A DNA stretch of 64,000 nt from Candidatus Omnitrophota bacterium. GTDB taxonomy: Bacteria > Ratteibacteria > UBA8468 > B48-G9 > DTJG01. Location of the stretch: positions 1-64,000 of the forward strand of contig JAMDAS010000001.1 in assembly GCA_023484085.1 (NCBI GenBank), read 5' to 3'. The notes beneath the pieces were generated by a model. The model had not been told where the DNA came from. It ran no database searches and saw nothing but the letters and a program-made list of their open reading frames with translations. Made by a program: the position numbers and the translations under genes. This document shows positions 1-64,000 of this stretch, in pieces; positions within the stretch are counted from its first letter, which is position 1, and each line of letters starts with the position of its first letter.

Positions 1-800
1 ATTTCGTTAATATCCTGTCCCTTGATAGTATATCTCCAGTAGTCCAGTGAGTTTTGTACTTCTCTCTGCAAAGATTCCATCGCAGAAGAAACAGCCGGCA
101 GATCTAATCCTTTTTCTATCTTCATCTTTTCGGCTTCACCAAATTCAATCTGCCCGGCCTCAGATATTGAAGACGTAATAGTATCTCCGGAAGTTGTCAG
201 CGCCCTCATTAAAATTTTTTCCTTATGTAAAATTATAAGATTGGAAGACCTTGCTCCTATTTCAAGTACCCCCTGACACTTGTTTTCATTAAAGTACGGG
301 GAAAATCTGAAAAGATTATAGAGAGCAAAAAAATCCGTTTCAAGATGTTCAATATCAAGATTGAATGGATTAAAATAAGAAATAAATTCATTCACAAGGT
401 CTTTTTTGATTGCACAAAGAAAAACCTGAAAATTATTTTCAATTTCTGAAAATATCTGGTATGACCACTCAACAACTTCTATAGGAAAAGGTATTTGCTG
501 CTGAATTTCAAATTTTAAAATATTCTTTAATTTTTTGGAAACGATTTTAGGGGTAGTAACCGTTCTGATTAAAATACCTCTGCCCGGGAGAGAAATGATA
601 ATTCTTTTAGAGGGGATCTTTTTAAAGAATTGCTTCCCTTCTGTTTTAATTGTATCAATTCTTTTTTCAGGTGGAACTGTGGAAATATCAAGTTCATTGT
701 AATATGAGATAACCGGCCGTTCACCTCTAAAAGAAATTTCCAGCACTCTTATATGAGATGAACCAAAGTCAACTGCCTCAATTTTTGATTTTCCTATCAT
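1..800 (-). CDS. pilM: Type IV pilus assembly ATPase-like protein PilM (3' part truncated by window edge)
   Basis: Reverse-strand translation from ATG at 798-800 gives MIGKSKIEAVDFGSSHIRVLEI..., an actin-like ATPase fold typical of PilM/FtsA family; runs off window start; not in ORF track because truncated. Confidence 0.5.
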   Translation of the reverse strand, partial: MIGKSKIEAVDFGSSHIRVLEISFRGERPVISYYNELDISTVPPEKRIDTIKTEGKQFFKKIPSKRIIISLPGRGILIRTVTTPKIVSKKLKNILKFEIQQQIPFPIEVVEWSYQIFSEIENNFQVFLCAIKKDLVNEFISYFNPFNLDIEHLETDFFALYNLFRFSPYFNENKCQGVLEIGARSSNLIILHKEKILMRALTTSGDTITSSISEAGQIEFGEAEKMKIEKGLDLPAVSSAMESLQREVQNSLDYWRYTIKGQDINE

Positions 801-872
801 TATTCTATGATTTTGTCTGTTTTTTTACATATTTTATATATTTAGGCCTAATTCTCCGATAAAAATAATTTT

Positions 873-946
873 TGTTGCGGGGGACCGATTTGAACGGCCG
901 ACCTCCGGGTTATGGGCCCGGCGAGCTACCACTGCTCCACCCCGCA
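873..946 (-). tRNA. Initiator tRNA-fMet (anticodon CAT)
   Basis: Reverse complement reads tGCGGGGTGGAGCAGTGGTAGCTCGCCGGGCCCATAACCCGGAGGTCGGCCGTTCAAATCGGTCCCCCGCAaca. Near-identical to E. coli tRNA-fMet. Anticodon loop CCCATAA with three consecutive G-C pairs in anticodon stem (initiator hallmark). 7-bp acceptor stem. 3' CCA not encoded. Confidence 0.9.
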
Positions 947-964
947 AAAAAGTTTATAAAAGTT

Positions 965-1120
965 TGTAAATATTCAGTAAACCCCGTCTCAGTGATTGAA
1001 ATGAAAATGTTCAGAGATAAGTTATGGATTGCTCTTTATATCTTTATAAAGATAAATGCTTCAAATAAAGATTTAAAGACAATCCAAACTTATTTCAAAC
1101 ACCATTCACTGAGTATTTAC
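965..1120. repeat. MITE-like dispersed repeat copy R1 (TIR + modules A+B)
   Basis: Begins tgtaaatattcagt... and ends ...cactgagtatttac. Contains gataagttatggattgctctt... and agacaatccaaacttatttcaaacacc modules shared with copies at 6779, 18222, 34118, 49631 and 61880. Confidence 0.8.
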
Positions 1121-1159
1121 GAGTTTATTATAATATTTAATAGACTATATGTCAATGTT

Positions 1160-1459
1160 TTAACGAGTATATTTTTCTATATAAGTATTTATCTCCTCCT
1201 TTAAATACTTCAGTTTTTTTCTTGAATTTATGTTTTTTTCATCTAAATATTTTAATTTCAGTTCATTATCCTCACACTGTTCAAAAAGCTGAAAAATATA
1301 CGTTATAAATGAATCAACAAAATCATAGACTGGAAGTTCAGCCCTTATTTTTTTAAGGGTTTTATTAACTATGTTTTCCAACTTTTCCACAAAATCCCCG
1401 TTCTTTTCTGTAACAAGAATATAGTTTCTATCCAATATTTTAACATTATATTTGTTCAT
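1160..1459 (-). CDS. zapA: Small coiled-coil protein, probable cell division protein ZapA
   Basis: 99 aa. Immediately downstream of pheT, as zapA is in Bacillus. N-terminal VKILDRNYILV...ENIVNKTLKKI pattern resembles ZapA strand-helix core; C-terminal coiled coil. Confidence 0.45.
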   Translation of the reverse strand: MNKYNVKILDRNYILVTEKNGDFVEKLENIVNKTLKKIRAELPVYDFVDSFITYIFQLFEQCEDNELKLKYLDEKNINSRKKLKYLKEEINTYIEKYTR

Positions 1460-3551
1460 GTCGTAATCTGACCCCTGATTTTTCTAATGTCTCTATTATT
1501 TTATGAACCTTATTATCAATGTTATCTTTTGTAAGATTACCTTTTTCATTTGAGAAAAAGATTGAAATACCGAGCCCGAGAATATCAACAGGTTCTTTAA
1601 ATCCAAATTTTTTCTGTAATTCTTTTTTTTCCCGGGCACTGAAAGAATATATGTCAAAAATTTTAATTTTATCTTTTGCAGAAAGCAATTCCGGGATATA
1701 GAGATTATCCACAATAAATCTCCATTCGGATTCAGGTCCGGCTTTTACTACCAGGGAAAGGTCCCTGCGAATCGGGGAAATAGAAGGAGTTTTATTTTTA
1801 TCAAAATACGATTTTAAAAATCCTTTATTTTTAAGTACTTCAAGGTCAATCTGGGAAATAAAAATCTCCTTACCCTGCAGGTCGTATTTTTCAAGAAGAG
1901 ATTGTGCCGGTTCAAAAATAAATCCCAAAATATCTTTTTGAGGCTCTTTTGCCGGAATATTCTCTAAAATAATATTATAATAGATACCTGTATTCCTTTC
2001 ATCCCGCTCAAAATCTATTACATAATCCTGTACCTGTACAGGATAAAAATACGTTTTCAAAAAATATTCAATCTTACCCTTAAACGTGGAAAAACCCTTA
2101 AATCCAGAATGGTCCCCTGTATCCATAATACCCAGAGAAACAGCCATATCAGAAGTTGGTTTATTGTCAGATAAAAAGTATGTATTTCCAATTTCAAATA
2201 AAGCAAGATTTTCATTTTTATACGCTGAATTTCTCTGAAAATTTTTTAAAAGCTCAATAACAAGAGATGGCCTTAAATGCGAAAAATTCATTGAAACAGG
2301 ATTTAAAATTTCAACAGGGTTTAGATTACCCATCTCAAAATTATTTATTTCATCCATGCTTACGAGTCCAAGATTAATTACTTCTGAAAAACCCAATTTT
2401 GTAAGAATATCTTTTGTTTCATTTATAAAAAAAATCGTTGAATCATCTTCTGATGGCGTAATCACTGCAACAGGTATTTCTTCATGAATTTTTTCATAGC
2501 CATGATATTTTGCAATTTCCTCTATCAAATCCACGTCATGTATAACGTCCTGCCTGTACGATGGGACAGAAACGTTAAGCAGGTCTCCTGAAATTCCGGT
2601 CTGGAACCCCAATCTGTTAAAAATTTCTTCTACAAGATTAACGGAAACATCATATCCAAGATAGCTATTGAGCCTGGTAAAACCAAGAGAGATAACTCTT
2701 TCCTTTGTTTTATAAGAACCCGTCAGTATTAATTCACCTGTCTCCCCCCCGCAGAGCTCATTTATCAATTTGCAGCATCTATCAAGGGCGGTAACAATTA
2801 TTTCAGGATCAATATTTTTTTCAAATTTAGAGGATGCCTCAGTCCGCAATCCGAGTATTTTAGAGGATTTTCTTATAATAGCCGGATTAAAAAATGCACT
2901 TTCAAGAAAAAGATTTGTTGTTTTTTCATTTACCTGTGAATTAACCCCGCCCATTATCCCTGCAATGGCAACAGGCCTGAAGTTATCAGCAATCACAAGA
3001 ATTTCCCTGTTTAATGTTCTTTTTACGCCATCAAGGGTTACAATCTGTTCACCATCAGATGCTCTCCGGACAAAAATCTTTGAATTAATAAGGTCTTTAT
3101 CAAATGCATGCATAGGCTGTCCTAATTCCCAGAAAACAAAATTCGTAATGTCCACAACGTTATTTACGCTGCGAAAACCTGCAGATTCAACCTTTTTTTT
3201 CAGCCAGCAGGATGAAGGCGATACTTTTACGTTTTCAATACATCTGCCTGCATAACAATAACAATCTTCATAAGAAGAAATTTCAACAGGAAGCTTTTTA
3301 TCTGTATGTGTGATAATTTTAAAATCCGGAAAATGAAATTTAAAGTCTCCTAAAGGGAGCAGACTTCTTGCCAGACCTGTAATAGACGTTAAATCTGCAC
3401 GATTGGAAGGTATTTCAATCTCAAATTCCCCAGGGGAATCCCCCTCTAAAATAATAGGGTTCAGCCCTAATTTTTCAAGGAAATTTTTAAGCTCATCAAC
3501 TGAATAATTTCCTTCAAGATATTCTCTGATTCCTTCATAAGAGTATTTCAT
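1446..3551 (-). CDS. pheT: Phenylalanine--tRNA ligase beta subunit
   Basis: 701-aa ORF downstream of pheS; B3/4 and B5 domain-like regions and a C-terminal anticodon-binding-like region; operon context pheS-pheT. Confidence 0.85.
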   Translation of the reverse strand: MKYSYEGIREYLEGNYSVDELKNFLEKLGLNPIILEGDSPGEFEIEIPSNRADLTSITGLARSLLPLGDFKFHFPDFKIITHTDKKLPVEISSYEDCYCYAGRCIENVKVSPSSCWLKKKVESAGFRSVNNVVDITNFVFWELGQPMHAFDKDLINSKIFVRRASDGEQIVTLDGVKRTLNREILVIADNFRPVAIAGIMGGVNSQVNEKTTNLFLESAFFNPAIIRKSSKILGLRTEASSKFEKNIDPEIIVTALDRCCKLINELCGGETGELILTGSYKTKERVISLGFTRLNSYLGYDVSVNLVEEIFNRLGFQTGISGDLLNVSVPSYRQDVIHDVDLIEEIAKYHGYEKIHEEIPVAVITPSEDDSTIFFINETKDILTKLGFSEVINLGLVSMDEINNFEMGNLNPVEILNPVSMNFSHLRPSLVIELLKNFQRNSAYKNENLALFEIGNTYFLSDNKPTSDMAVSLGIMDTGDHSGFKGFSTFKGKIEYFLKTYFYPVQVQDYVIDFERDERNTGIYYNIILENIPAKEPQKDILGFIFEPAQSLLEKYDLQGKEIFISQIDLEVLKNKGFLKSYFDKNKTPSISPIRRDLSLVVKAGPESEWRFIVDNLYIPELLSAKDKIKIFDIYSFSAREKKELQKKFGFKEPVDILGLGISIFFSNEKGNLTKDNIDNKVHKIIETLEKSGVRLRHEQI

Positions 3552-3579
3552 TATTTATTTTTTCCGTTCCTATGGTAAG

Positions 3580-4659
3580 TTAACCAAATTGACTGATAAA
3601 CCTTATGTCATTGTTGTAAAAATGCCTGATATCATCAATGCCATATTTTAACATTGCTATTCTTTCTATCCCCATTCCAAATGCAAAACCTGTAATCTTA
3701 TCAGGAGAATAAGCAGGGTCTTTCCGAGAAATATTTCCAAAAACTTCAGGATGGACCATTCCGGCTCCAAGAATCTCCAGCCACCCGCTACCTCCGCACG
3801 TGGAACATCCTTTGCCTTTGCAGATAACACATGAAATGGAAATCTCCGCACTTGGCTCCGTAAATGGGAAATATGCAGGTAAAAATCTCACCTTTATTTC
3901 AGAATCGAATAATTCTTTCAGAAAATATATCAATATCCCTTTAAGATGGGCAAAATTTATCCCATGCCCTACCATTAATCCTTCCATCTGGTGGAATACA
4001 GGAGAATGTGAAGAATCAAATGCATCCCGGCGGAAACATTTTCCAACGGCAATTATGCGAAAAGGCGGCTTGATTTTTTTCATTATCCTTATCTGGACAG
4101 GACTTGTATGTGTCCGTAGAAGAATTTTTTCATGATAATCAAGATACAGGGTATCCCACATATCCCTTGCCGGGTGATTTTCCGGCGTATTCAAGGCAGA
4201 AAAATTATAATAATCTGTTTCAATCTCAGGACCCGTATGAATACCAAAACCCATTTTTTTAAAAATATCAACCATATTTTTTGTAACAATGGTAAGAGGA
4301 TGCAGATAAGCATAATCAGGTTCTTTTCCTGGATACGTATATAAAGGCATACTGCCATGATGGAACGTTTCTTTTATTGCTGAAGAGGAAATTATCTCTT
4401 TTTTCTTATTCTCATAAAGAGAATTCAGATAATTTTTCCATTCATTTATTTTCCTGCCTGCCAGCGGTCTTAACTCCTCAGGAAGTCCTCCGATTTTCTG
4501 TGTAAAAGATAAGATCAACCCTTTCCTGCCAAAATATTTTATACGCCATTGTTCCAATTTTTCATTGTCACTTATATTTTTAATTCCATGTTGTGCAATC
4601 TCTATTTCTTTTTCTGCTTTTTCAAATATCTCATTATTCATATAAACGTTTCCTTTCAA
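3580..4659 (-). CDS. pheS: Phenylalanine--tRNA ligase alpha subunit
   Basis: Class II aaRS motifs (FRRDAFDSSHSPVFHQMEG, GFAFGMGIERIAML); 359 aa. Confidence 0.9.
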   Translation of the reverse strand: MKGNVYMNNEIFEKAEKEIEIAQHGIKNISDNEKLEQWRIKYFGRKGLILSFTQKIGGLPEELRPLAGRKINEWKNYLNSLYENKKKEIISSSAIKETFHHGSMPLYTYPGKEPDYAYLHPLTIVTKNMVDIFKKMGFGIHTGPEIETDYYNFSALNTPENHPARDMWDTLYLDYHEKILLRTHTSPVQIRIMKKIKPPFRIIAVGKCFRRDAFDSSHSPVFHQMEGLMVGHGINFAHLKGILIYFLKELFDSEIKVRFLPAYFPFTEPSAEISISCVICKGKGCSTCGGSGWLEILGAGMVHPEVFGNISRKDPAYSPDKITGFAFGMGIERIAMLKYGIDDIRHFYNNDIRFISQFG

Positions 4660-5227
4660 TATATTTCCTTACTTTTTCCGGAACAAGATATCTTATGGAT
4701 TTTTTCTCCCTGCAAAAATTTCTTATGGAACTTGATGATACATCTATAAAAGGGTTATTAATAATAAAATATTTAAGAGGAAAAGAAAAATCTGTCCCGG
4801 TTTTCTGAGATTTTTTATTCCGGGATGCAATTAAAAATGTGACCTCTTTAGATAAAGATGCAATATTTTTCCATTTATCAATAATACGAAATGCATCACT
4901 GCCGAGTATAAAAAAAAGAGCCGTATTTTTAAATTTTTTCCTGATTTGTAAAACAGTCCCATACGTATAAGAGACAGAAGTATTCCTGATCTCTATGTCA
5001 GCCACTTCAAAACGTGGATTATCTTCTATGGCAAGTTCAACCATTTTAAATCTGTCAAAACTGCCTGCTACGGGTAAGAACTTATGTGAAGGTATACCCG
5101 ATGGAATAAAAATAATCTTCTGAAGATGGAACTGCTGAAGGGATGTTTCTGCTATAACAAGATGTCCTATATGAGGAGGGTCAAAAGAACCGCCCAAAAT
5201 TCCAAGATTATTTTTTTTTGCCATCAT
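4634..5227 (-). CDS. nadD: Nicotinate-nucleotide adenylyltransferase
   Basis: GGSFDPPHIGH nucleotidyltransferase (HxGH) motif at N-terminus; 197 aa; SD AGGGAG upstream of ATGATG start. Confidence 0.85.
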   Translation of the reverse strand: MMAKKNNLGILGGSFDPPHIGHLVIAETSLQQFHLQKIIFIPSGIPSHKFLPVAGSFDRFKMVELAIEDNPRFEVADIEIRNTSVSYTYGTVLQIRKKFKNTALFFILGSDAFRIIDKWKNIASLSKEVTFLIASRNKKSQKTGTDFSFPLKYFIINNPFIDVSSSSIRNFCREKKSIRYLVPEKVRKYIERKRLYE

Positions 5228-5247
5228 TTTCTCCCTGATTAAAATTT

Positions 5248-5498
5248 GGTTCTGTCAAAAATGAAATAAATATACCTGTCCGCTCAGGTGCTCCGTCACA
5301 GACAAAACTACAAAGAAATCGTGCCAAAAACAACTCACTCCTGTCCGCATACTACTGCGGCCAGCGAGTTCAAACATGTTTTTGCAAAGAGACTAAAGTC
5401 TGATTGCACGAACGCTGACGCTTTTCTTCTTGTTTTGTTCCTGTGACTGTGCAATTCGCTATCAGGTATATTTATTTCATTTCTTATTTGACAGAACC
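5248..5498. other. GC-rich ~185-bp core flanked by near-perfect 31/36-bp inverted repeats (candidate structured ncRNA or non-autonomous element)
   Basis: Left arm ggttctgtcaaaaatgaaataaatatacctg (5248-5278) is reverse complement of right arm caggtatatttatttcatttcttatttgacagaacc (5463-5498) with a 5-nt indel. Inner nested inverted repeat cgtcacagacaaaac / gttttgttcctgtgactg. Core GC content far above surrounding AT-rich DNA. Confidence 0.5.
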
Positions 5499-5504
5499 TC
5501 AAAT

Positions 5505-6761
5505 TTAGCTTCTTATCTGGCCATTTCCATATATTAAATATTTGTAAATCGTAAGCTCCTCCAGAGCCATAGGTCCTCTTGCATGGAGCTTGTCCGTACT
5601 GATACCGATTTCCGCACCCATTCCAAATTCACCGCCATCTGTAAAACGGGTTGATGCATTATGATATACACAGGCAGAATCTACAGATAATAAAAATTTT
5701 TCTGCAGTTTTTTTATTACTTGTAACTATGGCATCAGAATGCTTTGTCCCGTATTTATTTATATGTGCAATGGCTTCATCAACGTCTTTAACAATCTTTA
5801 TTGAAAGAATCAAGTTTAGGTATTCTTCAGACCAGTCTTTTTCTGCCGCGGGAATAATAGCATCTACTATTGATAACGTTTCAGGACATCCTCTCATTTC
5901 CACACCTGCATCCCTGAATTTTTTTACCATGTCAGGAAGAAATTCTTTTGCAATGTCAATGTGAACAAGAAGCGTTTCCATAGCATTGCACGTAGCAGGC
6001 CTTTGAACCTTGGCATTATAACAAATCTCCTGCGCCATTGTAAGGTCAGCATCTCTGTCAACATAAGTATGGCAAACCCCTTTATAATGTTTTATAACAG
6101 GAATAAGACTATGTTCAGACACAGTTTCAATAAGGGACGTTCCGCCTCTTGGAATAATAAGGTCAATATACTCTTTCATTTTTAATATATATCTTACAGA
6201 CTGCCTGCCGCTGGCTCCCATATAACACACGCCATTTGAATTTATTCCTGTTTTTTCAAGGGCTTCTTTTATAAGAGATGTTAAAATCCTGTTTGAATTG
6301 ATTGATTCTTTCCCGCCTTTAAGCAGGACACAATTACCTGATTTTATACAAAGACTTGCAGCCTCAATGGTTACGTCAGGCCGTGATTCATAGATAATCC
6401 CTATAACGCCTATCGGGACTCTTATTTTTTTTATTACCATGCCATTGGGTCTTACATCCTGATGAAATATTTCCCCCACAGGGTCTTTTAAAAGAGCAAC
6501 TCTTTTCAGGGAATCCGACATCTTACTTACTCTTTCAGAGGTTAAGAGCAGCCTGTCTATAAAAGCTTTTGAATAATTATTTTTTCTGCATTTTTCTATG
6601 TCTTTTGAATTTTCATGAATTATTCTGTCTTTTTTTTCTTCCAGCAAAGATGAAAGAATTAAAAGAAACTCATTCTTTTTTTCCGTTGCCAATTGTGAAA
6701 ATTCAAAAGACGCATCCCTGGCACGTTTGATTTCTTCTTTTAGTTTTTCTTTCCAGTTCAT
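5505..6761 (-). CDS. proA: Gamma-glutamyl phosphate reductase
   Basis: Aldehyde dehydrogenase-family ProA (…RGGTSLIETV…, C-terminal GNGQIR). ORF-track N-terminus (to 6833) runs into repeat R2. Start chosen at MNWKEKLKEE (ATG 6759-6761) with AGGAAA SD. Confidence 0.85.
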   Translation of the reverse strand: MNWKEKLKEEIKRARDASFEFSQLATEKKNEFLLILSSLLEEKKDRIIHENSKDIEKCRKNNYSKAFIDRLLLTSERVSKMSDSLKRVALLKDPVGEIFHQDVRPNGMVIKKIRVPIGVIGIIYESRPDVTIEAASLCIKSGNCVLLKGGKESINSNRILTSLIKEALEKTGINSNGVCYMGASGRQSVRYILKMKEYIDLIIPRGGTSLIETVSEHSLIPVIKHYKGVCHTYVDRDADLTMAQEICYNAKVQRPATCNAMETLLVHIDIAKEFLPDMVKKFRDAGVEMRGCPETLSIVDAIIPAAEKDWSEEYLNLILSIKIVKDVDEAIAHINKYGTKHSDAIVTSNKKTAEKFLLSVDSACVYHNASTRFTDGGEFGMGAEIGISTDKLHARGPMALEELTIYKYLIYGNGQIRS

Positions 6762-6778
6762 AATATTTTCCTGAAGTA

Positions 6779-6884
6779 AGAGATAAGTTATGGATTGCTC
6801 TTCTCTTCTTTGTAAAAACATTCTTTCAAACAAAGATTCAAAGACAATCCAAACTTATTTCAAACACCGTTCAATGAGTATTTA
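6779..6884. repeat. MITE-like dispersed repeat copy R2 (modules A+B, no left TIR)
   Basis: gagataagttatggattgctcttctcttctttgtaaaaacattctttcaaacaaagattcaaagacaatccaaacttatttcaaacaccgttcaatgagtatttac; lies between proB and proA. Confidence 0.8.
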
Positions 6885-6924
6885 CCCCAAACTTATCCTG
6901 TTATTTTCTTTTTATGTCAGAATT

Positions 6925-7740
6925 TCAATCAGGGAGAAAGATTGTTCCTACGTCTTTTCCCTGAAAAATATCCTTAAGTACCCACGGTTTTTTGCCATTT
7001 GCAATAATACAGAACTTATTATTCTTCCCATCTCTCAAAACTCTCTCAATCGCATCAATCTTGGATACCATTCCGCCGCTACCCTTTAAAGAGGGCACAC
7101 CTTCCCTGGCAATTTGTTTTATTTTTTTTATTTGTTCCGTTATCCATATTACTTCTTTTACCGGCTTTGGATTATTATTATGTTTTGGGTCAAGATAACA
7201 AAACCCGTCTACATTCGTAAGTAAAACAAGACAATCCGCATTAAGAAGATGGACAACGAGAGAAGAAAGATAATCATTATCGCCAAATTTTATCTCTTCA
7301 ATTGCTATGGCATCATTTTCATTAATTATTGGTATAATTTTGTTCCCAAGAAGAGTCTGAAGGGTTATCTTTGCCCTTTCTCTTCTATCTTTAATTTCAA
7401 ATACGTCCCTTGTAAGGAGAACCTGTCCCACGTTATACCCCTCCTCACGAAAAATCCTTTCATAAAATCTCATAAGCCTGCTCTGCCCCACGCTTGCTGC
7501 AGCCTGGAGCTTTTCAATCTTTTCAGGTCTTTTTTTCCATCCAAGTATCTGGATACCTGCACCAATGGCGCCGGAGGTAACAATAATAACCTCTTTCCCA
7601 TGGGAAATAAGCCATACAACCTGTTCCCCGAGATGCTCCATTATAGAGGTATCCACCCTGTTGTTTGTATGGATTAGAACCTGTGTTCCTATTTTTATTA
7701 CCACCCTTTTAACTTTTTTCAGTAGTTCTTTTCTGTCCAT
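6925..7740 (-). CDS. proB: Glutamate 5-kinase (no PUA domain)
   Basis: Amino acid kinase fold: VVIKIGTQVL…, GNVGQVLLTRDVF…; start moved to MDRKELLKK (ATG 7738-7740). The 39 N-terminal residues in the ORF track are likely spurious. Confidence 0.8.
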   Translation of the reverse strand: MDRKELLKKVKRVVIKIGTQVLIHTNNRVDTSIMEHLGEQVVWLISHGKEVIIVTSGAIGAGIQILGWKKRPEKIEKLQAAASVGQSRLMRFYERIFREEGYNVGQVLLTRDVFEIKDRRERAKITLQTLLGNKIIPIINENDAIAIEEIKFGDNDYLSSLVVHLLNADCLVLLTNVDGFCYLDPKHNNNPKPVKEVIWITEQIKKIKQIAREGVPSLKGSGGMVSKIDAIERVLRDGKNNKFCIIANGKKPWVLKDIFQGKDVGTIFLPD

Positions 7741-8596
7741 TTTTTTCAATGATTTCTCTGACGTTTTTTGCCTCTTCCATGTATTTTTCAAGCAGGTTTT
7801 CATCTTTTTCCTGAAGCAGATGAATAAATTCATCAATCTCTGTTTTAAATCCCTCAATTGCTGATAAAACGTTATCCCTGTTATCTATAAATATCTCAGT
7901 CCATACCCGTGCATCACTCCCGGCTATCCTTGTAGTATCTCTAAGTCCGCTTCCAATACTTACAAAAAACCCCTTTTTATCAATCTCTCTTTTTAATCCT
8001 CTGCACAAGGCAAATATTATACTATGCGGAAGATGGCTTGTATATGCAAGGAGCTCATCGTGCCTGCCCGCATCCATAACAATTGTTTTTCCACCGAGAG
8101 ATTTCCAGAATTTTTCTATATGTCTGAAAGATGAGGGACTGCTTTTCTCCCCTGGGGTTAAAACTATTGTCTTATCATTAAACATATCCGCATCTGCAAA
8201 ATCAATTCCTTTTTTTTCAGAACCGGCTATTGGATGTGAACCAACAAAATTATGTGGATTGGAAAAACAGGCATCAACATGCTGGACAATCGTGGCTTTT
8301 GTGCTGCCTATATCCGTAAAAAGCAACCCGGGTTTCAGATGGACAACGTCTTCAACATATTTATTGTTTGAAAAAACCGGGGCGCAAAGAATTAAAAAAT
8401 TTGCGTCCTTAACAATCTCCTGAAAAGATGTAAATCCCTTATCAATAATCCCTGACTTTTCAGCTTTTATGATTGTTTCAGCCGTCCTTGTCCATCCCAA
8501 AACCTTTCCTGCAACCTTCCTTTTTTTTATGGCAAGCCCTAATGAGCCACCAAGGAGGCCTAAACCTACAATGCCAACGTTTTCAAATTCAGGCAT
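7709..8596 (-). CDS. tyrA: Prephenate dehydrogenase
   Basis: N-terminal Rossmann VGIVGLGLLGGSLGLA, ~295 aa TyrA-like. Confidence 0.7.
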   Translation of the reverse strand: MPEFENVGIVGLGLLGGSLGLAIKKRKVAGKVLGWTRTAETIIKAEKSGIIDKGFTSFQEIVKDANFLILCAPVFSNNKYVEDVVHLKPGLLFTDIGSTKATIVQHVDACFSNPHNFVGSHPIAGSEKKGIDFADADMFNDKTIVLTPGEKSSPSSFRHIEKFWKSLGGKTIVMDAGRHDELLAYTSHLPHSIIFALCRGLKREIDKKGFFVSIGSGLRDTTRIAGSDARVWTEIFIDNRDNVLSAIEGFKTEIDEFIHLLQEKDENLLEKYMEEAKNVREIIEKNGQKRTTEKS

Positions 8597-8608
8597 AACT
8601 ATAGTTAT

Positions 8609-9394
8609 TTAATCTTCTTTTTTATTCTCTACTGGTTTTTTATTTTCTACCATTTTTGTAGTAAACAAACTAAATAACTCAACAGGTATAGGGAAAACAA
8701 GTGTTGAGGTTTTATCTGAAGCAGCAATCTCTGTTGCTGTCTGCAAATATCTTAATTGAATGGCAAGAGGATTTTCTGACATCTTTTTACCTGCCGCAAC
8801 AAGCTTTTCACTTGCCTGGAATTCACCCTCTGCATTAATAACCTTTGCTCTTCTATCCCTTTCAACCTCAGCCTGTCTTGCCATCATTCTCTTCATTGTA
8901 TCAGGAACCTGGACGTCTTTAACCTCAACAAGACTTACTTTTATCCCCCAGGGTGATGTCTGCTCATCTATAATCTGTTGAAGCTTGGCATTTATCGTGT
9001 CTCTATCAGAAAGCAGTCCATCAAGGTCAACCTGGCCAAGAACACTTCTGAGGGTTGTCTGGGAAACCTGCATGGTTGCAAGACTAAAGTTTTCCACATT
9101 GACAACAGCCTTTGACGGGTCTATTATCCTGAACCATACAACGGCATTGACCTGTACAGGAACATTGTCCTTTGTCATCATTTCCTGAGGGGTGACCTCA
9201 AAAGTAACAGTTCTGAGACTCATTTTTACCATTTTTTCAATGCCCGGGATAAGTAAAAAAAGCCCAGGTCCCCGTGAGCCCATCAGTCTTCCCAATCTAA
9301 ATACAACACCTCTTTCATATTCAGGCACAATCTTTATTGTGTTGGTTATAAGCCATATCAATATTATTACTCCTGCAACAATCCCAAGAAACAT
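8609..9394 (-). CDS. SPFH/band-7 (stomatin/prohibitin-like) membrane protein
   Basis: N-terminal TM helix followed by IVPEYERGVVFRLGRL… SPFH domain and C-terminal coiled coil. Confidence 0.75.
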   Translation of the reverse strand: MFLGIVAGVIILIWLITNTIKIVPEYERGVVFRLGRLMGSRGPGLFLLIPGIEKMVKMSLRTVTFEVTPQEMMTKDNVPVQVNAVVWFRIIDPSKAVVNVENFSLATMQVSQTTLRSVLGQVDLDGLLSDRDTINAKLQQIIDEQTSPWGIKVSLVEVKDVQVPDTMKRMMARQAEVERDRRAKVINAEGEFQASEKLVAAGKKMSENPLAIQLRYLQTATEIAASDKTSTLVFPIPVELFSLFTTKMVENKKPVENKKED

Positions 9395-9449
9395 ATTATC
9401 CCCCTTTGTAAAATAATTTGTCCTTTCTTTCTTTTCTGAAGTTATTATA

Positions 9450-11060
9450 TCACATATCTGTGGATAAGTCTTTTTTTGTTATTGTCTGCTGTTTCTTCCA
9501 GTGGATATCATCTGTTTCAGGAAAATCCACCCGATAATGCGCCCCCCTGCTTTCCTGTCTTCTTAAAGCGCATAATGTGATAGATTTAGCAAGAATAAGC
9601 ATATTCTGGACCTCCCATCCCCATACATCAGAAAATTCCTTGAAAAACACATACCGGGCCCAGTTATCAATTCTTTCCATAGTTTCTTTTAATAAGTCCC
9701 CCTGTCTTTCTATACCCACATTTTTCCACATAAGGCTTTTTATTGAACGGCGTAAATCATCACAGTCTATAAATAATTTTTCTTTTTGTTTTACTGAATA
9801 TGAAATTTTAATTTCCTTATTATGCACACCCCTTTCTATTTCCTCTTTAACGGTTTTTCCTGCTCTTGAACCAAAAACAAGACCCTCAAGAAGAGAATTG
9901 GAGGCAAGTCTGTTCGCTCCCTGGACACCTGCATCTGCACATTCACCACAGGCAAAGAGGTTTCCCAGAGATGTTTTCCCGTATATATCTGTTTTTATTC
10001 CACCCATAAAGTAATGGGCTGCAGGCCGCACTGGAATAAGATTCTTTGTTATGTCAAGTCCATATTGAAGACACGTTTTATAAATACCCGGAAATCTTTT
10101 TTTTATGAATGAAGAGGAAAGTTTTTTTATATCAAGATAAACACAGATTGAAGAAGTCTTTTTCATATGGTCAATAATAGCCCTGCTTACTATGTCCCTG
10201 GGAGCAAGTTCTTTTAAAGGATGGTAGGATTCCATAAAAGGCCTGCCATTTTTATCAATCAACGTTCCGCCTTCCCCCCTTACGGATTCAGAAATCAAGA
10301 ATCTTGGCGCGCCTGCAAGATAAAGAGTCGTAGGATGGAACTGAACAAATTCCATGCTGCTTAAAACACCATTTTTTCTTAAAACCGCTGACTGTGCATC
10401 CCCTGTTATGGAAAAAGGATTCGTTGTTTCCTGGTAGAGCTGGCTTGCCCCGCCCGATGCAAGAATAATTTTTTTTGCGGATACAAAAAGAAGTTTTTTC
10501 TTTCTCCTGTTGAAAAGAATTGCACCATATATACCGGATTCAATTTCCACAAGGTCAACAAGAAAATATCCATCAATAATTTTTACACCTGAATTTTCAT
10601 GACACTTTTTTAAAAGTGTTTTTATCAATTCCTGTCCTGTTTTATCTCCATGGGAATGAAGAATTCTTTTTACCGAGTGTGCAGCCTCTATCGTCCAGTC
10701 AAAGCCACTGTTTTCCCTGTCAAATTCCACACCCCAGTCTATCAGTTCCTTAATCCGGGCAGGCCCTTCTTCCACAAGAATTTTAACTGATTCTATATTA
10801 TTAAGGAAACATCCTGCTTTAAGCGTATCTTCAAGATGTAATTGCGGGGTATCCCCTGATGAAAGTGATACTGCAATTCCGCCCTGGGCATTATAAGAAC
10901 AGCTGTCAAAAACGGATTCTTTGTTTACAATCAGAACGTTAAACCCTTTCAATTCAAGAGAAGCACGAAGGCCGGCAACCCCTGCGCCTATAATCAGGCA
11001 ATCCACGTTTTCAACCGGGAGTTTATTGATTGAAAAAGAAATAATGTATTCAGGAATCAT
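9450..11060 (-). CDS. nadB: L-aspartate oxidase
   Basis: FAD-binding GAGVAGL; succinate dehydrogenase/fumarate reductase flavoprotein-like family; 536 aa; no SdhB/C partner, nadD nearby. Confidence 0.75.
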   Translation of the reverse strand: MIPEYIISFSINKLPVENVDCLIIGAGVAGLRASLELKGFNVLIVNKESVFDSCSYNAQGGIAVSLSSGDTPQLHLEDTLKAGCFLNNIESVKILVEEGPARIKELIDWGVEFDRENSGFDWTIEAAHSVKRILHSHGDKTGQELIKTLLKKCHENSGVKIIDGYFLVDLVEIESGIYGAILFNRRKKKLLFVSAKKIILASGGASQLYQETTNPFSITGDAQSAVLRKNGVLSSMEFVQFHPTTLYLAGAPRFLISESVRGEGGTLIDKNGRPFMESYHPLKELAPRDIVSRAIIDHMKKTSSICVYLDIKKLSSSFIKKRFPGIYKTCLQYGLDITKNLIPVRPAAHYFMGGIKTDIYGKTSLGNLFACGECADAGVQGANRLASNSLLEGLVFGSRAGKTVKEEIERGVHNKEIKISYSVKQKEKLFIDCDDLRRSIKSLMWKNVGIERQGDLLKETMERIDNWARYVFFKEFSDVWGWEVQNMLILAKSITLCALRRQESRGAHYRVDFPETDDIHWKKQQTITKKDLSTDM

Positions 11061-11527
11061 AACGAATAATGTTTTTTTTCTTCCTCAGATGCATAATCAA
11101 TTATCAGCGTGCCATTAAGATGGTCATGCTCATGCGCAAAACATCTTGCAAGCAGACCTTTTGCCGGAATTATTATTTTTTTACCTCTTGGTGTCCATCC
11201 TGTTATTGTTATTTTTGCAGGCCTTTTAATTGAAAAATATACACCCGGAAAACTTAAACATCCTTCCAGATCAATCTCAAACTCTTCTATTTCAACTATT
11301 TCAGGATTTATAATTTTTATAATCTTTTTGGTATCAGGGTCATTGGCAATAAAGACTCTTTCCAAAACACCGAGCTGCGGGGCGGAAAGACCGACACCCC
11401 TGCTTTTCTTTAAAGTATCTTCAAGATTTTGTATGAGCTTAATGGTTTTTTCTGATATGTCTTTCACGGAAAGAGATTTTTTCCTCAGGACATCCGCTCC
11501 ATATTTTCTAATTCTTTTTACCGCCAT
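11057..11527 (-). CDS. def: Peptide deformylase
   Basis: Three PDF motifs: GVGLSAPQ, EGCLS, HEHDH. Confidence 0.9.
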   Translation of the reverse strand: MAVKRIRKYGADVLRKKSLSVKDISEKTIKLIQNLEDTLKKSRGVGLSAPQLGVLERVFIANDPDTKKIIKIINPEIVEIEEFEIDLEGCLSFPGVYFSIKRPAKITITGWTPRGKKIIIPAKGLLARCFAHEHDHLNGTLIIDYASEEEKKHYSL

Positions 11528-11542
11528 TTCAGTTTTCCCAGG

Positions 11543-12835
11543 TTAAAAGTGAGTAACCGGAGTTTTAAGCATATCACTTATTATCTTCATAGCGCAATAC
11601 TTGCCGCACATATTGCATACGTCATCAGAAAAAATTCCCTGTGATTCCCTCACCTTTTTAAATTTTTCAGGATTTATTGAAAATATTTCCTGCTGTTTCC
11701 AGTCCCGTTTAAATCTTGCCTCTGAAATCAGGTCATCCTGTTTTCTTGCACCCGGCATATCCCGGGCAATGTCCCCGGCATGGGCTGCAATTTTTGCAGC
11801 CACTACTCCATCAGCAACGTCATCAATTGTTGGAAGAGTCAGATGTTCACCCGGAGTCACATAACATATAAAATCAGCACCTGCCCAGCCGGCAACTGCT
11901 GCCCCAATTGCAGAGGTTATATGGTCATAACCCGGGGCTATATCAGTAACAAGAGGTCCTAAAAGATACAGGGGAGCAGATGCACATATGTTTTTTACAA
12001 TCTGTACATTAGTAAAAATCTGGTTTATCGGAACGTGCCCGGGACCTTCAATGATAACCTGAACTCCTTCTTCATTTGCGTATCCTGCTAATTTTCCTAA
12101 TTTCAAAACTTCAGAAATCTGTAAATTATCAGTAGCATCTGAAATACACCCTGGTCTCAATCCATCACCAAGACTTAAAACAAGGTCATATTTTTTTGCA
12201 ATCTCAATCAGTCTGTCAAAATTCTCATATAAAGGGTTTTCTTTGCCTGTAAGCGCCATCCATGAAAATATAAAGGAGCCTCCCCTGCTTACGACACCTG
12301 TTTTCCTTGGACTCTTTTTTAACATTTCAAGATTTTCAAGGGTTATTCCACAATGAACAGTTACAAAGGAAATACCGCTTTCTGCATGCTTTTCAATCGT
12401 CCTGAAAATTTTTTCTGCTGTCAGGTGGGAAAATGAACCTTTTTCTTCCACGGTTTCTATGTCTGCCTGGTATATGGGAACGGACCCGACAGGGACAGGA
12501 CTTGCCTGAACAATTTTTTCTCTTATAATGTCAAGATTTCCTCCTGTGCTGAGGTCCATCACTGTGTCTGTCTTAAGCTGGCATGCCTTATCAAGTTTTG
12601 ATAGTTCACCGTCAACGTCAACAACGTTTGGGGACGTCCCGAGATTGGCATTTACCTTTATGTGGAGACAGTCGCCTATACCTGTCCAGCAGATATTTTT
12701 ATGGGTTAAAATAACCGTTCTTCCTTTTGCAACTGATTCTGAAATTTTTTCAGCAGGAACGTTTTCCTTTTCACTGATTTTCCGGACAGATTCAGTAATA
12801 TTACCCTTTTTTGCCTCAATTTTTTGTAATAACAT
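11543..12835 (-). CDS. thiC: Phosphomethylpyrimidine synthase ThiC
   Basis: 430 aa, ThiC-family core with C-terminal CNMCGKYCAMK (CxxCx4C cluster motif). Confidence 0.75.
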   Translation of the reverse strand: MLLQKIEAKKGNITESVRKISEKENVPAEKISESVAKGRTVILTHKNICWTGIGDCLHIKVNANLGTSPNVVDVDGELSKLDKACQLKTDTVMDLSTGGNLDIIREKIVQASPVPVGSVPIYQADIETVEEKGSFSHLTAEKIFRTIEKHAESGISFVTVHCGITLENLEMLKKSPRKTGVVSRGGSFIFSWMALTGKENPLYENFDRLIEIAKKYDLVLSLGDGLRPGCISDATDNLQISEVLKLGKLAGYANEEGVQVIIEGPGHVPINQIFTNVQIVKNICASAPLYLLGPLVTDIAPGYDHITSAIGAAVAGWAGADFICYVTPGEHLTLPTIDDVADGVVAAKIAAHAGDIARDMPGARKQDDLISEARFKRDWKQQEIFSINPEKFKKVRESQGIFSDDVCNMCGKYCAMKIISDMLKTPVTHF

Positions 12836-12836
12836 A

Positions 12837-14504
12837 TTATTTTTGGACTCTTAGAACCGCACCCTCTGATGCTGAGCTTACAAAAGAAGCATATCTTTCA
12901 AGAACACCGGTTAATTTTTTCTCTTTTATTTTTAACTTTTTGCCTCTATCTGCAAATTCTTCTGCAGATACAAGCGCATTGAGTTTTCTTTCATGAATAT
13001 TAATCTCAATGATATCACCATCTTTTAATAATCCAACCGGTCCTCCAAGGGATGCCTCAGGACTTATGTGGCCGATACAGGCGCCTCTTGTGCCGCCAGA
13101 AAATCTTCCATCCGTAAGTAAAGCTACGTTTTCTCCAAGTCCTTTACCCACAATAGCCGAAGTAACAGACAGCATCTCCCGCATTCCAGGTCCGCCTTTT
13201 GGACCCTCGTATCTTATAACCACAACGTCTCCTCTTTTAATTTTATTGTTTAAAATTGCCTCCATAGTCTCTTCCTCACTATCAAAAACTTTTGCAGCCC
13301 CTTTACAAACAAACATTTGTGGTATAACTGCAGACTGTTTTACAACGCACCCATCAGGTGCAATATTACCTTTTAATATTGCAATCCCGCCTTCTTCTGA
13401 ATACGGGGTATCTATGTTTTTAATCACGCTGTTATCCATAACTTTTTGAGATTTTATTTCATCACCTATTTTATTACCCATAACTGTAATGGCATTCATA
13501 TGAAGCAGATTCTTTCTTGAAAGCTCATTCATAACACCATAAATACCGCCTGCACGATATAAGTCTTCCATATGATGTGTTCCTGCAGGCGAAATCCTGC
13601 AAAGATTAGGGGTTTTTTTACTTATTCTGTCAAAAACGTCCAGTGAAAGACTGATTCCTGCTTCATTTGCAATCGCAGGAAGATGTAAAACCGTATTTGT
13701 TGACGCACCAATCGCCATGTCAACTGTTATGGCATTTTCAAAAGCTTCTTTTGTCGTAATATCCTTTGGTTTTATATCTTTTTCAACAAGCTCCATTATT
13801 TTCATGCCCGCCTTTTTTGCAAGTCTTATCCTTTCTGAAGTTACAGCCAAAATTGTCCCGTTACCTGGTAAAGCCATTCCAATTGCTTCAGAAAGACAGT
13901 TCATTGAATTGGCTGTAAACATGCCTGAACAGGAACCGCAGGATGGACATGCATATTCTTCCATTATTTTTAACTGTTCCTCGGTCATCTGCCCGGAGGA
14001 GACCTTTCCTACGGCTTCATATACAGAAATAAGGTCTATTGTCCCGAATTCAGATGAAAAACCTGCAAGCATTGGTCCACCGCTTATAAGAATTGATGGA
14101 ATATTCAGTCTCAGCGCTGCCATCATCATACCCGGGATTATTTTGTCACAGTTGGGTATAAGAACCAGGCCATCAAACATATGTGACATTGCCATAATTT
14201 CTACAGAATCCGCAATGACTTCTCTGGAAACAAGTGAATATTTCATACCTTCATGACCCATTGCAATACCGTCGCATACGCCAATGGTCCTGAATTCAAC
14301 AGGCGTTCCACCGGCTATTCTTACGCCATCCTTTGCTGCTCTTGCAACATTGTCAAGATGGATATGGCCGGGAACCATTTCGTTGCCGGAATTCACAATT
14401 CCTATAATCGGCCTGTTAATCTCCTCGTCCGTAAGGCCGGTTGCCTTCATAAGACTTCTATGAGGCGCCCTCAAAAAACCTTTTTTGATACTGTCGCTTC
14501 TCAT
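12837..14504 (-). CDS. ilvD: Dihydroxy-acid dehydratase
   Basis: 555 aa IlvD/EDD family (…CDKIIPGM…, …[16 protein letters not shown]…). Confidence 0.9.
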
Positions 14505-14524
14505 TTTATTCCCTCTCCATACTC

Positions 14525-15490
14525 TTATATTGCCATTGATTTCAATAATTCCAATTTTTCCATGGAAATTGTCTTTTTACCGGAAATCACGTCAGAAAGT
14601 TTTACCCTTACAATCTTATTGCCGCTAATCCCCACCATTTTACCATAATCCTTTTCCTTGAACATTTTTATTGCCTCAAAACCAAAAATTGTTGCAAGCT
14701 CTCTTGAAAAATAAGTGGGAGAGCCTCCTCTCTGGGAATACCCCAGGACAACGTATCTCACTTCCCTGTCAGGTAAATTCTGATGGATTTTTTCTGTAAT
14801 ATCATGCGCTTTTCCAGCTCCTTCAGCAAGAATAATAAGAGAACTTAGTTTTCCTTTTTGTTTATTTTCTTCAAGGTCTTTGATGATTTTTTCCATTGAA
14901 ACAGGAAATTCAGGAATAATGGCTGTTTCTGCACCTGCTGCGATTGCAATATCAAGAGCAAGAAAACCATGTTCTCTTCCCATAACCTCAATAATAAAAA
15001 CCCTCTCATGGCTGCTTGCCGTATCCCTTATTTTATCTATTATTTCTACGGCAGTGTTTACAGCCGTATCAAAACCAATTGTCCAGTCTGTTCCAAAAAC
15101 ATCATTGTCAATAGAAGCAGGAATAAACACAACAGGAAAACCAAAATCTACGGATAAAGCGTATGCACCATTTGCAGAACCATCTCCGCCTATAGCAACA
15201 AGTCCTTCTATACCAAGCTCCTGTAAGTTTTTATAACATTTTTCTCTTGTCTGCTTTTCTTTAAATTCAGGAAATCTGATGGTCCGCAGGATGGTGCCGC
15301 CTTTATTTATAATATTGCCTACGCTTCTTGAATCCATATTTATAACGTCTTTTTCAAACAATCCATAATATCCTCTTTTTATTCCAGATACTTCAAAATC
15401 CGCCCCGAGCCCGGCTCTTACAACAGACCTGATAGCGCAGTTCATTCCAGGAGCATCCCCGCCACTTGTAAGAACGGCTATTCTTTTCAA
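14525..15490 (-). CDS. pfkA: ATP-dependent 6-phosphofructokinase
   Basis: [17 protein letters not shown]…, IGGDGS motif (Gly at the ATP/PPi-discriminating position), PASIDND. Confidence 0.8.
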
Positions 15491-15786
15491 TTTGGTACTC
15501 CTCTAAATGTGATTATACATTTAGGATTTAATAAAAATTTTTGTAATAAAGTTAACAAATCTTATTTGTTTAGATTCCCAAACAAAGTTTCTCTATATTT
15601 TATCTCTTATTTGTTTTTTTACCAATTTTATTTTTTATTGATGAAAGAGCCATTATCGCTCCTTGTTTTAATGAAAGGAAATAGAATAAAACAAATGCTC
15701 AATTTTAATTGTCGCTAAAAACAAAAATAATTAACATTAATCAGCGTATTATTTTCCCTATAATTTTTTTATAGTATAATTAAGAT

Positions 15787-15836
15787 GTAAATATTCAGTC
15801 AACGATGTTGCCTGAAGGCACTCAGTGAATATTTAC
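15787..15836. repeat. Minimal solo-TIR copy of the dispersed repeat family
   Basis: gtaaatattcagtcaacgatgttgcctgaaggcactcagtgaatatttac: inverted termini gtaaatattcagt / cagtgaatatttac flanking 20 bp; 25 nt upstream of methyltransferase start. Confidence 0.7.
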
Positions 15837-15859
15837 GATAAAACATAGGATATAATATT

Positions 15860-17521
15860 ATGAGTAAACTACAACAAAAACATAGAAACACAGAAACTTT
15901 GATGATTAGAGATTCTTATCAGCAATATTTATTCCCGGATATGCCTTTAATAACATCAAAACGAGAGTTCTTACATAAAGCAAGAAGCAAAACAAGTCTG
16001 GGATTACAATGCGAGAAAATAAATATTCTCATAAACAAAATTGGATTTGAGAATGCGTGGTATTCAATTTTAGCCACACATATCTATCAACTTCATCAAT
16101 CCCCCTTTGATTATCTTTTAAAACAACAAGAGTTTGCGAATGCAGTTATTTTGGATTCAGATATACTTTATTATCTTTCTATTGGTGAAATAGCAACACT
16201 TTATGAGTATTCTTTGTCGTATCTTAATAGAAATAAAAGAGCTCAGGAAGGACAGTATTTTACGCCTGATGATGTGGCTCAAGTAATGGCAAAAAGATCG
16301 CTCTTTTTCCCCCCTGATAAAATTTGGGTTGACCCTTGTTCAGGAATTGGTAATCTTTCCTTTTGGTTGATTAAGTTACAGAGTAATCCTGAGAGTTTTT
16401 TAACTAATCAACTTTATTTGATTGACAAGGATGCACTAGCATTGTTTATTGCCAGAACTTTATTCACACTATCATTTCAAAATAAATCAAAAAATTTATT
16501 TATTGAAATAGCACCTCGTTTTATAGTTGCAGATTTCCTTTTTGCTTCCGAACTTCCGGCATTTGATTTTGCTATTCTAAATCCACCCTATGTAGAAGTG
16601 GAATCTGATAATCGTTTTAAAACTGCTAAAACACGTAATTTGTATGCTTATTTTTTGGAACGAGTTATTAATCTATCAAGGGGATTTGTTTCTATTACAC
16701 CACAAACTTTCACGCACGGACAGAGATTTAAGACTTTACGCCAATTACTAATTGAAAATATGAAGGATATTTCAATTTATTGTTTTGATAATGTTCCTGA
16801 TACGATATTCAAAGGAATTAAATTTGGCTCAACCAATACAAATAAAACCAACAGCATAAGGGCGTCCATCACCGTAGCAAAATCTGAAAGTAAATTTCCT
16901 TGTTTTAAAATTACACCCTTGTTGCGATGGCGAACAAAAGAAAGAAAAAAAATACTGGAGAGTATTGATGATTATTTGACCAATGTAGAACCAAGCGTGG
17001 ATATTTTCCCCAAAATTCAAAAGGAACTTCTGTATTTATATTATGAAGTAAAAAAGGTGAAAAAAACATTGGTAAATCTTGTTTCAACCAATCCAACACA
17101 ATATAAACTCGTCATCCCAACCACGCCCAGATATTTTATTTCTGCACTGCGAACAGAAGTTAATCGTTCTTCATTCAGAATATTATATTTTTATAATAAA
17201 AAAGACTACGACCTTGCCTATATTTTATTAAATAGCAGTTATGCTTACTGGTGGTGGCGGATTAATGATGGTGGAATGACGATTTCAGAAAAAACTTTGC
17301 TTTCATTACCAATTCCAGATAACATTCCTGTTAACAGTCAACTTATATCAAAGATTGAACAATCAGAACTCACAAACCGAGTTTTCAAAAAAAATGCAGG
17401 TAAAAACAATGAGAATGTAAAACATAAAGCAATTCTTATAGGAGAAATAAATCAAACTCTTTTTCTTGATTTCGCTTCTGCACTTAACCATCTACATAAT
17501 AATTCGGTTATTACTATATGA
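15860..17521 (+). CDS. N6-adenine-specific DNA methyltransferase (gamma-class, HsdM/Eco57I-like catalytic domain + C-terminal putative target-recognition region)
   Basis: Motif X GQYFTP, motif I VDPCSGIGNLSF, motif IV FAILNPPYVEV in gamma-class order; 553 aa. One of only three plus-strand genes in the window. Confidence 0.65.
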   Translation: MSKLQQKHRNTETLMIRDSYQQYLFPDMPLITSKREFLHKARSKTSLGLQCEKINILINKIGFENAWYSILATHIYQLHQSPFDYLLKQQEFANAVILDSDILYYLSIGEIATLYEYSLSYLNRNKRAQEGQYFTPDDVAQVMAKRSLFFPPDKIWVDPCSGIGNLSFWLIKLQSNPESFLTNQLYLIDKDALALFIARTLFTLSFQNKSKNLFIEIAPRFIVADFLFASELPAFDFAILNPPYVEVESDNRFKTAKTRNLYAYFLERVINLSRGFVSITPQTFTHGQRFKTLRQLLIENMKDISIYCFDNVPDTIFKGIKFGSTNTNKTNSIRASITVAKSESKFPCFKITPLLRWRTKERKKILESIDDYLTNVEPSVDIFPKIQKELLYLYYEVKKVKKTLVNLVSTNPTQYKLVIPTTPRYFISALRTEVNRSSFRILYFYNKKDYDLAYILLNSSYAYWWWRINDGGMTISEKTLLSLPIPDNIPVNSQLISKIEQSELTNRVFKKNAGKNNENVKHKAILIGEINQTLFLDFASALNHLHNNSVITI

Positions 17522-18186
17522 TACTATCAAAACAACTATTAAATGAAATCGTTACAGGATTATTAAAAATGCCTAATAAATGGAATGCTCGTAAAATTTA
17601 TTTAGAGTGGAAAAGAATTAATAGCCGGCATTTTCGACAAACGGAATGGATTGGTTGGCGGTTCCAAGAACTTTGTGAACAATACCTGAAATCAATTCAA
17701 AAATTTAATTTTTCGCCTCAGAGATATGGTTATGCTGATTTTGATGCATTTGCAGAAATCCCATGGGACTTCAAGACACACATTCGTCAAAATCCTCGTG
17801 GACAACAAACTCACAAGGTTCCCGGCACTGATAGACGAGCGACTTTCCAAGCAATTAAGGATTATGGAGCAGTTGGTTTCATCATAGGAATAGGCGATGC
17901 TGTTTTTAACGATAAAGATAGAAGTTTTCAACTTTGGCACAATAAACTCAAGGGTGGTTTGTCAGAGTATGAGAAAGAGAGAGTATCCCGTGGGGCACCT
18001 TCCCGTCTACGTAAAACTGCGTTTTCTCTATGTGAAATTTGGATTATTGAAGTTGACGAAAAATTATACAAGAATCTTGAAACTTTTATGGAAGGGTTTA
18101 GAAATAGAGACGGAAACCCTCGTAAAGCAAAAGTAATGTTGGATTTAAATAAAATTGAACCGATTTACAAGATTGAGTTTTCATAA
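17518..18186 (+). CDS. Hypothetical protein translationally coupled to the methyltransferase; candidate restriction endonuclease/partner
   Basis: ATGA start/stop overlap with preceding gene. 222 aa. Possible PD-(D/E)xK-like core D76-x7-D84-F-K86 (YADFDAFAEIPWDFK). No other recognisable domain. Confidence 0.35.
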   Translation: MILSKQLLNEIVTGLLKMPNKWNARKIYLEWKRINSRHFRQTEWIGWRFQELCEQYLKSIQKFNFSPQRYGYADFDAFAEIPWDFKTHIRQNPRGQQTHKVPGTDRRATFQAIKDYGAVGFIIGIGDAVFNDKDRSFQLWHNKLKGGLSEYEKERVSRGAPSRLRKTAFSLCEIWIIEVDEKLYKNLETFMEGFRNRDGNPRKAKVMLDLNKIEPIYKIEFS

Positions 18187-18221
18187 ATGATACTTTTGCC
18201 TTAAATCCTGCTTCAAATTTC

Positions 18222-18314
18222 GTAAATATTCACTAAGACAGTGTTTCCACCAAAAAGATTGGCGGATCAAAGACGAGCCAAACTTATTTCAAGCACCGTT
18301 AACTGAGTATTTAC
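18222..18314. repeat. MITE-like dispersed repeat copy R3 (modules C+B with both TIRs)
   Basis: gtaaatattcactaagacagtgtttcc…attggcgga…ccaaacttatttcaagcaccgttaactgagtatttac. Confidence 0.8.
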
Positions 18315-18320
18315 AAATTC

Positions 18321-19394
18321 TTAGTATCCAAAGTCTGCCTTGACAGAAACACTTTCTCTTGTAGATGGTTTTAAAAGCGCTTTTGCTTCATCAGAAATTC
18401 CTGAAAATTTGTACCACCACGGCTTAGACATGGACCGGGCAAGTTTTTTTATAATTTTAATTCTTGGAAGAGCAATTTTTTTAAATGATTTTTCCAGGGT
18501 CTCCCAATCTTTTGTATCAGGGTCAGTAAATGCTTCTTTAAAATAAGCCCTGCCGCACATGGGTCCGCAAATAATGTCTGAAACTATACTATACTGTGCT
18601 ACATACTGTTCAAAATCAACTGCAGCGCTTAAAAGAAGGATAGGCCTTGGCGAAATCTTTTCCATTTCAGATGCGGTATCCCGGACAACCTGTGGGGAGG
18701 AAATGTTTATAACCTTTCCATTTTCTTCAATCCATAATAATGGAACCTGTGTTTTATAGAAATTGCCAATTAAACCAAAATCCTGAGCCATTTTTATAAG
18801 TCCTTCAGGCAGTCTTTTGGCAAATTCTTTTTTATCTTCACCTGGTTCAGGAGAAAGAAGTGTTTCAGTAAATAATGGTTTACCAAGTTTTTCTGCTCTT
18901 TCAAAAGTATCTTTTGCAAAAGCAAGATTTTTTTCCCAGCTTTCCTTATGTGATGGATTTAATTTTACAAGAATTTTAAAGCCATCAACTTTTTCTGCAA
19001 TGTCTTCCGGCTGAACGGCAAGTTTTGTAATCTGCCCTCTCCCGCCATCAATATTGATTGTATTGGTGTCTTCAAGTCTTCCTATTAAAAGAACGTTTTC
19101 ACCAAGCGTTTTTTTAAATCCGGGCGTAAGATATGCAAAATGATTAAAAAGAGCTGCTGTTGTAATCCCACCAAGATTTTTTGCAAAACGAAGACATATC
19201 TCTTTTACATCACTATCTTCTGCTTTTTTGGGTTTCCCTATATGCTTAAAAAACGTTTCCCCTAATTTAAGATAAGAATTATGCTGGTCCGATGCAAAAA
19301 CATCAAGAATTCCATCAGGAGAAAATTTTGCAAGAATCTTAAAAACCTTCTCTTCAATCTTTACTCCATCCTTATATTTAACTTCTATTCCCAT
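18321..19394 (-). CDS. Class I fructose-bisphosphate aldolase (DeoC/LacD/FbaB family)
   Basis: ILVKLNPSHKESW matches FbaB FLVKLNHNETLSY region; start moved to MGIEVKY (ATG 19392-19394) preceded by AAGGGGGA SD; adjacent to PPi-PFK. Confidence 0.55.
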   Translation of the reverse strand: MGIEVKYKDGVKIEEKVFKILAKFSPDGILDVFASDQHNSYLKLGETFFKHIGKPKKAEDSDVKEICLRFAKNLGGITTAALFNHFAYLTPGFKKTLGENVLLIGRLEDTNTINIDGGRGQITKLAVQPEDIAEKVDGFKILVKLNPSHKESWEKNLAFAKDTFERAEKLGKPLFTETLLSPEPGEDKKEFAKRLPEGLIKMAQDFGLIGNFYKTQVPLLWIEENGKVINISSPQVVRDTASEMEKISPRPILLLSAAVDFEQYVAQYSIVSDIICGPMCGRAYFKEAFTDPDTKDWETLEKSFKKIALPRIKIIKKLARSMSKPWWYKFSGISDEAKALLKPSTRESVSVKADFGY

Positions 19395-19422
19395 GTTATC
19401 CCCCTTATTGTAAAAGTGATAT

Positions 19423-20442
19423 CTATTTAAAAAATATTTTTGTAAGCTCAAACCAGTCTTTGTCTACTGTTTTTAGTTTTGCCACAGCCTCTTTCAGCTC
19501 AACCGCCTCTATCTTATTACCTCTCAGGCAAGCCATTTTACCGAAGTCCCCGTTATTCACAAGTTCTGCGGCTTTAACTCCAACCCTGAGCCCCAAAATC
19601 CTGTCAAATACCGTAGGAGCGCCACCTCTTTGCATATGCCCCATTACAGAAGACCTTGTTTCAATTCCGGTATTTTTTTCTATCATCTTTGCAATTTTTT
19701 CGTCTGTTCCTCTTTTTGTAACCGTGATATGTCCAAACTCATCCGTTACCTGTGTTGATGTATCTTCCGGGATATCAATGCCCTCAGATATAATAACAAG
19801 TCCGTAATTTTTTCTTTTATAAACCTCTTTCAGGTGCTGATACATTTTATCATAATCATTTTTAAATTCAGGAAGTATACACCAGTCAGCGCCGGATGCA
19901 AGAAACGTATAAGCGGCAATCCAGCCTGCATGTCTTCCCATAACCTCAAGGACCATTATCCTCCTGTGAGACTTTCCCGTATCCATTAATGCCCTGCATG
20001 CGTCAATATTCCGTGTTACTGCAGTATCAAAACCAAACGTAAAATCTGTCGCGTAAAGGTCATTGTCAATTGTTTTAGGCACCCCTACCACTTTTATTCC
20101 CTGCTCATAAATTTTTGCTGCAACTCCAAGTGTATCCTCGCCACCCATTGCAACAATTGCATCAACGTTATATTTCTCCATATTCCTCTTTATTTTTTCA
20201 ATGCCATCATCTCTTTTTGCAAGATTAAACCTTGACGTCCCGATGATTGTTCCACCCTTGTAAACAATCTCATCCACTTCTTTCAATCCCATTGGAACAG
20301 TATTACCTTCATAAAGACCCTTCCATCCTTCCAAAAAACCAATACATTCATTTCCAAAATCCATACTTCTTATAACACAACCCCTGATAGCAGGGTTTAA
20401 TCCCGGGCAATCCCCTCCACCTGTTAACATCCCGATTCTCAT
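19423..20442 (-). CDS. pfp: Pyrophosphate-dependent phosphofructokinase (group III PFK, PPi-type residues)
   Basis: MRIGMLTGGGDCPGLN; GGEDT (Asp at the position that is Gly in ATP-PFKs) and PKTIDND (Lys where ATP-PFKs have Gly); start at ATG 20440-20442 with GGAGGG SD. Confidence 0.65.
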   Translation of the reverse strand: MRIGMLTGGGDCPGLNPAIRGCVIRSMDFGNECIGFLEGWKGLYEGNTVPMGLKEVDEIVYKGGTIIGTSRFNLAKRDDGIEKIKRNMEKYNVDAIVAMGGEDTLGVAAKIYEQGIKVVGVPKTIDNDLYATDFTFGFDTAVTRNIDACRALMDTGKSHRRIMVLEVMGRHAGWIAAYTFLASGADWCILPEFKNDYDKMYQHLKEVYKRKNYGLVIISEGIDIPEDTSTQVTDEFGHITVTKRGTDEKIAKMIEKNTGIETRSSVMGHMQRGGAPTVFDRILGLRVGVKAAELVNNGDFGKMACLRGNKIEAVELKEAVAKLKTVDKDWFELTKIFFK

Positions 20443-20461
20443 AATTCCCTCCACTCCCCCT

Positions 20462-20920
20462 TTACTTAAGGTCTTCCTTAAATTTATTAAGTCTCATTTT
20501 AATATTATCCTCTTGCAGAGACAGGATTGAAGCCGCAAATATTGCAGCATTTTTTACTCCTGCTTTCCCTATTGCCATAACTGCAACAGGAACACCCGAA
20601 GGCATCTGCACCATTGACATCAGGGAATCAATTCCCTTTATTTCACTGGTTGGCAGAGGAACGCCTATCACAGGGAGGATCGTCTTTGCTGCAATAACAC
20701 CCGGTAAATGAGCAGCCATTCCTGCACAGGCAATAATAACCCCATAACCCTGCTCTTCAGCCGTCTCAGCAAATTTAACGGTTTCATTCAGGCTTCTATG
20801 AGCCGATAAAACTTTGATGTCATAAGATATCCCAAAACTTTCAAGGGTTTCTTTTGCCCCGTCAAGATATGAAATGTCGTTTTTACTCCCTACAATCAAA
20901 GCAACCTTTATTTTTTCCAT
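20462..20920 (-). CDS. purE: N5-carboxyaminoimidazole ribonucleotide mutase
   Basis: 152 aa; MEKIKVALIVGSKNDI…AGMAAHLPGVIAAKT PurE signature. Confidence 0.85.
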   Translation of the reverse strand: MEKIKVALIVGSKNDISYLDGAKETLESFGISYDIKVLSAHRSLNETVKFAETAEEQGYGVIIACAGMAAHLPGVIAAKTILPVIGVPLPTSEIKGIDSLMSMVQMPSGVPVAVMAIGKAGVKNAAIFAASILSLQEDNIKMRLNKFKEDLK

Positions 20921-22068
20921 AAACTCTCCATTTTTACAAGCGCCTGCTGAATTTTTTCTTTTGGTATGGTAAGGGCAAATCTTACGAATCTTTTCCCTGA
21001 TGGACCGAAACCAAGCCCTGGAGTAACTATGATACCGGCTTTTTCAAGAAGATTTGTTGTCCATTCTACACCATCGCTGCCAACGTTCAACCAGACATAA
21101 AAGGTAGCTTCCGGTATTTTAACATTAAAGGATAATTTTTTCAAACCCTCAACCAGGATGTCTCTTCTTTCCTGGTATATTCCCCTGATTTCATGGACGT
21201 CGTCCTGCGGTCCTGAAAGGGCTTCAATACCAGCAAGCTGGATGGCTTCAAACGTCCCGGAATCAATATTTTCCTTTAATATTGCCAGCTTACTGACAAT
21301 CTCTTTATTTCCACATGCCCACCCTATTCTCCATCCTGTCATGTTATAGGTTTTTGACAGGGAATGAAATTCAATCCCCACATCCTTTGCACCTGGAATG
21401 GAAAAAAATGACACAGGCTTTTTACCGTCATAATAAATTTCCTGGTATGCTGCATCATATACAAGAATAATGTTCCATTTTTTACAAAAGTTTATTGCAT
21501 CTGATAAAAATTCTTTTGTAGCACAGGCACTCGTGGGATTATTGGGATAATTTAAATAAAGGAGTTTTGCTTTTCCAAGGACGTCCTGCGGTATAGAGCC
21601 TAACTGCGGCTCAAACCTGTTTTTTTCTTCAAGTGGTAAAAGATAGGGTGTCCCTCCCGCCAGGTACGTTCCTATTTTATAAACCGGATATGCAGGTTCA
21701 GGAACAAGCGTAAATTCACCTGGATTAACAAAAACCTCCGGGAAATGTGCAAGACCTTCTTTTGACCCTATTAAAACAGCTATTTCCTTATCATAGTCAA
21801 GACTGACGTCATAATTTTTTTTATAATATTGACTTATTGATTTCCTGAAATCCTTTCTCCCTTTTCCCAAAGGGTATCTGAAAACTGAAGGCTCATCAAG
21901 AGCTTTTTTCATTGCATCAACAATCCTTTTTGGTGTAGGAATATCCGGGTCCCCAATACCAAAACTTATTACCTCCCTGCCTTTTTCCTCCAATATTTTT
22001 CTTTTCCTGTCAATCTCTGCAAATAAATATGGAGGAAGTTTATCCATCCTTTCACTTTGTTTCCACAT
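20908..22068 (-). CDS. Class I/II PLP aminotransferase, probable LL-diaminopimelate aminotransferase (adjacent to dapB)
   Basis: 386 aa; SKTYNMTGWRIGW PLP-lysine region; overlaps dapB and purE by a few codons (operon). Confidence 0.5.
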   Translation of the reverse strand: MWKQSERMDKLPPYLFAEIDRKRKILEEKGREVISFGIGDPDIPTPKRIVDAMKKALDEPSVFRYPLGKGRKDFRKSISQYYKKNYDVSLDYDKEIAVLIGSKEGLAHFPEVFVNPGEFTLVPEPAYPVYKIGTYLAGGTPYLLPLEEKNRFEPQLGSIPQDVLGKAKLLYLNYPNNPTSACATKEFLSDAINFCKKWNIILVYDAAYQEIYYDGKKPVSFFSIPGAKDVGIEFHSLSKTYNMTGWRIGWACGNKEIVSKLAILKENIDSGTFEAIQLAGIEALSGPQDDVHEIRGIYQERRDILVEGLKKLSFNVKIPEATFYVWLNVGSDGVEWTTNLLEKAGIIVTPGLGFGPSGKRFVRFALTIPKEKIQQALVKMESLWKK

Positions 22069-22867
22069 TATTTTCTCCCTTCATCCAGTTTATAACGTCT
22101 TTCATCTCATACATACCGGATTTTTGTATTAATAAAAATTTTGCACCAAGAATAGCCCCTGCTGCAAAGCTTTCCCTGCTTAAACATCTATGTGTTATTT
22201 CAATGGTTTCTCCTGTTCCTGCAAAAAAAACAGAATGTTCGCCAATAATATCACCCATCCTGACGGCATGGATACCTATTTCATCTTTATTTCTTGGACC
22301 GGTCTGATTATGACGGCTGAATTTAAACGTACTTTCAGGTTTTAAATTCTTTACTTTACATATAATCTCACCAAGTTTTAAGGCTGTTCCGCTTGGAGCA
22401 TCTTTTTTATTATGATGGTGCGTTTCCAGTATCTCCACTTCATAATCCCGGGATAAAATTTTAGCAGCGTATTCCACAACGTCCATCATAAGATGGACAC
22501 CGGGACTCATATTTGGAGAAAAAAGTATGGGAAGAGATTTACTTTTTTCAAGTATTTTATTTTTTTCCTCTTTTGAAAACCCGGTTGTCCCTATTACGAT
22601 TGGAATCTTATTTAAGTGAGCGAATTCAAGATTTTTTAAGGTGGATACAGGCGCTGTAAAATCAATAATAATATCTATTTTGTTCTCACAGCCCTGCCAG
22701 TTGGAAGAAATTTTTACCCCTGGCAAAATCTCCCTGTTTATAGATGAATGCATTTCAGATTCAAGCGCAACAGAAAGTAAAAGGTCTGCGTCTTTATTAA
22801 GAAGTCCGATGAGCGTTGAGCCCATTCTTCCACATGCACCGCATACGGCAACTCTCTTTTTCATCAT
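22052..22867 (-). CDS. dapB: 4-hydroxy-tetrahydrodipicolinate reductase
   Basis: VAVCGACGRMG NAD(P)-binding; ETHHHNKKDAPSGTA signature. Confidence 0.9.
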   Translation of the reverse strand: MMKKRVAVCGACGRMGSTLIGLLNKDADLLLSVALESEMHSSINREILPGVKISSNWQGCENKIDIIIDFTAPVSTLKNLEFAHLNKIPIVIGTTGFSKEEKNKILEKSKSLPILFSPNMSPGVHLMMDVVEYAAKILSRDYEVEILETHHHNKKDAPSGTALKLGEIICKVKNLKPESTFKFSRHNQTGPRNKDEIGIHAVRMGDIIGEHSVFFAGTGETIEITHRCLSRESFAAGAILGAKFLLIQKSGMYEMKDVINWMKGENNVETK

Positions 22868-24129
22868 TCCTCCAGTGTTTTGATTTCCACTCCAATGTTT
22901 TTCAGCTTTTTTTCAAAATCCTCGTATCCTCTGCGTAAATGATATATCCGTGAAATTTCAGTTTTCCCTTCTGCAGCAAGACCTGCAATAACCAGGGCGG
23001 CACTTGCCCTTAAATCTGATGCCATAACCTTTGCACCATGAAGATTTTTTACCCCCCTGATTATGGCAGTTGCACCATCCCTGATAATATTCGTCCCAAG
23101 TCTGTTCAGCTCCAATACGTGAATAAATCTTTCAGGAAAAATTTTTTCCGTAACAATGCTCACTCCGTCTGCAAGCGACAAAAAAGCCATCATTTGTGCC
23201 TGAAGGTCCGTAGGAAAACCGGGATATGGCAGAGTAACAACATCCAATGCCTTCCATGACGGTCTGCCATTTACCCGTATATAATCTTTTCCTACGTCAT
23301 AGGTAATCCCGGATGCACTAATTTTTTCCCAAAATGCACCTAAATGATATGGCTGGCATTTTTCAATTACTATCTCCCCGCCGGTAATGGCGCCTGCAAG
23401 AACAAAAGTTCCTGTCTCAATTCTATCCGGTATGATAGTCCATTCAATGCCATCTAATTTTTTTACACCCTCTATCCTTAAAAAAGATGAACCGGTACCA
23501 TAAATTTTTGCCCCCATCCCTGAAAGATAATCTGCAAGGTCAACAACCTCCGGCTCAGATGCAGCAAATTCAATTGCCGTTTCCCCTTCAGCAAGAACAG
23601 CAGCGCACATAACGTTACACGTTGCAAGAACGCTGGAACCAAAATTTCCGCCAAGAAATATATAGTTTCCTTTTAAACCATCATTGGCATTCGCAATAAT
23701 ATACCCATCGTTTATCTTTATGTCAGCTCCTAATTTCTGCAGGCCTTTTATATGAAGGTCTATGGGTCTTGAACCTATTACGCATCCCCCGGGCAGGGAA
23801 AATTCCGCCCGTTTAAATTTTGCAATCAATGGACCTAAAAGAGATATAGATGCCCGCATTGTTTTCACAAATTCATAAGGGGCAACAAATTTATTTATAC
23901 CTGACGGGTCTATTTCCAGGGTTTTGTTTTCAAATTTCACACCCGCCCCAAGATACTTGAGAATTTTAATCATTGTAAAAACGTCTTCAAGCCCGGGGAC
24001 GTTATGGATAATACTTTTCCCTTTTGTCAGAATTGATGCTGCCATTATCGGCAAAACTGCATTTTTAGCCCCTGAAACCTCTATCTTACCTGAGAGTTTT
24101 TTCCCCCCGTTGATTTCAAATTTTTCCAT
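22864..24129 (-). CDS. murA: UDP-N-acetylglucosamine 1-carboxyvinyltransferase
   Basis: 421 aa EPSP-synthase-fold MurA (…KLSGKIEVSGAKNAVLPI…, active-site C in PGGCVIGSRPIDLH). Confidence 0.9.
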   Translation of the reverse strand: MEKFEINGGKKLSGKIEVSGAKNAVLPIMAASILTKGKSIIHNVPGLEDVFTMIKILKYLGAGVKFENKTLEIDPSGINKFVAPYEFVKTMRASISLLGPLIAKFKRAEFSLPGGCVIGSRPIDLHIKGLQKLGADIKINDGYIIANANDGLKGNYIFLGGNFGSSVLATCNVMCAAVLAEGETAIEFAASEPEVVDLADYLSGMGAKIYGTGSSFLRIEGVKKLDGIEWTIIPDRIETGTFVLAGAITGGEIVIEKCQPYHLGAFWEKISASGITYDVGKDYIRVNGRPSWKALDVVTLPYPGFPTDLQAQMMAFLSLADGVSIVTEKIFPERFIHVLELNRLGTNIIRDGATAIIRGVKNLHGAKVMASDLRASAALVIAGLAAEGKTEISRIYHLRRGYEDFEKKLKNIGVEIKTLEE

Positions 24130-24254
24130 GTGTTTTTGTTATCCCGAAATTCAGATATGGTAAATTAATAAATTATAATATAAAGAACATCCAAAGGAAA
24201 ATTTATCTGTATGTTGATTGAAATTCCGACATAAAAAATATTTACTTTACTAAA

Positions 24255-24292
24255 GTAAGAAAAATAAGTTCTGGAACAATCCAAACTTATCA
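24255..24292. repeat. Truncated copy R4 of dispersed repeat (A-start fused to B-middle)
   Basis: aaataagttctggaacaatccaaacttat. Confidence 0.6.
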
Positions 24293-24316
24293 TACATTAT
24301 ATCAAAATTTTACGTA

Positions 24317-25261
24317 TTATGTTGATTTAATTTCACCCCGTAAAAAATTTTTTATAATAGATATAATCTGCTTGTAAAAAATACCAATCGTAAAATGTGT
24401 ACATGGCAGCCAGAAAATTTCCGGTTTACCTATTGCCTTCCGGAATTGTCTTACCTGTGCCCCTGGAATCACCATATCAAAAATAGCATTAATCATAATA
24501 AATTTTCTTCCCCTGAAACCTTCTGTATAAGTAAGAGGGTCAAGAAGAAACCATGTATATTTTGGTTTTACATTTTCAATCCCTTTTTCTTTTATATCCT
24601 GTAAAAACGTCTTATAATCAGAATTTATCTCCCTGATGTGCCTGATTCTGAGACCCTTTAAAAAAGCCGTAAAAACAAAAGGGAACGTCATCATACTTTT
24701 AATAAAAATCTCTTCCAGGTTCCCTGCACCAAGTATTGAAATCCCGGCGTCAATCCTCTTATCAATTGCAAACAACGTATTTAAAATAATTGCGCCCATA
24801 CTTACGCCGATTGCGCTGATTGAAAAACAAGAAAGGGCTGCAAACTCCGGGGCACCCCGGATAATATCAATTAAAGCAAGGGTGTCAATAATAGCCTGAC
24901 GATGCGCAGCATCTGAACGTTTTTCATCCATAGTCAAAAACAGCTGCCCGCTGAAGGTGCCTTTGGGTTTTCTATCCATGTGAAATGGAAGTTCAATAAG
25001 AAATGTGGAAAAACCCTGTTCTGATAATTTTTTAACAAAAAAGGAATGTTTGCTATGTTTTTTTTCATATAATCCATGTATGTGGATTACGGGCGGAGAA
25101 GGTTTCTGCGGAATAATAAAATGGACATAAACAGTATTATTCTCAGGATAATCCGTCACAACAGGAGAAGGAAAAGTCAGAACCCCATACCTGCCCCCAT
25201 CCAGATTTTTTTCCCGATAGATTTTGTATGCAGCCGGTTTTATATAATCAAAAAAATCCAT
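24317..25261 (-). CDS. Alpha/beta-hydrolase fold protein
   Basis: GxSxG nucleophile elbow (GVSMG), ~314 aa, esterase/lipase-like. Confidence 0.5.
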   Translation of the reverse strand: MDFFDYIKPAAYKIYREKNLDGGRYGVLTFPSPVVTDYPENNTVYVHFIIPQKPSPPVIHIHGLYEKKHSKHSFFVKKLSEQGFSTFLIELPFHMDRKPKGTFSGQLFLTMDEKRSDAAHRQAIIDTLALIDIIRGAPEFAALSCFSISAIGVSMGAIILNTLFAIDKRIDAGISILGAGNLEEIFIKSMMTFPFVFTAFLKGLRIRHIREINSDYKTFLQDIKEKGIENVKPKYTWFLLDPLTYTEGFRGRKFIMINAIFDMVIPGAQVRQFRKAIGKPEIFWLPCTHFTIGIFYKQIISIIKNFLRGEIKST

Positions 25262-25291
25262 AAACCTATTGTATAATAATTATGCTGAATT

Positions 25292-26125
25292 TTAAAGATC
25301 TGATAAAATTACCACTCTATCAAGGTTACAGAAGTCTTTTTTTATTTCCATGACTTTCAAGGACGAAAAATTCCGGTCCAGGAAAAAACTTTTTTGTTCC
25401 GGGGAGATTTCCATTATGAGGTATCCATTTTTTTTAAGAAATTTTTTTGAACCTTCAATGATTTTTTTATGATAATCAAGACCGTTTTTACCCCCGTCCA
25501 ATGCTCTTTCAGGCTCATATTGAACTTCTTTTGGCAGATTTCTCATGGCAGATTTTGATATGTAAGGCGGATTACTGATAATAAGGTCATAAAAGATTTT
25601 TTTCCGTGGAAAAAGATTGCATCGTAAAAATTCAATCCTGTCTGAAACATCAATATTTTTAGCATTTTTTTTTGATAAACATATGGATTTTCCGGAAATA
25701 TCAGTAGCAACAACTTTGGATTCCGGGAATTCTTTTGCAAGACAAACAGCAAGAACACCGCAACCGGTACATATATCAAGAATTTTAATTTTATCTTTTT
25801 CAGAAAAAATCTGTTTTGCTGATTCAATTATTAATTCTGTCTCCGGCCTGGGAATAAAAACTCCAGGCTCCATTTCAAACCTGTATTTCCAGAAATAAAC
25901 GTATTTTATAAGATAGACGAGTGGAATTCCCCGGATTCTTTTTTGGAGTAGTAGAAAATATTTTTTGAAATGGGTCCTGGAAATATTGATTTTTTCTATA
26001 TATAATCTGTATCTTTTCAGGTCAAGAACATTTGAAAGAAGCACCTCTGCCTCTATATCATAATCTTTAATCCCTGCCTTTCTTAAAATCTCTTTACCAT
26101 CTTTCAAAATCCCGTAAATTTCCAC
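25292..26125 (-). CDS. prmC: Release factor glutamine N5-methyltransferase
   Basis: ILDICTGCGVLA SAM motif, IISNPPYI; directly downstream of prfA as in the prfA-prmC operon. Confidence 0.85.
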   Translation of the reverse strand: MEIYGILKDGKEILRKAGIKDYDIEAEVLLSNVLDLKRYRLYIEKINISRTHFKKYFLLLQKRIRGIPLVYLIKYVYFWKYRFEMEPGVFIPRPETELIIESAKQIFSEKDKIKILDICTGCGVLAVCLAKEFPESKVVATDISGKSICLSKKNAKNIDVSDRIEFLRCNLFPRKKIFYDLIISNPPYISKSAMRNLPKEVQYEPERALDGGKNGLDYHKKIIEGSKKFLKKNGYLIMEISPEQKSFFLDRNFSSLKVMEIKKDFCNLDRVVILSDL

Positions 26126-28003
26126 TTATTTTAATTTTAAAAAAGCCTGTTGTGCCGCATTTCTTACTTCTTTGTTCGGGTCTGACTGTGAGATATATTC
26201 CAGCAGCCCTTGAAACTCTTTATTTTTATTTTGAACAAGATATTGTCCAAGAATCGTAACAATTCCCTCCCTTAATGATATTTCATCCGCTAATTGCGTT
26301 GTGCCTGACGGATAGTTTTCTTTGAGTCTGCGAAGAAGAGTCCCGATATGGTCATAATCACCAAGCTGGGCTTCTGCAAGATAATAGTGAATTTTAAAAG
26401 ATTTATTACCAAATATTGACCATGCATTCTGAATTGCATTTAAACAATCCGTATTTCCAAGTTTTCCTAATGTTTCAATAAGAGCAAAAGCAAAAGATTG
26501 TTCATGGATAGCCTGATTTTTAAAAGAGGCTCTTACATTGACAGAAGTTTGTGCCATCATTCCCATGCGGCCTGGCATTCCAGGAGGCATTCCCTGTCCC
26601 ATTTGTAGTTGCGGCATTACCGGCGCAGTGGATTGTAATTTTGCAAAACTAAAAGAAAGGATAACCTTTTCTTTTGCAATTTTTTCCTGTAATCTATGTT
26701 CTTTCATGGCAATTCTTTGTATTTTTTTTTGTTTTTCTTTCAGGGATGCCTGATTGTTTTTCAAGTCCTTATTGAGTGTTTTTCTTTCATCAGCAGTCAG
26801 TGCTGTCCTTTGTGAGGAAGCAAATCCCTGTGTTCCAGGCATTCCTGGAGGCATACCCGGCATTCTCATAGACCCAATGCCAAGTTTTTTTCTTTCAGTA
26901 TTTATAGTTTTTCTGAGATTATGGATATCTGTCACTATTGCTGATTTATCTTCTTCAAGAGAAAGAATTGTATTATTCGCATCATCAATTGCAGAATTTG
27001 CTTCGTCTATTTTATTTTCCCATTTTTCAACAAGAGATTTAAGAATATCTTTTAATTTTTCTGCAAGGTCAGGATTATTAGTTATATTCCCTAGAGCTCC
27101 CAAAGCAACAAGTTTTAAAGAAAAATTTTCATATTGTCTGTTAAGAAATCTTAAAAGAAATTTTCCTGCATCAGGAGTACCGGCTATGCCAATTGCGAAA
27201 AGAAGATTTTTTATTATTTCCGGATTTCTTTCACTGTCAACCAGCTTAATAAGCGATTGTAAATTTTTTTGTATGTCTGCCTGGGAATAATAAAGAAGGG
27301 ACTGACTGGCTGATTCTCTTACTGAAAGTATACCATATTCCATATCTTCTATTGTCTGTTCAATTGTTTTTTGCGGCTGTGTTGTCAGGGTTTTTACACC
27401 CGGCATAGAAGGCATACCCGGCATTCCCGGAGGCATACCCGGCATACCAGGTTTAACCCCTTTTTGTTGTACTTTTGTTGTTGTTTTCACTTTTGTCTCT
27501 TCTGCAAGTAATGCTATTTCCTCTGACTTCCATTTTTTTAAAATTTTTGCCGTATTTAATGTATTATTGATAGATTGTATTTGTTCACCAGCCATTTCCG
27601 CGAGTATTGAGTCAGGCTGGATTTTTATAACACTTTCAAAATCCTGTCCTGCTTTATTTGAATGCCCTTCCATAATCTCAACCAAACCAAGGTTATAATA
27701 AGCGGAAATATTATTGGCATCAAGATGGATTGCCTGATTGTAATTTTTTATAGCGTTTTTCAGGTCTCCTTTTTTCTGGCAGGCATCCCCCAGGTAAAAA
27801 TAAAGCATGCTGTCTGATTCCCCGGAGTTTATCAGGCCATTAAAATATTCAATTGCCTTGTTAACGTTATTACTATTTAAATACAACAGCCCTTTATTTA
27901 ATTCATTAATGTTTGTATCTGTGGATGTGTTATCCCGAGGAAAAACCAAAGAAACCGCAAAAAAACATATAATAACAGGTAAAATATATTTTAATCGTTT
28001 CAT
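26126..28003 (-). CDS. Secreted TPR/HEAT-repeat protein with PGMPPGMPG low-complexity repeats
   Basis: Signal peptide; TPR units (YFYLGDACQKKGDLKNAIKNYNQAI…); three P/G/M-rich tracts (PGMPGMPPGMPGMPSMPG etc.); C-terminal HEAT-like repeats. Confidence 0.5.
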   Translation of the reverse strand: MKRLKYILPVIICFFAVSLVFPRDNTSTDTNINELNKGLLYLNSNNVNKAIEYFNGLINSGESDSMLYFYLGDACQKKGDLKNAIKNYNQAIHLDANNISAYYNLGLVEIMEGHSNKAGQDFESVIKIQPDSILAEMAGEQIQSINNTLNTAKILKKWKSEEIALLAEETKVKTTTKVQQKGVKPGMPGMPPGMPGMPSMPGVKTLTTQPQKTIEQTIEDMEYGILSVRESASQSLLYYSQADIQKNLQSLIKLVDSERNPEIIKNLLFAIGIAGTPDAGKFLLRFLNRQYENFSLKLVALGALGNITNNPDLAEKLKDILKSLVEKWENKIDEANSAIDDANNTILSLEEDKSAIVTDIHNLRKTINTERKKLGIGSMRMPGMPPGMPGTQGFASSQRTALTADERKTLNKDLKNNQASLKEKQKKIQRIAMKEHRLQEKIAKEKVILSFSFAKLQSTAPVMPQLQMGQGMPPGMPGRMGMMAQTSVNVRASFKNQAIHEQSFAFALIETLGKLGNTDCLNAIQNAWSIFGNKSFKIHYYLAEAQLGDYDHIGTLLRRLKENYPSGTTQLADEISLREGIVTILGQYLVQNKNKEFQGLLEYISQSDPNKEVRNAAQQAFLKLK

Positions 28004-28005
28004 TT

Positions 28006-29097
28006 TTATGTACCCTTTAATGATTCTTTTTTAATTTCTTTTATCATAGGTTCAATATTCCCGTCAATGATTTCACTTAAATTATACAAGGTAAGATTTA
28101 TCCTGTGGTCGGTAATACGGTTCTGGGGAAAGTTATAGGTTCTTATTTTTTCACTTCTGTCCCCTGTTTTTATCTGTTCTTTTCTGTTAATGGATAGTTC
28201 CTCTTCTTTTTTCTGCTGGACAAGACTGTTAATCTTTGCCCTTAAAATTTTCATTGCCCTCAGTTTATTCTGTGCCTGGGACCTTTCATCCTGGCAGGCT
28301 ACAACAACACCTGTAGGAACATGCGTAATACGAACAGCCGAATAAGTAGTATTTACACTCTGGCCGCCTTTACCTGAAGCACAGAAAGTATCAATTTTTA
28401 AATCCTTTGGGTCAATATCACGTTCTTTTTCCTCTATCTCGGGAAAAACCGCCACTGTAGCAGCAGACGTATGAATTCTTCCATTTGCCTCTGTAACCGG
28501 GATCCTCTGGACCCTGTGAACCCCGCTTTCGTATTTCAACTCACCATAAGCATCTTTTCCCTCAATGACAAAAACTATTTCCTTAAAACCCCCTATCTCC
28601 GATGAATGAGAGTTCAGGATGTCTATCTTCCATCCTTTTTTATCTGCATACCGGGCATACATTCTAAAAAGGTCCTTTGCAAAAAGAGAAGCCTCGGTTC
28701 CACCTGTTCCCGCCCTTATTTCCATTATACAGTTTTTTTTATCTTCAGCCGTGGAAAAGAAAAAATCCCGTAATTTTTCTTCAGTCTGATTAATTTCCCT
28801 GTCTATAGAATTTTTTTCTTCTTCTGCAAGTTCAATGAGGCTTTCATCATTTAAAAGGGTTTCAATATCTTCCCTTTTCTGAAGAAGCTCAACGTATTTT
28901 CTGCCTGAAGAAACAGATTCTTCCATCTCTCCGATTTTTTTTATTTTTTCACGATAAGACGGACCGTTATAATTTTCAGAACGGGAAATAAAATCAAGAA
29001 TCTCATTATATTCCTTCTCTGTTTTCCTGAATTTTTTTATAATGAGAGCGTTTCCTGATTTATCAACAGATTTATTTAACAACAGATTTTTTGCCAT
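28006..29097 (-). CDS. prfA: Peptide chain release factor 1
   Basis: PVT tripeptide (RF1 PxT class), GGQSVN variant of GGQ motif. ORF-track start at 29187 lies inside rpmE; start moved to MAKNLL (ATG 29095-29097). Confidence 0.8.
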
Positions 29098-29284
29098 ATC
29101 TACGATTAAATCTTTCAACCATGCCCGTAGAATCCAGTATCCTTTGCTTACCTGTAAAATATGGATGGCATTTATTACATATTTCAATCTTAATCTCGGG
29201 TTTTACAGACCTTGTCTGCACTACATTGCCGCATGCGCACGTAATTACGGATTCCTTATAATCCGGGTGAATTCCCTCTTTCAT
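29072..29284 (-). CDS. rpmE: 50S ribosomal protein L31
   Basis: [20 protein letters not shown]…[10 protein letters not shown] zinc-ribbon L31. Confidence 0.9.
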
Positions 29285-31940
29285 TTTCGCCTCCAGTATT
29301 TATTGGTTTTATTATACCATAAAAAGTAAAAACAAGGAAATTTTTATATTTTCTGCCGGGAAATAGTCCTTCAACGGCTTTCCGGTAAATATAAATCTGT
29401 TTTTTATCATCTTCCGTAATTTTTAAGCTTTTTCTTGTTTTAAAATCATAAACATAAACTACATTTTCTCTTACAATCAACCTGTCTATGTAACCCTGAA
29501 AAACCTGATTATCCATGGAAAAAAGAAAATTAAGCTCATTGAAACCATCATGGACAGGGCAAACAACGTCTTTTAATTTTTCAGAGACAATATTATTTAT
29601 GTGTATGTTTAGTAATTTTTCATCAGGGACAACTGAAAATTTATTAAAATAAAACTCTGCTCTTTTCTTTAATCGGTCAAAATCCGCAGAGACTTTATTT
29701 CTCCCGATTTCTGATAAAATCTTATGTATTATAATACCAAAAACCTCTTCATCATGTTTTTCAGCAAAATCCGGAACGTTTTTATTACCGGAAGATATTG
29801 ACGTCCATGAAACAGGAATAAAAGAACGTATTTCAGGCAAATGACGTTTTATTTCTTTTTCTTCTACGGGTGAACATGCAGGAAAAATCTCTTTTTCCCC
29901 ACCTACTTCAGGAACACATTCTGAAAAAAACGGCTCTAAGATTTTTAACCATACGGTATTTTTTTTATCTTTTATGTTATCCCCGACAACAATAATTCCC
30001 TGTCTTGCTCTTGTAAGAGCAACGTAAAGAAGATTCGTTTCCTCTTCTTCAAGTCTCTTATAAAATTCACCTGATAATTCTTTTTCTGATTCCATTTTTA
30101 ATCCAAATACGTATTCCGGCCCTGCTTCCATACCCGTCATGAATTTATTATATAAGATGGAAATGTTTCTTTTATCCACCCTGCCCTGTTCTGCATCTAT
30201 AATAAAAACAACCGGGAATTCAAGGCCTTTTGAGGAATGAACCGTAAGAACCCTTACGGCATTTTCATCCTCTGTAAACACGTCTGCTTTTGGCTCATTT
30301 GAATTTTTCATAAGATGCCTCAGACTCATCCCTGCCTGGAAAAGCGGAAATTTCTGCAGACTATTAAGAACAATTAAAAATTTTTCAATATTCGCCTGTT
30401 TCTGTGTGCTGATATTTTTTCTGAAATTGAGCTCATCCAAAATGTTTTCAATGATATTGACAATTGGTTCCCGGGATAAATTATTCCTGTATTTTGAAAT
30501 AAACCCCTCGTCTATTTTAAACAAGGAGTTTTTCAGGTGCCAGAATGAAAAAACGTCTGACGGGTCAATAAGTACAAAAACAAGCGATAACATAAACAGG
30601 ATTTCAGGCTCCTGGTAAAAACCTATACCACCTATATTAACGTAAGGAATGCCAAAACTGCGTAAAACCTCTTCAAGAATCGTAAGATGACTTCTTTTTC
30701 TAAAAAGAATTGCAATGTCACTGTACCGGGCATCCCTGAATTTTTTTTGGGATTTATCCCATACCTGAAATCTCTCAAAAAGTATTTTTTTTATTCTTTT
30801 TGCGACCCACGCATATTCGTCTCTTTTCCTCAGATTGATTTTTTTGTCGTTTTTTTCAAAAATGTTTATTTCCACAAAACTCCTGTCCTGGAATTCTTTA
30901 TCCCGGAACTCATTTCTCACTTTTAACCGCTCTTCCACGGGAATAAAATTTTTAAAAGCCTCATTGACAAAATCAACAATCCCGGGAAAACTGCGAAAAC
31001 TTTGTGTCAGAAATTCTTTTTGTAAACTCCGGGAAAAAAACGTTTCCGCCTCAGCCATCAGTTCTTTTTCAGCACCCCTGAAGTAATAAATTGACTGCTT
31101 CTTGTCCCCGACGATAAAAACACCATACGGCCTTCCTGTATCCGCCTTTGAACCATAACCTGAAATCCAGTCCAGCGTGAATTCCTTGATTATCTCCCAT
31201 TGAAGAAGGTTGGTATCCTGGAATTCATCTACGAATACAATGTCAATTGACTCATCAAAATCATAGAGAACGTTCAGGGCTTCAGGGTTTTCCCTGATTA
31301 TAGAATAGGTTTTGGTTTCAAGGTCATTAAAATCAAGAAAAGCTTTTTCTTTTTTAAGCCCTTCATAAATTTTTCTGATGGACAAAAAATATTTATATAT
31401 CATGGATGTCAGGGGAAAATCTCCAGGGACACCAAGAAATACGTGAGGATGAAGCTCCTGTAAGCCATTGATAAATTTAAGAAGGTCATTCAGTTTAAGT
31501 CTTTTACAAAGAAAACTAAAGTCCGCATCACTTTCAGAAACGTTTTTGAGGAATTTATATTTGGCTCTTTCAAAAAGAATACTGCCTGTATTTTCATCTG
31601 TCACCGTAAACAACGGGTCAATGCCGGAAACAAAACTGAATCTTTTAAGTATACTCCTGCAAAAAGAATGGATAGTGGAAATTCTTATACGGAAAAGATT
31701 ATTCTCAAGTTTAATTATTTCAGCTTCGTCCTTAATCCCTGGTATGAGTTTATCCCATATCCTTCCAACGATTCTTTCCTTCATCTCACATGCAGCTTCT
31801 TCTGAGAAAGTAAGAGCAAGAAAATGTTTAAGGGAATCTATGGATGAACTTTTTTCAAGTCTGTGGATAAACTCCTCGGTAAGCATGTGGGTTTTTCCGG
31901 TTCCTGCAGAAGCCTCAATTATTTTTGAAATAAAATCCAT
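29256..31940 (-). CDS. UvrD/REP-family helicase with C-terminal PD-(D/E)xK-like nuclease region (short AddA/PcrA-like)
   Basis: Walker [13 protein letters not shown] at N-terminus; helicase motifs (…VDEFQDTN…, …[14 protein letters not shown]…); C-terminal [11 protein letters not shown]. Confidence 0.65.
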
Positions 31941-31953
31941 AATTCCAGAATAT

Positions 31954-32030
31954 GTAAATATTCACTGAACGGCGTAATATTTACAGGCCAAAGGCACAAA
32001 ATTTTTTAAAAACACCTTTGTGCCGTAATG
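31954..32030. repeat. Repeat copy R5: solo TIR module plus aaggcacaaa…tttgtgcc hairpin module
   Basis: gtaaatattcactgaacggcgtaatatttac followed by ggccaaaggcacaaaattttttaaaaacacctttgtgcc. Confidence 0.65.
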
Positions 32031-32062
32031 TATCAGCCGGCAAAGAATAGTTACGCATCCGG

Positions 32063-32320
32063 TTAAAAACGTTTATTAACGACTTCTAATTTCTCATAAA
32101 GTGTTTCCGGGGCAACATCGGCTCCATTTGGCCAAGTGATTGTTCCATTTTCTACATGGGCCGCACTGAAAAACGACACGTTTTTCAGTGGTTCAAATAC
32201 GGGACCCTTATTCAAATATTCAGAGAAGTCAATTTCTCCTTCAAGACCGTCATCAAAGACGATGTAAAAGATATACCCATTACGATGCTTAATAGTCTTT
32301 ACATCATTAAAATTCCACAT
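32063..32320 (-). CDS. DUF2442-family small protein
   Basis: 85 aa, pairs with upstream DUF4160 gene as in widespread two-gene cassettes. Confidence 0.6.
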   Translation of the reverse strand: MWNFNDVKTIKHRNGYIFYIVFDDGLEGEIDFSEYLNKGPVFEPLKNVSFFSAAHVENGTITWPNGADVAPETLYEKLEVVNKRF

Positions 32321-32334
32321 GGAAGACCCCCTTT

Positions 32335-32595
32335 TTACTTTAGTGGAGTTATCTTATTGATATCCTTCCCATCACGGGCAAGAATCCAATCTACTGCCAA
32401 TTCTTCTTCATGGAGATATATCCATTCACGAAGCAAACGCAAAGCTGTCCTGGAACCAAGATCTCCACGCAGCACATTTCCCATAAAATCCACCAGTGCT
32501 TTTTTCCCCTGATATACCGCATGTACATGTGGTGGAGTATGATCTTCATAATACATCTGGACGATAATACCAAAAAATCGTGCAATTTCCGGCAT
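32335..32595 (-). CDS. DUF4160-family small protein
   Basis: 86 aa with HTPPHVH signature; locally elevated GC relative to flanks. Confidence 0.6.
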   Translation of the reverse strand: MPEIARFFGIIVQMYYEDHTPPHVHAVYQGKKALVDFMGNVLRGDLGSRTALRLLREWIYLHEEELAVDWILARDGKDINKITPLK

Positions 32596-32669
32596 GGTTA
32601 AAGTTTAACATAAACATTGTTTTCCAACAATTATAAGTTTGCTGAATCTGAGTTGAGTCGGTCTTCAGT

Positions 32670-34094
32670 TTAATGGAAGAGAGTGGTTTTAAACAAGGAT
32701 ATTATGGGTGACGGGAATATGCCAAAATATATTGCTGCTATGCCAAGAATAAACAGGGAAACCCCGAGAGACGGGAAAAGGGTGACGGGAACGTTCTCTT
32801 TTTCCTCCTTCATATACATAAGATACACGATTCTCAGGTAATAGTATGCAGCAAGGACGCTGTTGATAAGACCTGCTATGACAAGCCCGGTAAACCCGTT
32901 TTTCACGGTAACACTGAAAAGATAAAATTTACCCATAAATCCCGCAGTCGGTGGAACACCGGCAAGAGAAAGCATAAATATAGCCATAAATCCTGCAAGT
33001 AATGGCCTTTTCCATGCAAGTCCGGAAAAATGCATGATGTCTATGTATTCCCTGTCTTTTTGCCTGAGGGCAAGAACGATGCCGAATGCCCCCAGGTTGG
33101 CAATAACGTATACCATCAAATAAAAAATCGCCGAGGAAATACTTGCAGGGGTAAAAACCGTCAGAACCATAAGAACGTAGCCTGAATGGGCTATGCTGGA
33201 GTATGCAAGCATCCTTTTTATGTTCCTTTGCGCTATCGCCACTATATTGCCAAGAGTCATCGTAATCACGGAAAGAACAATAAAGACTTCAGTCAGGCTC
33301 AGATGAATGCCTGGAAAAAGGTAAAAGAAGATTCTTATGAGAGCTGCAAATCCCGCCACCTTTGCCCCTGCAGACAAAAAAGCAGTAACAGGCGTGGGTG
33401 CACCATGATATACGTCCGGTGTCCATATATGAAAAGGTACCGAGGATATTTTAAATCCCAGCCCGAGAATAAGCAGTCCGGCAGAAATCAAAAGATAGGG
33501 AAGACTTATCACTGCATGGGTTGAAAAATCTCCTGCAACCTGTGCTATGTTTATGGTACCGGCTGCTCCAAACATAAAAGCAATTCCAAACAGGAAAAAA
33601 GCGCTGGAAAACACTGAAAGAATAAAGAACTTGAGCGAAGCCTCGTGCGAAAAATCCCTGCCTTTTTTAAAACATATGAGAATAGCCAATGGAAGTGTCA
33701 GCAGTTCAAGTCCGAGATAAAGAACGATAAGGTTAAACGTGGATGCCATAAACATCATACCCGCCGTGGCAAACAGAACCAGCGCATAATATTCGCCAAC
33801 GTTCAGGTTGTTATCATTAAGATAGGTATAAGAAATAAGAAGGATAAACGCGGATGACAAAAGGAAAAAAACTGAAAAAATTATGGAGAAATTGTCAGAT
33901 ACGAGCATACCTTTCATGAATGAAAACGGGAGCCCCCAGAGTATGGCGGAATATAAAGTGGATATTATCAGTCCCGCTAAACTGATAAAAAGCAGATGCT
34001 CCTTCCGTACATTTACTGCAAGCACATCATATAAAAGTACCAGCAGTCCCGTAAAAACAACTATAATAATTGGCATAAACAGATAACTGAACAT
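32670..34094 (-). CDS. nuoN: NADH-quinone oxidoreductase subunit N
   Basis: 474 aa polytopic antiporter-like subunit, last gene of nuo operon. Confidence 0.85.
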   Translation of the reverse strand: MFSYLFMPIIIVVFTGLLVLLYDVLAVNVRKEHLLFISLAGLIISTLYSAILWGLPFSFMKGMLVSDNFSIIFSVFFLLSSAFILLISYTYLNDNNLNVGEYYALVLFATAGMMFMASTFNLIVLYLGLELLTLPLAILICFKKGRDFSHEASLKFFILSVFSSAFFLFGIAFMFGAAGTINIAQVAGDFSTHAVISLPYLLISAGLLILGLGFKISSVPFHIWTPDVYHGAPTPVTAFLSAGAKVAGFAALIRIFFYLFPGIHLSLTEVFIVLSVITMTLGNIVAIAQRNIKRMLAYSSIAHSGYVLMVLTVFTPASISSAIFYLMVYVIANLGAFGIVLALRQKDREYIDIMHFSGLAWKRPLLAGFMAIFMLSLAGVPPTAGFMGKFYLFSVTVKNGFTGLVIAGLINSVLAAYYYLRIVYLMYMKEEKENVPVTLFPSLGVSLFILGIAAIYFGIFPSPIISLFKTTLFH

Positions 34095-34117
34095 ATTTTT
34101 CTCCTCACTTGTTCACT

Positions 34118-34208
34118 GTAAATATTCACTAAGACAGTGTTTCCGCCTCAAAGACAATCCACACTTATTTCAAATACTGTTCACTGAGTATTCACTGCAA
34201 ATATTCAC
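34118..34208. repeat. MITE-like repeat copy R6 (C+B modules with TIRs) inserted between nuoM and nuoN
   Basis: gtaaatattcactaagacagtgtttccgcctcaaagacaatccacacttatttcaaatactgttcactgagtattcac; abuts nuoM stop codon. Confidence 0.85.
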
Positions 34209-35785
34209 TTTCCCGGTAATGACTTCAAAAAAGTTTTTTCAGGGATTTTTTTATCTGATAAAAACTGTGATGCCACAGGAGCCACAAAATGACCCGGAGC
34301 GGTTACGGTTATCAGATTTTTAACAGACGGCTCAATCCTGGAAAGAAAAGGTTTCGGGTATAATCCGAGCCAGAACATCATTAAAATTATCGGTACAAGG
34401 ATTAATATTTCTCTTAACGAAAGGTCCGGCAGTTTTTTGACTTCCCGGTCAGCAGGTGTAACATAACTGACTTTCTGAAACATCCACAGCATATAAATAG
34501 CACTCAGGATTATTCCTGTGGATGCAATTGCAGTTAAGGCAATGTTCACCTTGAAAACACCAAGAAGAATCAGAAACTCTCCAACAAATCCGTTTAACCC
34601 CGGCAATCCTATGGAAGACAGAATGGTTATAAGTAAAAATGCTGAAAAAACAGGCATACTGCCGGATAATCCCCCAAAATCATTTATTCCTCTTTTCCCC
34701 GTCCTGTCATAAAGCATTCCCACAAGTAAAAACAGCGCAGAGATTGAAAGCCCGTGATTAATCATCTGCAAAACCCCGCCTGTCATTCCGGTATCAGTAA
34801 ACGAAAATATGCCAAGCATGATGAATCCAACCTGGCTGAAGCTGGAATAGGCGATTAGTTTTTTCATGTCCTTCTGGACGTATGCAATTAAAGCACCATA
34901 TATTATTCCGATTACGGCGAGTATCCCGATTGGATAAAAGAAATCCCTGGAAACTTCAGGGAAAAATGGTATGGCAAATCTTAAAAATCCGTATACCCCC
35001 ATCTTTACAAGTATGCCTGCCAAAAGAAGATTTCCCGGTATGGGTGCTTCTGTATAGGCGTCAGGAAGCCATGTATGAAACGGGAAAAGAGGAACTTTTA
35101 TGGCAAACGCAATGGCAAAACCGAGGAATAAAAAGAGTCTTGTTTTGAAAGGAAGATAAGCAGTTGAATACGCCAGCAGACTCTGCAGGTCAAAGGTACT
35201 TATACCTGTGGCTTTTTGATGCATAAAATAAATATATAATATCGCGGCTAACATCAGAACACTGCCAAACATGGTGTATAAAAAGAATTTCATTGTTGCA
35301 TAGACTCTTCTTTCTCCTCCCCATATACCAATAAGAAAATACATCGGTATAAGCATTGCTTCCCAGAAAAGATAGAAAAGCAGCATGTCAAGTGATACAA
35401 ATACTCCAAGCATCGTGGTATTTAAAAAAAGCATAAAAATCATGAATTCCTTAACCTTTGAACCAATGGAGCGAAAAGAATAGAGAATGGCTATAGAAGT
35501 AAGGAAAGTGGTAAGCATGAGCAAAAACAGGCTTATTCCATCAATGCCGATTGAATAGTTCGCACCTATGCTGCTTATCCACGGGACGAATTCCATGAAT
35601 TGAAAAGTCCCGACAGAAGGGTTGAACAGGAAAAACAGAGAAACTGACAGGAGAAAAGTAATGAATGAAAACAAAAAAGCAACGAGTTTTATAAAGGGTT
35701 TATTCTGCCCCGGTATAAAAGAAACGCAGACCGCGCCGAGAAGCGGTAAAAAAACGATAATACTTAAAATCGGAATGTCAGTCAT
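34205..35785 (-). CDS. nuoM: NADH-quinone oxidoreductase subunit M
   Basis: 526 aa antiporter-like subunit. Confidence 0.85.
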   Translation of the reverse strand: MTDIPILSIIVFLPLLGAVCVSFIPGQNKPFIKLVAFLFSFITFLLSVSLFFLFNPSVGTFQFMEFVPWISSIGANYSIGIDGISLFLLMLTTFLTSIAILYSFRSIGSKVKEFMIFMLFLNTTMLGVFVSLDMLLFYLFWEAMLIPMYFLIGIWGGERRVYATMKFFLYTMFGSVLMLAAILYIYFMHQKATGISTFDLQSLLAYSTAYLPFKTRLFLFLGFAIAFAIKVPLFPFHTWLPDAYTEAPIPGNLLLAGILVKMGVYGFLRFAIPFFPEVSRDFFYPIGILAVIGIIYGALIAYVQKDMKKLIAYSSFSQVGFIMLGIFSFTDTGMTGGVLQMINHGLSISALFLLVGMLYDRTGKRGINDFGGLSGSMPVFSAFLLITILSSIGLPGLNGFVGEFLILLGVFKVNIALTAIASTGIILSAIYMLWMFQKVSYVTPADREVKKLPDLSLREILILVPIILMMFWLGLYPKPFLSRIEPSVKNLITVTAPGHFVAPVASQFLSDKKIPEKTFLKSLPGK

Positions 35786-35802
35786 AAATTGTCCTTATAA
35801 GG

Positions 35803-37701
35803 TTAATGTATTTTTGTCATCAGAAACCCAAGCAGCAGGATCCCGCCGATAAGAATAATGAGCGCATAGTTTCTTAAGTATCCTGTATGTATTTTTCTCC
35901 ATTGCTCACTATTGGTTTTTATCCATTTGCCTGTTTCATTTACGGCTCCGTCAATATATTTAGCGTCAAATACGTCTGCAAAAAAGGATGACAGTTTCCT
36001 GCCGGGCAAAACAAAAATCCGTTCATAAATCTCATCCACAAAATACTTGTTCAGCAATAGTTTGTATAACCCGGCGGCTTTTTTCTTCATACTTTCCGGC
36101 AGGGAAGGATTAACAAGATAAAAATACCATGCTGTAGCAATACCACCCAGGGAGAAAACAAGGGAAACCATTATGGTCTTCAGTTCAACGTTTGAAGACA
36201 ACACTGCAGTTCCCAGGAAAACAGGGGAAAGAAACCTGTGGATGAGATTTGATTCAGGCAGTCCCACGTATCCACCGATAATTGCAAGGAGTGCAAGTAT
36301 AATCAGAGGAAACGTCATAATTTTGGGGGATTCATGGGGATGGCTTTCCTTCTGCTTATCACCCCAGAAAACAATGAAAATCATTCTGAATATGTAGAAT
36401 GAGGTTAAAGCAGCAGTAATGATTCCCAGTCCCCATAAGAATTTTCCATAATACGGTGTCACGTAAGCGTGTGCCAGGATATCATCCTTACTGAAAAAAC
36501 CTGCGGTTCCAGGGAACCCGGACAATGACAGAGCACCTATAACCATCGTCCAGAAGGTTACGGGAAGATATTTTCTTAATCCGCTTAATTTCCGCAGGTC
36601 AGTTTCTCCTGCACTTGCATGCATGATACTGCCTGCGCACAAAAATAACAGTGCCTTGAAAAACGCATGTGACATAAGGTGAAAAATCCCGGCAGAATAT
36701 GCTGCGACTCCAACGCCAAGGAACATATATCCAAGCTGACTGATTGTGGAATAAGCCAATATTCTTTTAATGTCAAACTGGACCATGCCTATTGAGGCTG
36801 AATAAAAAGCGGTTATGATTCCGACAAAAGCGACCACTCCCATGGAAACAGGTGATAACTGATACAGGACATGTGTTCTTGCAACCATGTATACGCCTGC
36901 GGTTACCATAGTAGCCGCGTGTATAAGAGCTGAAACAGGCGTAGGACCTTCCATGGCATCAGGAAGCCATACGTACAGAGGCAGCTGTGCGGATTTTCCG
37001 ACTGCACCCATAAAAAGCAGAAGGGTTATGGCAGTAGCTATGCCACTGCCATGGCTGAGAATAAGGGGAGCGTTGGAAAATACAACATTATAGTTAAGAC
37101 TTTTAAAGGTATGATATATAAGTAAAATACCCAGCAGAAACCCGAAATCACCTATTCTGTTTATGATGAAGGCTTTTCTTCCTGCATCCGCGGCGGATTT
37201 TTTATGGAACCAGAATCCTATCAAAAGGTATGAACACAACCCGACGCCCTCCCATCCCATGAACAGGAGAAGAAAATTGTCCGCCAAAACAAGGAGCAGC
37301 ATTGATGCAACAAAAAGATTAAGATACGAAAAATAACGGGAGAAATGTTCTTCATCCTTCATGTAGCCTATTGAATACAGGTGGATTACAAAACTTACGC
37401 TGCTGACCACCATTATCATCAGCAGAGACAACGGGTCAACGTAAAACCCGAAATTTACCAAAAAATGTCCTACCGGAACCCACTGGAAAAATACCTTGTC
37501 AAAGAACCTGAGGTCCGGCGGCAGTTTAATAAGACTAAAAAACGTAAACACCGAGATTACAAAGGAAAGTCCCACGGAACAACTGGCAATAATACCTGCC
37601 AGAGGTTTTTTGAGCCATTTGCCGGCAATACCCACAAACAATGACCCAAAAACAGGAAACAGGACTACAAACAATACAGAATTAAGTAATGTGGAATTCA
37701 T
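35803..37701 (-). CDS. nuoL: NADH-quinone oxidoreductase subunit L
   Basis: 632 aa antiporter-like subunit with long C-terminal amphipathic helix region. Confidence 0.85.
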   Translation of the reverse strand: MNSTLLNSVLFVVLFPVFGSLFVGIAGKWLKKPLAGIIASCSVGLSFVISVFTFFSLIKLPPDLRFFDKVFFQWVPVGHFLVNFGFYVDPLSLLMIMVVSSVSFVIHLYSIGYMKDEEHFSRYFSYLNLFVASMLLLVLADNFLLLFMGWEGVGLCSYLLIGFWFHKKSAADAGRKAFIINRIGDFGFLLGILLIYHTFKSLNYNVVFSNAPLILSHGSGIATAITLLLFMGAVGKSAQLPLYVWLPDAMEGPTPVSALIHAATMVTAGVYMVARTHVLYQLSPVSMGVVAFVGIITAFYSASIGMVQFDIKRILAYSTISQLGYMFLGVGVAAYSAGIFHLMSHAFFKALLFLCAGSIMHASAGETDLRKLSGLRKYLPVTFWTMVIGALSLSGFPGTAGFFSKDDILAHAYVTPYYGKFLWGLGIITAALTSFYIFRMIFIVFWGDKQKESHPHESPKIMTFPLIILALLAIIGGYVGLPESNLIHRFLSPVFLGTAVLSSNVELKTIMVSLVFSLGGIATAWYFYLVNPSLPESMKKKAAGLYKLLLNKYFVDEIYERIFVLPGRKLSSFFADVFDAKYIDGAVNETGKWIKTNSEQWRKIHTGYLRNYALIILIGGILLLGFLMTKIH

Positions 37702-37703
37702 AT

Positions 37704-38006
37704 TTATCCTTTAAGAACGTTCATGTCATCCACGTCCATACTTTCTTTTTTATGAAATATGCTGATTATTATCGCAAGCCCGACTATCACTTCTGCAGCA
37801 GCCACAGTGATGCTGAAAAAAACGTATACCTGTCCCTTTGGAAGCATCATATATCTTGCAAAAGAGACAAAAGCAAGGTTAACTGCATTCAGCATAATTT
37901 CAACAGACATTAACATTACAAGAACGTTTTTCCTTACTAAAACCCCGCTTGTCCCTATGACAAAAAGAACCCCGCTCAACACCAGATAAAGTTTTATAGG
38001 TATCAT
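37704..38006 (-). CDS. nuoK: NADH-quinone oxidoreductase subunit K
   Basis: 100 aa, three TM helices. Confidence 0.85.
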   Translation of the reverse strand: MIPIKLYLVLSGVLFVIGTSGVLVRKNVLVMLMSVEIMLNAVNLAFVSFARYMMLPKGQVYVFFSITVAAAEVIVGLAIIISIFHKKESMDVDDMNVLKG

Positions 38007-38509
38007 TGCTCTGACCTCCTGAGGTACACAGCACCTATTATCGCCACAAGAAGAATCAAAGAGGTAATTTCAAACGGAACAAGGTACCTCTTAAATAAGA
38101 GCTGTCCAAGACTGACAATCCCACCGAAATTCTCAAACGAAAGAGACGAAGGGCTTTTCCCTGCACTTGCATACAAACCACAAGACAGGACATATACAAG
38201 TTCAAACAGGAATATCAAAAGCAACGGCATAATGAGAAATTTCTGGAAAGACATTTTACCGAAGCGGTTTTCCACTACAGGCGGCATCATCATTATTACG
38301 AACAAAAAAAGAACCATTACGGCACCTGCATAAATGAGTACCTGGACAACTGCAAGAAACTCCGAATGCAGTGTCAGATAAATAAGGGAAAGAACGACAA
38401 GATTAGCAATAAAATAAAGAGCGCTGTAAACCGGTCGTTTCTCCACTACAACCGCGATTGCCGTAAAAACCGACAGAATGCCGAGAATTAAAAATATTAT
38501 CAGTCCCAT
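38003..38509 (-). CDS. nuoJ: NADH-quinone oxidoreductase subunit J
   Basis: 168 aa membrane subunit, operon position. Confidence 0.8.
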
Positions 38510-39021
38510 GGGTATTTTTTATCCATTTCACCCGGCTCTTTTTCCAGGAGCATCTCTTTGGTATAGATTAGCCTGTCCCTGTCATATTCTGACAATTCAT
38601 ATTCAGGGCACATGTTAAGCGCAAAGGTCGGGCATGCCTCCACGCAAAGTCCGCAAAAGATACATCTTATCATGTTTATTTCGTATACCATGGCATATCT
38701 TTCACCTTTTGAATATCTTGCTTTTTCCGTGTTTTCACCGGCTTCAACGTAGATTGCCTCTGCAGGACACGCCACCGCGCACAAGGAACATCCCACACAT
38801 TTTTCCAATCCATCCTCATGTCTTGCAAGCCAGTGTCTTCCATGAAATCTGCGATAAAGCTTCCTTCTTTTTTCCGGGTACTGATAAGTCACCTTCTTTT
38901 TAAATATGTATCCGAAGGTAACCCTGAACCCTTTCAGAAAGTTTATTATGTCCCGGATTATATTATCATTGCTCCTGTTATTAGTATCCATATTAAAGAA
39001 AATGGTAAAAGAACCTTCCAC
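38500..39021 (-). CDS. nuoI: NADH-quinone oxidoreductase subunit I (2x[4Fe-4S])
   Basis: [12 protein letters not shown] and [12 protein letters not shown] motifs; true start may be the internal MDTNN (38991). Confidence 0.85.
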
Positions 39022-39950
39022 TGAAACATCATTAATTTGTCATATCTTAACCTGGGATAAGTAGCCCTGAGCCAGATAAAGAAAAACAACATTGCAGCAA
39101 CCTTCAGCAGGAACCATATAAACGGCGGGAAAAAAGAAGGTCCAAGCCAGCCGCCAAAGAATAAGGTAACCGCTAATGCACTGAAGGTAATCATACTTGC
39201 ATATTCAGCCATAAAAAACATTGCAAATTTAAAACTGCTGTATTCTGTGTGATACCCTGCAACCAATTCTGTCTCTGCCTCAGGGAAATCAAACGGAGCC
39301 CTGTTTGTTTCCGCAATGCTGCTTATTAAAAACACGATGAAAGCCGGGAACTGCATAAGTATGAACCAATGTCTGCTTTGTGCCGCAACGATACTCCTGA
39401 GACTCAAAGAATGACTGAGCAGCAGCACTCCAACCATGGACAGGCCCAGTGGCAACTCATAGCTTATCATCTGGGCACAGCTTCGCATTCCTCCAAAGAA
39501 CGAATACTTGGAGTTGGAAGACCATCCTGCCAATACAATTCCGTAAACGTTGATTGCAAATATTGCAAGAAGATAAAGTACCCCCACGTTCAGGTTGGTA
39601 ATCTGGAGAGGAATCCGGACATTGTGAATGATGAGATCTCTTCCAAATGGTATTATGGCAAATGCCATAAAAGCTGTAAACACTGAAATACAGGGCGCAA
39701 GAATGAAAAGAAACCTGTCAGCTCCTGCAGGCGTAAGGTCTTCTTTCAGAAAAAGTTTGGTTATGTCAGCAAAAGGCTGAAGGAGTCCTATGGGTCCTAC
39801 CCTGTTGGGCCCAATTCTTGACTGCATAAAAGCAATAAGCTTACGTTCTGCATAAATTAAAAATGCAATGGTTAAAAGCAGTCCTATAAAGACCAGAAGT
39901 ATCAGAATTATTTTCGCAACCAACCATATAATAAAAACTTCTTTTGGCAT
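38958..39950 (-). CDS. nuoH: NADH-quinone oxidoreductase subunit H
   Basis: 330 aa; NuoH/ND1 family. Confidence 0.85.
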
Positions 39951-39951
39951 G

Positions 39952-42369
39952 TTATTCCTTTCTAATGTCCACTTCTACAAAACCCTCTTCCGAATCTTTT
40001 AAAATGTTTAGAGGACAGGCTATATCATCAGTCATAACCGCGTACCCCGGCTGAACGTCTTTCATGGTAGAAACCATGACCTTCAACTCCCCGAGGTTAT
40101 TGAATACCGTTACAGCATCGCCATCCATTAGACCGGATTTTTCTGCATCAGAAGGACTTATGCATACCCCGGGTTTAAAGAAAAACTTAATGGCGCCACA
40201 GCGGGAAATAAATTTGTCTCTGGCAAACATGTTTTTCCCTTCAACAAGGACAAATGGAAATTTCCCGGGCTTTTCAAAAATCCGTACAGGCAGAAATTTT
40301 TCCCTGCAGGAATCTTTTTTCTGCAGTACAGAAAGCATCTCATTTCTCAAGTCATCAATTATATCATACCTCATTGAATAACCCAGTCTTTCAGCGAGCC
40401 GTGTTATGGTTTTCCATTCACTTTCCATCCCTTCCTTTATTCCTTCCTGAAGTTCCCGGGTAAGTCCGCCGGAACATATAAAACTGCCTTGTTTGGCATG
40501 AGGTGCTTTTCCGGGAAGAACTATGCTGGCATATTGAGCGGCTTCAGTCAGAAAAACATCCTGTGCCACAATGAATTCAACGTTCTTAAGAACTGCTCCC
40601 ATTTTTTTTCTGTCCAAAAACTCAGATACAGGGTCAGAACCCAATAAATAAAGAAACTTCAATTTCCCTGATAAAGCAGCGTCAATAATTTTTCTGGCAT
40701 TACAACTTTCCGGCATTAATTTCATCGCACCCCTGTGATTGGGCTGTGAAAAAACCGGCAGAACTTTTGACTTTACCCTGCCTTTTTGGACATTATTCAA
40801 AGCCATACCAAGGTTGTGGGCAGAAAACAAAAGGGATTCTTTCTCCCCATCAATTATGATTGTCCACCCCTCTTTATCCAAAAGCAAAGACGAAACTTTT
40901 TCCATGGTTTCTTTTGTAACCCCTGTAGTCTGCTCCACGGCTTCCATGGTAATTTCTTTAAAGGAGTTCCTGAATTCTTCAAAGCCTTCAATGCGTGAGA
41001 GATCTTCCCTGTTTTCAGGATTCAGCATGCAAAGTATAAGACCATAGAGCAGATATGCTTCTGTCCCTGGTCTGTAGCAAACAGATAAAGATGCACAATC
41101 CTCCATTCCTGTTTTATACGGTTCTGCAAGAAGAAGAGTTGAGCCTTTCCTCTTTGCACGGTTACGCAGGTAAAGGCCAAGAACCGGCTGCTGGTGCAGA
41201 ATGTTTGTCCCCAATACAAAAACCCCTCCGGAACCAGGCAGGTCTGAATATTCCGCACTTTCATCCAAAATGGCATTAACCTGACCGCTGTCAGAAAATC
41301 TGCTCCTGAAATCAACATTTGGTGAACCAATACAGTCTTTAAAAAGTTTTTTAAAAAGGTATATTTCCTCGCAGGTAGATGCAGAAGATATGATACCCCC
41401 TACAGAATCCGGACCTGATTCTGCAATACTTTTTTTCAGCCTAAAAACAATCATGTCCATTGCCTTTTCATAAGTGACAGGAATAAATCCATCATTTTGC
41501 TTTATCATCGGTGTTCTGACCCGCTCTCCTGAAGAAAGATACTCAAAATCAAACTGACCCCTGTCGCACAAAAAATTATTAAGAATTCCATGATTACTAT
41601 TATTACTACAATTATTATTTCTGTCAGGGGTAATCCTCAATATTCTGTTGTTTCTTGACCAAAGCCTGATACTGCAACCGGTCCCGCAGCCAGGGCATAC
41701 AGAGGTTATGAATTTCATATCCCAAACCCTTGCCTTGAATCTATAAACCTTGTCTGTAAGAGCGCCGACAGGACAAAGAAAAATGGTGTTACCGGAAAAC
41801 CCGGGGTTGAATTCAGTTTTGTAAAAAGTTCTTATGTCGGTTTCTGCAGCTCTGTTAAACTCTCCAAGCGTGGTTTCACCGCCATATTCATCATAGAACC
41901 TTACGCATCTTTTACATAGGATGCACCTGTTCATTTCTCTTTCCACCAGGGGACCTATGTAATACTTCTGAAAGGTTCTCTTATGCTCTTTGAATTTGGC
42001 TACTGCGGGCCCGTATCTATGAGAAAAATTCTGAAGGTCGCATTCTCCACCCTGGTCGCATACAGGACAATCAAGAGGATGGTTGGCAAGTAAGAATCCA
42101 ATAACCCCCTTTCTTCTTTTTTGCACCAATGGAGTATTGGTTCTTACAACCATTCCGTTTTTAACCTCAAGCGTGCACGACGTCTGAAGCTTGGGAATGC
42201 CCTCAACTTCCACAAGGCATACCCTGCAGCATCCAACCGATTTCAAGAGAGGGTGGTAGCAATAATAGGGAATCTCTATCCCCAATTTTTTTGCTGCCTC
42301 AATTACCATTGTCCCTTCCTGTACGGTTACTTCCCTTCCATCAATTGTCAGTGTGATTGCATTTCCCAT
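39952..42369 (-). CDS. nuoG: NADH-quinone oxidoreductase subunit G
   Basis: N-terminal 2Fe-2S/4Fe-4S cysteine clusters (CYHPLLKSVGCCRVC, HPLDCPVCDQGGEC) and molybdopterin-oxidoreductase-like C-terminal region; 805 aa. Confidence 0.85.
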   Translation of the reverse strand: MGNAITLTIDGREVTVQEGTMVIEAAKKLGIEIPYYCYHPLLKSVGCCRVCLVEVEGIPKLQTSCTLEVKNGMVVRTNTPLVQKRRKGVIGFLLANHPLDCPVCDQGGECDLQNFSHRYGPAVAKFKEHKRTFQKYYIGPLVEREMNRCILCKRCVRFYDEYGGETTLGEFNRAAETDIRTFYKTEFNPGFSGNTIFLCPVGALTDKVYRFKARVWDMKFITSVCPGCGTGCSIRLWSRNNRILRITPDRNNNCSNNSNHGILNNFLCDRGQFDFEYLSSGERVRTPMIKQNDGFIPVTYEKAMDMIVFRLKKSIAESGPDSVGGIISSASTCEEIYLFKKLFKDCIGSPNVDFRSRFSDSGQVNAILDESAEYSDLPGSGGVFVLGTNILHQQPVLGLYLRNRAKRKGSTLLLAEPYKTGMEDCASLSVCYRPGTEAYLLYGLILCMLNPENREDLSRIEGFEEFRNSFKEITMEAVEQTTGVTKETMEKVSSLLLDKEGWTIIIDGEKESLLFSAHNLGMALNNVQKGRVKSKVLPVFSQPNHRGAMKLMPESCNARKIIDAALSGKLKFLYLLGSDPVSEFLDRKKMGAVLKNVEFIVAQDVFLTEAAQYASIVLPGKAPHAKQGSFICSGGLTRELQEGIKEGMESEWKTITRLAERLGYSMRYDIIDDLRNEMLSVLQKKDSCREKFLPVRIFEKPGKFPFVLVEGKNMFARDKFISRCGAIKFFFKPGVCISPSDAEKSGLMDGDAVTVFNNLGELKVMVSTMKDVQPGYAVMTDDIACPLNILKDSEEGFVEVDIRKE

Positions 42370-43606
42370 TTATGTGTTCCTCGTATTCTTTTCTGAAATA
42401 TTTTATACTGCTTACAACCGGCATAGTTGCAGCATCCCCAAGAGGACAAAAGGTTGTCCCGTAAATATCGTGGGATATGCTTAGAAGAAGGTCTATGTCT
42501 CCATCTCTTCCCTTGTTGTCCATAATCCGTTTATAAACCTTTGCCAGCCAGTCTGTCCCTTCCCTGCATGGACTGCATTTTCCACAGGATTCATCCCTAT
42601 AAAACTTCACCAATCTCGCCGCTGTTTTTACCATGCACCTGTCTTCATTCAAGACTATTACTGCACCTGAACCAAGCATAGACCCTGCTTTTTTAAGCGA
42701 TTCAAAATCCATTTCAATGTTTAAATGAGCATCAGTGAGTATAGGTGTGGATGAGCCTCCAGGAAAAAAGGCTTTCAATTTTTTGCCATCCTTTATTCCA
42801 TCAGCCATTTTTAGTAATTCTTTAAATGATATTCCCATAGGAGTTTCATAAACTCCCGGTTTATTCACGTCCCCGCTTATGCAGAAAATTTTTGTGCCTG
42901 TGCTATGTGGAGTTCCAATACCTGCAAACCATTCAGCACCATTGTCTATTATGCGCGGAATGTTTGCCAGAGTCTCTACGTTATTTATCATGGTAGGTGA
43001 AGCGTAAAGCCCGACAACTACAGGAAAAGGAGGCTTGAGTCTGGGCATGCCTCTTCTTCCTTCAAGAGAATCAAGAAGAGCCGTCTCTTCACCGCATATG
43101 TAGGCTCCTGCACCCCTGAAAACATCAATGTCAATGTCAAGCCCTGACCCGAGAACGTTTTTACCGAGAAACCCCGCCTCCCTTGCCTGGTTGATTGCAC
43201 TGACAAGAATATCCGCGCCCATGGCAAACTCACCTCTTATGTATATGTATGCCTTATGTGCGCCAATTGCATAGCTTGAAATAGCCATCCCCTCAATCAA
43301 TAAATGCGGGTCACCCTCTATAATTGCCCTGTCTTTAAACGTCCCCGGTTCACCCTCATCAGCATTGCATACAAGATATTTAGGTTTAGGTGAGGTTTTT
43401 GGTATAAAACCCCATTTCTTACCCGTAGGAAAACCTGCCCCACCTCTTCCTCTTAATCCTGATTTATCAACTAATTGAATTATCTCATCAGGTTTATATT
43501 CAGAAAGTGCACGCGGCAAGGCTTTATATCCACCATTCTTCATATATGTCCCAATATTTTTCTGTTCAGGTACGTCTGCATATTTCAAAACTATTTTTTC
43601 ACTCAT
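42341..43606 (-). CDS. nuoF: NADH-quinone oxidoreductase subunit F
   Basis: GRGGAGFPTGKKW FMN/NADH site; C-terminal ESCGKCSPCREG 4Fe-4S motif. Confidence 0.9.
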   Translation of the reverse strand: MSEKIVLKYADVPEQKNIGTYMKNGGYKALPRALSEYKPDEIIQLVDKSGLRGRGGAGFPTGKKWGFIPKTSPKPKYLVCNADEGEPGTFKDRAIIEGDPHLLIEGMAISSYAIGAHKAYIYIRGEFAMGADILVSAINQAREAGFLGKNVLGSGLDIDIDVFRGAGAYICGEETALLDSLEGRRGMPRLKPPFPVVVGLYASPTMINNVETLANIPRIIDNGAEWFAGIGTPHSTGTKIFCISGDVNKPGVYETPMGISFKELLKMADGIKDGKKLKAFFPGGSSTPILTDAHLNIEMDFESLKKAGSMLGSGAVIVLNEDRCMVKTAARLVKFYRDESCGKCSPCREGTDWLAKVYKRIMDNKGRDGDIDLLLSISHDIYGTTFCPLGDAATMPVVSSIKYFRKEYEEHINGKCNHTDN

Positions 43607-43620
43607 AATATCCTTAAAAA

Positions 43621-43664
43621 CAACCCAAACTTATTTTTTACTTTAGTTCCGTATAAATATTCAT
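43621..43664. repeat. Truncated repeat fragment R7 between nuoF and nuoE
   Basis: caacccaaacttatttttta…gtataaatattcat. Confidence 0.5.
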
Positions 43665-43681
43665 TATATTGAAATTTAATA

Positions 43682-44161
43682 TTATTGTTTCTCCATCTCC
43701 GATATAATCTTTTCCATTTTTTCGTTTGTCATATTCTCGTAATAGGTATTATTTATCTGCACCACAGGTGCGCCGCCGCAGGCACCGAGACATTCAACGG
43801 TCCGTAGTGCAAATTTACCATCAACTGTTATCTGCCCTTCTTTAATATTCAGTCTGTTTTCCAAAAAAGTGATAATTTTCTCTGCTCCGTGAAGTCCGCA
43901 TGATACATTAGAACACACATAAATCATGTATTGGGCAGAAGGGCTGGTATTGAACATGCCATAAAATGACAACACTGACCCTATCTCAGTAGAACTCAAC
44001 CCCAGAACATCTGCAACCGTTTCCACGTTTTCCTTTGATATGTATCCGTATTTTTTCTGAACAAACTGCAACATCGGTAAAATTGCAGACCTTGGAGTAT
44101 TATATCTTTTCAGAATGCCCTGAAAATCTTTTTCAAGTAAGGTATTTATGCTGTTTTCCAT
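43682..44161 (-). CDS. nuoE: NADH-quinone oxidoreductase subunit E
   Basis: Thioredoxin-like 2Fe-2S subunit (CSNVSCGLHGAE…CLGACGGAPV). Confidence 0.85.
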   Translation of the reverse strand: MENSINTLLEKDFQGILKRYNTPRSAILPMLQFVQKKYGYISKENVETVADVLGLSSTEIGSVLSFYGMFNTSPSAQYMIYVCSNVSCGLHGAEKIITFLENRLNIKEGQITVDGKFALRTVECLGACGGAPVVQINNTYYENMTNEKMEKIISEMEKQ

Positions 44162-45369
44162 TATCTATCTACATCCCCCAACACTATGTCTATACTGGCA
44201 ATTACCGCTATCACGTCCGATATCATTATTCCTTTTAACATTAAAGGTAATGCCTGCAAATTTGCAAAAGAAGGAGTTCTGACCTTTAATCTATATGGCT
44301 TATTCCCGCCATCACTCACAAGGTAAAATCCCAGTTCACCCCTTGCGGATTCCACAGCAACGTACGTTTCTCCTTCAGGGACAGGAAACCCGGCACTGAC
44401 TATCTTAAAATGGTGTATCATCTCCTCCATCCCAAGTTCCGCATTTCTTTTCGGTGGAAGAATAATGTCCGGTCTGTCAACAACGTTAACAGGACCTGAT
44501 GGAAGATTTTTGACTGCCTGTGAAATAATTCTTAAACTCTGGCGCATTTCCTCCATTCTCACCAAATACCTGTCGTACACGTCGCCATGAGTTCCCACCG
44601 GAACGTCAAATTCAAAAAGCTCATACCCTGAGTAAGGATGCGCAGTCCGGATATCCCACTTAACACCACTTGCCCTGAGAAGAGGTCCGCTTACCCCGAA
44701 ATTGATTGCATCCTCTGCAGAAAGAACCCCTAATCCCACGGTTCTTTCCTTCCAGATTATATTTTTCGTCAAAAGGGTTTCATATTCATTTATCTTTGAT
44801 GGGAATACGTTAATAAAATTTTTTAATCGGTCTATAAATCCATCAGGGAAATCCAGGTAAAATCCGCCCACTCTCATATAACCTGAATTCATCCTGTATC
44901 CTGAACACATTTCAAAAAGTTCAAGTATAAGTTCTCTTTCCCTGAAAGTATAAAGCATTACACTCATGGCTCCTAATTCAAGCGCATGGGTTCCCAGCCA
45001 TACAAGATGGCTTGCAATTCTCTGAAGCTCGCAAAGTATAATCCTCATAAACTTTACGCGCTCAGGCACCTCAATGCCAAGAAGCTTTTCAACGGCAAGA
45101 ATATATCCAATTTCATTAAAAAAACAGGACAGGTAATCCATCCTGTCCACTATGGTGATTGCCTGGACGTATCTTTCAGACTCAATGGTCTTTTCCATTC
45201 CTGTATGAAGATAGCCAATCACCGTATTTGAATTTACAACAATTTCACCATCCAGCTCCAGAACAACCCGCAAAACCCCGTGCGTACTGGGATGTTGGGG
45301 TCCCACATTCAATATCATTGTATCTCTTTCAGTCTCTGTATTTACCATGGTCTGTCCTGTTTGGTCCAT
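44161..45369 (-). CDS. nuoD: NADH-quinone oxidoreductase subunit D
   Basis: 402 aa NiFe-hydrogenase large-subunit-like 49-kDa subunit. Confidence 0.9.
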
Positions 45370-45827
45370 TTGGCAGGTATAAAACCCTTCAAAGGATAAT
45401 CTTTACGCAAAGGGTATCCTGTCCAATCATCCGGCATCAAAATACGCTTCATAGCAGGATGCCCTGAAAATTTTATTCCATACATGTCAAAAACCTCTCT
45501 TTCAAACCAGTTTGCACCCCTCCATACAGATGATACGGATGGAACAGAATGGTTTTCCGGAACGAGCACCTTAAGCGTAAGCCTGTTTTTATTTTTCATT
45601 GAATAAACGTGATATACCACTGCAAATCTCGGTTCTTTTCCTAAATAATCAACACCGGATATGCCAGAGATATAATCATATGCAAGATCTTCATCGTCAT
45701 GCAGGAACCGGCACACATTTACTATGTCCCCGGGGTTTACCAGCACTGTCGTCTCATTTCTGCATGTTTTTACTTCAAGAACTGCGTCAGAACATTTTTC
45801 TTTGAGTTTTTCTGTCAGATTATTCAT
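45342..45827 (-). CDS. nuoC: NADH-quinone oxidoreductase subunit C
   Basis: 161 aa 30-kDa subunit, separate from nuoD. Confidence 0.85.
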
Positions 45828-46300
45828 ATTCTTAGTTTTTCCCTGTCAATCTTTTGTTGCAGTTTCATAACCCCCTGAAGCAGAAGCTCCGGTCTTGGAG
45901 GACATCCAGGAACATAAACGTCAACAGGTACTATTTCATCAACACCCTGAACCACAGCATAATTTTTAAAAACACCGCCACATGAGGCACAGGCACCCAT
46001 TGCAATAACCCATTTTGGTTCCGCCATCTGATCGTATAACTGCCGTAGAACAGGTGCCATTTTGCGGGAAACCCTGCCCGCCACTATCATCAGGTCTGAC
46101 TGTCGCGGTGAGCCCCTGAACACTTCTGACCCAAACCGGGCTATGTCATGATGGGAAGCTGAGGTTGCCATCATTTCTATGGCGCAGCATGCCAATCCGA
46201 ATGTCATAGGCCAAATAGAGGACCTACGCGCCCAGTTGGTAATCTTTGTCAGACTGGTCAGAATGATACGATTGCTTATTAAAAACTCTTTTTCTCCCAC
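45824..46300 (-). CDS. nuoB: NADH-quinone oxidoreductase subunit B
   Basis: CCAIEMM … GACASCGG … PGCPP cluster N2 motifs. Confidence 0.9.
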
Positions 46301-46647
46301 TCAAATCCTCCACGTTTCAGAACGTATAGATACCCTGCAAGAAGAACCAAAATAAAAATAACCATTTCCACGTAACCTGGAACCCCGAGCTTTTTAAACA
46401 CCACTGCCCAGGGATAAACAAATACCAATTCCACGTCAAATACGACAAACAGCATAGCAACAGGATAAAACTTTATGGGGAATCTTTTCCTTGCAACGTC
46501 TTCAGGTATTATTCCACACTCGTAGGGAACAGATTTCGCCGCACCCGGGTTTTTAGGCCCGATAAAATTTGATAAAACCACCGACGTAAGAATAAAAAAA
46601 CCTACGAGCGCCGCCAAAATGAATAATGGTAAATAGATATAAATCAT
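46279..46647 (-). CDS. nuoA: NADH-quinone oxidoreductase subunit A
   Basis: 122 aa, three TM helices, first gene of operon. Confidence 0.85.
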
Positions 46648-46653
46648 GGACGT

Positions 46654-47397
46654 TTAAGTATTTTGTAAAATTTCAACATTTGTATTCCCACTCTTTGGAT
46701 TTGCAATAAAAGAAACAAGCAGACTTACACCATATAAAAAAAACATAGGTATTGCCATCATAAACATACTGAACATATCAGGTGATGGCGCTAATATGGC
46801 AGCCACAATAAAAATACCAACAATAGCATATCTGATTTTGCCTGTCAAAAATTTCCAGTTTAACATGCCGAACTTTGTCAAAAAGAAACTCAGGACAGGC
46901 ATCTGGAATATTATCCCCCCGGCTATAAGTGTGCCTACAACAAAAGAAATATAACTTGCAGCGGAAATCATGGGTGTTAGCTGAGTCCCTCCCAATAGCA
47001 ATAAAAATTTAAGTCCTGCAGGCAGAACCAGCAAAAAGATAAATGCCATTCCTGCTAAAAATAACAGTGTTGCAAAAAGGACAAAGATTACAATGTATTT
47101 TTGGGTTTTTCTTTCCATGGCAGGAGCAATAAATTCCCATACCTGAAACATAATTACAGGAAGAGAAATTACCAGACCCGTAAGAATGGATATCCGAAGA
47201 TAAACAAGAAAAGCATCCTGCGGGCTGAAAAATACAAAGTTATGTATAATTCCCTTGCATGGCAATTCCAGGAATCCAAAAACGTCCTTACTGAAAGGGA
47301 AAGATACAACAATCCCTATACCAACAAATATCAGGCATACTATAAGCCTGTATCTCAATTCGACAATGTGCTCCCACAAAGACATTTCCTTATACAT
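46654..47397 (-). CDS. tatC: Sec-independent protein translocase TatC
   Basis: 247 aa six-TM TatC family (…LWEHIVELRYRLI…). Confidence 0.8.
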   Translation of the reverse strand: MYKEMSLWEHIVELRYRLIVCLIFVGIGIVVSFPFSKDVFGFLELPCKGIIHNFVFFSPQDAFLVYLRISILTGLVISLPVIMFQVWEFIAPAMERKTQKYIVIFVLFATLLFLAGMAFIFLLVLPAGLKFLLLLGGTQLTPMISAASYISFVVGTLIAGGIIFQMPVLSFFLTKFGMLNWKFLTGKIRYAIVGIFIVAAILAPSPDMFSMFMMAIPMFFLYGVSLLVSFIANPKSGNTNVEILQNT

Positions 47398-47432
47398 TTT
47401 TACTCAGGTATCTGAAATTCTGACATTACAAG

Positions 47433-47545
47433 CACTACCTGTGCATACTCTCCGCCTTCTTTGGAAAGACAACTACCTGTATGGTAAAAACAGGCGTCGT
47501 GGTGAATTATAAAGCAGTAAAGAGAAATCCAGAACTTATCTCTTA
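47433..47545. repeat. Repeat copy R11 (inverted orientation; ~90-bp hairpin-rich module also found inside R8)
   Basis: cactacctgtgcatactctccgccttctttggaaag…cctgtatggtaaaaacaggcgtcgtggtgaattataaagcag…agaacttatctc is reverse complement of 49631-49745 with few mismatches. Confidence 0.75.
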
Positions 47546-47600
47546 CTTTGAGTATGGCATAAATAAATCTCTATGTCAGAATTTCATTCAGGTATAGAAA

Positions 47601-47813
47601 CTATTTACTTTTTTTATTTTCTTTATCTTTTTCTGAAGATTCATCTTCATCATTATCCTGTGTAAATTCCTTTTGGGATTCTTTCATACCTTTTTTAAAT
47701 TCACCCAATGCCTTTCCAAGAGAACGGCCTACTTCAGGTAAACGGTTTGCACCAAAAAGAATAAGAATAATAAGCAGTATAAACAGAATTTCGGGCATAC
47801 CTAAATCAAACAT
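47601..47813 (-). CDS. tatA: Twin-arginine translocase TatA/E family protein
   Basis: 70 aa, N-terminal TM helix + FG hinge + amphipathic helix (ILFILLIILILFGANRLPEVGRSLGKA). Confidence 0.85.
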   Translation of the reverse strand: MFDLGMPEILFILLIILILFGANRLPEVGRSLGKALGEFKKGMKESQKEFTQDNDEDESSEKDKENKKSK

Positions 47814-47895
47814 TGTAACTACCTCCTATCAGCAATTCATCTTCATTCGTCTAAATATCCGGGCCGGATTCCAACCATAGATATTATATTAAATT

Positions 47896-48495
47896 TTATT
47901 TAAGAAATAAAGCCCAATATAAAGCAACTGCTTTTTTAACAGCAAATGCAGCGGAAGATGATGAAATAGTAGCGCCGCTTACCGAATCAATATCCTTTCC
48001 AACTTCAATTGGACTTTTAATGTTTTTCCCGATAAACTGTTTCAGCCAGACCTTGTTTGCAATGGGTCTGCCCCATTGTTCCCTATATTTCATAACCACA
48101 ACTCTTTTCACTGACCCATCAGGATTTAGACCTATCATAAATGTGTTCTGTCCCCATCTTCCCGGTTCAACGTCTATAAGAGCCACACCTACTTCTTTTC
48201 CATCCCTGGTTCCTTTATAAAATGTAAAGGTAGTTGTAGGTTCTACCCCCCAATTTTCTCCTACAGGAGATTTGTATACTAATCTATCTCCTAATTTTCT
48301 TTCAACCTCACGTTTTTCTTCATGACTAACTAATTTTTTCACTATAGGTGTTATTTGCACTCCGGTTCCCAGCACCATTTGCAATGCCTGGTCTTGTGTA
48401 GCGAGTGTCTGGTAAGCGTTTGCCTGACTTGTTAAAAATAAAACACCCGCTCCTGCTGCTGCCAATAATAATAGCTTTTTACTCATTCTACACAT
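47896..48495 (-). CDS. Exported FMN-binding domain protein (ApbE substrate-type)
   Basis: Signal peptide; C-terminal DSVSGATISS flavinylation motif (S/T-G-A-T/S) of FMN_bind domains. Confidence 0.6.
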   Translation of the reverse strand: MCRMSKKLLLLAAAGAGVLFLTSQANAYQTLATQDQALQMVLGTGVQITPIVKKLVSHEEKREVERKLGDRLVYKSPVGENWGVEPTTTFTFYKGTRDGKEVGVALIDVEPGRWGQNTFMIGLNPDGSVKRVVVMKYREQWGRPIANKVWLKQFIGKNIKSPIEVGKDIDSVSGATISSSSAAFAVKKAVALYWALFLK

Positions 48496-48526
48496 TTTTT
48501 TGTTCCTCCTTTTTATTTGGACTTTC

Positions 48527-49588
48527 TTAGTTTGTGGTTCCTGATTTTTTTCCGCGTGTTTCCAAATCTTTTTTTAGACCCGGGCTGGTCCATAATTTCC
48601 CGGATTCCGTTATAATGATAGCCTGTATCTCTGGCTCTTTCTTTAATGCTTTCAAACCATTTTGGGGCCCCATAACAAAAAGAGTAGTCCCCCATGCATC
48701 AGTTAATGCTGCTCCTGGTCCGATAGCTGTTGTCCCTATAACGCCATGGGCAGGCCAGCCTGTTTTAGGATTAAAGATATGACTATACCTTTTGCCATTA
48801 TAAAAAAAATAATGTTCATAATCACCCGAAGAAGCAACATACAGGTCTTCTATTTTCATATATCCCAAAAGACCTTTACCCCGTGGTGATTTAATTCCAA
48901 CAACCCACATTTTTTTATTGTCTTTTCCTAATGCATATATATCCCCGCCACCATTAATCAAAGCAGATTTTATTCCATTTGCTTTTAATACTTTTACAGC
49001 CTGGCCAACAGCATAACCTTTTGTAAGAGCCCCCAAATCTATTTCAATACTCTTTTTATCCTTAATCAGTGCCCCATTATGAATCCTTAAATGCCACCAG
49101 CCAACATATTTAAGGGCTTTTCTTATGTTTTTTTCAGAAGGGACATGTGGATGTTCTGTATCAAAACCCCAGAGTGCAACCAGAGGGTGTATTGTAATAT
49201 CAAATGCTCCTCCTGATTCTTTGCTAATCTTTATTGCTTCTTTTACTACATGAAGAATATCCGGATTAGTAATTGGTGTTCCATAGTGATTAAATTTATA
49301 AACAGGACTTTTGGGATTTTCCGGGTTCATTTCATTTCCTATCTCTTCCATCCTGTCCATTGCTAAATTAATAGCATGGTCCGTAATCTTTTTATTCGGA
49401 CCATATGCAGATATAATTATATATGTATACATCATATAGCGCATTTCTTTATACAGGTGTTCTACACTACCATTTTGTTCATGCACTATAGATTGATGAT
49501 TTGTGTTATTCTCACCCCATACAACGTTTATTGAACACATCAACATAAAAATTAGTATTCCAGCAAAAACTTTATTTTTCATAAGCAT
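48527..49588 (-). CDS. apbE: FAD:protein FMN transferase (ApbE family)
   Basis: 353 aa ApbE family, signal peptide, adjacent to FMN-binding domain substrate gene. Confidence 0.75.
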   Translation of the reverse strand: MLMKNKVFAGILIFMLMCSINVVWGENNTNHQSIVHEQNGSVEHLYKEMRYMMYTYIIISAYGPNKKITDHAINLAMDRMEEIGNEMNPENPKSPVYKFNHYGTPITNPDILHVVKEAIKISKESGGAFDITIHPLVALWGFDTEHPHVPSEKNIRKALKYVGWWHLRIHNGALIKDKKSIEIDLGALTKGYAVGQAVKVLKANGIKSALINGGGDIYALGKDNKKMWVVGIKSPRGKGLLGYMKIEDLYVASSGDYEHYFFYNGKRYSHIFNPKTGWPAHGVIGTTAIGPGAALTDAWGTTLFVMGPQNGLKALKKEPEIQAIIITESGKLWTSPGLKKDLETRGKKSGTTN

Positions 49589-49601
49589 AAATTAAATATA
49601 T

Positions 49602-49619
49602 TTGTTGCTTTTTTCACAA
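49602..49619. promoter_or_regulatory. 18-bp TTGTGAA-N4-NNNACAA operator-like motif overlapping the apbE start region
   Basis: Minus-strand reading TTGTGAAAAAAGCAACAA; left half is perfect Rex half-site TTGTGAA; same architecture repeated twice upstream of porin gene. Confidence 0.35.
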
Positions 49620-49630
49620 ATATATATTCA

Positions 49631-49811
49631 GATATAAGTTATGGATTGCTCTTTCCTGCTTTATAAATTCACCACGACGCCTGTTTTTAGCAAACAGGCA
49701 GTCGCTCTCCAAAGAAGGCGGAGAGTATGCACAGGTAGTGCCTGTTCTGTGCATAATAAAGATTTAAAGACAATCCAAACTTACTTCAGACGTCGTTCAC
49801 TGAGTATTTAC
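49631..49811. repeat. Composite repeat copy R8 (module A + ~90-bp hairpin insert + module B)
   Basis: gatataagttatggattgctcttt…[cctgtttttagcaaacagg; ctctccaaagaaggcggagag hairpins]…agacaatccaaacttacttcag…cactgagtatttac. Confidence 0.8.
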
Positions 49812-49821
49812 GGTATTGTTA

Positions 49822-49866
49822 TGATAATAAAAATAATTTATCATATGAAAATTTTTTGTCAAATTT
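49822..49866 (-). promoter_or_regulatory. Candidate sigma70-type promoter module (TTGACA -35), duplicated at 51431-51476
   Basis: Minus strand: aaaTTTGACAaaaaattttcatatgaTAAATTattttt; -35 TTGACA, ~16-nt spacer, TAAATT -10-like; near-identical 45-bp copy downstream of the ubiA/menA-like gene. Confidence 0.3.
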
Positions 49867-49940
49867 CAGTTTTTCCCCCCATCTATTCTAAGAATAGATG
49901 GGGGGAATTATATACAACCTTTCAATTTTCCATGACTATA

Positions 49941-51275
49941 CTAAAAATCTGTTCGCCATCCAACGGTAAGCCTGCTATAGTCAAGACCGCCTATCTCCGG
50001 ATTGGTTGATTTTCCCACGGATAATTCACCCATAATAACCGATGTTGGCGTAATAAAATAGTCAACGCCGTAAGTTACAGTCTTATAGGTACTATAATAT
50101 CCATCAAAACCAGGATTACCCTCAATACCATCAACAGCAGAAAATCCGCCCGGTAAATCCTTTGCATAGGAATATTGTACAAGACTCTGCCATTTTGGAT
50201 TAAACCTGTAAAGACTTTCAATATAATAGGCATCCGTTTTAGCGTCTATCGTACCGGATACTGCACCAGGTACACTATCCCATTTGCCTCCTATCTCTTC
50301 ACCTTTCAAAGTCCATTTGGCATAATTCAAAACAAGCCCAAGTTCATCCCTTGAAAAATTATGGCTGCTGGTATTATCCCACTTACCTGCAAGATAAGAA
50401 CCCTCAAATTTCACCTGGCTATTACCGGACAGAAAAATATTTGGAGCAACATGGACCATGACTGCCTTTGACTGGTCAGTTCCAACATCGCTGCTGTTGA
50501 TAAAATTACTTAACAGATAAAAATATACAGGTATACCCCAGTTTCCTACATAATAGTGTTTATCAAGTTCCACTCCAGCAGCATGTAATGGTAGAACCCG
50601 GCACATTCCTGGCGGAAGATGATAAAGCTGTGTCCAGAAAATTCCTCTCGCGTACTCCTCAGAAAACTCTGGTGTTAATGCACCTGCTTTCAGGTCCCAT
50701 TCATGCGGTAATGATGCATCCACATACGCTTTCCATAAAGTGAATTTGTATCCGCTCATTGACCGGGTTATTCCTGGCGTTACATTCGGTGTAGCTAATG
50801 TAACAGCCTTTATCCAGGGGTCTACTTCTATACTAAGATTTGGTGTAATCTGCTTATGCATAAAAAGCCATAGCATACTAACTCCCGCACTTGGATTATT
50901 GGACTGGTTCGCCCCATCTTCCGTTCCCCATGACTGGTCAAAAAGATACAGCTTCAGGTGGCCATGAATGGTTAACGCTTTGCTCGCTTCTTCTTGTTGT
51001 TGTTTTTCTTGTTTGACGGATCTTTTTCGTAGATATTTAATACGTCTCAATGCTCTTGCTGTCCGTCTTGACTGGGTGGTTTGATTTTTCTCCAATTGGG
51101 TTACCTGTTTTTGTAATGTATTAAGCACTGATTGCAGTTGCTCAATCTTTTTTTGCAGTTTTGCAACCTGTTTACCGTTACCTGGATCCTGAGCCGCCCT
51201 GGCAGAAACGACTGTCAGCATTAACCCAGCCGCCATACATACTAAAATTAATTTCTTATACAGCATTTTTTTCAC
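49941..51275 (-). CDS. Outer-membrane beta-barrel (porin-like) protein with N-terminal coiled coil
   Basis: Signal peptide (MKKMLYKKLILVCMAAGLMLTVVSARAA), coiled-coil segment, alternating amphipathic strands, C-terminal …GWRTDF terminal-Phe OMP signature; strong AGGAGG SD. Confidence 0.55.
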   Translation of the reverse strand: MKKMLYKKLILVCMAAGLMLTVVSARAAQDPGNGKQVAKLQKKIEQLQSVLNTLQKQVTQLEKNQTTQSRRTARALRRIKYLRKRSVKQEKQQQEEASKALTIHGHLKLYLFDQSWGTEDGANQSNNPSAGVSMLWLFMHKQITPNLSIEVDPWIKAVTLATPNVTPGITRSMSGYKFTLWKAYVDASLPHEWDLKAGALTPEFSEEYARGIFWTQLYHLPPGMCRVLPLHAAGVELDKHYYVGNWGIPVYFYLLSNFINSSDVGTDQSKAVMVHVAPNIFLSGNSQVKFEGSYLAGKWDNTSSHNFSRDELGLVLNYAKWTLKGEEIGGKWDSVPGAVSGTIDAKTDAYYIESLYRFNPKWQSLVQYSYAKDLPGGFSAVDGIEGNPGFDGYYSTYKTVTYGVDYFITPTSVIMGELSVGKSTNPEIGGLDYSRLTVGWRTDF

Positions 51276-51279
51276 CTCC

Positions 51280-51351
51280 TTGTTCTTTTTTTCACAAACA
51301 ATGTGAAAAAAATAATAGAAAATTATTCAGACTTTGTTCTTTTTTTCACAA
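51280..51351. promoter_or_regulatory. Two direct copies of 18-bp TTGTGAAAAAAAGAACAA motif (54-bp spacing) at the porin translation start
   Basis: Plus-strand ttgttctttttttcacaa at 51280-51297 and 51334-51351. Minus-strand reading TTGTGAA(A)4-5 … ACAA; first copy sits immediately 5' of the SD. Confidence 0.35.
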
Positions 51352-51430
51352 ATAGAATCAAAAAAATTTACATAACCTGCTTTTTGTTTAATTTATATTA
51401 TTACTGTTATTATCATCATTATTATTATTC

Positions 51431-51476
51431 TGATAATGATAATAATTTAACATATAAAAATTTTTTGTCAAATTTA
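51431..51476 (-). promoter_or_regulatory. Second copy of TTGACA promoter-like module, upstream of porin gene
   Basis: Minus: aaaTTTGACAaaaaattttttatatgTTAAATtatta; followed by AT-only microsatellite-like tract (ataat/attatt). Confidence 0.3.
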
Positions 51477-51498
51477 TTTTGTGGCCATGTTGAAAATA

Positions 51499-52356
51499 CT
51501 ATTTTATATAGCTGAAACTTAAAATAAATAAAGTGATCAGATAAACAGCAACAGACATGTTTATCACCGGAAGAAAATAATTTTTATTTTCATAATTTTT
51601 ATTCAGGGGGAATAAATTTTTCCAGAGCCATGGAATTATTGAAAACAGGATAACGGCAAACAACGGTATTTTTTTTAATACCAGCCCCAATCCAAGAAAT
51701 AAAAAAATAGAAATAAAACATATATTTATAATTCCGGTTATTTTTTGTTTCCCCATTTTTACCACTAAATTTCTTTTTCCTATCAGCTTATCCTGGTAGT
51801 AATCCGGAATCTCATTGAGAAGAGCCAAACAAAAAACAAATAGTCCGCAAATCAATGATGGCAATAATGGCTCTATGTTAATAGACTTTGTCTGGATATA
51901 ATAACTGCCATATACCATAAAAGGGCCATAAGATAATGCGATTACTGTCTCACCTAATCCCCGATATGCCCACCGTATAGGTGGACCCACATAAAAATAA
52001 GCCCCTAAAAATCCAAATAAAATAAAAAGAATAACAGGCCAGCCAACCTGAAAAGACAGGTAAATGCCGATAAAAGAGGCAAGCATAAAAACAAAAACAC
52101 CAAGCCGAAAAAAATAACGCGGAATCTCTTTCTTTTCAAGAGAAAATACACGGTCTCCTCCGGATTGAGAATCAAAATATTCATTAAACAACTCTACACC
52201 AACAAGCGTAAAAAAAATGCCCAGCAGGCCCAGCCAGAAGTAATTTTTAATTATCAGTCCTTTTGTATGGAAAGCTAATGATTGGCCTAAAAGATATGGA
52301 AGTAATCCCGCCCACAGGAAAAAACGGTATCTTATTAATGAAACAATTCTACCCAT
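51499..52356 (-). CDS. UbiA-superfamily membrane prenyltransferase, MenA-like Asp-rich motifs
   Basis: 285 aa, ~8 TM helices; first motif NEYFDSQSGGD (N[DE]YxDxxxGxD as in MenA), second motif NEIPDYYQD. 22-nt overlap with upstream radical SAM gene. Confidence 0.7.
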   Translation of the reverse strand: MGRIVSLIRYRFFLWAGLLPYLLGQSLAFHTKGLIIKNYFWLGLLGIFFTLVGVELFNEYFDSQSGGDRVFSLEKKEIPRYFFRLGVFVFMLASFIGIYLSFQVGWPVILFILFGFLGAYFYVGPPIRWAYRGLGETVIALSYGPFMVYGSYYIQTKSINIEPLLPSLICGLFVFCLALLNEIPDYYQDKLIGKRNLVVKMGKQKITGIINICFISIFLFLGLGLVLKKIPLFAVILFSIIPWLWKNLFPLNKNYENKNYFLPVINMSVAVYLITLFILSFSYIK

Positions 52357-53291
52357 TTATTTGATTCTGCCAAAAGTTTCGGCTCTTTGATAAGTCTGTC
52401 TATAAATTCCTGGACCTGGGGTTTCTGCCAGCTTATTTTGTAATTTTCCCACACCTGCTTTAATGTCTGTTTTTTCAAATTTCCGCAAACAAATGGCAGT
52501 GGTCCGATTAGTTTTACTTTTCCATTTGGTATTACAAGAAGACTGGCAGCAGGAGACATACGACGATATTTCAGTTCCTCTAAAACATCATAGGGATAGA
52601 AATAAACCTTCATTTTCCCATCATATTGTTTAAGTTTTTCATTTAAAGTGGTAAAAAACTCTTTATACTCTTCATCTGACGGGCAAAGTATGTCCCAATT
52701 TTGGGCTGCACGGCCAATCCTCATTATTTTCCCCGTATATATTCCATATACGCCAAGTGAATAGGCAAAATCTATTATCTGACCTATTTCATGGATGTTA
52801 AATTTAGTCGGTACAAACACAATCTCAGTATTGACACCTTTGGACTTCAATAATTTACAGGCATTCGTTGCCTTATTCCAGTTTCCACCCAATCTTAACT
52901 TCTCATGGGCAACCGACGTAGCACCGTCTAAACTTATCTGGACAGAACGAAGATTAAGCGAAGCAAATCGTTCTGCTTTTTTCTCATCAATATACTCACC
53001 ATTAGTTTCTATTTTAAGGTCTATTGAATTTTTTCTTAAGAATTCACACATTTCAAAAATATAAGGATGAAGTAATGGTTCGCCACCGGAAAAAGCTACG
53101 TATGGAATCTTTAGAGCAACAATCTGCTCTAAAACTTTAAAAGTTTCATCCCTTGATAACTTATCAGGCATACTATGTCCTGCCTCTTCACAGCAGTGCA
53201 GGCATCCAAGATTACATTCTGCATTTATCTGCCATGCAATAAATAATGGTGCCTCCAAATCATTAATATTTATTATATTGTTTTTATCCAT
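52335..53291 (-). CDS. Radical SAM enzyme (PqqE/AhbD/NirJ-like core) with Cys-poor SPASM-like C-terminal tail
   Basis: IAWQINAECNLGCLHC (CxxxCxxC); GGEPLL; C-terminal VIPNGKVKLIGPLPFVCGNLKKQTLKQVWEN matches SPASM terminal motif (…PCxx…GNxxxxSLxEIW) but only 2 downstream Cys. Confidence 0.75.
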   Translation of the reverse strand: MDKNNIININDLEAPLFIAWQINAECNLGCLHCCEEAGHSMPDKLSRDETFKVLEQIVALKIPYVAFSGGEPLLHPYIFEMCEFLRKNSIDLKIETNGEYIDEKKAERFASLNLRSVQISLDGATSVAHEKLRLGGNWNKATNACKLLKSKGVNTEIVFVPTKFNIHEIGQIIDFAYSLGVYGIYTGKIMRIGRAAQNWDILCPSDEEYKEFFTTLNEKLKQYDGKMKVYFYPYDVLEELKYRRMSPAASLLVIPNGKVKLIGPLPFVCGNLKKQTLKQVWENYKISWQKPQVQEFIDRLIKEPKLLAESNKWVELFH

Positions 53292-53330
53292 TGTTTTCCT
53301 TGTTTTTTTATTATTTCTTATGTGATTATC

Positions 53331-53582
53331 TCAGACTTCTATCAGAGAATTGTTTTTAAGGCTATCAATAAATGACAGGATGTCATTCTGTATCTCTGCA
53401 GGTTCTTTATTATATAAATCACTTAAAGACCGGACAATATTTTCAGAAGAATAACCCTGTTGAAGTAAATCCACAATGTCTTTACCTGTTTCATTGGTTA
53501 CAAATACTTTTTCTTTTAATGTATCAAAAATCACCTCACCGAATTTTTCATCTCTGGTTTTTACAAATTTTTTTAGTTTCAT
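53331..53582 (-). CDS. PqqD-family protein (RiPP recognition element)
   Basis: 83 aa; VTNETGKDIVDLLQQGYSSENIVRSLSDLYNKEPAEIQNDILSFIDSLKNNSLIE fits PqqD/RRE winged-helix pattern. Confidence 0.7.
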   Translation of the reverse strand: MKLKKFVKTRDEKFGEVIFDTLKEKVFVTNETGKDIVDLLQQGYSSENIVRSLSDLYNKEPAEIQNDILSFIDSLKNNSLIEV

Positions 53583-53604
53583 AATTTATCCATTAAGTTT
53601 ATAT

Positions 53605-53666
53605 TACAGACACTAAGGCACAAAGGAAAAATTGAAATATCTTTAAACTCTGAGCCTTTGTGCCTT
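53605..53666 (-). other. 12-bp-stem hairpin (aaggcacaaagg / cctttgtgcctt) between precursor peptide gene and pqqD-like gene
   Basis: Perfect 12-bp inverted repeat with 38-nt loop; no U tract after it; related hairpin module also occurs in repeat R5. Confidence 0.4.
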
Positions 53667-53694
53667 CAGTTCGTTAGGACCGGGTATTTACCTC

Positions 53695-53820
53695 TTATGT
53701 AAATCTGATATATGGCTGCGCCATTATTTTTTCTGAAACATCTTCTAATTCAGGCTTTTTCCATTCATGCTTTTGATTTTCCTGCTTTTGCATATTTTTC
53801 TTTTCAACAAATTTTTTCAT
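53695..53820 (-). CDS. Candidate precursor peptide (41 aa), PqqA-like core
   Basis: Not in ORF track (short). Perfect SD AGGAGG 5 nt upstream of ATG. Translation MKKFVEKKNMQKQENQKHEWKKPELEDVSEKIMAQPYIRFT. WKKP motif and W-to-Y spacing of 17 residues, same as PqqA (WKKPAF…EVTLY). First gene of the PqqD/rSAM/prenyltransferase operon. Confidence 0.55.
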   Translation of the reverse strand: MKKFVEKKNMQKQENQKHEWKKPELEDVSEKIMAQPYIRFT

Positions 53821-53933
53821 TTAATCCTCCTGTTATATTCAAAAAAATAAAAATTTATAAAGTTGATAAATCTACTAATATATATTTTATAACCATTTTT
53901 ATTTTTGTCAAAATTATTTCAGCCAGCCGGTTA

Positions 53934-54938
53934 CTACTTACATTTTGGTAAATTATTACGATTAAATCCAAGATTTGCAACCCATACATTCCCAGCAGAA
54001 TCTATTGCTATACCAACAGGGTTACTTACCACATCGTATGTTCCAATAGTTTTTCCACCGGGGCCAAGCTTTGTTACACCTTTACTCCCATAATTTGCAA
54101 CCCATACATTCCCGGTAGAATCTATCGCTATACCCCCGGGAAAACTTCCCACAGGATAAATCCCAATAGTTTTTCCACTAAAACTTAGTTTTGTTACATT
54201 ATCACTCCCCTCATTTGTAACCCATACATTTCCATGAGGGTTTATCGCTATACCAATTGGACCGCTTCCCACATGATAAATCCCGATAGTTTTTCCACTA
54301 AAACTTAGTTTTGTTACATTATTACTTCCCTCATTTACAACCCATACATTTCCATGAGGGTCTACTGCTATACCAATTGGACCGCTTCCCACAGGGTATG
54401 TCCCGATAGTTTTTCCACTAAAACTTAGTTTTGTTACATTATTACTGCGCCAATTGGCAACCCATACATTTCCATGATGGTCTATCGCTATACCATCAGG
54501 TCCTTTTCCCACAGGATATGTTCCTATAGTTTTTCCACTGGAATTTAGTTTGGTTACATTATTACTTACAGGATTTGCAATCCACACATTTCCAGCAGAA
54601 TCTATCGCTATACCCCAAGGTCCTTTTCCCACAGGATATGTTCCAATAGACTTTCCAGTTGAACTAAGCTTTGTTACATTATTACTTCCAAGGTTTGTAA
54701 TCCATACATTTCCAGTAGAATCTATTGCTATACCAATAGGTCCTTTTCCCACAGGATATGTTCCAATAGACTTTCCAGTTGAACTAAGCTTTGTTATACT
54801 GTTATTTCCAGCATTTGCAACCTGTACTTTTCCAGTAGAAGCCCAAACAATGGAATTAATAAAAAATAAATACAGAATTGCTCCATAGAAGACCAAAAAT
54901 TTTAATAATCTTTTACTCATAAGTTCCTCTTTTTTCAT
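53934..54938 (-). CDS. Secreted NHL/YVTN-type beta-propeller repeat protein
   Basis: Signal/anchor N-terminus, then eight ~40-aa tandem repeats (…NNVTKLSxSGKTIGTYPVGxGPxGIAIDxxGNVWVxN…); underlying DNA is a ~120-bp tandem array. Confidence 0.65.
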   Translation of the reverse strand: MKKEELMSKRLLKFLVFYGAILYLFFINSIVWASTGKVQVANAGNNSITKLSSTGKSIGTYPVGKGPIGIAIDSTGNVWITNLGSNNVTKLSSTGKSIGTYPVGKGPWGIAIDSAGNVWIANPVSNNVTKLNSSGKTIGTYPVGKGPDGIAIDHHGNVWVANWRSNNVTKLSFSGKTIGTYPVGSGPIGIAVDPHGNVWVVNEGSNNVTKLSFSGKTIGIYHVGSGPIGIAINPHGNVWVTNEGSDNVTKLSFSGKTIGIYPVGSFPGGIAIDSTGNVWVANYGSKGVTKLGPGGKTIGTYDVVSNPVGIAIDSAGNVWVANLGFNRNNLPKCK

Positions 54939-54956
54939 AATGAAACCATTTTGTTT

Positions 54957-56246
54957 CTATCTAAAAAATATTTTTTCACCTTCTGGAGAAATGCTTTCCC
55001 TGAACCCATCAGATGTTTCAATAAACTCTTTTATTTTCCCATAATTAAACCAGCTTTTCCCCAGGGAATCTTTATAGTCCTGTAAGTTCACTTTGGCTCT
55101 GATTAAGGCAAGGTAAACACCTGCGTCTTCAACTTCTCCGAGAAGCACCGCTCCTATCAGTCTATTGTATTTTAGAATAAATCTTTTGTAAATAGATTTT
55201 TCCTCTTCATTGAATTCTATAATCTCCACATCCTCTTTTTTTTTAACTTCTCCTAAAGAAATAACAGGTAAACCAAAAAATTCCGCTGAGTTACCCGCAA
55301 TTGACCCTGGATATAATTTCATTTCACCTGCCATATTCATACCAGCAACATACCCCTGTTCCTGGGCATTCATCCATAAAGGGTTAATATAATATTCCCC
55401 TGTAATTAAATCCTTTGTTTCAGCAACATCTCCTGCAGCATAAATGCCATCAATATTTGTTTTCAGATATTCATCAGCAACTACACCCCAATGTAAATTT
55501 AATCCGGTATTATTCAAAGAGGAAATATTTGCCCTGACACCTTTTCCTATAATTCCAAGTTGCGCTTTTTTTTCTTCACCATTATCAAATTTTACACCCG
55601 TCATTTCTTTGTTCCCGTAAACCTCAACAGGCGCAAGTCCTGTTGTAATTTTAATCCCGTTCTTTTGTATACAGTCTGAAATAATATCAGCTGCGGATTT
55701 ATTTAAAAATCTGGAAAAAAGCCGGGAGGATTTTACTATCAGTTCAACATCCACTCCTATTTTTTTTAATCCATAGGCTGCTTTAATCCCAATTAAACCT
55801 CCACCAAAAACAAATGCTTTTTCACATTTTTCAATCGTTTTTTTTATATTGTCCACATCCTGAATATTTCTAAATTCAAAAACACCTTGTTTCTCTTCAC
55901 CCGAACATTCAAGTTTTTGAGGAAGAGAACCAGTTGCAATAAGTAATTTGTCAAAAAAAATCTCTTTCCCGTCAGATAAAACAACCTTTTTATTTTTTGT
56001 ATCTAAATTTCCTGCTTTTTTCCCGAGAATCAGATTCACCCCCATCTCTTCATAATAAGATTTATTCCTCAGAAGTAAATCTTCTTCTGTATGGGTTCCA
56101 ATAAGATAATTAGTAATTAAACATCTGGCATATGGGGGATATTTTTCTTCACTTATAAGGGTAATATCCCCTTCTTTATCTACTTTTCTTATACCTTCTA
56201 TTCCATTTAAACCTGCAGCACAACCGCCTATTATCAAGTAGTGCAT
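54957..56246 (-). CDS. FAD-dependent pyridine nucleotide-disulfide oxidoreductase (NADH oxidase/CoA-disulfide reductase-like)
   Basis: IIGGCAAGLNG FAD site, second Rossmann GGGLIGIKAAYGL, C-terminal dimerisation domain; candidate redox Cys in YARCLITNY. Confidence 0.6.
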   Translation of the reverse strand: MHYLIIGGCAAGLNGIEGIRKVDKEGDITLISEEKYPPYARCLITNYLIGTHTEEDLLLRNKSYYEEMGVNLILGKKAGNLDTKNKKVVLSDGKEIFFDKLLIATGSLPQKLECSGEEKQGVFEFRNIQDVDNIKKTIEKCEKAFVFGGGLIGIKAAYGLKKIGVDVELIVKSSRLFSRFLNKSAADIISDCIQKNGIKITTGLAPVEVYGNKEMTGVKFDNGEEKKAQLGIIGKGVRANISSLNNTGLNLHWGVVADEYLKTNIDGIYAAGDVAETKDLITGEYYINPLWMNAQEQGYVAGMNMAGEMKLYPGSIAGNSAEFFGLPVISLGEVKKKEDVEIIEFNEEEKSIYKRFILKYNRLIGAVLLGEVEDAGVYLALIRAKVNLQDYKDSLGKSWFNYGKIKEFIETSDGFRESISPEGEKIFFR

Positions 56247-56758
56247 TTCTCTTTTCTTCCCTTAAGTAATTTTTTGAATTCCTGTTGGTTGCCAAAAAAT
56301 AATGTTCTTGTAGGACAGCTTACAACACAAGGCGGTATTTTTTCATCAGGGCACAGGTCACATCTTACGGCAGGCATGGAGACGTCCTCACCGAGATGCA
56401 TAACACCATAAGGACAGCTCATAACACAGGAATAACAATGTGTGCATTTATCTTCATCAAAAATCATATTGCCATCTTCTATTTTTATTGCACCTGCAAT
56501 ACAGGCAAAATAACAGTATGGTTCAGGACATTGTCTGCACTGTAAAGGCAACGCATAGGTTTTATATTTTGTTATCTTAATCCTTGAAATCCCCTCTATG
56601 TCACCATTTCTTTTTCCTATGTCAGTGCCATTTGAACCGGAGTGTTTTTTTATACAGGCCATTTCACAGGCTTTACACCCCATACACCGTTGAATGTCAA
56701 TAAATATTCTTTTCCCGTTTCCTGATAATTTTTCTACTTTTTTATTTCCGGGCTGCAT
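56234..56758 (-). CDS. Poly-ferredoxin (multiple 4Fe-4S clusters)
   Basis: CMGCKACEMAC, CRQCPEPYCYFAC, CTHCYSCVMSCP, CDLCPDEKIPPCVVSCP. Confidence 0.7.
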   Translation of the reverse strand: MQPGNKKVEKLSGNGKRIFIDIQRCMGCKACEMACIKKHSGSNGTDIGKRNGDIEGISRIKITKYKTYALPLQCRQCPEPYCYFACIAGAIKIEDGNMIFDEDKCTHCYSCVMSCPYGVMHLGEDVSMPAVRCDLCPDEKIPPCVVSCPTRTLFFGNQQEFKKLLKGRKEKCTT

Positions 56759-56775
56759 CTTTTTATAAATTTGTT

Positions 56776-58821
56776 TTAATGATGTATTATTATAAACAGG
56801 TTGGAAAACACAAGCGTAAGAGTTGCCAATAATTTTATAAGAATATGCAAAGAAGGACCTGCCGTATCCTTAAACGGGTCCCCCACTGTGTCTCCAACAA
56901 CTGCTGCTTTATGCGCATTGGAACTCTTATCTCCAAACTCCACTTTTTCAATATATTTCTTTGCATTATCCCAGGAACCGCCTCCATTGTTCAACGACAG
57001 GGCGAGCATAACACCAGCAATTGTTCCCACCATTAAAGTAGCCCCCACAGATTCTGTTCCAAGGAAAAAACCCACTGCTATAGGAACAATTATCGCTATT
57101 AAGCCGGGAAGAATCATTTCTTTTAAAGCCCCACGGGTACATATATCTACAGTTTCTGCATAGTCTGGTTTTTCTGTTCCTTTCATAATTCCAGGATTTT
57201 CCCTGAACTGTTTTTTTGCATCATTAATGATATAATAGGCTGCACGGCCCACTGCCCTGATAGCAAGTGAAGCAAATACAAAAACAAGGCCGGCACCTAA
57301 AAAACCGCCTACAAAAACTATTGGTTTGCCAAGATTAATGACTTTTAAATGAGCTGATTCCATATATGCTGAAAAAAGTAAAAATGCAGCAAGAGCAGCT
57401 GAACCAACTGCATATCCTTTGGTTAAAGCCTTTGTGGTATTCCCAACTGCATCAAACCGGTCTATTTTTTTTCTTATTTCTTTTGGAGAATGAGACATCG
57501 CCACAATTCCACCCGCATTATCAGCAATGGGTCCAAACGTATCCATTGCAAGAATAAATGCACATGGTGAAAGCATTCCCATGGTTGCTACTGCCGTACC
57601 ATAAAGTCCGCCATTTTGAAGTCCTGTAGCTTTTCCAAGATAATAAGAAAGAAATAAAGCAATTAATATTACAAATACAGACAGTCCCGTACTTTCCAGT
57701 CCTATGGAAAAACCTGTAATTATATTTGTTCCCACACCTACTTCAGAGCCCCTGACAATGTCTTTTACCGGCCTGTATTTATCTTCTGTATAATACTGGG
57801 TAATATGAACAAAAGCCTGGCTTGTTAATATGCCTATAAGACCTGCAAGAAAAAAATCAAACCAGTAATGTGTAAAAAACAGGTATGTTGCTATAGCAAA
57901 ACCAATTGTAGAAAGAATTGTTGTACAAAGATATCCTCTGTTAAGTCCATGCATCGGGTCTTCATCTTCATCAATCCTTACAGACATAATTCCTGCAATT
58001 GAAGCAAGAAGACCAAAAGAACAGGTTACCAGGGGAAAAAGTATACTATTCAAACCAAAAACCTGGTACAGCGGAATACCAAGAATCATAGCACCTATAT
58101 TTTCTGCAACTGTTGACTCAAAAAGGTCTGCACCACGGCCTGCACAGTCACCCACATTATCTCCCACAAGGTCAGCAATTACTGCCGGGTTCCGGGGGTC
58201 ATCTTCAGGAATACCCGCTTCAATCTTGCCTACAAGGTCTGCACCTACGTCAGCTGCCTTTGTATATATTCCTCCCCCCAATTGTGCAAAAAGAGCAACA
58301 AAAGATGCCCCAAATCCAAAACCTACTATCATCAAAGGAGTTATCTGCGGATTTGTAAATCCTCCAAAAAGAGAAAATATACCTGCAATACCAAGAAGAG
58401 AAAGAGAAACAACAAGGATTGCTGATACCGCGCCACCACGTAAACAAATTTTAAGGGCTCTATTTGTACTCCTGGTGATTGCCATAGCAGTTCTATCACC
58501 AGACCTCACAGAGATATACATACCAATAAAACCTGCTACAGAAGAACACAGCGCTCCAAGTATAAAAGCAAGGGCAGTATGCAATCCAAAAGAAAGTTCC
58601 CCGGTAACAGCATATATAAGAAGTATAACAACAGCAAAAATAAACGTTAATTTTGCAATTGTTCCATACTGCCTTTTCAGGAAAGCTATGGCACCTTCTT
58701 TTATTGCCACGGATATTTCCCTCATTTCAGGTGTCCCTTTTGCCTGTCTTGACACATATCCTGCAATAAGGGCTGCTGTCAATAAACCCACAAAACTTAC
58801 GGATATTATCCAGATAAACAT
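56776..58821 (-). CDS. hppA: Membrane-bound proton/sodium-translocating pyrophosphatase
   Basis: 681 aa, ~16 TM; conserved GGG…DNVGDCAGRGADLFES and …AVVGDTVGDPFKDTAGPSL motifs. Confidence 0.9.
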   Translation of the reverse strand: MFIWIISVSFVGLLTAALIAGYVSRQAKGTPEMREISVAIKEGAIAFLKRQYGTIAKLTFIFAVVILLIYAVTGELSFGLHTALAFILGALCSSVAGFIGMYISVRSGDRTAMAITRSTNRALKICLRGGAVSAILVVSLSLLGIAGIFSLFGGFTNPQITPLMIVGFGFGASFVALFAQLGGGIYTKAADVGADLVGKIEAGIPEDDPRNPAVIADLVGDNVGDCAGRGADLFESTVAENIGAMILGIPLYQVFGLNSILFPLVTCSFGLLASIAGIMSVRIDEDEDPMHGLNRGYLCTTILSTIGFAIATYLFFTHYWFDFFLAGLIGILTSQAFVHITQYYTEDKYRPVKDIVRGSEVGVGTNIITGFSIGLESTGLSVFVILIALFLSYYLGKATGLQNGGLYGTAVATMGMLSPCAFILAMDTFGPIADNAGGIVAMSHSPKEIRKKIDRFDAVGNTTKALTKGYAVGSAALAAFLLFSAYMESAHLKVINLGKPIVFVGGFLGAGLVFVFASLAIRAVGRAAYYIINDAKKQFRENPGIMKGTEKPDYAETVDICTRGALKEMILPGLIAIIVPIAVGFFLGTESVGATLMVGTIAGVMLALSLNNGGGSWDNAKKYIEKVEFGDKSSNAHKAAVVGDTVGDPFKDTAGPSLHILIKLLATLTLVFSNLFIIIHH

Positions 58822-58941
58822 TTGTCCTCGTTATACAATATTAGTAAAATGATAATGATTATAATAATACACCATATTTATCACCTGTGTCAATTTTTTG
58901 ATTTATCAATCCGGGAATTTGTTTTTGACTGGAGAACATTT

Positions 58942-59760
58942 TTATTTTTGATGTTTTTTTTCAAAAATTCTGGCGCGGTTTTTATAGAGCCAGCAGAATG
59001 CAGAAAAGGAATACCACCTGAAAGAAAAAAAAGTATTTATAACAGCCTTTAAAACAGCGATAAACGTCAAAAGAAGGTTTTCATAACAGCTGATATAAAA
59101 AACAAGTCTGTTCCTGAATTTGATGTATTCTACATATTTTTTGTTTATTTTCCCTGAGGTCTGTTCTCCTTTGTGAAAAACAATACTTTCAGGTTCAAGC
59201 AGGTTTTTCCAACCTGTTTTTAATGCCTTATAGCCAATATCCCTGTCTTCAAAATAGAACGGGGAATAAATAGGATGAAAACCGCCAAGAGATAAAAATT
59301 TTTCCCTGTCATAGGCAGAATATCCTCCGCTTGCATAAGGAATGTCTACAGGTTTTCCAGGTGATTTTTTGATTTTATTGTCAGAGCCAAGGGATAAGGC
59401 GCTTACGGAAAAAATCCTCCTGTCTGAAAAATGTCTTAACAGTGGCAGAATAAAATTTTCTGTAACCTCCACGTCATTATTAAGAAGAATGAAGATTTTA
59501 TTCTGACTCTGCCGTATCCCGGTATTGCATGCCTCGCCAAATCCGAGGTTTCTGTTTAATTGGATTGTTTTTATTACAGGGAACAGGTTTCTTAAAAATT
59601 CAACGCTTCCATCTGTGCTTCCATTATCAATAACAATAATCTCATCTTGTTGATTATGTCTTTTAATCGCTTTTAGCAATAAAGGAAGGTTTTTTTCAAG
59701 AAGATGCCTGCCATTATAATTTGGTATAATTATAGATACTTTTTCTTCTATTTTTTCCAT
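58942..59760 (-). CDS. Family 2 glycosyltransferase
   Basis: VSIIIPNYNG…, DNGSTDGS, …LNNDVEV GT-A fold motifs. Confidence 0.75.
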   Translation of the reverse strand: MEKIEEKVSIIIPNYNGRHLLEKNLPLLLKAIKRHNQQDEIIVIDNGSTDGSVEFLRNLFPVIKTIQLNRNLGFGEACNTGIRQSQNKIFILLNNDVEVTENFILPLLRHFSDRRIFSVSALSLGSDNKIKKSPGKPVDIPYASGGYSAYDREKFLSLGGFHPIYSPFYFEDRDIGYKALKTGWKNLLEPESIVFHKGEQTSGKINKKYVEYIKFRNRLVFYISCYENLLLTFIAVLKAVINTFFSFRWYSFSAFCWLYKNRARIFEKKHQK

Positions 59761-59809
59761 AGGGATATTTTAATGATATGATAAAAGACATAAAAAATAA
59801 AGAAAAATT

Positions 59810-60919
59810 ATGGATTATTTTGTTTCACAGGATTATCAGGATGAAGTTTTTAAAAGTATAAAAGGGCCGGCTCTTCCAAAGGAAAAAACAAGAAGAATAT
59901 TTGTTTTTGTGGGCAGGCCCGGGCTTGGAGACTTGATATTAAGCATCCCTTTCTTTAAAACACTCCTGAATAATCTGCCAAATATAAAGGAAATAGTATA
60001 TATCGGGGATATCCCGGATGCTCTTAAAAATATTTTTAACCTTATACCCAAAACCCGTCTATTCTATCTGCCGGAATATAAAAAACCGGGAAAGAGTATT
60101 AAATACTGGGCCCGACTATGGATAAAAGGGATTTTTGAGAATATAGACCTTTCAATTGATACACAGAGATATTTTATTTTTTCATTGTTTTTTAGATTTG
60201 TAAGGGCCCGGTATCACGCTGGTTATGGAAGCAAACGGGTTTTTTCTGACTGGAAGTTTAAGGAAAAAAACAGGAAAAGGGTTCATGATACATACCAGAC
60301 ACTCCTTCTTTCAAGAGCAATTGGAATTAAAAATATAGACATAAGCCCCTGTCTTGACATACCTGACAGGTTTTTAAAACCTGCCCGTGATTACATAAAA
60401 GAAAACAATCTTACGAAGGAAAATCTCGTTGCTTTTTTTCCCGGGGCCGGTATCGCATTTAAACGTTGGCCATATGAAAATTTCAAAAAATTAGGGGAAA
60501 TGCTAATAAAAGAAAATTATAAAATTCTGCTATTTGGTAATTATAATGAAATAGACCTGCTTAAAAAAACAGGAAACAGCCTTTTTCCTGTTCCCGGGTT
60601 TAAAGAACCATTATTTTTTTCTGACCCGCTCTATACTGCAGGACTTTTAAAGTATTGCAGGTTTTCTGTATCCAATGACTGCGGCGGGGCACACCTGTCC
60701 TCATTTGCCGGTATTTCTGTAGTAGCTATATTTGGACCCACGTCTCCGGTTAAGTTTGCACCCCTGGGGAATAAAAATATTCTATTTTATAAAAAACTGC
60801 CCTGCTCACCCTGTTCAATGAAGTCCTGCCATTTAAATAAAAAATGTCTGATTGACATTACGCCCGAGGAGGTTTTTCAAGCAATAAAAGAACTTTATTT
60901 AATACCTGGTCAACTGTAA
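59810..60919 (+). CDS. Family 9 glycosyltransferase (heptosyltransferase-like)
   Basis: GRPGLGDLILSIP N-terminal motif; C-terminal …NDCGGAHLSSFAGISVVAIFGPTSP… GT9 signature. Confidence 0.65.
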   Translation: MDYFVSQDYQDEVFKSIKGPALPKEKTRRIFVFVGRPGLGDLILSIPFFKTLLNNLPNIKEIVYIGDIPDALKNIFNLIPKTRLFYLPEYKKPGKSIKYWARLWIKGIFENIDLSIDTQRYFIFSLFFRFVRARYHAGYGSKRVFSDWKFKEKNRKRVHDTYQTLLLSRAIGIKNIDISPCLDIPDRFLKPARDYIKENNLTKENLVAFFPGAGIAFKRWPYENFKKLGEMLIKENYKILLFGNYNEIDLLKKTGNSLFPVPGFKEPLFFSDPLYTAGLLKYCRFSVSNDCGGAHLSSFAGISVVAIFGPTSPVKFAPLGNKNILFYKKLPCSPCSMKSCHLNKKCLIDITPEEVFQAIKELYLIPGQL

Positions 60920-61868
60920 TCTCCTTCATACATCTTAAATCATCACAAACCTTTTTATAGCATGGCCCGCACCATGATTTTTTGTATATATATTCTACGC
61001 CGGGCGGGCAATGTTTCCCGGGGTCAGTTGGTCCAAAAATACCGAGAACCTTTGTTCCTGAAGCCGCACCTATATGCATCGGGCCAGAATCAGTCGTGAT
61101 AAGAATTTCAGATTTTTCCAGTAAAAGAACCAGCCGGGCAAAATCTGTTTTTCCACAAAGGTTAACAGGCTCTGTTTTCATTTTTTTTATAATTTCTTCT
61201 ATATAATTACACCCATCCTTTGAACCAATAAAAATAATCTGGTAGCCTTTTTTTATAAGAATGTCAGAAAGTTCCGCAAAATAATCTTTTGGCCATCTTT
61301 TTGTGAACCACCCCTCAGATGAAACAGGATGTATGACAATCCATTTTTTGTTTGTGTCAAAAGATTGTGTTTTTATAAAAGATCTAAAATCCTCTCTCTT
61401 TTTTTCTGAAATCCAGACCTTCATGTTACTGGAAAAATTTTTTATGCCTGCTTTTTTTAAAAGAGGGAATTGTCCATCTACAGGGTTAAGAATATTTTTT
61501 CTTTTTACGCTTTTCGTAAGAAATATTTTGCCGGGAAGGTTACTATAAAATCCAATCCTTTCTTTCCCGCCGGAAACAAAAGAGAAAAAATTGGAGATAA
61601 AATTTCCCTGTATGTCAAAAGTAATACAGGGTTTTTCCCTGCGGATATTAAGCAGGGTCTTTACGTCTTTTAAAATATGCCCCTTGAGAAAATAAACCTT
61701 TTCAAATACCGGACAGGCTCCAACTACATCTTTGAATTTTTCATCCGTAAGTAGATAAACTCCGCTGTTTTTATAATTCTCCCTTATGGCGATAAATGAA
61801 ACAGAGGCAAGAACCATATCACCCAGGGCACCAGTTTTTATCACTAAAATTTTTTGTCTTTTTTGCAT
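60858..61868 (-). CDS. Family 9 glycosyltransferase (LPS heptosyltransferase-like)
   Basis: ILVIKTGALGDMVLA; …TDSGPMHIGAASGTKVLGIFGPTDP…; convergent 3' overlap with previous gene. Confidence 0.7.
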   Translation of the reverse strand: MQKRQKILVIKTGALGDMVLASVSFIAIRENYKNSGVYLLTDEKFKDVVGACPVFEKVYFLKGHILKDVKTLLNIRREKPCITFDIQGNFISNFFSFVSGGKERIGFYSNLPGKIFLTKSVKRKNILNPVDGQFPLLKKAGIKNFSSNMKVWISEKKREDFRSFIKTQSFDTNKKWIVIHPVSSEGWFTKRWPKDYFAELSDILIKKGYQIIFIGSKDGCNYIEEIIKKMKTEPVNLCGKTDFARLVLLLEKSEILITTDSGPMHIGAASGTKVLGIFGPTDPGKHCPPGVEYIYKKSWCGPCYKKVCDDLRCMKEITVDQVLNKVLLLLEKPPRA

Positions 61869-61879
61869 AATAAAAAAGT

Positions 61880-62059
61880 GTAAATATTCACTAAGACAGT
61901 GTTTCCGCCTAAAAGATTGGCGGACAGGTATAATTTATTTACCTGAAGTAGAAAATAAGTTCTGGATTGCTCTTCTCATCTTTGTAAAAACGTTCTTTCA
62001 AACAAATCCTCAAAGACAATCCAAACTTATTTCAAACACTGTTCCACTTGAGTATTTAC
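61880..62059. repeat. Full-length MITE-like repeat R9 (TIR-C-linker-A-B-TIR)
   Basis: gtaaatattcactaagacagtgtttccgcctaaaagattggcgga…aaataagttctggattgctcttctcatctttgtaaaaacgttctttcaaacaaatcctcaaagacaatccaaacttatttcaaacactgttccacttgagtatttac. Confidence 0.85.
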
Positions 62060-62066
62060 TAAAAAG

Positions 62067-63125
62067 TTATATTAATTCCTGGTATACTTTTAAGGTTTCT
62101 TCAGTCATCTTTTCAACTGTAAATTTTTCAAGACTGATTTTTTGGGCATTTTCTGTTATCTTTCCTGTTTCCCGGGGATGTAAAAGAATGTATTTTATCG
62201 CCTCAACCATCTGTAATGAATCCCGGGGTTCAACAAGAAATCCTGTCCTTTTATTCTCTATCAATTCAGGTATCGCTCCTATGTTTGAGGCAACCACAGG
62301 AACACCCGCCATCTGGGCTTCCACCACCACCCTTCCAAACCCTTCAGGTTCAAAAGACGGAACTGAAAGAACATCCATTTTTTTTAAAGCCTGCCTGCTA
62401 TCCATTGACAGGATTTCAATAGAATTTTCCATTTTATTCCGGACTATACAGGCATGGATTCTTTTTTTATATTTTTCACTCCCTGTTCCCACCAGTATAC
62501 CCTTTACTTTCTCCCCTTCCTCCAATAGTTTTTTCATTGCTTTCATGTAATAAAAATGCCCTTTTGTTTTTGAAAATCTTGCAATCATCCCTATCACAGG
62601 GGTTTCGTTTATTTCTTTTTTAATGTCAAAAAAATCATTTTTTGAAACACCATTATATACAAGTCTGAGCTTTTCTTCAGGAACTTTCAGGTATTTTATT
62701 GCATATTCTTTAATTGCATTACTTACCACAATAATCCTCTGTCCAAAACCAAGCGATTTTGTCCAAAATCTTAAATGGCAAAAACTATGTATGCTTGTTA
62801 CCCATCCAATCCCGGGAAATTGTTTTATTACACTTGACATAATCCAGCAGGGAAACCTGCTTTCAGAATGGATTATATCGGGTTTTTCCTTATCTATGAT
62901 TTTTCTTAGTTCTTTTTTTGCATGTGCGAATATTTTTATATTTTTGTTATCCATAGAAAGGTCATGCCAGTCAATCCCTTTCTGCTTAAGAAGCGGAATA
63001 AACCTGCCATATCCGGAAACAACTATAACATGGTGGCCCATTCTGTCTGCCTCTAAAGAGAAATCGTATACGCCCCTTTCAATTCCTGCAAAATCCATTG
63101 AAGGAAGAACTCTTAAAATTTTCAT
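62067..63125 (-). CDS. Family 4 (GT-B) glycosyltransferase
   Basis: C-terminal EPEGFGRVVVEAQMAGVPVVAS (EX7E region). Confidence 0.75.
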   Translation of the reverse strand: MKILRVLPSMDFAGIERGVYDFSLEADRMGHHVIVVSGYGRFIPLLKQKGIDWHDLSMDNKNIKIFAHAKKELRKIIDKEKPDIIHSESRFPCWIMSSVIKQFPGIGWVTSIHSFCHLRFWTKSLGFGQRIIVVSNAIKEYAIKYLKVPEEKLRLVYNGVSKNDFFDIKKEINETPVIGMIARFSKTKGHFYYMKAMKKLLEEGEKVKGILVGTGSEKYKKRIHACIVRNKMENSIEILSMDSRQALKKMDVLSVPSFEPEGFGRVVVEAQMAGVPVVASNIGAIPELIENKRTGFLVEPRDSLQMVEAIKYILLHPRETGKITENAQKISLEKFTVEKMTEETLKVYQELI

Positions 63126-63955
63126 TTTATTTTTTTTCTGATAATCTCTGCGCAGGTTTGTGCCTCATTCAGTCTGTTGAATTTTCTATTTTTACATTCA
63201 CTTATTTTATCCTGCAGCAAATGAATATCTTCATATGGAAGATACATACAATAGTTTTTTTCAACCAGTTCTTTTATTGTCTCATCAAAATAAATCTTTT
63301 TGTTTTTTCTTCTTTGAACACCAAGTATCAGGACAGGTTTCCCGGTTGAACAGGATTCAGAAATCATATTAACACTATCCTCGGTAACAAGAAGAATGTC
63401 GGATAATCCAAGGATGCCAAAATAAAATGATTCCCTGCTTAAACCAGGGAATTCACAGTAAATAAAAGAAGAATTGTTTTCTGTCTTTTCTTTCAGCAGA
63501 TAGACTACATCCAATGGGGTTCTCCTGGATGTTGTAAGGAAAAATCCTGCTTTTTTATTGTTTAAATTATATATTAACAAGGTGAAAATTCTATCAATAA
63601 ATTGTTTATCAATAAAATAATTCTGGTCATTTCCTCCAATAATAATACCAATCTTATAAAGGTCCCCCTGAACATTAAATCCCCTGCTTAATCTTATACC
63701 CCATTGCGTAATCAGTGTCTGGTTGATCCTGTTTGGCGCACCTATGGTTGTAATAATATTTTTATTCTTTTTCAGGCAGGGATGTTTTAAAACATCATGT
63801 TTGGGAACAAATACAAAATTAAAAAACCTTAAAGGGGTCCCTTCAGGCGTTAAAACACATACAGAAAATATCTTTTTTGTTATTGATAGCGTAGCATTTA
63901 CCGGGGCAAGATATGAGCCGGTGGAAATTATAATATCGTACTTCTTATTATCCAT
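63122..63955 (-). CDS. Hypothetical protein in LPS-core-like cluster (possibly ELM1/DUF1022-like); N-terminus may extend past window
   Basis: 277 aa from first in-window Met; reading frame remains open to window end at 64000. Confidence 0.3.
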   Translation of the reverse strand: MDNKKYDIIISTGSYLAPVNATLSITKKIFSVCVLTPEGTPLRFFNFVFVPKHDVLKHPCLKKNKNIITTIGAPNRINQTLITQWGIRLSRGFNVQGDLYKIGIIIGGNDQNYFIDKQFIDRIFTLLIYNLNNKKAGFFLTTSRRTPLDVVYLLKEKTENNSSFIYCEFPGLSRESFYFGILGLSDILLVTEDSVNMISESCSTGKPVLILGVQRRKNKKIYFDETIKELVEKNYCMYLPYEDIHLLQDKISECKNRKFNRLNEAQTCAEIIRKKIK

Positions 63956-64000
63956 TTCCTTTATATTTGAAAATACCCTGAGAAGAAAATCTGCAATACT

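Follow-up and report, generated by a model that had tools for sequence, protein, structure and literature searches.

The window analysed here, a stretch of 64,000 nucleotides in its whole length, carries on the minus strand the genes proB, proA, nadD, pheS and pheT in this order, all of them assigned by NCBIfam equivalog models, with a 251-bp non-coding element between proA and nadD. An earlier note on the same DNA had named proA and nadD as the genes flanking this element, and the NCBIfam models agree; both genes are on the minus strand. MCL5674127.1, a protein of a Candidatus Omnitrophota MAG, has the same sequence as the NadD protein (100% identity). The C-terminus of ProA reads ...GNGQIRS before the stop, versus ...GNGQIRK in its relatives. 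The features of the locus are listed below in window coordinates.

4634..5224, minus strand: nadD, nicotinate-nucleotide adenylyltransferase, intact (NCBIfam equivalog model)
5240..5247, no strand: putative target-site duplication, copy 1, TAAAATTT, contiguous with the tip of the element
5248..5498, no strand: the element, 251 bp, non-coding, MITE-like, predicted to form one imperfect rod hairpin
5248..5278, no strand: terminal inverted repeat on the nadD side, 31 nt, GGTTCTGTCAAAAATGAAATAAATATACCTG
5289..5322, no strand: nested subterminal inverted repeats, left half (inverted-repeat search and half-versus-half alignment)
5337..5418, no strand: non-palindromic centre with two local stem-loops, the most G+C-rich part of the element
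5418..5453, no strand: nested subterminal inverted repeats, right half (inverted-repeat search and half-versus-half alignment)
5463..5498, no strand: terminal inverted repeat on the proA side, 36 nt, reverse complement GGTTCTGTCAAATAAGAAATGAAATAAATATACCTG
5499..5506, no strand: putative target-site duplication, copy 2, TCAAATTT, sharing two bases with the end of the proA stop codon
5505..6755, minus strand: proA, glutamate-5-semialdehyde dehydrogenase, intact (NCBIfam equivalog model)
6925-7857, minus strand: proB (NCBIfam equivalog model)

The element begins 6 nt beyond the stop codon of proA (5507-5505), where 7 nt had been reported before. The Shine-Dalgarno sequence of nadD (GGGAG, 5235-5231) lies 12 nt past the other end; the 20 nt formerly given for this interval is the distance to the first nadD ATG (5227-5225). 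As the essential genes nadD, pheS and pheT follow with no convincing promoter in between, the element is presumably co-transcribed with proBA-nadD-pheST. Within the window, the plus-strand sequence 5228-5246 also matches 6939-6921 on the minus strand at 18/19 positions (TTCTCCCTGATTRAAATT, E 0.014), pairing the upstream flank of nadD (antisense) with the end of proB; the second of these sites adjoins the multi-copy repeat family described below.

Read on the plus strand, 5248-5498 starts with GGTTCTGTCAAAAATGAAATAAATATACCTG and finishes with the reverse complement of GGTTCTGTCAAATAAGAAATGAAATAAATATACCTG. The two terminal arms, 31 and 36 nt long, are identical at 31/31 matched positions, which fall into two segments of 12 nt and 19-20 nt, and they differ by a single 5-nt insertion (TAAGA/ATAAG) located in the 5463-5498 arm. 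The near-perfect inverted repeats with a 5-nt indel described in the earlier note are thus real, and the nested inverted repeat that it mentioned is present as well, in the form of two pairs (5289-5301/5441-5453 and 5302-5322/5418-5438). The inner 20-mer of the arm occurs at two sites in the 64-kb window, both of which are the arms themselves, compared with 0.02 expected. An alignment of the left half against the reverse-complemented right half showed palindromy extending ~90 nt inward from each end at ~82% identity. The central 70-80 nt are non-palindromic and contain two local stem-loops, a G+C-rich one at ~5337-5369 (CCGCA...TGCGG) and another at ~5375-5418 with the apex AGACTAAAGTCT. Open reading frames inside the element do not exceed 55 aa, and its concatenated six-frame translation had no relative among 5.8 billion proteins, not even spurious ORFs from other copies.

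The whole 251 bp are predicted to fold into one rod hairpin of about -100 kcal/mol, whichever strand is taken. For 5240-5505, the minus-strand fold reached -104 kcal/mol (z -9.1 versus shuffles) and the plus-strand fold -99 kcal/mol (z -12.1). In a direct comparison the energies of the two strands were -97.8 and -102.6 kcal/mol, and no more than 2 and 3, respectively, of the ~90 pairs were G-U. As judged from these models, near-equal folding of both strands with so few G-U pairs is the mark of complementarity at the DNA level and not of an RNA shaped on one strand. The predicted rod has small internal loops and a branched centre, without a large central bubble. The core had been called strikingly GC-rich; it is indeed elevated (45.7% G+C versus a window mean of 37.4%), but with 5.8% of all 184-nt windows equally G+C-rich it falls into the top 6% and is hardly striking. 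The element as a whole, at 41% G+C, is unremarkable.

The element is bordered at both tips, without intervening bases, by a direct repeat of 8 bp (TAAAATTT / TCAAATTT). The copies are identical at 7/8 positions, one mismatch being present, and the sequence is AT-rich; agreement of at least 7/8 around a 251-nt segment occurs at 0.08% of window positions, or 0.7% if both octamers are AT-rich. Written for the sense (minus) strand, the two junctions are ...AGAAGCT[AAATTTGA]GGTTCTGTC......GACAGAACC[AAATTTTA]ATCAGGGAGAAAATG, with the repeat copies in single brackets. Removing the element together with one repeat copy leaves ...AGA AGC TAA ATTTTAATCAGGGAGAAA ATG, a short spacer of ordinary type that includes a ribosome-binding site. 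Neither gene was therefore disrupted, and nadD retains its own ribosome-binding site. An alternative boundary model, with a 4-nt AGAA duplication further out, was rejected as less parsimonious than the 8-bp repeat at the GG tips.

The same junction was then compared in four relatives, represented by eight contigs (L050-L057) from NCBI, JGI, ENA and Logan. The closest nadD relatives among 5.8 billion proteins were 71%, 66%, and 59% identical, and the ProA proteins of the relatives were 81-83% identical. In all eight contigs (8/8) proA and nadD overlap, with neither spacer nor insert; it spans 4 nt (ATGA) in L050-L056 and more in L057, a contig of 1.5 kb that contains no more than the 3' end of proA, nadD, and part of the next gene. 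The order proB-proA-nadD-pheS(-pheT) is kept in the three relatives with enough flanking DNA. The coding flanks align position by position with those of the window as far as the last proA codon and again from the nadD start; between these points the junction of the relatives reads ...CAGATAAGAAAATGACAG..., while the window carries 277 extra bases. Since proA and nadD overlap without an insert in four relatives, sequence comparison indicates that the element is an insertion. Presence versus absence in related genomes is one of the criteria for MITEs, and here the site is empty in four relatives and eight contigs. In the relatives, translation of nadD is coupled to proA via the overlap; in the window, nadD has a GGGAG of its own. 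The segment 5476-5490, i.e., the minus-strand 5' arm with the 5-nt insertion, reads ATAAGAAATGA and resembles the ancestral proA/nadD overlap ATAAGAAAATGA (L050 3985-4000); this likeness is probably due to chance in AT-rich sequence.

We infer from these data that the element is a non-autonomous DNA transposon, a MITE or the relic of one, and give this reading a probability of about two in three. A MITE was one of the candidates named in the earlier note, and it is favored by the long terminal inverted repeats, the abutting 8-bp repeat, the lack of coding capacity, the empty site in relatives, and tips that resemble transposase-bound ends. The element would then be a solitary MITE-like insertion whose ends may be IS6-like: ordinary selfish DNA and not a new RNA gene.

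A structured small RNA with a 6S-like closing stem was another of the earlier candidates. A free-standing gene of this kind, 6S-like or of a new class, ~250 nt in length and closed by the long stem, would fit the very stable predicted structure, the core that is somewhat more G+C-rich than the genome, and the promoter-like sequence TTGCCA-16-TAAAAT just upstream of the element on the plus strand. However, the Rfam scan that the note had called for, run over 4900-5900 on both strands, returned no family, 6S included, at E<=10 and only snoRNA and miRNA noise at E>1; at gathering threshold, the whole window contained one tRNA only. The element and 6S RNA (Rfam RF00013 and relatives) are of roughly similar length and share a long closing stem, but the element has no covariance-model match, lacks the large central bubble, is not conserved in relatives, and is flanked by an apparent target duplication, which would be unexpected for an RNA gene. 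None of the relatives has it at this site, and the collections searched yielded no homologue. Neither strand is favored in folding and G-U pairs are almost missing; moreover, there is no plus-strand terminator, and promoter-like and terminator-like sites in the region show no excess over shuffled controls. A small RNA gene is, for these reasons, highly improbable.

The location inside a co-directional operon, with the Shine-Dalgarno sequence of nadD just outside the stem, could also point to a cis-acting hairpin in the operon transcript, one that terminates transcription in part, is processed by RNase III, or insulates nadD-pheST from proBA, and that either evolved in place or was retained from a transposon because it was useful. 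On the sense strand, the 3' arm does contain a terminator-like site (5289-5274), and AAAUUUUAAU comes after the rod; but such sites number 1 versus 0.7 in shuffles, and the short U-run has AAA in front of it. An intrinsic terminator would require a compact G+C-rich stem with a U-run immediately behind it, and an attenuator would require alternative leader structures, conserved in relatives, ahead of the gene that it regulates; the region contains one weak site, and the relatives have no leader at all. With the essential genes nadD and pheST downstream, strong termination is unlikely. Unrelated strong hairpins in the proA-nadD spacer of L002, L007, and L015 (z -5 to -6.5) speak for such a role, yet the closest relatives do without any spacer, both strands fold equally well, and the 8-bp duplication and transposon-type tips account for the origin of the element without a function. 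A cis-acting role is accordingly unlikely, and the attenuator proposed before is not supported as the origin of the element, as the site is unoccupied and the genes overlap in the relatives. Alternatively, the palindrome might have arisen locally without a transposon, by fold-back duplication during replication or repair, or as an artefact of MAG assembly. The single known copy comes from a single MAG contig, and palindromy reaches well past the terminal repeats, as this would predict. Nevertheless, the sequence is not derived from neighboring DNA (blastn within the window), its centre is not palindromic, neither flanking gene is damaged or out of register with its orthologues, the ends bear a transposon-type tip and the abutting 8-bp duplication, and the element is located mid-contig (99 kb), not at a contig end. 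We regard a local origin as very doubtful.

For a MITE family, several copies would be expected, along with a partner transposase. The earlier note had held that multiple copies would favor a mobile element; in the 64-kb window there is one copy, and no second was detected by blastn or by arm and tip patterns allowing mismatches. Nor was a second copy found by blastn in 80 loci. In JGI metagenome contigs, the 20-nt arm gave 22 single-arm matches that extended no further than ~30 nt, a number expected by chance for an AT-rich 20-mer. Viral contigs yielded two chance matches only, one of them inside a coding region, and with plasmid and phage sequences, blastn set for distant similarity produced nothing beyond short matches at E~1. 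A parent transposase was not among the ten candidate ORFs of the 64-kb window, which encode TatC, FMN-binding, methylase, or glycosyltransferase proteins or have no Pfam match. It should be considered that 64 kb out of a genome of ~1-2 Mb (our estimate, not a measured size) would usually miss a low-copy family.

A second palindromic repeat family, modular and unrelated in sequence to the element, is present in the window in at least seven copies, all of them intergenic:

1007-1150, 6764-6915, 18222-18344, 34117-34201, 47423-47548 (inverted), 49624-49841, and 61880-62070: copies of the second repeat family

Its modules are mutually complementary (AGATAAGTTATGGATTGCTCTT with AAAGACAATCCAAACTTATTTC and GTAAATATTCACT with CACTGAGTATTTAC), and no Rfam family matched it at gathering score. 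One copy fills the proB-proA spacer, which is only ~20 nt long in L050 and L051. Such insertions are evidently tolerated in this genome, given that the second family is abundant in intergenic gaps, including proB-proA. Two inverted copies (47423-47508 and 49666-49750, 91-92% complementary) bracket two genes, 47896-48495 (FMN-binding domain) and 48527-49588, in an arrangement that looks like a composite element. Other structures were observed elsewhere in the window. A perfect 17-nt palindrome with a 1-nt loop, TTCCCCCCATCTATTCT / AGAATAGATGGGGGGAA, is located at 49873-49907. Seven tandem units of 120 nt (53853-54872, 60-82% identical) lie inside the ORF 53934-54938, which presumably encodes a protein with 40-residue repeats. 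Within an otherwise minus-strand block, a plus-strand gene pair at 15860-18186 encodes first a 553-aa protein of the Eco57I/N6-methylase type and then one of 222 aa without Pfam match; the pair may represent a small restriction-modification island.

The proA-nadD spacers of other lineages hold strong hairpins of their own, unrelated to the element (L002 3890-3979, L004 4003-4094, L007 1732-1980, L015 4230-4346). Two Omnitrophota MAGs have 7-nt units there (GGCTACA... and CTGAAGC...), repeated in arrays with an inverted arrangement. In a Nitrospirae MAG this position is taken by a rod of 268 nt with -103 kcal/mol, and in L015 by a long G+C-rich hairpin. These hairpins may simply mean that intergenic gaps of operons tolerate such elements.

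Should the element be a transposon, as we favor, a DDE transposase encoded elsewhere would have bound both terminal inverted repeats and inserted the element (251 bp) at an AT-rich target of 8 bp, which reads AAATTTTA in sense orientation, within a short proA-nadD spacer, duplicating the target. GG at positions 1-2, G7, CTGT, CAAA, and the 8-bp duplication would point to an IS6/IS26-like transposase; enzymes of this type act by replicative cointegrate formation followed by resolution. The element would now be a passenger in the operon transcript, where it could form an mRNA rod of ~90 base pairs. Going by the predicted fold, this rod may lower read-through or draw cleavage by RNase III or another double-strand RNase, as a side-effect and not as the reason for its presence. 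It is quite unlikely that the rod was retained as a useful double-stranded RNA for processing or insulation, and, more broadly, that the proA-nadD junction has repeatedly recruited advantageous, unrelated palindromes across phyla; the broader version rests on the hairpins in L002/L004, L007, and L015. If retention were true, the genes of proline synthesis would have been uncoupled from the essential nadD-pheST, which in the relatives are translationally coupled to proA. On the transposon reading, the locus would illustrate that a tightly coupled, overlapping gene pair can gain a spacer and then host a 251-bp palindromic transposon with both genes intact. It would also add a possible IS6-like MITE for the poorly studied phylum Omnitrophota, with little import beyond annotation. 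The locus would gain more weight if the hairpin shaped operon expression, or if a transposase with 31-36-nt ends existed.

Among known systems, ERIC elements and Correia elements are palindromic intergenic repeats that lie inside operons and are co-transcribed. The element resembles those of enterobacteria (ERIC) and Neisseria (Correia) in being an imperfect palindrome of the 100-250-bp class between co-directional genes, which would give a long hairpin in the mRNA, and in having terminal inverted repeats and a short target duplication. ERIC and Correia elements occur in tens to hundreds of copies per genome, versus the one copy found here, and are not known to be similar to the element in sequence; Correia elements duplicate TA, not 8 bp. 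Tips with GG and 8-bp duplications are also known from IS1, IS256, and IS1595. Any family assignment is tentative, as ISL3, IS1, IS256, and IS1595 all fit GG tips with an 8-bp duplication. ISL3 combines the two, the inverted repeat of ISArsp7 being GGCTCTTCGCGG... with repeats of 24 nt (PMC6305408). The element is similar to the ISL3 ends of ISArsp7 in its GG tips, its 8-bp duplication, and its longer inverted repeats (PMC6305408), but agrees with them at only 5/8 first bases, versus 8/8 for the IS6 consensus, and there is no CAAA in register.

The terminal-repeat consensus of the IS6/IS26 family is GGTTCTGTTGCAAA, 14 bp, in which G1, G2, and G7 show practically no variation and the motifs CTGT and CAAA are conserved; GG tips with G7 are found in families other than IS6, too (PMC6807381). 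The tip of the element, GGTTCTGTCAAA, matches this consensus exactly at positions 1-8, followed by CAAA after a 2-nt gap and without G10; written as GGTTCTGT--CAAA, it carries G1, G2, and G7. The 8-bp flanking repeat fits the family as well, which generates target duplications of this length (PMC7986276). Provided that the element is a transposon, we put the chance that its tips are IS6-like, as their sequence suggests, at slightly below even. A search of the literature for the exact tip string matched only unrelated primer sequences. An outward -35-like hexamer is found in the tip, TTGACA in the element and TTGCAA in the IS6 family consensus (PMC6807381, PMC7986276). An outward hybrid promoter from TTGACA to nadD was rejected on inspection, as no -10-like hexamer follows at 16-18 nt. 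Unlike IS6/IS26 ends, the tip is 2 nt shorter and without G10, a base that is usually conserved in them, and the arms measure 31-36 nt instead of the usual 14-20 nt. Two MITEs of 227 and 336 bp have been catalogued for this family (PMC6807381; PMC7986276). The element differs from them in its mostly palindromic interior and in its host, an Omnitrophota MAG, and neither a partner IS nor a second copy was found for it. Even so, it is like these MITEs (MITEBth2, MITEHarch3; 227, 336 bp) in size class, in having two inverted ends, and in lacking a transposase gene and, compared by description, it shares with them the GG start, G7, CTGT and CAAA, and the 8-bp duplication.

Follow-up and report, generated by a model that had tools for sequence, protein, structure and literature searches.

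A recurrent peptide, radical SAM and prenyltransferase cassette as a candidate source of a lipid-anchored, peptide-derived redox cofactor

Why should a membrane prenyltransferase of MenA type be encoded in one tight row with the machinery for modifying a ribosomal peptide, and what could such a combination of enzymes make? The question is raised by four genes in the window, by which we mean the whole 64,000-nucleotide stretch of an Omnitrophota metagenome-assembled genome (MAG) that was analysed. To our knowledge, the head groups of respiratory quinones all come from small-molecule precursors, i.e. chorismate/shikimate or homogentisate, and the few peptide-derived redox cofactors, e.g. PQQ and mycofactocin, are soluble. 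Published quinone surveys leave room for a further product: the assignment of 'ubiquinone' to Omnitrophota rests on a UbiA-type enzyme, with no source of the head group known (PMC10066038), and many lineages are without any known quinone pathway, with new quinones expected (PMC13386864), a gap that both of these recent surveys name explicitly. We give roughly even odds (a probability of about 0.5) to the reading that the four genes direct the biosynthesis of a polyprenylated membrane redox cofactor derived from a ribosomal peptide; in other words, a relative of PQQ and mycofactocin whose product is anchored in lipid.

In order of transcription, the features of the locus are as follows.

53884..53911, minus strand: promoter-like site TTGACA-16-TAAAAT, 11/12 match to consensus and the best in the region, about 64 nt 5' of the peptide start codon
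53826..53830, minus strand: Shine-Dalgarno sequence GGAGG, 5 nt before the peptide ATG, read from the sequence
53695..53820, minus strand: precursor peptide, 41 aa, MKKFVEKKNMQKQENQKHEWKKPELEDVSEKIMAQPYIRFT, from the ORF list; C-terminus kept across loci
53615..53666, minus strand: stem-loop with a perfect 12-bp stem and no U-tract, directly 3' of the peptide stop codon
53331..53582, minus strand: PqqD-family peptide chaperone (RiPP recognition element, RRE), 83 aa, PF05402
52335..53291, minus strand: radical SAM (rSAM) enzyme, 318 aa, with a PqqE-like fold; PF04055; CxxxCxxCC; no SPASM/twitch cysteine ligands
51499..52356, minus strand: UbiA-superfamily membrane prenyltransferase of the MenA/UBIAD1 branch, 285 aa, PF01040

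An earlier note on this DNA had described four co-directional, tightly packed genes, and the ORF list bears this out, on the minus strand and at the same coordinates; the 41-residue peptide with its perfect Shine-Dalgarno sequence and the 22-nt overlap between the UbiA and rSAM genes stand likewise. The gene set has the layout of an RRE-dependent rSAM RiPP system, with a PqqD-type RRE and an rSAM enzyme encoded alongside a short precursor. PqqB and PqqC, which had been called absent, were found neither among the window ORFs of at least 120 aa that were scanned, i.e. most of them, nor among the recurrent neighbours of the cassette in 58 genome and 80 metagenome loci. The promoter-like site owes its name to its consensus match and is a candidate for that function. 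The stem-loop (RNA fold z-score of -3.6 against shuffles) may stabilise or attenuate the transcript; because comparable structure follows the peptide gene in only 18 of 62 loci, we regard it as a local, non-defining feature, and a conserved hairpin was dropped as a mark of the cassette. An upstream NHL-repeat gene and a downstream porin-like gene were rejected as members, both being unconserved beyond the closest relative, and a horizontal island was rejected in view of a GC content that matches the surroundings and of neighbours that are housekeeping genes.

Is this gene set an accident of one genome? The peptide, PqqD, rSAM and UbiA genes occur together in 58 non-redundant genome loci with labels from about ten phyla, and the same peptide and gene set recurs in the 80 metagenome loci analysed, out of at least 120 matches; such recurrence is far beyond chance. 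Two gene orders carry it. Among the 41 type I loci with enough flank, the peptide is present in every one (41/41), PqqD in 40 and UbiA in 40, in each case after the rSAM gene; the small ORF, on whose conservation in homologous neighbourhoods the earlier interpretation hung, is thus kept, and the PqqD-rSAM-UbiA neighbourhood that the note had proposed to look for recurs across the 58 genome loci with UbiA as a fixed partner. Type II has the order PqqD-rSAM1-UbiA-rSAM2-peptide-rSAM3, in which UbiA lies between two rSAM paralogues and the peptide core is the same; it is the predominant form in soil-rich metagenome samples, and every type II locus long enough to reveal a UbiA gene has one. The gene content of these high-GC loci was read by domain-level HMM mapping, as ORF clustering gave spurious antisense ORFs and fused calls. 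In other words, the four genes form a fixed unit. Its carriers belong, by MAG label, to uncultured bacterial phyla, and no cultured organism with the cassette was found. No NCBIfam or Pfam model and no source annotation covers the cassette, and no description of it appears in the searchable published literature, queried also with the literal peptide string, in line with the earlier suspicion that the architecture was undescribed.

The peptide itself is informative. It ends in ...VS..[VI]MAQPYIRFT in 58 of 61 fetched loci, the other three being cut by contig ends, and it consists of a variable Lys-rich leader, a WxKPxLEDVS motif, which is probably the chaperone-binding segment, and the invariant C-terminus MAQPYIRFT. 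Across 56 distinct DNA versions, W-22, P-19, V-14, S-13 and all of M-9 to T-1 are invariant, and synonymous codons vary freely despite the fixed last nine residues; because the residues hold while the codons drift, we conclude that the peptide is translated. The MAQPYIRFT core is unchanged even where the rSAM enzymes share only 38–44% identity. This invariance is the behaviour of a cofactor precursor, unlike that of diversifying natural products. Annotation offers little help: the source calls the peptide only a 'hypothetical protein', Pfam and NCBIfam models do not match it, PqqA HMMs give no match even at E <= 10, and a peptide-HMM search at that threshold yielded a single hit, in which the WxKPxL segment weakly resembled the leader of a lasso peptide. 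With no PqqA HMM match, the likeness to PqqA therefore rests on register. Set ungapped from the C-terminus against the annotated PqqA of Klebsiella pneumoniae, the peptide is identical at W-22, K-21, K-20, P-19, D-15, Y-5 and I-4, an agreement reached by only 16 of 100,000 shuffles, and its Tyr occupies the PqqA position (-5). PqqE abstracts a hydrogen from a Glu of PqqA and then links this residue to the Tyr four residues on (PMC10906245); in the cassette peptide the cross-linking Glu(-9) is replaced by Met in all 56 versions, and a Glu-x-x-x-Tyr pair is lacking.

What kind of chemistry do the maturation proteins suggest? PqqD is recognised by PF05402 (45.6 bits against a cut-off of 23.4, E = 8.7e-12), in agreement with the earlier RRE call, and reaches none of the cut-offs set for the named NCBIfam PqqD subfamilies, the PQQ-specific TIGR03859 (24.9 against 46) among them. 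The rSAM enzyme matches PF04055 (83.6 bits) with its CxxxCxxC at C26/C30/C33, has homologues of 59–87% identity in many phyla, and misses every NCBIfam equivalog cut-off: the top match is MftC (TIGR03962; 122.4 bits against 265), followed by AhbD (118 against 500), with NirJ2 (114 against 500) and PqqE (TIGR02109; 79.2 against 381) also below threshold. No characterised family fits either protein, the non-peptide families raised in the earlier note included. The top PDB folds for the AF2 model of the enzyme (pLDDT 81) are PqqE (6c8v) and then SkfB (6efn) and SuiB, and SkfB is the top PDB match by sequence (61 bits). Its description as a PqqE/AhbD-like enzyme with a SPASM-like tail survives in part: the PF04055 domain, the CxxxCxxC motif and the SPASM fold region are present, and the cysteine ligands and any match to the SPASM domain PF13186 are absent. 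The C-terminal half has two cysteines only, C203 and C269, each missing in at least one orthologue, and the paralogues P0121–P0152 are likewise without C-terminal cysteines for auxiliary clusters. PqqE and MftC probably employ auxiliary clusters in oxidative cross-linking; the cassette enzyme has none, and its reaction may therefore be a different one. By its top fold match (PqqE) and top HMM (MftC), the rSAM enzyme, together with the RRE, is of the peptide-modifying class. A profile search with distant rSAM relatives (the A2 alignment) was dominated by the core family and returned no new subfamilies.

The prenyltransferase is placed in the UbiA superfamily by PF01040 (83.3 bits against 34.2) and by its two Asp-rich motifs, NxxxDxxxxxD and NxxxDxxxD, the first of which had been recognised as MenA-like before. 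Its top NCBIfam matches are all MenA models, none above cut-off (NF004749, 99.9 against 277; TIGR00751, 59.1 against 102.15), and its sole PDB sequence match is UBIAD1 (8djk). Identity to Escherichia coli MenA is 23%; N58, D62, D68, N181, D185 and D189 do not vary when four cassette UbiA proteins are aligned with that enzyme, and the MenA insertion after motif 1 is absent. The protein is a member of the MenA/UBIAD1 branch with intact catalytic Asp motifs.

The neighbouring genes give the cassette its context. The link to respiratory genes that had been drawn from the window becomes stronger beyond it, with nqr, polyprenyl synthase and NapC/NirT quinol dehydrogenase genes in other genomes. An nqr operon adjoins the cassette in 11 loci and a partial one, at contig ends, in six more (about 30% of loci adjoin nqr), and NqrB and NqrD pass their NCBIfam cut-offs. 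In four loci (L047, L053, L055 and L050) nqrF comes directly downstream of the cassette, and in the first two nqrE lies upstream of the cassette as well, i.e. the cassette is inside the nqr operon. A long-chain polyprenyl-diphosphate synthase is adjacent in 15 loci (about 26%). NapC/NirT genes with multihaem cytochromes are also among the neighbours; for example, a NapC/NirT gene in one locus (L063) overlaps the start of PqqD by 4 nt, beside MtrC/OmcA-like cytochromes. In the window, nuoA-N (complex I), ApbE and an exported FMN-binding protein with an SGAT motif lie within about 5 kb, the UbiA gene being 2–3 kb from ApbE and from this signal-peptide-bearing FMN-binding protein; only four of the loci examined have the genes for ApbE and the FMN protein together near the cassette. 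This is a quinone-using context, and because the cassette adjoins respiratory-chain genes, a peptide-derived, lipid-anchored redox cofactor is its probable product.

How might such a cofactor be made? The 41-residue peptide, with a strong ribosome-binding site of its own, would probably be a consumed substrate. PqqD would bind the WxKPxLEDVS segment and present the MAQPYIRFT tail to the rSAM enzyme, which would take a hydrogen atom from the segment M(-9)...Y(-5), the register of the cross-linked Glu and Tyr of PqqA; this would probably leave the Tyr ring modified or cross-linked, and an oxidative decarboxylation of the MftC/AhbD type is a lesser possibility. The MenA-like enzyme would add a long polyprenyl chain, which the often adjacent polyprenyl-diphosphate synthase could supply, to the modified aromatic ring, and the product, perhaps trimmed by proteolysis, would act as a membrane electron acceptor or donor for NQR, complex I and NapC/NirT-type enzymes. 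The observation made from the window is confirmed and its earlier interpretation supported, the quinone-like product itself being what gene context suggests. Some observations count against this proposal: a Tyr phenol must gain one or more oxygens to become a quinone/quinol, and no hydroxylase is encoded in the type I cassette. Additionally, two peptide genes (L111 and L147) stand without nearby maturation genes, and nqr and the polyprenyl synthase are found at a minority of loci.

Might the product instead remain a peptide? It may, because no peptidase is conserved in the cassette across the genome and metagenome loci: an rSAM-modified, polyprenylated (e.g. on the Tyr ring or oxygen), membrane-anchored small protein could be bound to NQR or another respiratory complex as a cofactor, belong to it as a subunit or help in its assembly. 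Of the 22 C-terminal positions, 13 or more are invariant, more than one or two surviving residues require, and the cassettes inside nqr operons would suit such a role. We nevertheless consider it unlikely; most loci have no nqr nearby, and the partners differ (NQR, NapC, complex I), a variety that is easier to reconcile with a mobile carrier common to them all than with a subunit of a single complex. The long conserved tail, moreover, has a parallel in MftA, of which only the last two residues persist in mycofactocin.

The mobile, peptide-derived carrier that we prefer must also be weighed against two functions that simply sit side by side. UbiA would then be a divergent MenA that turns DHNA into ordinary (demethyl)menaquinone; the peptide, PqqD and rSAM enzyme would yield either a modified peptide or a soluble cofactor akin to PQQ or mycofactocin; and co-regulation of respiratory cofactors would be the only linkage. 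All of the top UbiA HMM matches are indeed MenA, both catalytic motifs agree with those of the E. coli enzyme, and a polyprenyl synthase and quinone-using neighbours would be expected equally for an ordinary menA. However, both gene orders combine UbiA with the peptide and rSAM enzyme, in the window UbiA overlaps the rSAM gene by those 22 nt, it scores far below every MenA cut-off, and no other men or mqn gene was found in any locus seen or in the window ORFs scanned; we judge this arrangement decidedly improbable.

An ordinary RiPP natural product, i.e. a prenylated lipopeptide antibiotic or signal, seems very improbable. The arrangement of precursor, RRE and rSAM enzyme is standard for RiPPs, and distant rSAM relatives (P0137 and P0131) do sit in typical RiPP clusters with transporters; the cassette, however, has no transporter, immunity or protease genes in its type I and type II loci, its core peptide is invariant over about ten labelled phyla and two architectures, and its surroundings are housekeeping and respiratory genes of the same base composition. 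One of these relatives, P0131 from a Thermoprotei archaeon, was considered as an archaeal counterpart and rejected, as it belongs to a different peptide cluster without UbiA. Scarcely credible, too, is an rSAM enzyme acting on a non-peptide substrate, e.g. in an AhbD-like tetrapyrrole decarboxylation with the small ORF as a regulator or chaperone: AhbD is the second-best HMM, and of the paralogues outside the cassette the two nearest, P0125 (47% identical) and P0132 (36%), are clustered with genes for URO-D (hemE), ferrochelatase (hemH) and an FAD oxidase, putatively of hemY type, and not with PqqD or a peptide, but the cassette enzyme has neither an AhbD/NirJ equivalog score nor a haem gene context, is accompanied by PqqD (40 of 41 type I loci) and by a peptide in the PqqA register, has PqqE as its top fold match, and travels with a peptide whose invariance would be hard to explain in a regulator.

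Comparison with known systems sharpens the proposal of a prenylated, peptide-derived cofactor. With PQQ biosynthesis the cassette shares a short precursor in the same register (W-22, P-19, D-15, Y-5, and four residues after the Tyr), a discrete PqqD, an rSAM enzyme closest in structure to PqqE, and a core conserved as in a cofactor precursor; it differs in the invariant Met in place of the PqqE-linked Glu, in a peptide to which PqqA HMMs are blind, in an rSAM enzyme without SPASM cysteines, in the absence of PqqB, PqqC and PqqF, and in having a membrane prenyltransferase as an obligate partner. Mycofactocin offers the top rSAM HMM (MftC), the same trio of peptide, PqqD-type chaperone and rSAM enzyme, a highly conserved C-terminal core, and group-transfer tailoring of the product, by a glycosyltransferase in that pathway and, as we propose, by a prenyltransferase in this one. 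Unlike that system, the cassette has an rSAM enzyme below the MftC cut-off and without auxiliary clusters, a peptide that ends in ...PYIRFT rather than the ...GVY of MftA, and no MftD, MftE or MftF homologues in the neighbourhoods of its loci, and its partners are membrane respiratory complexes, whereas mycofactocin is accompanied by nicotinoprotein dehydrogenases.

The resemblance to MenA and UBIAD1 lies in the UbiA fold family, both Asp-rich motifs and the nearby long-chain polyprenyl-diphosphate synthase and quinone-dependent enzymes; the difference from MenA is that the cassette enzyme comes with a peptide-maturation module and, in the loci seen, never with other men genes. The Listeria locus for flavin-based extracellular electron transfer (DmkA, DmkB, FmnB, PplA, Ndh2) is another instructive case, in which a dedicated MenA paralogue and a polyprenyl synthase adjoin an FMN transferase of ApbE type and an exported FMN-binding protein, much as UbiA in the window is near ApbE and an exported FMN-binding protein; the Listeria locus uses DHNA-derived demethylmenaquinone and is without peptide, PqqD or rSAM enzyme. 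With the SPASM/twitch RiPP maturases (SkfB, SuiB, the sactisynthases) the cassette would have in common an RRE-dependent peptide modification, and it departs from them in being without auxiliary-cluster cysteines, export genes and protease genes, and in having an invariant rather than variable core.

If true, a prenyl-anchored, peptide-derived carrier would join the quinone and peptide-cofactor fields and could explain electron transport in lineages that have complex I, NQR or NapC and no recognisable quinone pathway; it would also imply a new reaction for a PqqE-like enzyme without auxiliary clusters and, for an enzyme of the UbiA family, an acceptor linked to a peptide. More tentatively, and with the odds somewhat against us, we suggest that this would be the first isoprenoid respiratory carrier with a redox head group from a ribosomal peptide (Tyr, possibly with the invariant Met), prenylated by a MenA-like enzyme, and that it could supply the 'quinone' that is missing in Omnitrophota, in anaerobic Planctomycetota (by MAG label), in MAGs labelled Elusimicrobiota or Lentisphaerota and in the bearers of the three-rSAM form in soil-rich samples, feeding NQR, complex I and NapC/CymA-type extracellular electron transfer without O2-dependent steps. 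For those who wish to look for further carriers, the invariant MAQPYIRFT is a ready marker for genome mining.

Four co-directional genes run from 53820 to 51499 on the minus strand of the window, and we refer to them together as the cassette, with the gene order peptide, PqqD, radical SAM enzyme (rSAM), UbiA designated type I. Below, L-numbers denote fetched genome or metagenome loci and P-numbers denote rSAM homologue proteins.

Genes of the cassette in the window
53695-53820, minus strand: peptide ORF, 41 aa, with GGAGG 5 nt ahead of the ATG
53331-53582, minus strand: PqqD-family protein, 83 aa (PF05402, 45.6 bits, above the gathering score)
52335-53291, minus strand: radical SAM enzyme, 318 aa (PF04055)
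51499-52356, minus strand: UbiA-superfamily protein, 285 aa (PF01040)

The four-gene run described in the earlier note is thus borne out, with the ORFs in place and PF05402, PF04055 and PF01040 all matched. The UbiA and rSAM genes overlap by 22 nt, the region's best promoter-like match (TTGACA-16-TAAAAT, 11/12) precedes the peptide gene by ~64 nt, and a stem-loop whose 12-bp stem is perfectly paired (z = -3.6) is found 3' of the peptide stop codon. The GC content of the cassette is that of the surrounding DNA. The window comes from a Candidatus Omnitrophica MAG, and P0001 matches its rSAM at 100% identity. Among the scanned window ORFs of at least 120 aa (most such ORFs), pqqB and pqqC are absent, as had been claimed, and no men, mqn or ubi genes were found.

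How widely is this arrangement distributed? Homologues of the rSAM at 59-87% identity are plentiful, and scanning a single genome for each GTDB species gave 56 loci, all in MAGs, labelled Omnitrophota, Elusimicrobia, Lentisphaerae, Aminicenantia, Calditrichaceae, WOR-3, Hydrogenedentota, Thermodesulfobacteriota and, within the Planctomycetota, Phycisphaerae, Sedimentisphaerales, Pirellulales and Brocadiaceae; a few of these labels, on short contigs, are not to be trusted. Duplicate removal left 58 type I loci. Where there is enough flanking sequence (n = 41), the peptide gene is present in 41/41, PqqD in 40/41, and UbiA directly after the rSAM in 40/41, the exceptions looking like frameshifts or contig ends. 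By MAG labels, the cassette is conserved as a unit in many phyla. Additionally, two MAGs, JAUYCX01 (L007 and L009) and CAJXAF01 (L043 and L046), each have the cassette on two different contigs, reflecting either a real whole-cassette duplication or a mixed bin.

More distant rSAM representatives led, in L063 and L066/L067, to a second organization, type II, with the order PqqD-rSAM1-UbiA-rSAM2-peptide-rSAM3 (L063:3230-8140; L066:479-4710; seen also in L072, L081-L083, L086, L106, L113, L117, L123, L128, L134 and L136). In L063, the three rSAM paralogues share 38-44% identity with the window rSAM, and UbiA shares 45% with the window UbiA; the peptides of L063 and L066 keep the ending VMAQPYIRFT. 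A metagenome scan for MAQPYIRFT-stop by means of a degenerate DNA pattern, independent of the enzymes, returned at least 120 matches, of which 80 loci were analysed. Type II prevails among the 80 listed, type I makes up most of the remainder, and UbiA is present in every listed locus long enough to show its position; many contig names among these metagenome matches look like soil samples. Two loci (L111:900-1070 and L147:1070-1220) have core-bearing peptide genes with no PqqD, rSAM or UbiA within several kb, and these lone genes may be extra precursor copies; that of L111 comes after a NuoG-like 2Fe-2S gene.

The peptide is the most constrained element. An upstream ORF ending W.[KRT]P.[LFM].[DE]VS..[VI]MAQPYIRFT-stop is found in 58/61 fetched loci, the other 3/61 being cut by contig ends. 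Counting back from the C-terminal Thr (-1), W-22, P-19, V-14, S-13 and all of the final nine residues are invariant when the last 25 codons are compared across 56 distinct DNA versions, while the Lys-rich N-terminal part varies in length and sequence. The codons of the invariant residues vary freely (five for Arg; four each for Thr, Pro and Ala), which indicates a translated peptide under extreme purifying selection rather than a DNA or RNA motif. The peptide is labelled "hypothetical protein" in every source containing it, and it has no match in Pfam and NCBIfam at E <= 10 save a weak one between its WxKPxL segment and the start of a lasso-peptide leader model, in keeping with a predicted recognition by an RRE.

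The earlier note called this peptide PqqA-like. Aligned without gaps in C-terminal register, the window peptide equals the annotated pqqA product of K. pneumoniae ([23 protein letters not shown], 100% match) at W-22, K-21, K-20, P-19, D-15, Y-5 and I-4, an identity reached in just 16/100,000 shuffles, and this shared register justifies the label. The Glu-x-x-x-Tyr pair that defines PqqA is not there, however: the Tyr position is kept, whereas the position of the Glu (-9) is an invariant Met. In PQQ biosynthesis, PqqE takes a hydrogen from the Glu and joins this residue to the Tyr four positions further on (PMC10906245).

Judged by HMM scores, no cassette protein belongs to a named family. The top NCBIfam match of the rSAM is MftC (122 bits against a cut-off of 265), the AhbD (118, cut-off 500), PqqE (79, cut-off 381), NirJ2 and GeoRSP models also being among the best; PqqD scores under the cut-offs of all named NCBIfam PqqD subfamilies; and UbiA matches MenA-type models only (99.9 against 277 and 59 against 102). 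UbiA shares 23% identity with E. coli MenA, and its sole PDB sequence match is UBIAD1. Two Asp-rich motifs are retained: N58-x3-D62-x5-D68 and, with GK..LVV after it, N181-x3-D185-x3-D189. UbiA is predicted to be a MenA-branch prenyltransferase of a distinct subfamily with its catalytic motifs intact.

The solved structures nearest to an AlphaFold model of the rSAM (16 homologues as input, pLDDT 81) are PqqE (6c8v), SkfB and SuiB, all of them peptide maturases, and a sequence search of solved structures put SkfB first and also matched PqqE. The SPASM-like tail ascribed to this enzyme has the fold region without the cysteine ligands: there is no SPASM Pfam match and there are just two C-terminal cysteines, each absent from at least one orthologue. 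The CxxxCxxCC motif is invariant and the paralogues likewise lack SPASM cysteines; with no conserved C-terminal cysteines, the SAM cluster is probably the sole cluster of the enzyme. Relatives outside the cassette are of two kinds. P0125 (47% identical to the window rSAM) and P0132 (36%) lie in haem-biosynthesis clusters of MAGs, one of them Actinomycetota (L065:1139-5084; L192:1276-5690), beside URO-D (hemE), ferrochelatase (hemH) and a putative hemY-type FAD oxidase, and these clusters contain no PqqD, peptide or UbiA. By analogy, P0125 and P0132 may be O2-independent, AhbD-like coproheme decarboxylases lacking SPASM cysteines, and such a decarboxylase may stand in for HemQ or AhbD. P0137 and P0131 (34-38%) are in ordinary RiPP clusters. 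That of P0137 (L068:5718-10724; 34% identical), which itself has no SPASM cysteines, encodes a PqqD-fusion protein, a B12-binding rSAM and an ABC transporter, and marks the point at which the family grades into ordinary natural-product maturases. These surroundings would place the cassette rSAM enzymes in a clade without SPASM clusters that acts on peptides or tetrapyrrole propionates, and, together with MftC as best HMM match, they keep oxidative decarboxylation on the table beside a PqqE-type C-C cross-link.

The cassette's neighbours point to membrane electron transport. An nqr operon adjoins it in 11 type I loci, mostly with the operon first and the cassette directly after, and partial nqr sequences stand at contig ends in six more. 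In L047, L053, L055 and L050, the cassette is directly upstream of nqrF; because nqrE is visible upstream of it in L047 and L053, the cassette lies inside the operon in these two loci. The peptide gene of L149 is directly 3' of nqrE. In L036, NqrB and NqrD score above NCBIfam cut-offs and NqrC, NqrE and NqrF under them, the last two narrowly. In type II, a NapC/NirT gene often precedes PqqD or the peptide gene or follows rSAM3; for example, the tetrahaem NapC/NirT-type gene of L063 shares 4 nt with the start of PqqD and has MtrC/OmcA-like multihaem cytochromes beside it, and L140 is similar. A polyprenyl synthase, closest to heptaprenyl-, solanesyl- and octaprenyl-diphosphate synthases and to IdsA, is encoded no more than 9 kb away in 15 loci, frequently right beside the cassette; one also precedes PqqD in type II L066 and L134. 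The NQR, complex I and NapC/NirT families all exchange electrons with membrane quinone.

The adjoining nqr operons are themselves unusual. Their NqrA-like subunit bears a C-terminal RnfC-type Fe-S domain (L036:3480-8917; unusual operons also in L004, L007, L016, L023, L026, L028, L047 and L053), in L003 a NuoE/NuoF/2Fe-2S module replaces NqrF, and they look like intermediates between RNF and NQR. A conserved ~150-aa protein with no family match follows nqrF, before or after the cassette, in 9 loci (L036:8892-9383; L053:13011-13463; L001:3277-3738); it has only sub-threshold similarity to rubrerythrin/ferritin-like domains and could serve the pathway as an accessory di-iron protein.

Within the window, the neighbours are housekeeping and bioenergetic genes, including tatC, an H+-pyrophosphatase gene and a pyridine-nucleotide oxidoreductase with ferredoxin; the electron-transport partners are complex I and a pair of ApbE and an exported flavoprotein.

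Electron-transport genes of the window
32670-46647: nuoA-N
47896-48495: exported FMN-binding protein (signal peptide and SGAT flavinylation motif)
48527-49588: ApbE FMN transferase

The pair also occurs near the cassette in L006, L033 and L041. In the window, it is joined just downstream of UbiA (47896-51275) by a porin-like protein of 444 aa that has a coiled coil at its N-terminus, a set resembling flavin-based extracellular electron-transfer loci.

The best-supported reading is a PQQ/mycofactocin-like pathway with a polyprenylated product. PqqD would present the peptide, the rSAM would modify its M(-9)...Y(-5) region or its C-terminus, the MenA-like enzyme would add a long prenyl chain, and the product would act within the membrane, its partners being NQR, complex I and NapC-type enzymes. 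As a para-substituted phenol, the Tyr side chain is chemically like the UbiA substrate 4-hydroxybenzoate, so by analogy ortho-prenylation of the peptide Tyr, or of a Tyr-derived ring, is plausible. Is the product a quinone? Auxiliary clusters are thought to take up an electron in oxidative cross-linking, and their apparent lack in the rSAM weighs against the full quinone claim, as do the lack of a hydroxylase and a peptidase in the type I cassette and the presence of nqr at just ~1/3 of loci. The lack of a peptidase would equally suit a rival, a prenylated peptide that remains a peptide. Another rival, an ordinary MenA beside an unrelated peptide cofactor, would accord with UbiA's intact motifs and has to accommodate its constancy beside the rSAM. 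A natural-product RiPP finds precedent in the P0137 cluster and must be set beside the respiratory neighbours, and a non-peptide substrate, as in the haem clusters, sits poorly with the invariant peptide.

A polyprenylated-product pathway would fall into a known class, that of peptide-derived cofactors. There is a substantial chance, about one in three, of something categorically new: a ribosomal peptide that encodes the head group of a respiratory carrier. The benzothiophene quinone ring of Sulfolobales derives from tyrosine. These quinones contain sulfur and their biosynthesis is unknown (PMC13386864); by analogy, and as speculation, the invariant Met-x3-Tyr pair might yield a sulfur-bearing head group. 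None of the four proteins is covered by a model in NCBIfam release 20, and in the full-text literature searchable without a subscription neither a description of the cassette nor the literal peptide string was found. The cassette could fill a gap framed by two studies: "ubiquinone" in Omnitrophota was proposed from a UbiA-type enzyme with no head-group source (PMC10066038), and a 2026 survey found many lineages without a known quinone pathway and more quinones probably to come (PMC13386864).

Two further features of the window deserve mention. Just upstream of the cassette (53934-54938) is an NHL/YVTN beta-propeller gene with ~7 tandem 120-nt units (82% match), which we rejected as a member of the system because it has no homologue among the loci examined. 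At 15860-18186, on the plus strand, an Eco57I/N6 DNA methylase-like gene and a 222-aa gene without a family match break into a run of minus-strand housekeeping genes, with a local GC dip to 0.33 and a shift in GC skew; the pair may be an inserted restriction-modification element. Two phosphofructokinase paralogues (14525-15490 and 19423-20454), less than 5 kb apart, flank this insertion.

Follow-up and report, generated by a model that had tools for sequence, protein, structure and literature searches.

A SPASM-derived radical SAM enzyme without auxiliary-cluster cysteines in a conserved, putative peptide-maturation cassette of uncultured bacteria

Results

The locus

The stretch of DNA analysed here (the window, 64,000 nt from a Candidatus Omnitrophota bacterium) carries four genes in a fixed order, namely a precursor peptide, a PqqD-family chaperone, a radical SAM enzyme and a MenA/UBIAD1-like prenyltransferase of the UbiA superfamily (Table 1). 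Judged by homologous loci, this cassette occurs in many uncultured bacterial phyla; every locus comes from a metagenome-assembled genome (MAG) or a metagenome contig, and no cultured organism is represented. Among GTDB species genomes with enough flank, both the peptide and the PqqD gene are present in 47 of 47 loci, the latter directly upstream of the radical SAM gene, which agrees with the PqqD partner proposed in an earlier note on this DNA. When metagenome contigs were retrieved by the peptide alone, 77 of 80 contained this gene set, arranged in either of two fixed orders. The second of these architectures, dominant in soil metagenomes, has three cysteine-less radical SAM paralogues around the same peptide. 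Architecture counts were made by tblastn because naive calling of open reading frames (ORFs) in high-GC loci produced shadow ORFs; an apparent radical SAM–UbiA–radical SAM fusion (P0148) was likewise rejected, its sequence being a frameshifted read-through of an operon with high GC. For P0124 and P0127 the gene context was uninformative owing to short contigs. The cassette is covered by no Pfam or NCBIfam model, and a full-text literature search, with most subscription-journal papers outside its reach, found neither the peptide, nor a cassette combining PqqD and UbiA, nor a prenylated peptide modified by a radical SAM enzyme described.

Table 1 Features of the cassette in the window
Feature	Position	Strand	Remarks
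UbiA-superfamily prenyltransferase, MenA/UBIAD1-like	51499..52356	(-)	285 aa; Pfam UbiA E 2.2e-23
Radical SAM enzyme, SPASM/twitch lineage, without auxiliary-cluster cysteines	52335..53291	(-)	318 aa
SPASM remnant	52446..52547	(-)	residues 249-282; beta-hairpin + 'CGNL..Q.L..VW' helix, no ligand cysteines
Radical SAM cluster motif	53193..53216	(-)	C26-x3-C30-x2-C33, then fourth Cys C34
PqqD-family peptide chaperone (RRE)	53331..53582	(-)	83 aa; Pfam PqqD E 8.7e-12
Perfect hairpin	53615..53666	(-)	12 bp; in the 112-nt spacer between peptide gene and PqqD
Precursor peptide gene	53695..53820	(-)	41 aa; MKKFVEKKNMQKQENQKHEWKKPELEDVSEKIMAQPYIRFT*
Shine-Dalgarno AGGAGG of peptide gene	53826..53831		5 nt (53821..53825) from ATG
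Promoter-like TTGACA-16 nt-TAAAAT upstream of peptide gene	53884..53911	(-)	consensus match only

The precursor peptide and its chaperone

The peptide consists of a variable Lys-rich N-terminus, a leader motif W-x-K-P-x-L-E-D-V-S and an invariant core, MAQPYIRFT, which is followed by the stop codon and forms the C-terminal end of every copy. The core is written in 58 distinct DNA versions, with 2–5 synonymous codons per position and zero amino-acid change, and the leader residues W, P, V and S are conserved with all nine core residues in 58 of 58. The leader weakly matches a lasso-peptide leader model (E 0.04–0.14), lasso-peptide leaders being among those that RREs of the PqqD type recognise. 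Given the Shine-Dalgarno sequence, the synonymous variation without amino-acid change and the lasso-like leader, we regard the peptide as a real gene under constraint at the protein level, even though the protein clusters that hold it are all labelled 'hypothetical'. The earlier note had overlooked both this invariant peptide and the operonic UbiA gene. The PqqD protein finds its best NCBIfam matches in lasso-peptide PqqD chaperones and WgkC, all under cutoff. Two marks of an RRE-dependent RiPP-type maturation system are thus present, namely a PqqD/RRE protein adjoining a putative modifying enzyme and, encoded with it, a short precursor in which a leader recognition motif and a core are conserved.

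PqqA and MftA models gave no Pfam or NCBIfam match to the peptide even at E<=10, and membership of either family was ruled out on that ground. As a tentative lead, the leader W-K-K-P and its spacing to the Tyr nevertheless resemble those of Klebsiella PqqA, with Met at the position four residues before the core Tyr (Tyr minus 4) instead of the crosslinked Glu. A Thermoprotei (archaeal) variant consisting of peptide, PqqD and radical SAM enzyme but no UbiA keeps MAQPY and has the tail IRFT* replaced; a search for further archaeal-type peptides, with a query padded by four residues, retrieved only the query itself. The promoter-like site agrees with the consensus at 11 of 12 positions and was the best in a 3-kb scan. 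The hairpin, predicted to fold as RNA at -26.4 kcal/mol (z -2.45) and lacking a T-run, is possibly part of the cassette; a role as conserved attenuator was ruled out, given that it is absent from other loci and that the peptide and PqqD genes overlap in the closest relative.

A radical SAM enzyme with a SPASM remnant

The radical SAM enzyme has the CX3CX2C cluster and SAM-binding motifs (GGE, ribose motif) of its superfamily and matches Radical_SAM (PF04055) in Pfam at E 2.3e-23. Residues 26–33 read CNLGCLHC, and C26, C30, C33, S68-G-G-E-P72, E95-T-N-G98 and S120/D122-G123 do not vary across the alignment. The full cysteine inventory (26, 30, 33, 34, 82, 145, 203 and 269) leaves two cysteines beyond the radical SAM core, C203 (ILCPSD) and C269 (FVCGN), as the earlier note had counted. 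The best NCBIfam match is MftC (TIGR03962; 122.4 bits, cutoff 265, residues 11–283 aligned), followed by AhbD (TIGR04545; 118 bits, cutoff 500) and NirJ2, with PqqE (TIGR02109) at 79.2 bits (cutoff 381) and the twitch model NF033640 at 63.5 bits (cutoff 170). The SPASM family PF13186 has no Pfam match to the enzyme at E<=0.01.

A SPASM homologue can nonetheless be recognised. Residues 249–282 align with canonical SPASM domains at an hhalign probability of 96.7% (E 4e-10), and the AF2 model has strands at 250–253, 258–260 and 267–271 and a helix at 277–287, which is the homologous beta-hairpin and helix after a partial TIM barrel that characterises SPASM proteins. Foldseek alignments to SkfB, PqqE and SuiB cover 275–316 columns; PqqE (6c8v) is among the best structural matches, as are BlsE, DesII and viperin (7vob, 8hzy, 5vsl), to which sequence similarity is confined to the core. 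The earlier note had read PLPFVCGNLKKQTLKQVWEN as a SPASM motif at the C-terminal end of the protein. Homology to SPASM holds, but PLPFVCGNLKKQTLKQVWEN spans residues 264–283 with 35 further residues C-terminal to it, and instead of a terminal signature it represents, within the first (twitch) SPASM half, the central hairpin and the 'GN[IL]..L..IW' helix.

None of the ligand columns in the seven-Cys SPASM pattern (CX9-15GX4C ... CX2CX5CX3C ... C) holds a cysteine. In the MAFFT column mapping, the first SPASM Cys column is occupied by P247/A248 and the GX4C Cys column by I262, and the CX2CX5CX3C...C half is missing, with helices in place of CX2CX5CX3C. The column of C269 is a non-ligand position, occupied by Cys in only 2 of the 13 canonical SPASM sequences. 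Neither cysteine beyond the core falls in a SPASM ligand column. The degenerate state of the domain and the absence of its auxiliary-cluster cysteines, as read in the earlier note, are borne out. With C269 as the sole broadly conserved cysteine of the domain, the enzyme also falls outside the twitch group, for which a half-SPASM with one auxiliary cluster and at least three Cys is required. The radical SAM enzyme is a SPASM derivative in which the SAM/[4Fe-4S] core is intact, while all auxiliary-cluster ligands and the second half of the SPASM domain are gone.

This loss is shared by the whole family. Among the 120 closest homologues (65–100% identity, more than 12 phylum labels), CX2CX5CX3C is found in 0, and so are the SPASM cysteines; 118 have three or fewer Cys in the C-terminal part. 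Pfam annotates the set with PF04055, in a few cases also PF13353, and in 0 of 120 with PF13186. The GGEP, ETNG and SxDG motifs are invariant and the SAM-cluster motif is 100% kept, and this pattern indicates that the enzyme is under strong purifying selection. That it is a decayed, non-functional SPASM enzyme, as the absence of all seven ligand cysteines might suggest, is scarcely credible: such a reading is contradicted by 65–100% identity over 120 homologues with invariant catalytic motifs, by the conserved operon and by the lack of canonical sister copies. Because 0 of 120 homologues have the SPASM cysteines and conservation is strong, the loss cannot be put down to chance or decay. The earlier note had proposed that its reading would fall if homologues of the same architecture all had the full seven-Cys motif; they all lack it, so this refutation fails.

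An auxiliary cluster could in principle persist through non-canonical ligands, either C34, C82 and C269 together with a non-Cys residue or ligands from a partner protein. Conservation of these cysteines in the window-type family (C34 100%, C82 97%, C269 99% of the 120 homologues) would fit such a site, and non-Cys ligation of an auxiliary cluster is known from PqqE. However, the three lie in three different elements, namely the SAM-cluster loop (C34), an outer barrel helix (78–87; C82) and the remnant strand (267–271; C269), and the enzyme lacks the helix region in which four of the seven SPASM ligands reside. Moreover, C82, C145 and C203 are not retained in the paralogues that would act on the same peptide; paralogue r2 and some copies of r3 have C34, r1 is without it, and outside the SAM motif only the C269 column is broadly kept across all paralogues. 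We therefore consider a concealed cluster quite improbable, and a site built from other cysteines was rejected, given that no set of at least three extra Cys is conserved across the paralogues.

The positions of AhbD and NirJ2 as second- and third-best family matches raise the question of whether the enzyme acts on a tetrapyrrole, with the peptide and PqqD as accessories. Its closest non-peptide relatives, with 36–47% identity and likewise Cys-poor, lie in hemE/hemH/hemY operons, for which an oxidative decarboxylase of the AhbD type would be expected. Those operons have neither PqqD nor peptide, however, whereas the window family always has both, haem genes do not recur beside the cassette in the compared loci, and its UbiA is MenA-like rather than haem O synthase-like, all of which makes a tetrapyrrole substrate highly improbable. 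Characterised AhbD further differs in that its SPASM domain binds two auxiliary [4Fe-4S] clusters (PMC10452713), and its pathway, which has a tetrapyrrole as substrate, involves neither PqqD nor a peptide, both of which the cassette has.

The UbiA prenyltransferase and the gene neighbourhood

The prenyltransferase belongs to the UbiA superfamily (PF01040) by its profile match and two Asp-rich motifs, NEyFDxxxGgDR and NEiPDyyqDxLxGKrN, which are kept in 57 orthologues. Like MenA and UBIAD1 it has the UbiA fold family and both Asp-rich motifs, and these two are its best sequence matches: MenA models lead in NCBIfam (99.9 bits, cutoff 277) and human UBIAD1 is the sole PDB sequence match (E 1.3e-9). 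It could therefore be the organism's menaquinone MenA, with peptide, PqqD and radical SAM enzyme making a separate soluble product (a PQQ- or mycofactocin-like cofactor or another RiPP); UbiA and the peptide module would then be co-located without forming one pathway. The matches to MenA models and to UBIAD1, the closest solved structure, favour this explanation, the Thermoprotei module does occur without UbiA, and surveys of Omnitrophota have reported prenyltransferases without a complete quinone pathway (PMC10066038). Against it, all nine MenA models score far under cutoff (100 versus 277 bits at best), and the gene is operonic with the peptide-maturation genes. UbiA directly follows the radical SAM gene in 55 of 57 GTDB loci with enough flank, and in the window there is a 22-nt overlap with the radical SAM stop. 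The second architecture has the gene between two of the radical SAM paralogues wherever a contig is long enough to tell. The IRFT* tail, too, accompanies UbiA, and another tail takes its place in the variant without UbiA. On balance we find an independent MenA unlikely. No other men or mqn gene belongs to the cassette, and a Pfam scan of 20 ORFs (window positions 1446 to 29187) revealed no men, mqn or ubi gene.

A polyprenyl-diphosphate synthase gene (IPPS) follows UbiA in 15 of 44 loci and precedes the type B clusters. Genes for a histidine kinase of the PilS type with six transmembrane segments (6TM) and for a response regulator recur as neighbours too (16 of 65 loci each). As in ComQXPA, where a peptide, an isoprenyl enzyme, a kinase and a regulator are found together, a polyprenyl-synthase-family gene, kinase and regulator adjoin about one quarter of the loci, and the product could be a prenylated peptide signal of the ComX/ComQ type sensed by the adjacent kinase. 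Pheromones diversify, though, whereas this core does not vary over more than 12 phylum labels; exporter and protease genes are not recurrent neighbours, most loci are without the kinase, and what the kinase senses could just as well be the redox state of a lipid carrier. A signalling role hence appears improbable. Electron-transport genes (Rnf, Nqr or complex I, or NapC/CymA with MtrAB) adjoin the cassette in approximately 10–25% of loci, with Rnf the commonest; in the window the neighbour is presumably complex I, judging from the locus of the closest relative. Genes for a protease, a transporter or quinone tailoring are not a recurrent part of the cassette in the compared loci.

Discussion

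We propose, with a probability of about 50%, that the radical SAM enzyme is the signature enzyme of an undescribed peptide-maturation cassette, the product of which is probably a membrane-anchored, peptide-derived redox cofactor or electron carrier. PqqD would bind the leader W-x-K-P-x-L-E-D-V-S and hand the core to the radical SAM enzyme, which would abstract a hydrogen within M-A-Q-P-Y using its radical SAM cluster only; this segment is also retained in the UbiA-less archaeal variant. The radical intermediate would be resolved without an auxiliary-cluster electron conduit, whether by return of a hydrogen atom from a Cys such as C34 or C269, by return of an electron to the SAM cluster or by an external acceptor. 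Oxidative chemistry may be compatible with the loss of the clusters, as the Cys-poor relatives in haem operons suggest, and PqqE-type C–C crosslinking, doubted in the earlier note, may or may not be within reach of the enzyme. The modified peptide would then receive a long polyprenyl chain from UbiA, with the Tyr ring or oxygen, the Thr oxygen and the C-terminal carboxylate as candidate sites. The resulting membrane-anchored molecule would most likely serve the neighbouring Rnf, Nqr or complex I, or NapC/CymA and MtrAB, as redox cofactor or electron carrier.

Core invariance across many phyla is the pattern of cofactor precursors such as PqqA and MftA, not of antibiotics or pheromones. The chemistry itself (modified residue, prenylation site and final product) we infer from sequence. 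Without a recurrent gene for a protease, a transporter or quinone tailoring, the final molecule may be a lipopeptide of full length instead of a small cofactor, and UbiA could also act on a non-peptide substrate. Rnf does not use quinones, which counts against a carrier, as does the restriction of electron-transport neighbours to some 10–25% of loci.

The PQQ system offers a close parallel in having a small precursor with a conserved Tyr, a PqqD chaperone and a radical SAM enzyme of SPASM lineage. However, PqqE has auxiliary clusters and the cassette enzyme none, and the PqqE and PqqA models are not reached. No pqqB, pqqC or pqqF recurs near the cassette, in which UbiA is found instead, and the two ORFs adjoining it in the window match no PQQ family in Pfam. 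Mycofactocin (MftA/MftB/MftC) likewise combines a peptide with a near-invariant C-terminal core, a PqqD-type chaperone and a radical SAM enzyme, but MftC has auxiliary clusters, its peptide ends in ...GVY rather than ...FT, and its pathway is without prenylation whereas the cassette has UbiA; mftD, mftE and mftF are absent from the cassette neighbours. BlsE, DesII and viperin are precedents for a SPASM/twitch-group fold that works with the radical SAM cluster alone, although their substrates are nucleotides or sugars, not peptides, and they have no RRE partner. Ribosomal peptides are known to receive an isoprenoid in ComX/ComQ, which has a kinase and regulator nearby, and in cyanobactin Tyr prenylation (PagF-type). 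Those prenyltransferases are soluble polyprenyl-synthase-like or ABBA-fold proteins, in contrast to the membrane UbiA of the cassette, and their peptides are hypervariable and lack a radical SAM enzyme, whereas here the core is invariant and the radical SAM enzyme present.

To our knowledge, PQQ and mycofactocin are the only well-established cofactors derived from ribosomal peptides, and both were first noticed as conserved cassettes of peptide, PqqD and radical SAM genes. The present cassette shares these hallmarks, with a core that is even more invariant. It is possible, although we put this forward tentatively, that it represents a third family of ribosomal-peptide-derived redox cofactors and the first polyprenylated one, in which auxiliary-cluster-free radical SAM enzymes of SPASM origin remodel the Tyr-containing MAQPY core and a MenA-like enzyme adds a polyprenyl tail, yielding a membrane electron carrier. 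We found no described precedent for maturases of SPASM ancestry without auxiliary clusters, nor for an operonic membrane UbiA with its own polyprenyl synthase. If the proposal is true, the carrier would be used with Rnf, Nqr or complex I and with CymA/Mtr modules in Omnitrophota, Planctomycetota (including anammox Brocadiaceae), Elusimicrobiota, Acidobacteriota and many soil bacteria, and could be the missing quinone-like carrier where quinone pathways look incomplete. A lipid-anchored redox carrier would accordingly bear on membrane electron transport in many uncultured anaerobes and soil bacteria, and on why quinone pathways appear incomplete in Omnitrophota, a puzzle raised in the literature (PMC10066038). 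For enzymology, the family provides a natural test of the need for SPASM auxiliary clusters, given that the cluster-free scaffold is found in enzymes that would modify peptides and, apparently, in enzymes of haem operons.

Results

The window's radical SAM protein (rSAM) has eight cysteines (residues 26, 30, 33, 34, 82, 145, 203 and 269), and the earlier note had counted correctly in placing only C203 and C269 after the core. Pfam matches are Radical_SAM (E 2.3e-23) and Fer4_12, with no SPASM domain at E<=0.01, and all NCBIfam models score below their own cutoffs, the top scores being MftC (122 bits, cutoff 265) and AhbD (118, cutoff 500), with further matches to NirJ2, GeoRSP rSAM and, lower, PqqE (79 bits, cutoff 381). 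A SPASM terminal motif had also been said to be retained: PLPFVCGNLKKQTLKQVWEN (residues 264-283) does lie within a SPASM-homologous region, but it is not the C-terminal end, because 35 residues still come after it. When the rSAM family was aligned with the closest canonical SPASM proteins of the representative search, the query fell on the segment 'C.AG..c.I.p.G.v.PC....GN[IL]...L..IW', in which P247/A248 occupy the first SPASM Cys column and I262 the GX4C Cys column. C269 stands one column ahead of the GN motif and is a non-ligand position, since Cys is found at that column in just 2 of the 13 canonical sequences; the alignment holds no counterpart of the CX2CX5CX3C...C half. Profile-profile comparison of the C-terminal parts matched residues 249-282 (probability 96.7%, E 4e-10) and nothing past them. 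The AlphaFold model (pLDDT 87.5) has a partial barrel, a hairpin (250-253, 258-260), a strand (267-271) and a helix (277-287), with two more helices in place of the expected cluster-binding helix region. Its nearest Foldseek matches (SkfB, PqqE and SuiB, then viperin, BlsE, DesII, MoaA and anSME) are the SPASM/twitch structural group, which includes members functioning without auxiliary clusters. Alignment and profile comparison support the degenerate SPASM domain proposed earlier: the C-terminal domain is a SPASM derivative that retains the first-half fold, with 0/7 ligands left.

The alternative is that this copy is a decayed variant among same-architecture homologues with a full seven-Cys SPASM. 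A word-indexed search returned 700 rSAM homologues at E<1e-5; in the best 120 of these (65-100% identity; PF04055, a few with PF13353) there is no SPASM domain, CX2CX5CX3C occurs in 0/120, and 118 have <=3 Cys in the C-terminal part. A HMMER scan of 1.84 billion representatives gave 133 clusters at E<1e-30; among its best 150, 62 of 86 single-domain proteins have <=3 C-terminal Cys, and the canonical SPASM pattern is first met at ~31% identity. An alignment of 25 sequences shows no variation in the SAM-binding motifs or at roughly a hundred further positions. Among paralogues sharing the same peptide, the C269 column is the only broadly conserved Cys outside the SAM motif; C34 is retained in some, and C82, C145 and C203 are restricted to the window type. 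No conserved set of >=3 extra Cys that might ligate a cluster is thus left. By these comparisons the cysteine loss is not decay. Three more distant Cys-less relatives from the representative search (P0146, P0174, P0187) carry PqqD as a fused C-terminal domain, which shows wide use of the cluster-free clade on peptide substrates.

The rSAM gene lies in a cassette with precursor peptide, PqqD and UbiA prenyltransferase genes, and the PqqD partner anticipated in the earlier note is found directly 5' of it, in the window as elsewhere. For comparison, 70 loci, all MAGs, were drawn from GTDB species genomes via rSAM motifs; gene-order counts come from tblastn-based annotation of loci with enough flank only.

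Features of the window, with gene order in the compared loci
Feature	Position	Strand	Description	Order in loci with enough flank
Peptide gene	53695..53820	(-)	41-codon ORF; AGGAGG site, 5-nt spacer, ATG	upstream of PqqD, 47/47
Promoter-like site TTGACA-16-TAAAAT			upstream of peptide ORF; consensus match	
Perfect 12-bp hairpin	53615..53666	(-)	peptide-PqqD spacer; z -2.45; without T-run	
PqqD gene	53331..53582	(-)	upstream of rSAM; Pfam E 8.7e-12	immediately upstream of rSAM, 47/47
rSAM gene	52335..53291	(-)	318 aa; CNLGCLHC = residues 26-33	
UbiA-family prenyltransferase gene	51499..52356	(-)	downstream; 22-nt overlap with rSAM stop	immediately downstream of rSAM, 55/57
Beta-propeller gene	53934..54938	(-)	NHL/Vgb-lyase-like; signal-like N-terminus; between Pyr_redox_2 and peptide genes	
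Porin_O_P-like gene	49941..51275	(-)	444 aa; signal peptide, N-terminal coiled coil, weak phosphate-porin (Porin_O_P) match	
N6-adenine methylase gene	15860..17521	(+)	Eco57I-like; amid minus-strand housekeeping genes	
Phosphofructokinase paralogue	14525..15490	(-)		
Phosphofructokinase paralogue	19423..20454	(-)		
H+-pyrophosphatase gene	56776..58821	(-)	membrane protein	

The loci are labelled Omnitrophota, Planctomycetota (Phycisphaerae, Sedimentisphaerales, Pirellulales, Brocadiaceae), Elusimicrobia, Lentisphaerae, Aminicenantia/Acidobacteriota, Calditrichaceae, WOR-3, Thermodesulfobacteriota, Nitrospirota, Nitrospinota, Armatimonadota, Hydrogenedentota and others, a few of which labels may reflect binning errors. 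The hairpin is not conserved elsewhere among the loci; in L001, the closest relative, the peptide and PqqD genes overlap by 4 nt.

The loose pattern P-[YFWH]-[IVL]-[RK]-[FYW]-[TS]-stop picked out one small ORF in 60 loci, with the end MAQPYIRFT-stop in 60/60. Used as a query, the peptide retrieved 46 protein clusters, all with this end and all named 'hypothetical protein'. In 58 distinct DNA versions, from loci obtained via rSAM, the nine core residues never vary, nor do W(-22), P(-19), V(-14) and S(-13) (58/58 each), although 2-5 synonymous codons are used per position; this is purifying selection at the protein level, as opposed to recent transfer or conservation of an RNA element. The peptides share the consensus W-x-[KR]-P-x-L-E-D-V-S-x-x-[VI]-M-A-Q-P-Y-I-R-F-T. 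Its leader matches the start of the lasso-peptide leader model weakly (E 0.04-0.14) and the top family matches of PqqD are lasso-peptide RRE chaperones; both would fit RRE-type leader recognition. PqqA and mycofactocin precursor models in Pfam and NCBIfam do not match the peptide. Klebsiella PqqA shares the W-K-K-P start and Tyr spacing and has its crosslinked Glu at the site held by Met here, a likeness taken as a lead only.

Distant Cys-less relatives (36-48% identity) occur in a second order, PqqD, rSAM-1, UbiA, rSAM-2, peptide, rSAM-3, with the peptide end VMAQPYIRFT-stop, and in a neighbour-joining tree the window-type enzymes form their own clade beside its three paralogues. A metagenome scan with a back-translated core yielded at least 120 contigs, many from soil; among 80 of them the three-rSAM order was found in 60 and the window order in 17, and 3 were too short. 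A third form, in Thermoprotei MAGs (L081 4607-6939, L082), comprises PqqD, a Cys-less rSAM, a small 288-aa SPASM rSAM and the peptide ...EWEPPIIKDVTRPLMAQPYKTSTLLI, with UbiA absent. The variant peptide of these loci, MDTTNSKIKIEWEPPIIKDVTRPLMAQPYKTSTLLI, differs in its tail but keeps the leader and MAQPY; these two elements are therefore what the forms have in common, and the tail I-R-F-T-stop would seem, from this one archaeal lineage, to accompany UbiA. At a further locus (L205 2002-5453) a PqqD-centred cluster has three rSAM genes, for a 275-aa protein, a 460-aa protein that includes a SPASM domain, and the Cys-less P0140; it adjoins an MFS transporter.

The top family matches of UbiA are MenA models, far below cutoff, and human UBIAD1 (E 1.3e-9) is its only PDB sequence match; both Asp-rich motifs are kept across 57 orthologues (median identity 52%). 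In 15/44 loci with enough flank the gene after UbiA encodes a polyprenyl-diphosphate synthase (Pfam E 3e-65), and such a gene also precedes some three-rSAM clusters. In both the window and its closest relative, the upstream side has genes for ferredoxin, a pyridine-nucleotide disulfide oxidoreductase and H+-pyrophosphatase; on the downstream side are those for ApbE, TatC, an FMN-binding protein and complex I, complex I being assigned to the window from the relative. Elsewhere the cassette adjoins an Rnf operon in 7-16 of the 65 loci with the window order, Nqr genes, and a 6TM histidine kinase with a response regulator, each of the last two in 16/65 loci. Clusters of the three-rSAM order have as neighbours an MtrA-like decahaem cytochrome, an MtrB/PioB porin and, in five loci, a NapC/NirT tetrahaem cytochrome, whose gene in one case shares 4 nt with PqqD. 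All these neighbours are membrane electron-transport modules, each in a minority of loci. The Rnf operons next to the cassette, with RnfC, D, G, E and A, terminate in a membrane-anchored Fer2/NuoE-like protein at the position expected of RnfB; it joins a plant-type 2Fe-2S ferredoxin domain to a NuoE-like thioredoxin-fold 2Fe-2S domain, and examples (L005 4028-4993 and homologues) are present in 16/65 loci of the window order.

Discussion

We put at roughly 0.9 the probability that rSAM is a functional, cluster-free SPASM derivative within a peptide-maturation cassette. Comparison provides an intact single-cluster SPASM-lineage rSAM with its RRE partner, together with a precursor that does not vary, a MenA-like prenyltransferase in the operon and, often, a polyprenyl synthase, all from MAGs or metagenome contigs, with no cultured organism having a studied copy.

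Two homologues bear on the chemistry open to such an enzyme. P0125 (L203 2178-3152) and P0132 (L204 3299-4231; from an Actinomycetota MAG) are AhbD-like rSAMs with few or no Cys, encoded in hemE-rSAM-hemH and hemE-hemH-rSAM-hemY operons, both without PqqD. Their identity to the window enzyme is 36-47%, with P0125 at 44-47% to the window family; their best family match is AhbD, far below cutoff. AhbD homologues are known from coproporphyrin-pathway bacteria (PMC13564367), and characterised AhbD has two auxiliary clusters (PMC10452713). P0125 and P0132 may, in contrast to it, be auxiliary-cluster-free anaerobic coproheme decarboxylases, and if they run the AhbD reaction the scaffold is capable of oxidative decarboxylation without such clusters. 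HemN/CgdH likewise carry out oxidative decarboxylation without auxiliary clusters. Given these haem-operon relatives and HemN/CgdH, we do not take cluster loss to exclude oxidative crosslinking, the PqqE-type form of which the earlier note had suggested the enzyme may not carry out; it may or may not do so.

In the proposed mechanism, PqqD would bind the peptide leader and rSAM would take a hydrogen from within M-A-Q-P-Y. The radical intermediate would then be settled without an auxiliary-cluster conduit, whether by an H atom given back by C34 or C269 (epimerase-like), by an electron passed back to the SAM cluster or by an external acceptor, after which UbiA would attach a polyprenyl chain to the modified peptide. 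UbiA-superfamily enzymes form aromatic C-prenyl, ether and ester bonds (MenA/UbiA, DGGGP synthase, chlorophyll synthase), so it is chemically plausible for prenylation to fall on Tyr (ring or oxygen), on the Thr hydroxyl or on the C-terminal carboxylate. Cross-phylum invariance, the Tyr-centred core and the electron-transport context favour a membrane-bound redox cofactor over an antibiotic or pheromone, and we give even odds to the composite of radical peptide modification, prenylation and such a cofactor.

No Pfam or NCBIfam model (June 2026) covers the peptide and none reaches cutoff on rSAM, PqqD or UbiA; source names are 'radical SAM protein', 'MoaA/NifB/PqqE/SkfB family' or 'hypothetical'. 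Full-text searches of papers mostly outside subscription journals found no description of the cassette. A survey of Omnitrophota reported prenyltransferases without an aromatic head group source and patchy menaquinone pathways (PMC10066038), a puzzle that may concern another gene and is compatible with an undescribed carrier. The cassette is kin to known peptide/PqqD/rSAM cofactor-type cassettes, and there is a realistic chance that its product is categorically new.

Among the other window genes, the methylase, phosphofructokinases and H+-pyrophosphatase are ordinary anaerobe context. The beta-propeller gene looks like a local insertion, because it is missing at that position in L001 (rSAM 87% identical). 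The Porin_O_P-like gene adjoins the cassette in L001, L002 and L006, in opposite orientation relative to it.

Follow-up and report, generated by a model that had tools for sequence, protein, structure and literature searches.

A deeply conserved 41-residue peptide encoded beside PqqD-family, radical SAM and UbiA-family genes in an Omnitrophota bacterium, a possible precursor of a membrane cofactor

Introduction

Does a 41-codon open reading frame (ORF) lying upstream of genes for a PqqD-family protein and a radical SAM enzyme (rSAM) encode the precursor of a peptide-derived cofactor, and is that precursor a relative of PqqA? The question is raised by a contig of Candidatus Omnitrophota bacterium (JAMDAS010000001.1, assembly GCA_023484085.1), of which positions 1 to 64,000 were analysed as a whole (hereafter the window), and by a preliminary description of this DNA, in which the ORF was seen as PqqA-like and as a candidate substrate of the rSAM encoded downstream. 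To our knowledge, only two redox cofactors derived from ribosomal peptides are established, PQQ and mycofactocin, and both are recognised from the same signature, i.e., a tiny, strongly conserved ORF next to genes for PqqD and rSAM. We argue below that the ORF probably encodes the ribosomal precursor of an undescribed and deeply conserved cassette, composed of the peptide, a PqqD-family chaperone, an rSAM and a MenA-like UbiA polyprenyltransferase, and that, because this cassette adjoins NADH:quinone oxidoreductase operons in many anaerobic phyla, its product may be a new peptide-derived membrane cofactor. The cassette corresponds to no curated model, and no description of it was found in the literature searched.

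The Peptide Gene and Its Signals

The peptide gene (53695..53820, minus strand), delimited by reading the ORF, by homologue searches and by locus synteny, encodes 41 residues followed by a stop codon (MKKFVEKKNMQKQENQKHEWKKPELEDVSEKIMAQPYIRFT), in agreement with the preliminary description. The statement that the ORF track had missed it is true only under a length cut-off, since the ORF is listed at a minimum of 30 aa, and the gene is not unannotated everywhere, gene callers having annotated it in other assemblies. The Shine-Dalgarno sequence AGGAGG (53826..53831, minus strand) does lie at a good spacing, 5 nt before the ATG, and a match of 4 nt or longer, spaced by 4–11 nt, precedes 45 of the 54 homologous ORFs. 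Further upstream, a sigma-70-like promoter candidate (TTGACA-16 nt-TAAAAT; 53884..53911, minus strand) agrees with the consensus at 11/12 positions, its –10 hexamer ending about 63 nt upstream of the start codon; it is a candidate by consensus alone, and such sites are no commoner in the region than in shuffled sequence. A stem-loop with a 12-bp stem (53615..53666, minus strand; z = –2.3) separates the peptide stop codon from pqqD. Because a comparably stable structure is found in only 29% of the homologous loci, it is counted as an optional feature and rejected as a conserved attenuator or processing site. No known RNA element of Rfam overlaps the peptide site, the only match in the window being a tRNA-Met elsewhere.

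The peptide begins with a variable basic leader (residues 1–19; 53764..53820, minus strand), conserved in neither sequence nor length, whose lysine richness, already pointed out, is due to 6 Lys; across the homologues, the residues preceding the Trp have a median length of 26 aa, 31% K+R and a net charge of +4. Then comes the segment W20–S29 (WKKPELEDVS; 53734..53763, minus strand), a putative PqqD/RRE docking motif according to its conservation, hhalign and a permutation test; in the homologue alignment, W and P are invariant, while L, E, D, V and S are nearly so. A weak match to a lasso-peptide leader model covers residues 17–26. The C-terminal part, defined by comparison of the homologues, is the core E30–T41 (53698..53733, minus strand), of which the last nine residues are MAQPYIRFT.

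Conservation of the Peptide

A word-indexed search returned 46 peptide homologues with an invariant C-terminus, and an exhaustive profile search of 1.84 billion proteins yielded 94 representative clusters, 81 of which end exactly in MAQPYIRFT. These nine residues are identical in 54/54 genome-locus homologues; motif regular expressions partly force such invariance, which was confirmed by profile HMMs and by the exhaustive library search, the latter two also showing rare variants. Among the 94 clusters, the variants are Y37F in four (a natural Phe-for-Tyr37 clade), M33T/I in three, one Q35R and one T41S. MAQPYIRFT is the truly invariant core, and the WKKP stretch, previously called the core, is more probably the part recognised by the chaperone.

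At the invariant residues, 2–5 synonymous codons are in use (4 each for P, V, S, A and T, and 5 for R), and the peptide is therefore under strong selection at the protein level. By itself, a 41-codon ORF says little; it is conservation and synteny together that carry this one beyond chance. The peptide is also the most conserved element of the cassette, its last nine residues being 100% identical, when the median identity to the window’s proteins is 44% for PqqD, 65% for the rSAM and 46% for UbiA. An invariant core combined with a variable leader is the pattern of cofactor precursors (PqqA, MftA), not that of antibiotic-type RiPPs.

These observations bear on the idea that the gene product stays unmodified, as a small protein, or that it is a regulatory leader, the translation of which would control the downstream genes. 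It is true that the gene opens the operon, that a promoter-like site precedes it, and that a stem-loop comes after it both in the window and in some 29% of the loci. Regulatory leaders, however, do not keep every residue across phyla under heavy synonymous turnover; moreover, the hairpin is absent from most loci, the peptide is encoded on the opposite strand or after the enzymes in L028 and in the L133-type loci, and a PqqA-type chaperone-docking motif is present. We find this idea barely credible.

Synteny of the Cassette

The preliminary description had proposed a search for the peptide in syntenic loci, and the peptide is conserved there: in loci fetched through the rSAM alone, it occurs in 54 of the 57 that are evaluable, and the loci with peptide span at least 12 phylum labels. 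When loci are selected through the peptide, the rSAM is present in 48/50, PqqD in 54/65 and UbiA in 33/36, so that the linkage of the peptide to the three enzymes holds whichever gene fetches the loci. In the 66 clustered loci (65 fetched plus the window), PqqD is present in 58 and UbiA in 63, directly after the rSAM and often with overlapping genes. The conserved unit is thus peptide, PqqD, rSAM and MenA-like UbiA polyprenyltransferase. Exceptions are three rSAM loci without an adjacent peptide, two stand-alone peptides, a peptide–PqqD–rSAM trio devoid of UbiA (L075), an rSAM followed by IspB with no UbiA (L007) and a peptide accompanied by a different, HemN-like rSAM (L095).

Since the peptide co-occurs with PqqD and rSAM from both sides, the downstream rSAM very probably takes it as its substrate, as had been proposed. 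The co-location of a short precursor gene with genes for a PqqD/RRE protein and a CxxxCxxC rSAM is the signature of RRE-dependent rSAM-modified peptides, and both PF05402 and PF04055 are above their gathering thresholds in the window proteins (PqqD and rSAM, respectively).

A small precursor beside an RRE and an rSAM is also the standard RiPP signature, and the cassette might then produce an ordinary secreted RiPP, e.g., a lipopeptide with an antimicrobial or signalling role and no tie to respiration, which UbiA would simply lipidate. In some loci, rSAM paralogues stand in tandem and peptide genes are duplicated or have diverged, and ABC-transporter components come next in one Phe-variant locus, all of which would suit such a product. 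Yet the conservation is inverted (invariant core, variable leader), and antibiotic or signalling RiPPs do not evolve with cores identical across phyla, whereas the present core is identical across the phylum labels counted above. Among the neighbour genes of the fetched loci, no transporter, immunity gene or protease (in particular for the leader) is conserved in the cassette, which lies within housekeeping respiratory operons. A secreted RiPP is therefore unlikely.

Enzymes of the Cassette

The PqqD-family peptide chaperone (RRE) has 83 aa (53331..53582, minus strand) and matches PF05402 with E = 8.7e-12, above the gathering score, but no NCBIfam PqqD equivalog scores it above cut-off. The rSAM (52335..53291, minus strand; 318 aa) bears the CxxxCxxC motif, found in 59/59 rSAMs of the family, and a SPASM-like C-terminal fold, as judged from Pfam/NCBIfam models and from comparisons of structures and alignments. 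Its nearest solved folds are peptide maturases, with SkfB (6efn, E = 8e-15) ahead of PqqE, the second-best match, and with SuiB (5v1q, E = 5e-12), while its best-scoring NCBIfam model is MftC (122 bits) and its match to the Pfam SPASM domain has E = 0.08. Outside the SAM-cluster motif, Cys269 is the only conserved (near-invariant) cysteine among the family rSAMs, and the CxxCx5Cx3C motif occurs in no rSAM paralogue. An auxiliary Fe-S cluster held by Cys82, 145, 203 and 269 was considered and rejected, each of these residues being missing in some members and Cys269 alone being near-invariant. Judging from its sequence, the rSAM is of the SPASM lineage, with its auxiliary clusters apparently lost.

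The likeness to SkfB, SuiB and the cyclophane-forming “triceptide” enzymes lies in these folds. The core further holds an aromatic-x-Arg triplet (Y/F-I-R), which we take to resemble the three-residue motifs cross-linked by triceptide-type enzymes. However, those enzymes have one or two auxiliary Fe-S clusters and variable products, whereas the present family has none and the core of its peptide is invariant.

The last gene (51499..52356, minus strand), overlapping that of the rSAM by 22 nt, encodes a MenA/UBIAD1-like UbiA-family polyprenyltransferase of 285 aa (PF01040, E = 2e-23, 83 bits vs. 34), the nearest solved structure of which is UBIAD1 (8djk). Its best NCBIfam matches are MenA models, all below cut-off (NF004749, 99.9 vs. 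277 bits; TIGR00751, 59 vs. 102), and since it falls far below every MenA equivalog cut-off, it represents a distinct subfamily. The two Asp-rich motifs are kept throughout the family (NEYFDxxxGGD and NEIPDYYQDxLVGK), and a long-chain polyprenyl-diphosphate synthase (HepT/IspB-like) is encoded in 17 loci, often after UbiA. The enzyme therefore shares with MenA, UBIAD1 and MqnP the UbiA fold, the Asp-rich motifs, an adjoining long-chain polyprenyl synthase (IspB/HepT) and quinone-reducing complexes nearby, but differs from them in its scores and in its linkage to a ribosomal-peptide maturation system; no described UbiA-family enzyme genetically joined to such a system was found in the literature searched.

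The family and structure matches of UbiA (MenA, UBIAD1) are also what one would expect if two separate pathways were simply co-transcribed, the prenyltransferase making ordinary menaquinone and the modified peptide being a soluble cofactor or an assembly factor. The trio without UbiA, the rSAM–IspB locus and the peptide with a HemN-like rSAM point the same way. Against this stand the position of UbiA directly 3′ of the rSAM in nearly all clustered loci, across phyla where all other neighbours change, and its status as a distinct subfamily, so that we hold separate pathways to be doubtful.

Comparison with PqqA and Mycofactocin

The cassette resembles PQQ biosynthesis in its very short ribosomal peptide, the gene of which opens the operon, in its separate PqqD-family chaperone, in an rSAM of the same structural lineage and in conservation in the manner of cofactor precursors. 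For the alignment, real PqqA sequences were taken from annotated plasmid records, and the Klebsiella PqqA sequence was confirmed by a 100% match to an annotated pqqA. As previously remarked, W20 and Y37 are 17 residues apart, an offset shared with Klebsiella PqqA, as is the number of residues after the Tyr (four), and both peptides carry W-x-x-P-x-Φ-x-D-Φ. The resemblance to PqqA that had been claimed from the Trp to the Tyr stands for the N-terminal stretch, W-x-K-P-x-(L/F)-x-D-(V/L), and fails for the C-terminal core. In a column-permutation test, 0/20,000 permutations reach the observed score of the N-terminal half (p < 5e-5), whereas the 12 C-terminal residues, Tyr included, do no better than chance (p = 0.20); likewise, hhalign against real PqqA aligns only 11 columns, those of the docking stretch (probability 30%, P = 5.6e-4). 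PqqA is understood to dock on PqqD through the equivalent stretch, and the W-x-K-P-x-L-x-D-V half is probably a chaperone-docking motif as well.

Could the ORF nonetheless be a true PqqA-type precursor, in which the rSAM would cross-link a Glu to Tyr37 like PqqE, yielding PQQ or a close o-quinone? The shared motif, offset and tail length speak for it, along with the adjoining PqqD-family protein and the rank of PqqE among the structural matches. However, comparison with the PqqA family model (TIGR02107), a check suggested earlier, gave no match at E ≤ 1, no PqqA chain was found in the PDB with the peptide profile, and none of the 94 clusters from the exhaustive search has PqqA-like members. 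In the alignment of real PqqA, Glu and Tyr are both invariant (E-x-x-x-Y), while here no fixed offset carries an invariant Glu and the Tyr is replaceable by Phe. At Y-4, the Glu is replaced, as had been noticed, by Met (M33 in the window; Met in 88/94 clusters, Thr or Ile in three). The alternative Glu residues put forward do exist, E30 at Y-7 and E26 at Y-11, but most homologues have Gly in place of E30, and E26 varies. With no match to a curated model, a profile–profile match limited to the docking motif and no Glu–Tyr pair, membership in the PqqA family is rejected.

The enzymes and hosts tell against it too. No PqqA, PqqD or PqqE model reaches its cut-off (for TIGR02109, i.e., PqqE, 79 vs. 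381 bits for the window rSAM), and the rSAM lacks the SPASM cysteines. Neither PqqB nor PqqC occurs among the annotated window genes at 29–64 kb or among the recurring neighbour clusters of the 65 loci, and no PqqF was found; a membrane polyprenyltransferase is integral to the cassette and a long basic leader is added to the peptide. Finally, the later steps of PQQ synthesis need O2, which counts against such a precursor in carriers that are anaerobes. A PqqA-type precursor is thus very improbable, and already largely refuted.

Mycofactocin offers another comparison, as a peptide-derived redox cofactor made with a PqqD-like chaperone and an rSAM from a peptide with an aromatic residue near its C-terminus; a non-peptide group is attached afterwards, by a glycosyltransferase in mycofactocin and presumably by the prenyltransferase in the cassette. 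Nevertheless, MftA ends in Gly-Val-Tyr, whereas four invariant residues follow the Tyr here (...PYIRFT), the MftC and MftB models remain below cut-off (122 bits vs. 265 and 13.4 vs. 33, respectively), MftD, MftE, MftF and MftG are missing, and the window rSAM is devoid of auxiliary clusters.

Respiratory Context and Proposed Function

In the window, the cassette sits upstream of complex I on the same strand: the downstream genes (32670..49588, minus strand; Pfam) encode an ApbE flavin transferase, an FMN-binding protein, TatA/TatC and the nuoA–nuoN complex I operon, among which TatA, TatC, nuoA and nuoB were named by eye and nuoK falls outside the genes examined. Elsewhere, the cassette directly follows nqrA–F-like operons in some loci and lies between nqrE and nqrF in those of Brocadiaceae. 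Because Nqr/Rnf genes are adjacent in only about 12–16 of 65 loci, the functional link between cassette and respiration is purely contextual. Its carriers belong to many anaerobic phyla and are mostly uncultured, and the fetched loci showed no men, mqn or ubi genes for a head group. Lineages without any known quinone pathway exist, many of them in a 2026 survey (PMC13386864), and an orphan prenyltransferase with no recognised source of head group has been described for Omnitrophota (PMC10066038).

We infer the modification, the prenylation site and a polyprenylated, membrane-bound product along the following lines. The basic, variable N-terminus would hold the peptide near the membrane, or serve as a mere spacer, while W-x-K-P-x-L-E-D-V would dock on PqqD, thereby putting the invariant MAQPYIRFT into the rSAM active site; the distance from the docking motif to residue 37 equals that of the reactive Tyr of PqqA. 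The rSAM would then abstract a hydrogen from the core and introduce a modification for which no auxiliary Fe-S cluster is needed (e.g., C-C cross-linking to the aromatic ring, epimerisation or fragmentation). Next, the MenA-like enzyme would add a long polyprenyl chain donated by the HepT/IspB-like synthase, and the product would work with Nqr/Rnf-type complexes and complex I, either in redox transport or as an accessory factor anchored by its lipid.

Several observations weigh against this explanation. An rSAM without auxiliary clusters is unusual for the oxidative cross-linking maturases that it most resembles, and nine contiguous invariant residues exceed the needs of a small-molecule cofactor precursor. 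The MenA-like enzyme could be the cell’s ordinary menaquinone prenyltransferase, merely co-transcribed. Moreover, the Tyr-to-Phe clade, one member of which (L076) still has UbiA, speaks against both a quinone derived from tyrosine and a prenylation simply directed by the phenol. A tie between the Phe variant and the loss of UbiA, which would have hinted at phenol prenylation, was rejected: L075 fits, but L076 keeps a full-length UbiA, hence the link is not strict.

On a tentative reading, which we consider possible, the cassette makes a third redox cofactor of ribosomal-peptide origin, polyprenylated, membrane-resident and derived from MAQPYIRFT. It would accept electrons, in the manner of a quinone, from Nqr/Rnf-type complexes and complex I, or be a lipid-anchored partner that they require. 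The hosts would have no recognised pathway to a quinone head group and would be Omnitrophota, Planctomycetota (anammox bacteria among them), Elusimicrobia, Lentisphaerae and other anaerobes. The literature searched offers no precedent for an integral MenA-like membrane polyprenyltransferase with a polyprenyl synthase, for an rSAM of SPASM lineage apparently devoid of auxiliary clusters, or for a location behind or within NADH:quinone oxidoreductase operons. Two puzzles from earlier work, the lineages lacking a quinone pathway (PMC13386864) and the orphan prenyltransferase of Omnitrophota (PMC10066038), may thereby connect. If the product is a membrane electron carrier, the reconstruction of respiration from these genomes would change, anammox bacteria included; on a conservative reading, the cassette defines a large uncharacterised family of peptide-maturation systems, tractable as four small genes expressible in E. 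coli.

The Peptide Gene and Its Conservation

The 41-aa open reading frame at 53695..53820 on the minus strand (translation: MKKFVEKKNMQKQENQKHEWKKPELEDVSEKIMAQPYIRFT) has, as the preliminary description had proposed, an AGGAGG Shine-Dalgarno sequence ahead of its ATG (53831..53826, minus strand), with 5 nt in between; the candidate sigma-70-type promoter found farther upstream (TTGACA-16 nt-TAAAAT; 53911..53884, minus strand) is a near-consensus match only, in AT-rich DNA. Neither an Rfam family nor a tRNA lies over the peptide site, the sole Rfam/ARAGORN match in the 64-kb window being a tRNA-Met with a CAT anticodon (874-946, minus strand). Directly upstream of the promoter region, a 334-aa NHL / Vgb-lyase-like beta-propeller protein (53934-54938, minus strand) is built of near-identical ~40-aa repeats (...GKSIGTYPVGKGP.GIAID..GNVW..N..SNNVTKLS...).

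Gene callers annotate the ORF in other assemblies, its product being named “hypothetical protein” in the source records, and neither NCBIfam (June 2026) nor Pfam has a model for it. A word-indexed search recovered 46 small homologues (34–60 aa), variable at the N-terminus and invariant at the C-terminus, while an exhaustive search of 1.84 billion representative proteins yielded 94 clusters, all short, 81 of which end exactly in MAQPYIRFT. Among 55 nucleotide sequences of peptide genes, no two are identical, and the invariant residues are encoded by many synonymous codons (four each for Pro, Val, Ser, Ala and Thr; five for Arg, with both AGR and CGN); therefore, it is the protein rather than the DNA or RNA that is under selection. 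Conservation of the peptide exceeds chance according to several independent lines of evidence.

The leader is basic (median net charge +4). In six of the fetched loci, which are numbered from L001 onwards, otherwise variable leaders contain cysteine pairs (CGC, CC, CxC; L027, L032, L034, L038, L043, L053; several non-Omnitrophota lineages). In a MAG labelled Hadarchaeota (L028:2495-2602), the peptide is encoded downstream of the prenyltransferase gene on the opposite strand, with at most 10 leader residues before the Trp; judging from this minimal version, similar in size to PqqA, the peptide can probably do without the long basic leader.

A Four-Gene Cassette

The conserved unit comprises four genes, encoding the peptide, a PqqD-family protein, a radical SAM enzyme (rSAM) and a UbiA-family prenyltransferase (UbiA). 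For independence from the peptide, loci were fetched with the rSAM alignment alone, which gave 65 family loci (57–87% identity) whose labels include Omnitrophota, Elusimicrobia, Lentisphaerae, Acidobacteriota, Aminicenantia, Calditrichaceae, Thermodesulfobacteriota, Nitrospirota, Nitrospinota, Armatimonadota, Hydrogenedentota and Planctomycetota (including Phycisphaerae, Sedimentisphaerales, Pirellulales and Brocadiaceae). The carriers consist solely of metagenome-assembled genomes and metagenome contigs, and binning errors may explain some labels (Hadarchaeota, Ktedonobacter, Gammaproteobacteria). A six-frame profile-HMM scan located the peptide in 54 of the 65 loci, each copy ending in MAQPYIRFT (median length 48 aa; Shine-Dalgarno match in 45/54). 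Eight of the 11 other loci start at or inside the pqqD or rSAM gene and lack the upstream DNA, so that the evaluable set is 57 and the peptide is present in 54/57; it is truly absent next to the cassette in L007, L033 and L036. The peptide is thus conserved in homologous loci, a check that the preliminary description had put forward.

Conversely, 80 metagenome loci were fetched with the peptide as sole query: the rSAM occurs in 48 of the 50 whose downstream DNA spans at least 1 kb, UbiA in 33 of the 36 where it spans at least 2.2 kb, and PqqD in 54/65. When the 65 rSAM-fetched loci and the window were clustered, UbiA was found in 63 of the 66 and PqqD in 58. These data show a translated, strongly constrained peptide tied genetically to PqqD, rSAM and UbiA, and its being a regulatory leader peptide or an unmodified small protein is barely conceivable.

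Several arrangements depart from this order. Tandem rSAM paralogues occur in L036, L042, L046 and L048; a GC-rich sub-family (L133:1036-5088; core ...EQV[M/T]AQPYIRFT) has the order rSAM-UbiA-rSAM-peptide-rSAM; and L078:2284-2577 holds two tandem peptide genes upstream of PqqD-rSAM-UbiA, one canonical and one with a diverged tail (...IMAKPYFYLRG), with a proline dehydrogenase gene after the cassette. Stand-alone peptide genes (L095:4001-4108, L097:4001-4090) have no PqqD, rSAM or UbiA within 4 kb; the one in L095 is preceded by NuoE/F-like and ferredoxin genes, and a HemN-like rSAM comes after it.

No other element of the cassette is as conserved as the peptide core, whose last nine residues are 100% identical, against median identities to the window's proteins of 44% (PqqD), 65% (rSAM) and 46% (UbiA). 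An ordinary secreted RiPP is unlikely: the conservation pattern is the inverse of that expected, the gene context is housekeeping, and the fetched loci share no exporter, immunity gene or protease as a conserved part of the cassette. Apart from its partial likeness to PqqA, described below, the peptide has a single weak hit, in which residues 17-26 match a lasso-peptide leader model; this fits a generic RRE-binding motif.

Comparison with PqqA

The peptide had been described as PqqA-like, with a WKKP…Y core. Against Klebsiella PqqA, whose sequence was verified against the annotated pqqA gene, the W-to-Y offset claimed earlier is indeed equal (17 residues from W20 to Y37), and four residues follow the Tyr in both. 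When hhalign was used to compare the peptide family with six annotated PqqA peptides, themselves aligned, only 11 columns were matched (W-x-K-P-x-L-E-D-V-S vs. W-x-x-P-A-F-x-D-L-R; probability 30%, P = 5.6e-4). Ungapped permutation tests placed the similarity to PqqA of the first 10 residues above all 20,000 permutations but found no excess for the last 12 residues, including the Tyr (p = 0.20). The likeness therefore holds for the WKKP stretch and not for the C-terminal half, and TIGR02107, the curated PqqA model suggested as a check, does not match the peptide.

PqqE cross-links a Glu in PqqA, whereas the peptide family has an almost invariant Met at that position (Y-4). E30, offered earlier as an available substitute, is Gly in most homologues. 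Moreover, Phe replaces Tyr in four representative clusters that form one coherent clade and sit in the same cassette. PqqA's N-terminal motif and motif-to-aromatic spacing are thus common to the peptide, while the reactive core is not; the shared motif is most probably a PqqD-docking motif, and a true PQQ-type system is very improbable.

In the four Phe-variant loci (L074, L075, L076, L077), the rSAM has Leu at the Cys34 position (4/4), which Tyr-family rSAMs keep in 57/59. This may reflect peptide-enzyme co-variation, confounded by phylogeny because all four belong to one clade. UbiA is full-length in L076; in L075:2588-4200, a periplasmic binding protein (Peripla_BP_2) and a FecCD permease follow the rSAM in its place.

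Cassette Enzymes and Proposed Mechanism

The PqqD-family protein (PF05402, E = 9e-12) falls under all NCBIfam PqqD equivalog cut-offs. The top models for the 318-aa rSAM (MftC, AhbD, NirJ2, GeoRSP, PqqE) are each far under cut-off; its confident predicted structure (mean pLDDT 85) is closest to the peptide maturases SkfB, PqqE and SuiB, and also to BlsE. Across 59 family members, the only conserved cysteines are CxxxCxxC, the adjacent Cys34 (57/59) and Cys269 (58/59), and the SPASM cysteine motif is absent from every member and paralogue examined, so that the fold is of the SPASM/Twitch lineage with its auxiliary clusters gone. The UbiA-family protein has MenA models as top matches, under cut-off, UBIAD1 as nearest solved structure, and both Asp-rich motifs intact. 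Neither it nor the rSAM reaches the cut-off of an NCBIfam model, only the UbiA and radical-SAM Pfam domains reaching theirs.

We classify the cassette peptide as a putative RRE/rSAM-matured ribosomal peptide of the cofactor-precursor type. The W-x-K-P-x-L-E-D-V motif would be bound by PqqD and the MAQPYIRFT core offered to the rSAM, and, by analogy with PqqA, in which the motif-to-aromatic spacing is identical, the active site would hold residue 37 or one close to it. Oxidative Glu-Tyr coupling of the PqqE type is unlikely, given the lack of auxiliary clusters and the tolerated Tyr-to-Phe change. One possibility is a C-C link onto the aromatic ring; cyclophane-forming maturases act on aromatic-x-X motifs, to which the Y/F-I-R triplet is similar. 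Epimerisation with a conserved Cys as hydrogen donor, or a fragmentation, may occur instead. As nine contiguous residues are invariant, we suspect that the mature product retains much of the core peptide rather than being a two-residue small molecule.

In the window, the rSAM and UbiA genes share 22 nt, and a HepT/IspB-like long-chain polyprenyl-diphosphate synthase gene is found in 17 genome loci, usually immediately 3' of UbiA. The MenA-like enzyme would next attach a long polyprenyl chain, with the donor from this neighbouring synthase. UbiA enzymes work at the membrane face, and the basic leader would help to hold the peptide there. That the peptide system and MenA/IspB are co-transcribed yet functionally separate seems rather unlikely.

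Respiratory Gene Neighbourhood

An Nqr/Rnf-type operon immediately precedes the cassette in Planctomycetota and in part of the Omnitrophota (L002, L011, L017, L018, L021, L023, L031); the operon matches the NqrC and NqrD models at cut-off and also encodes an RnfC-like subunit A and an NqrF-like subunit. The cassette lies between nqrE and nqrF in Brocadiaceae (L045, L053), nqrF comes after UbiA in L049, L056 and L057, and rnf-like and NuoE/F-like genes precede the cassette in L073. The 270–286-aa “NqrF” BLAST-cluster members of L004, L010 and L058 adjoin an AsrA-type gene (TIGR02910, 404 bits) and are probably AsrB-like reductase subunits, not NqrF, so the apparent Nqr adjacency is partly an adjacency to anaerobic sulfite-reductase-like genes. 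A ~150-aa protein without Pfam/NCBIfam match always comes after the NqrF-like gene (L011, L017, L018, L031, L045, L053, L056; e.g., L031:6892-7383), either between nqrF and the peptide or, in operons that the cassette interrupts, 3' of nqrF.

Downstream of the cassette in the window, the minus strand holds a porin-like gene, followed by genes for ApbE, an FMN-binding protein and TatA/TatC and by a near-complete complex I operon (nuoA-N, of which all genes but nuoK were examined). The porin-like gene (49941-51275, minus strand), between UbiA and ApbE, has a 444-aa product that combines an N-terminal coiled coil with a weak Porin_O_P (phosphate-porin) match; homologues of this protein come after the cassette in L001 and L071, the closest relatives.

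Known bacterial quinone pathways in a 2026 survey are limited to UQ, RQ, MK (two routes), PQ and mPQ, and many lineages are without any of them (PMC13386864); a 2023 study of Omnitrophota reported a polyprenyltransferase but no chorismate lyase, and an incomplete ubiquinone pathway (PMC10066038). Our full-text literature search found no description of the cassette system and no report in which a UbiA-type or polyprenyl transferase is connected with PqqD or with RiPP biosynthesis. A categorically new product, i.e., a prenylated, peptide-derived membrane redox cofactor, is a tentative possibility; judging from gene context, with Nqr/Rnf operons and complex I as neighbours, the cassette may serve in membrane electron transfer.
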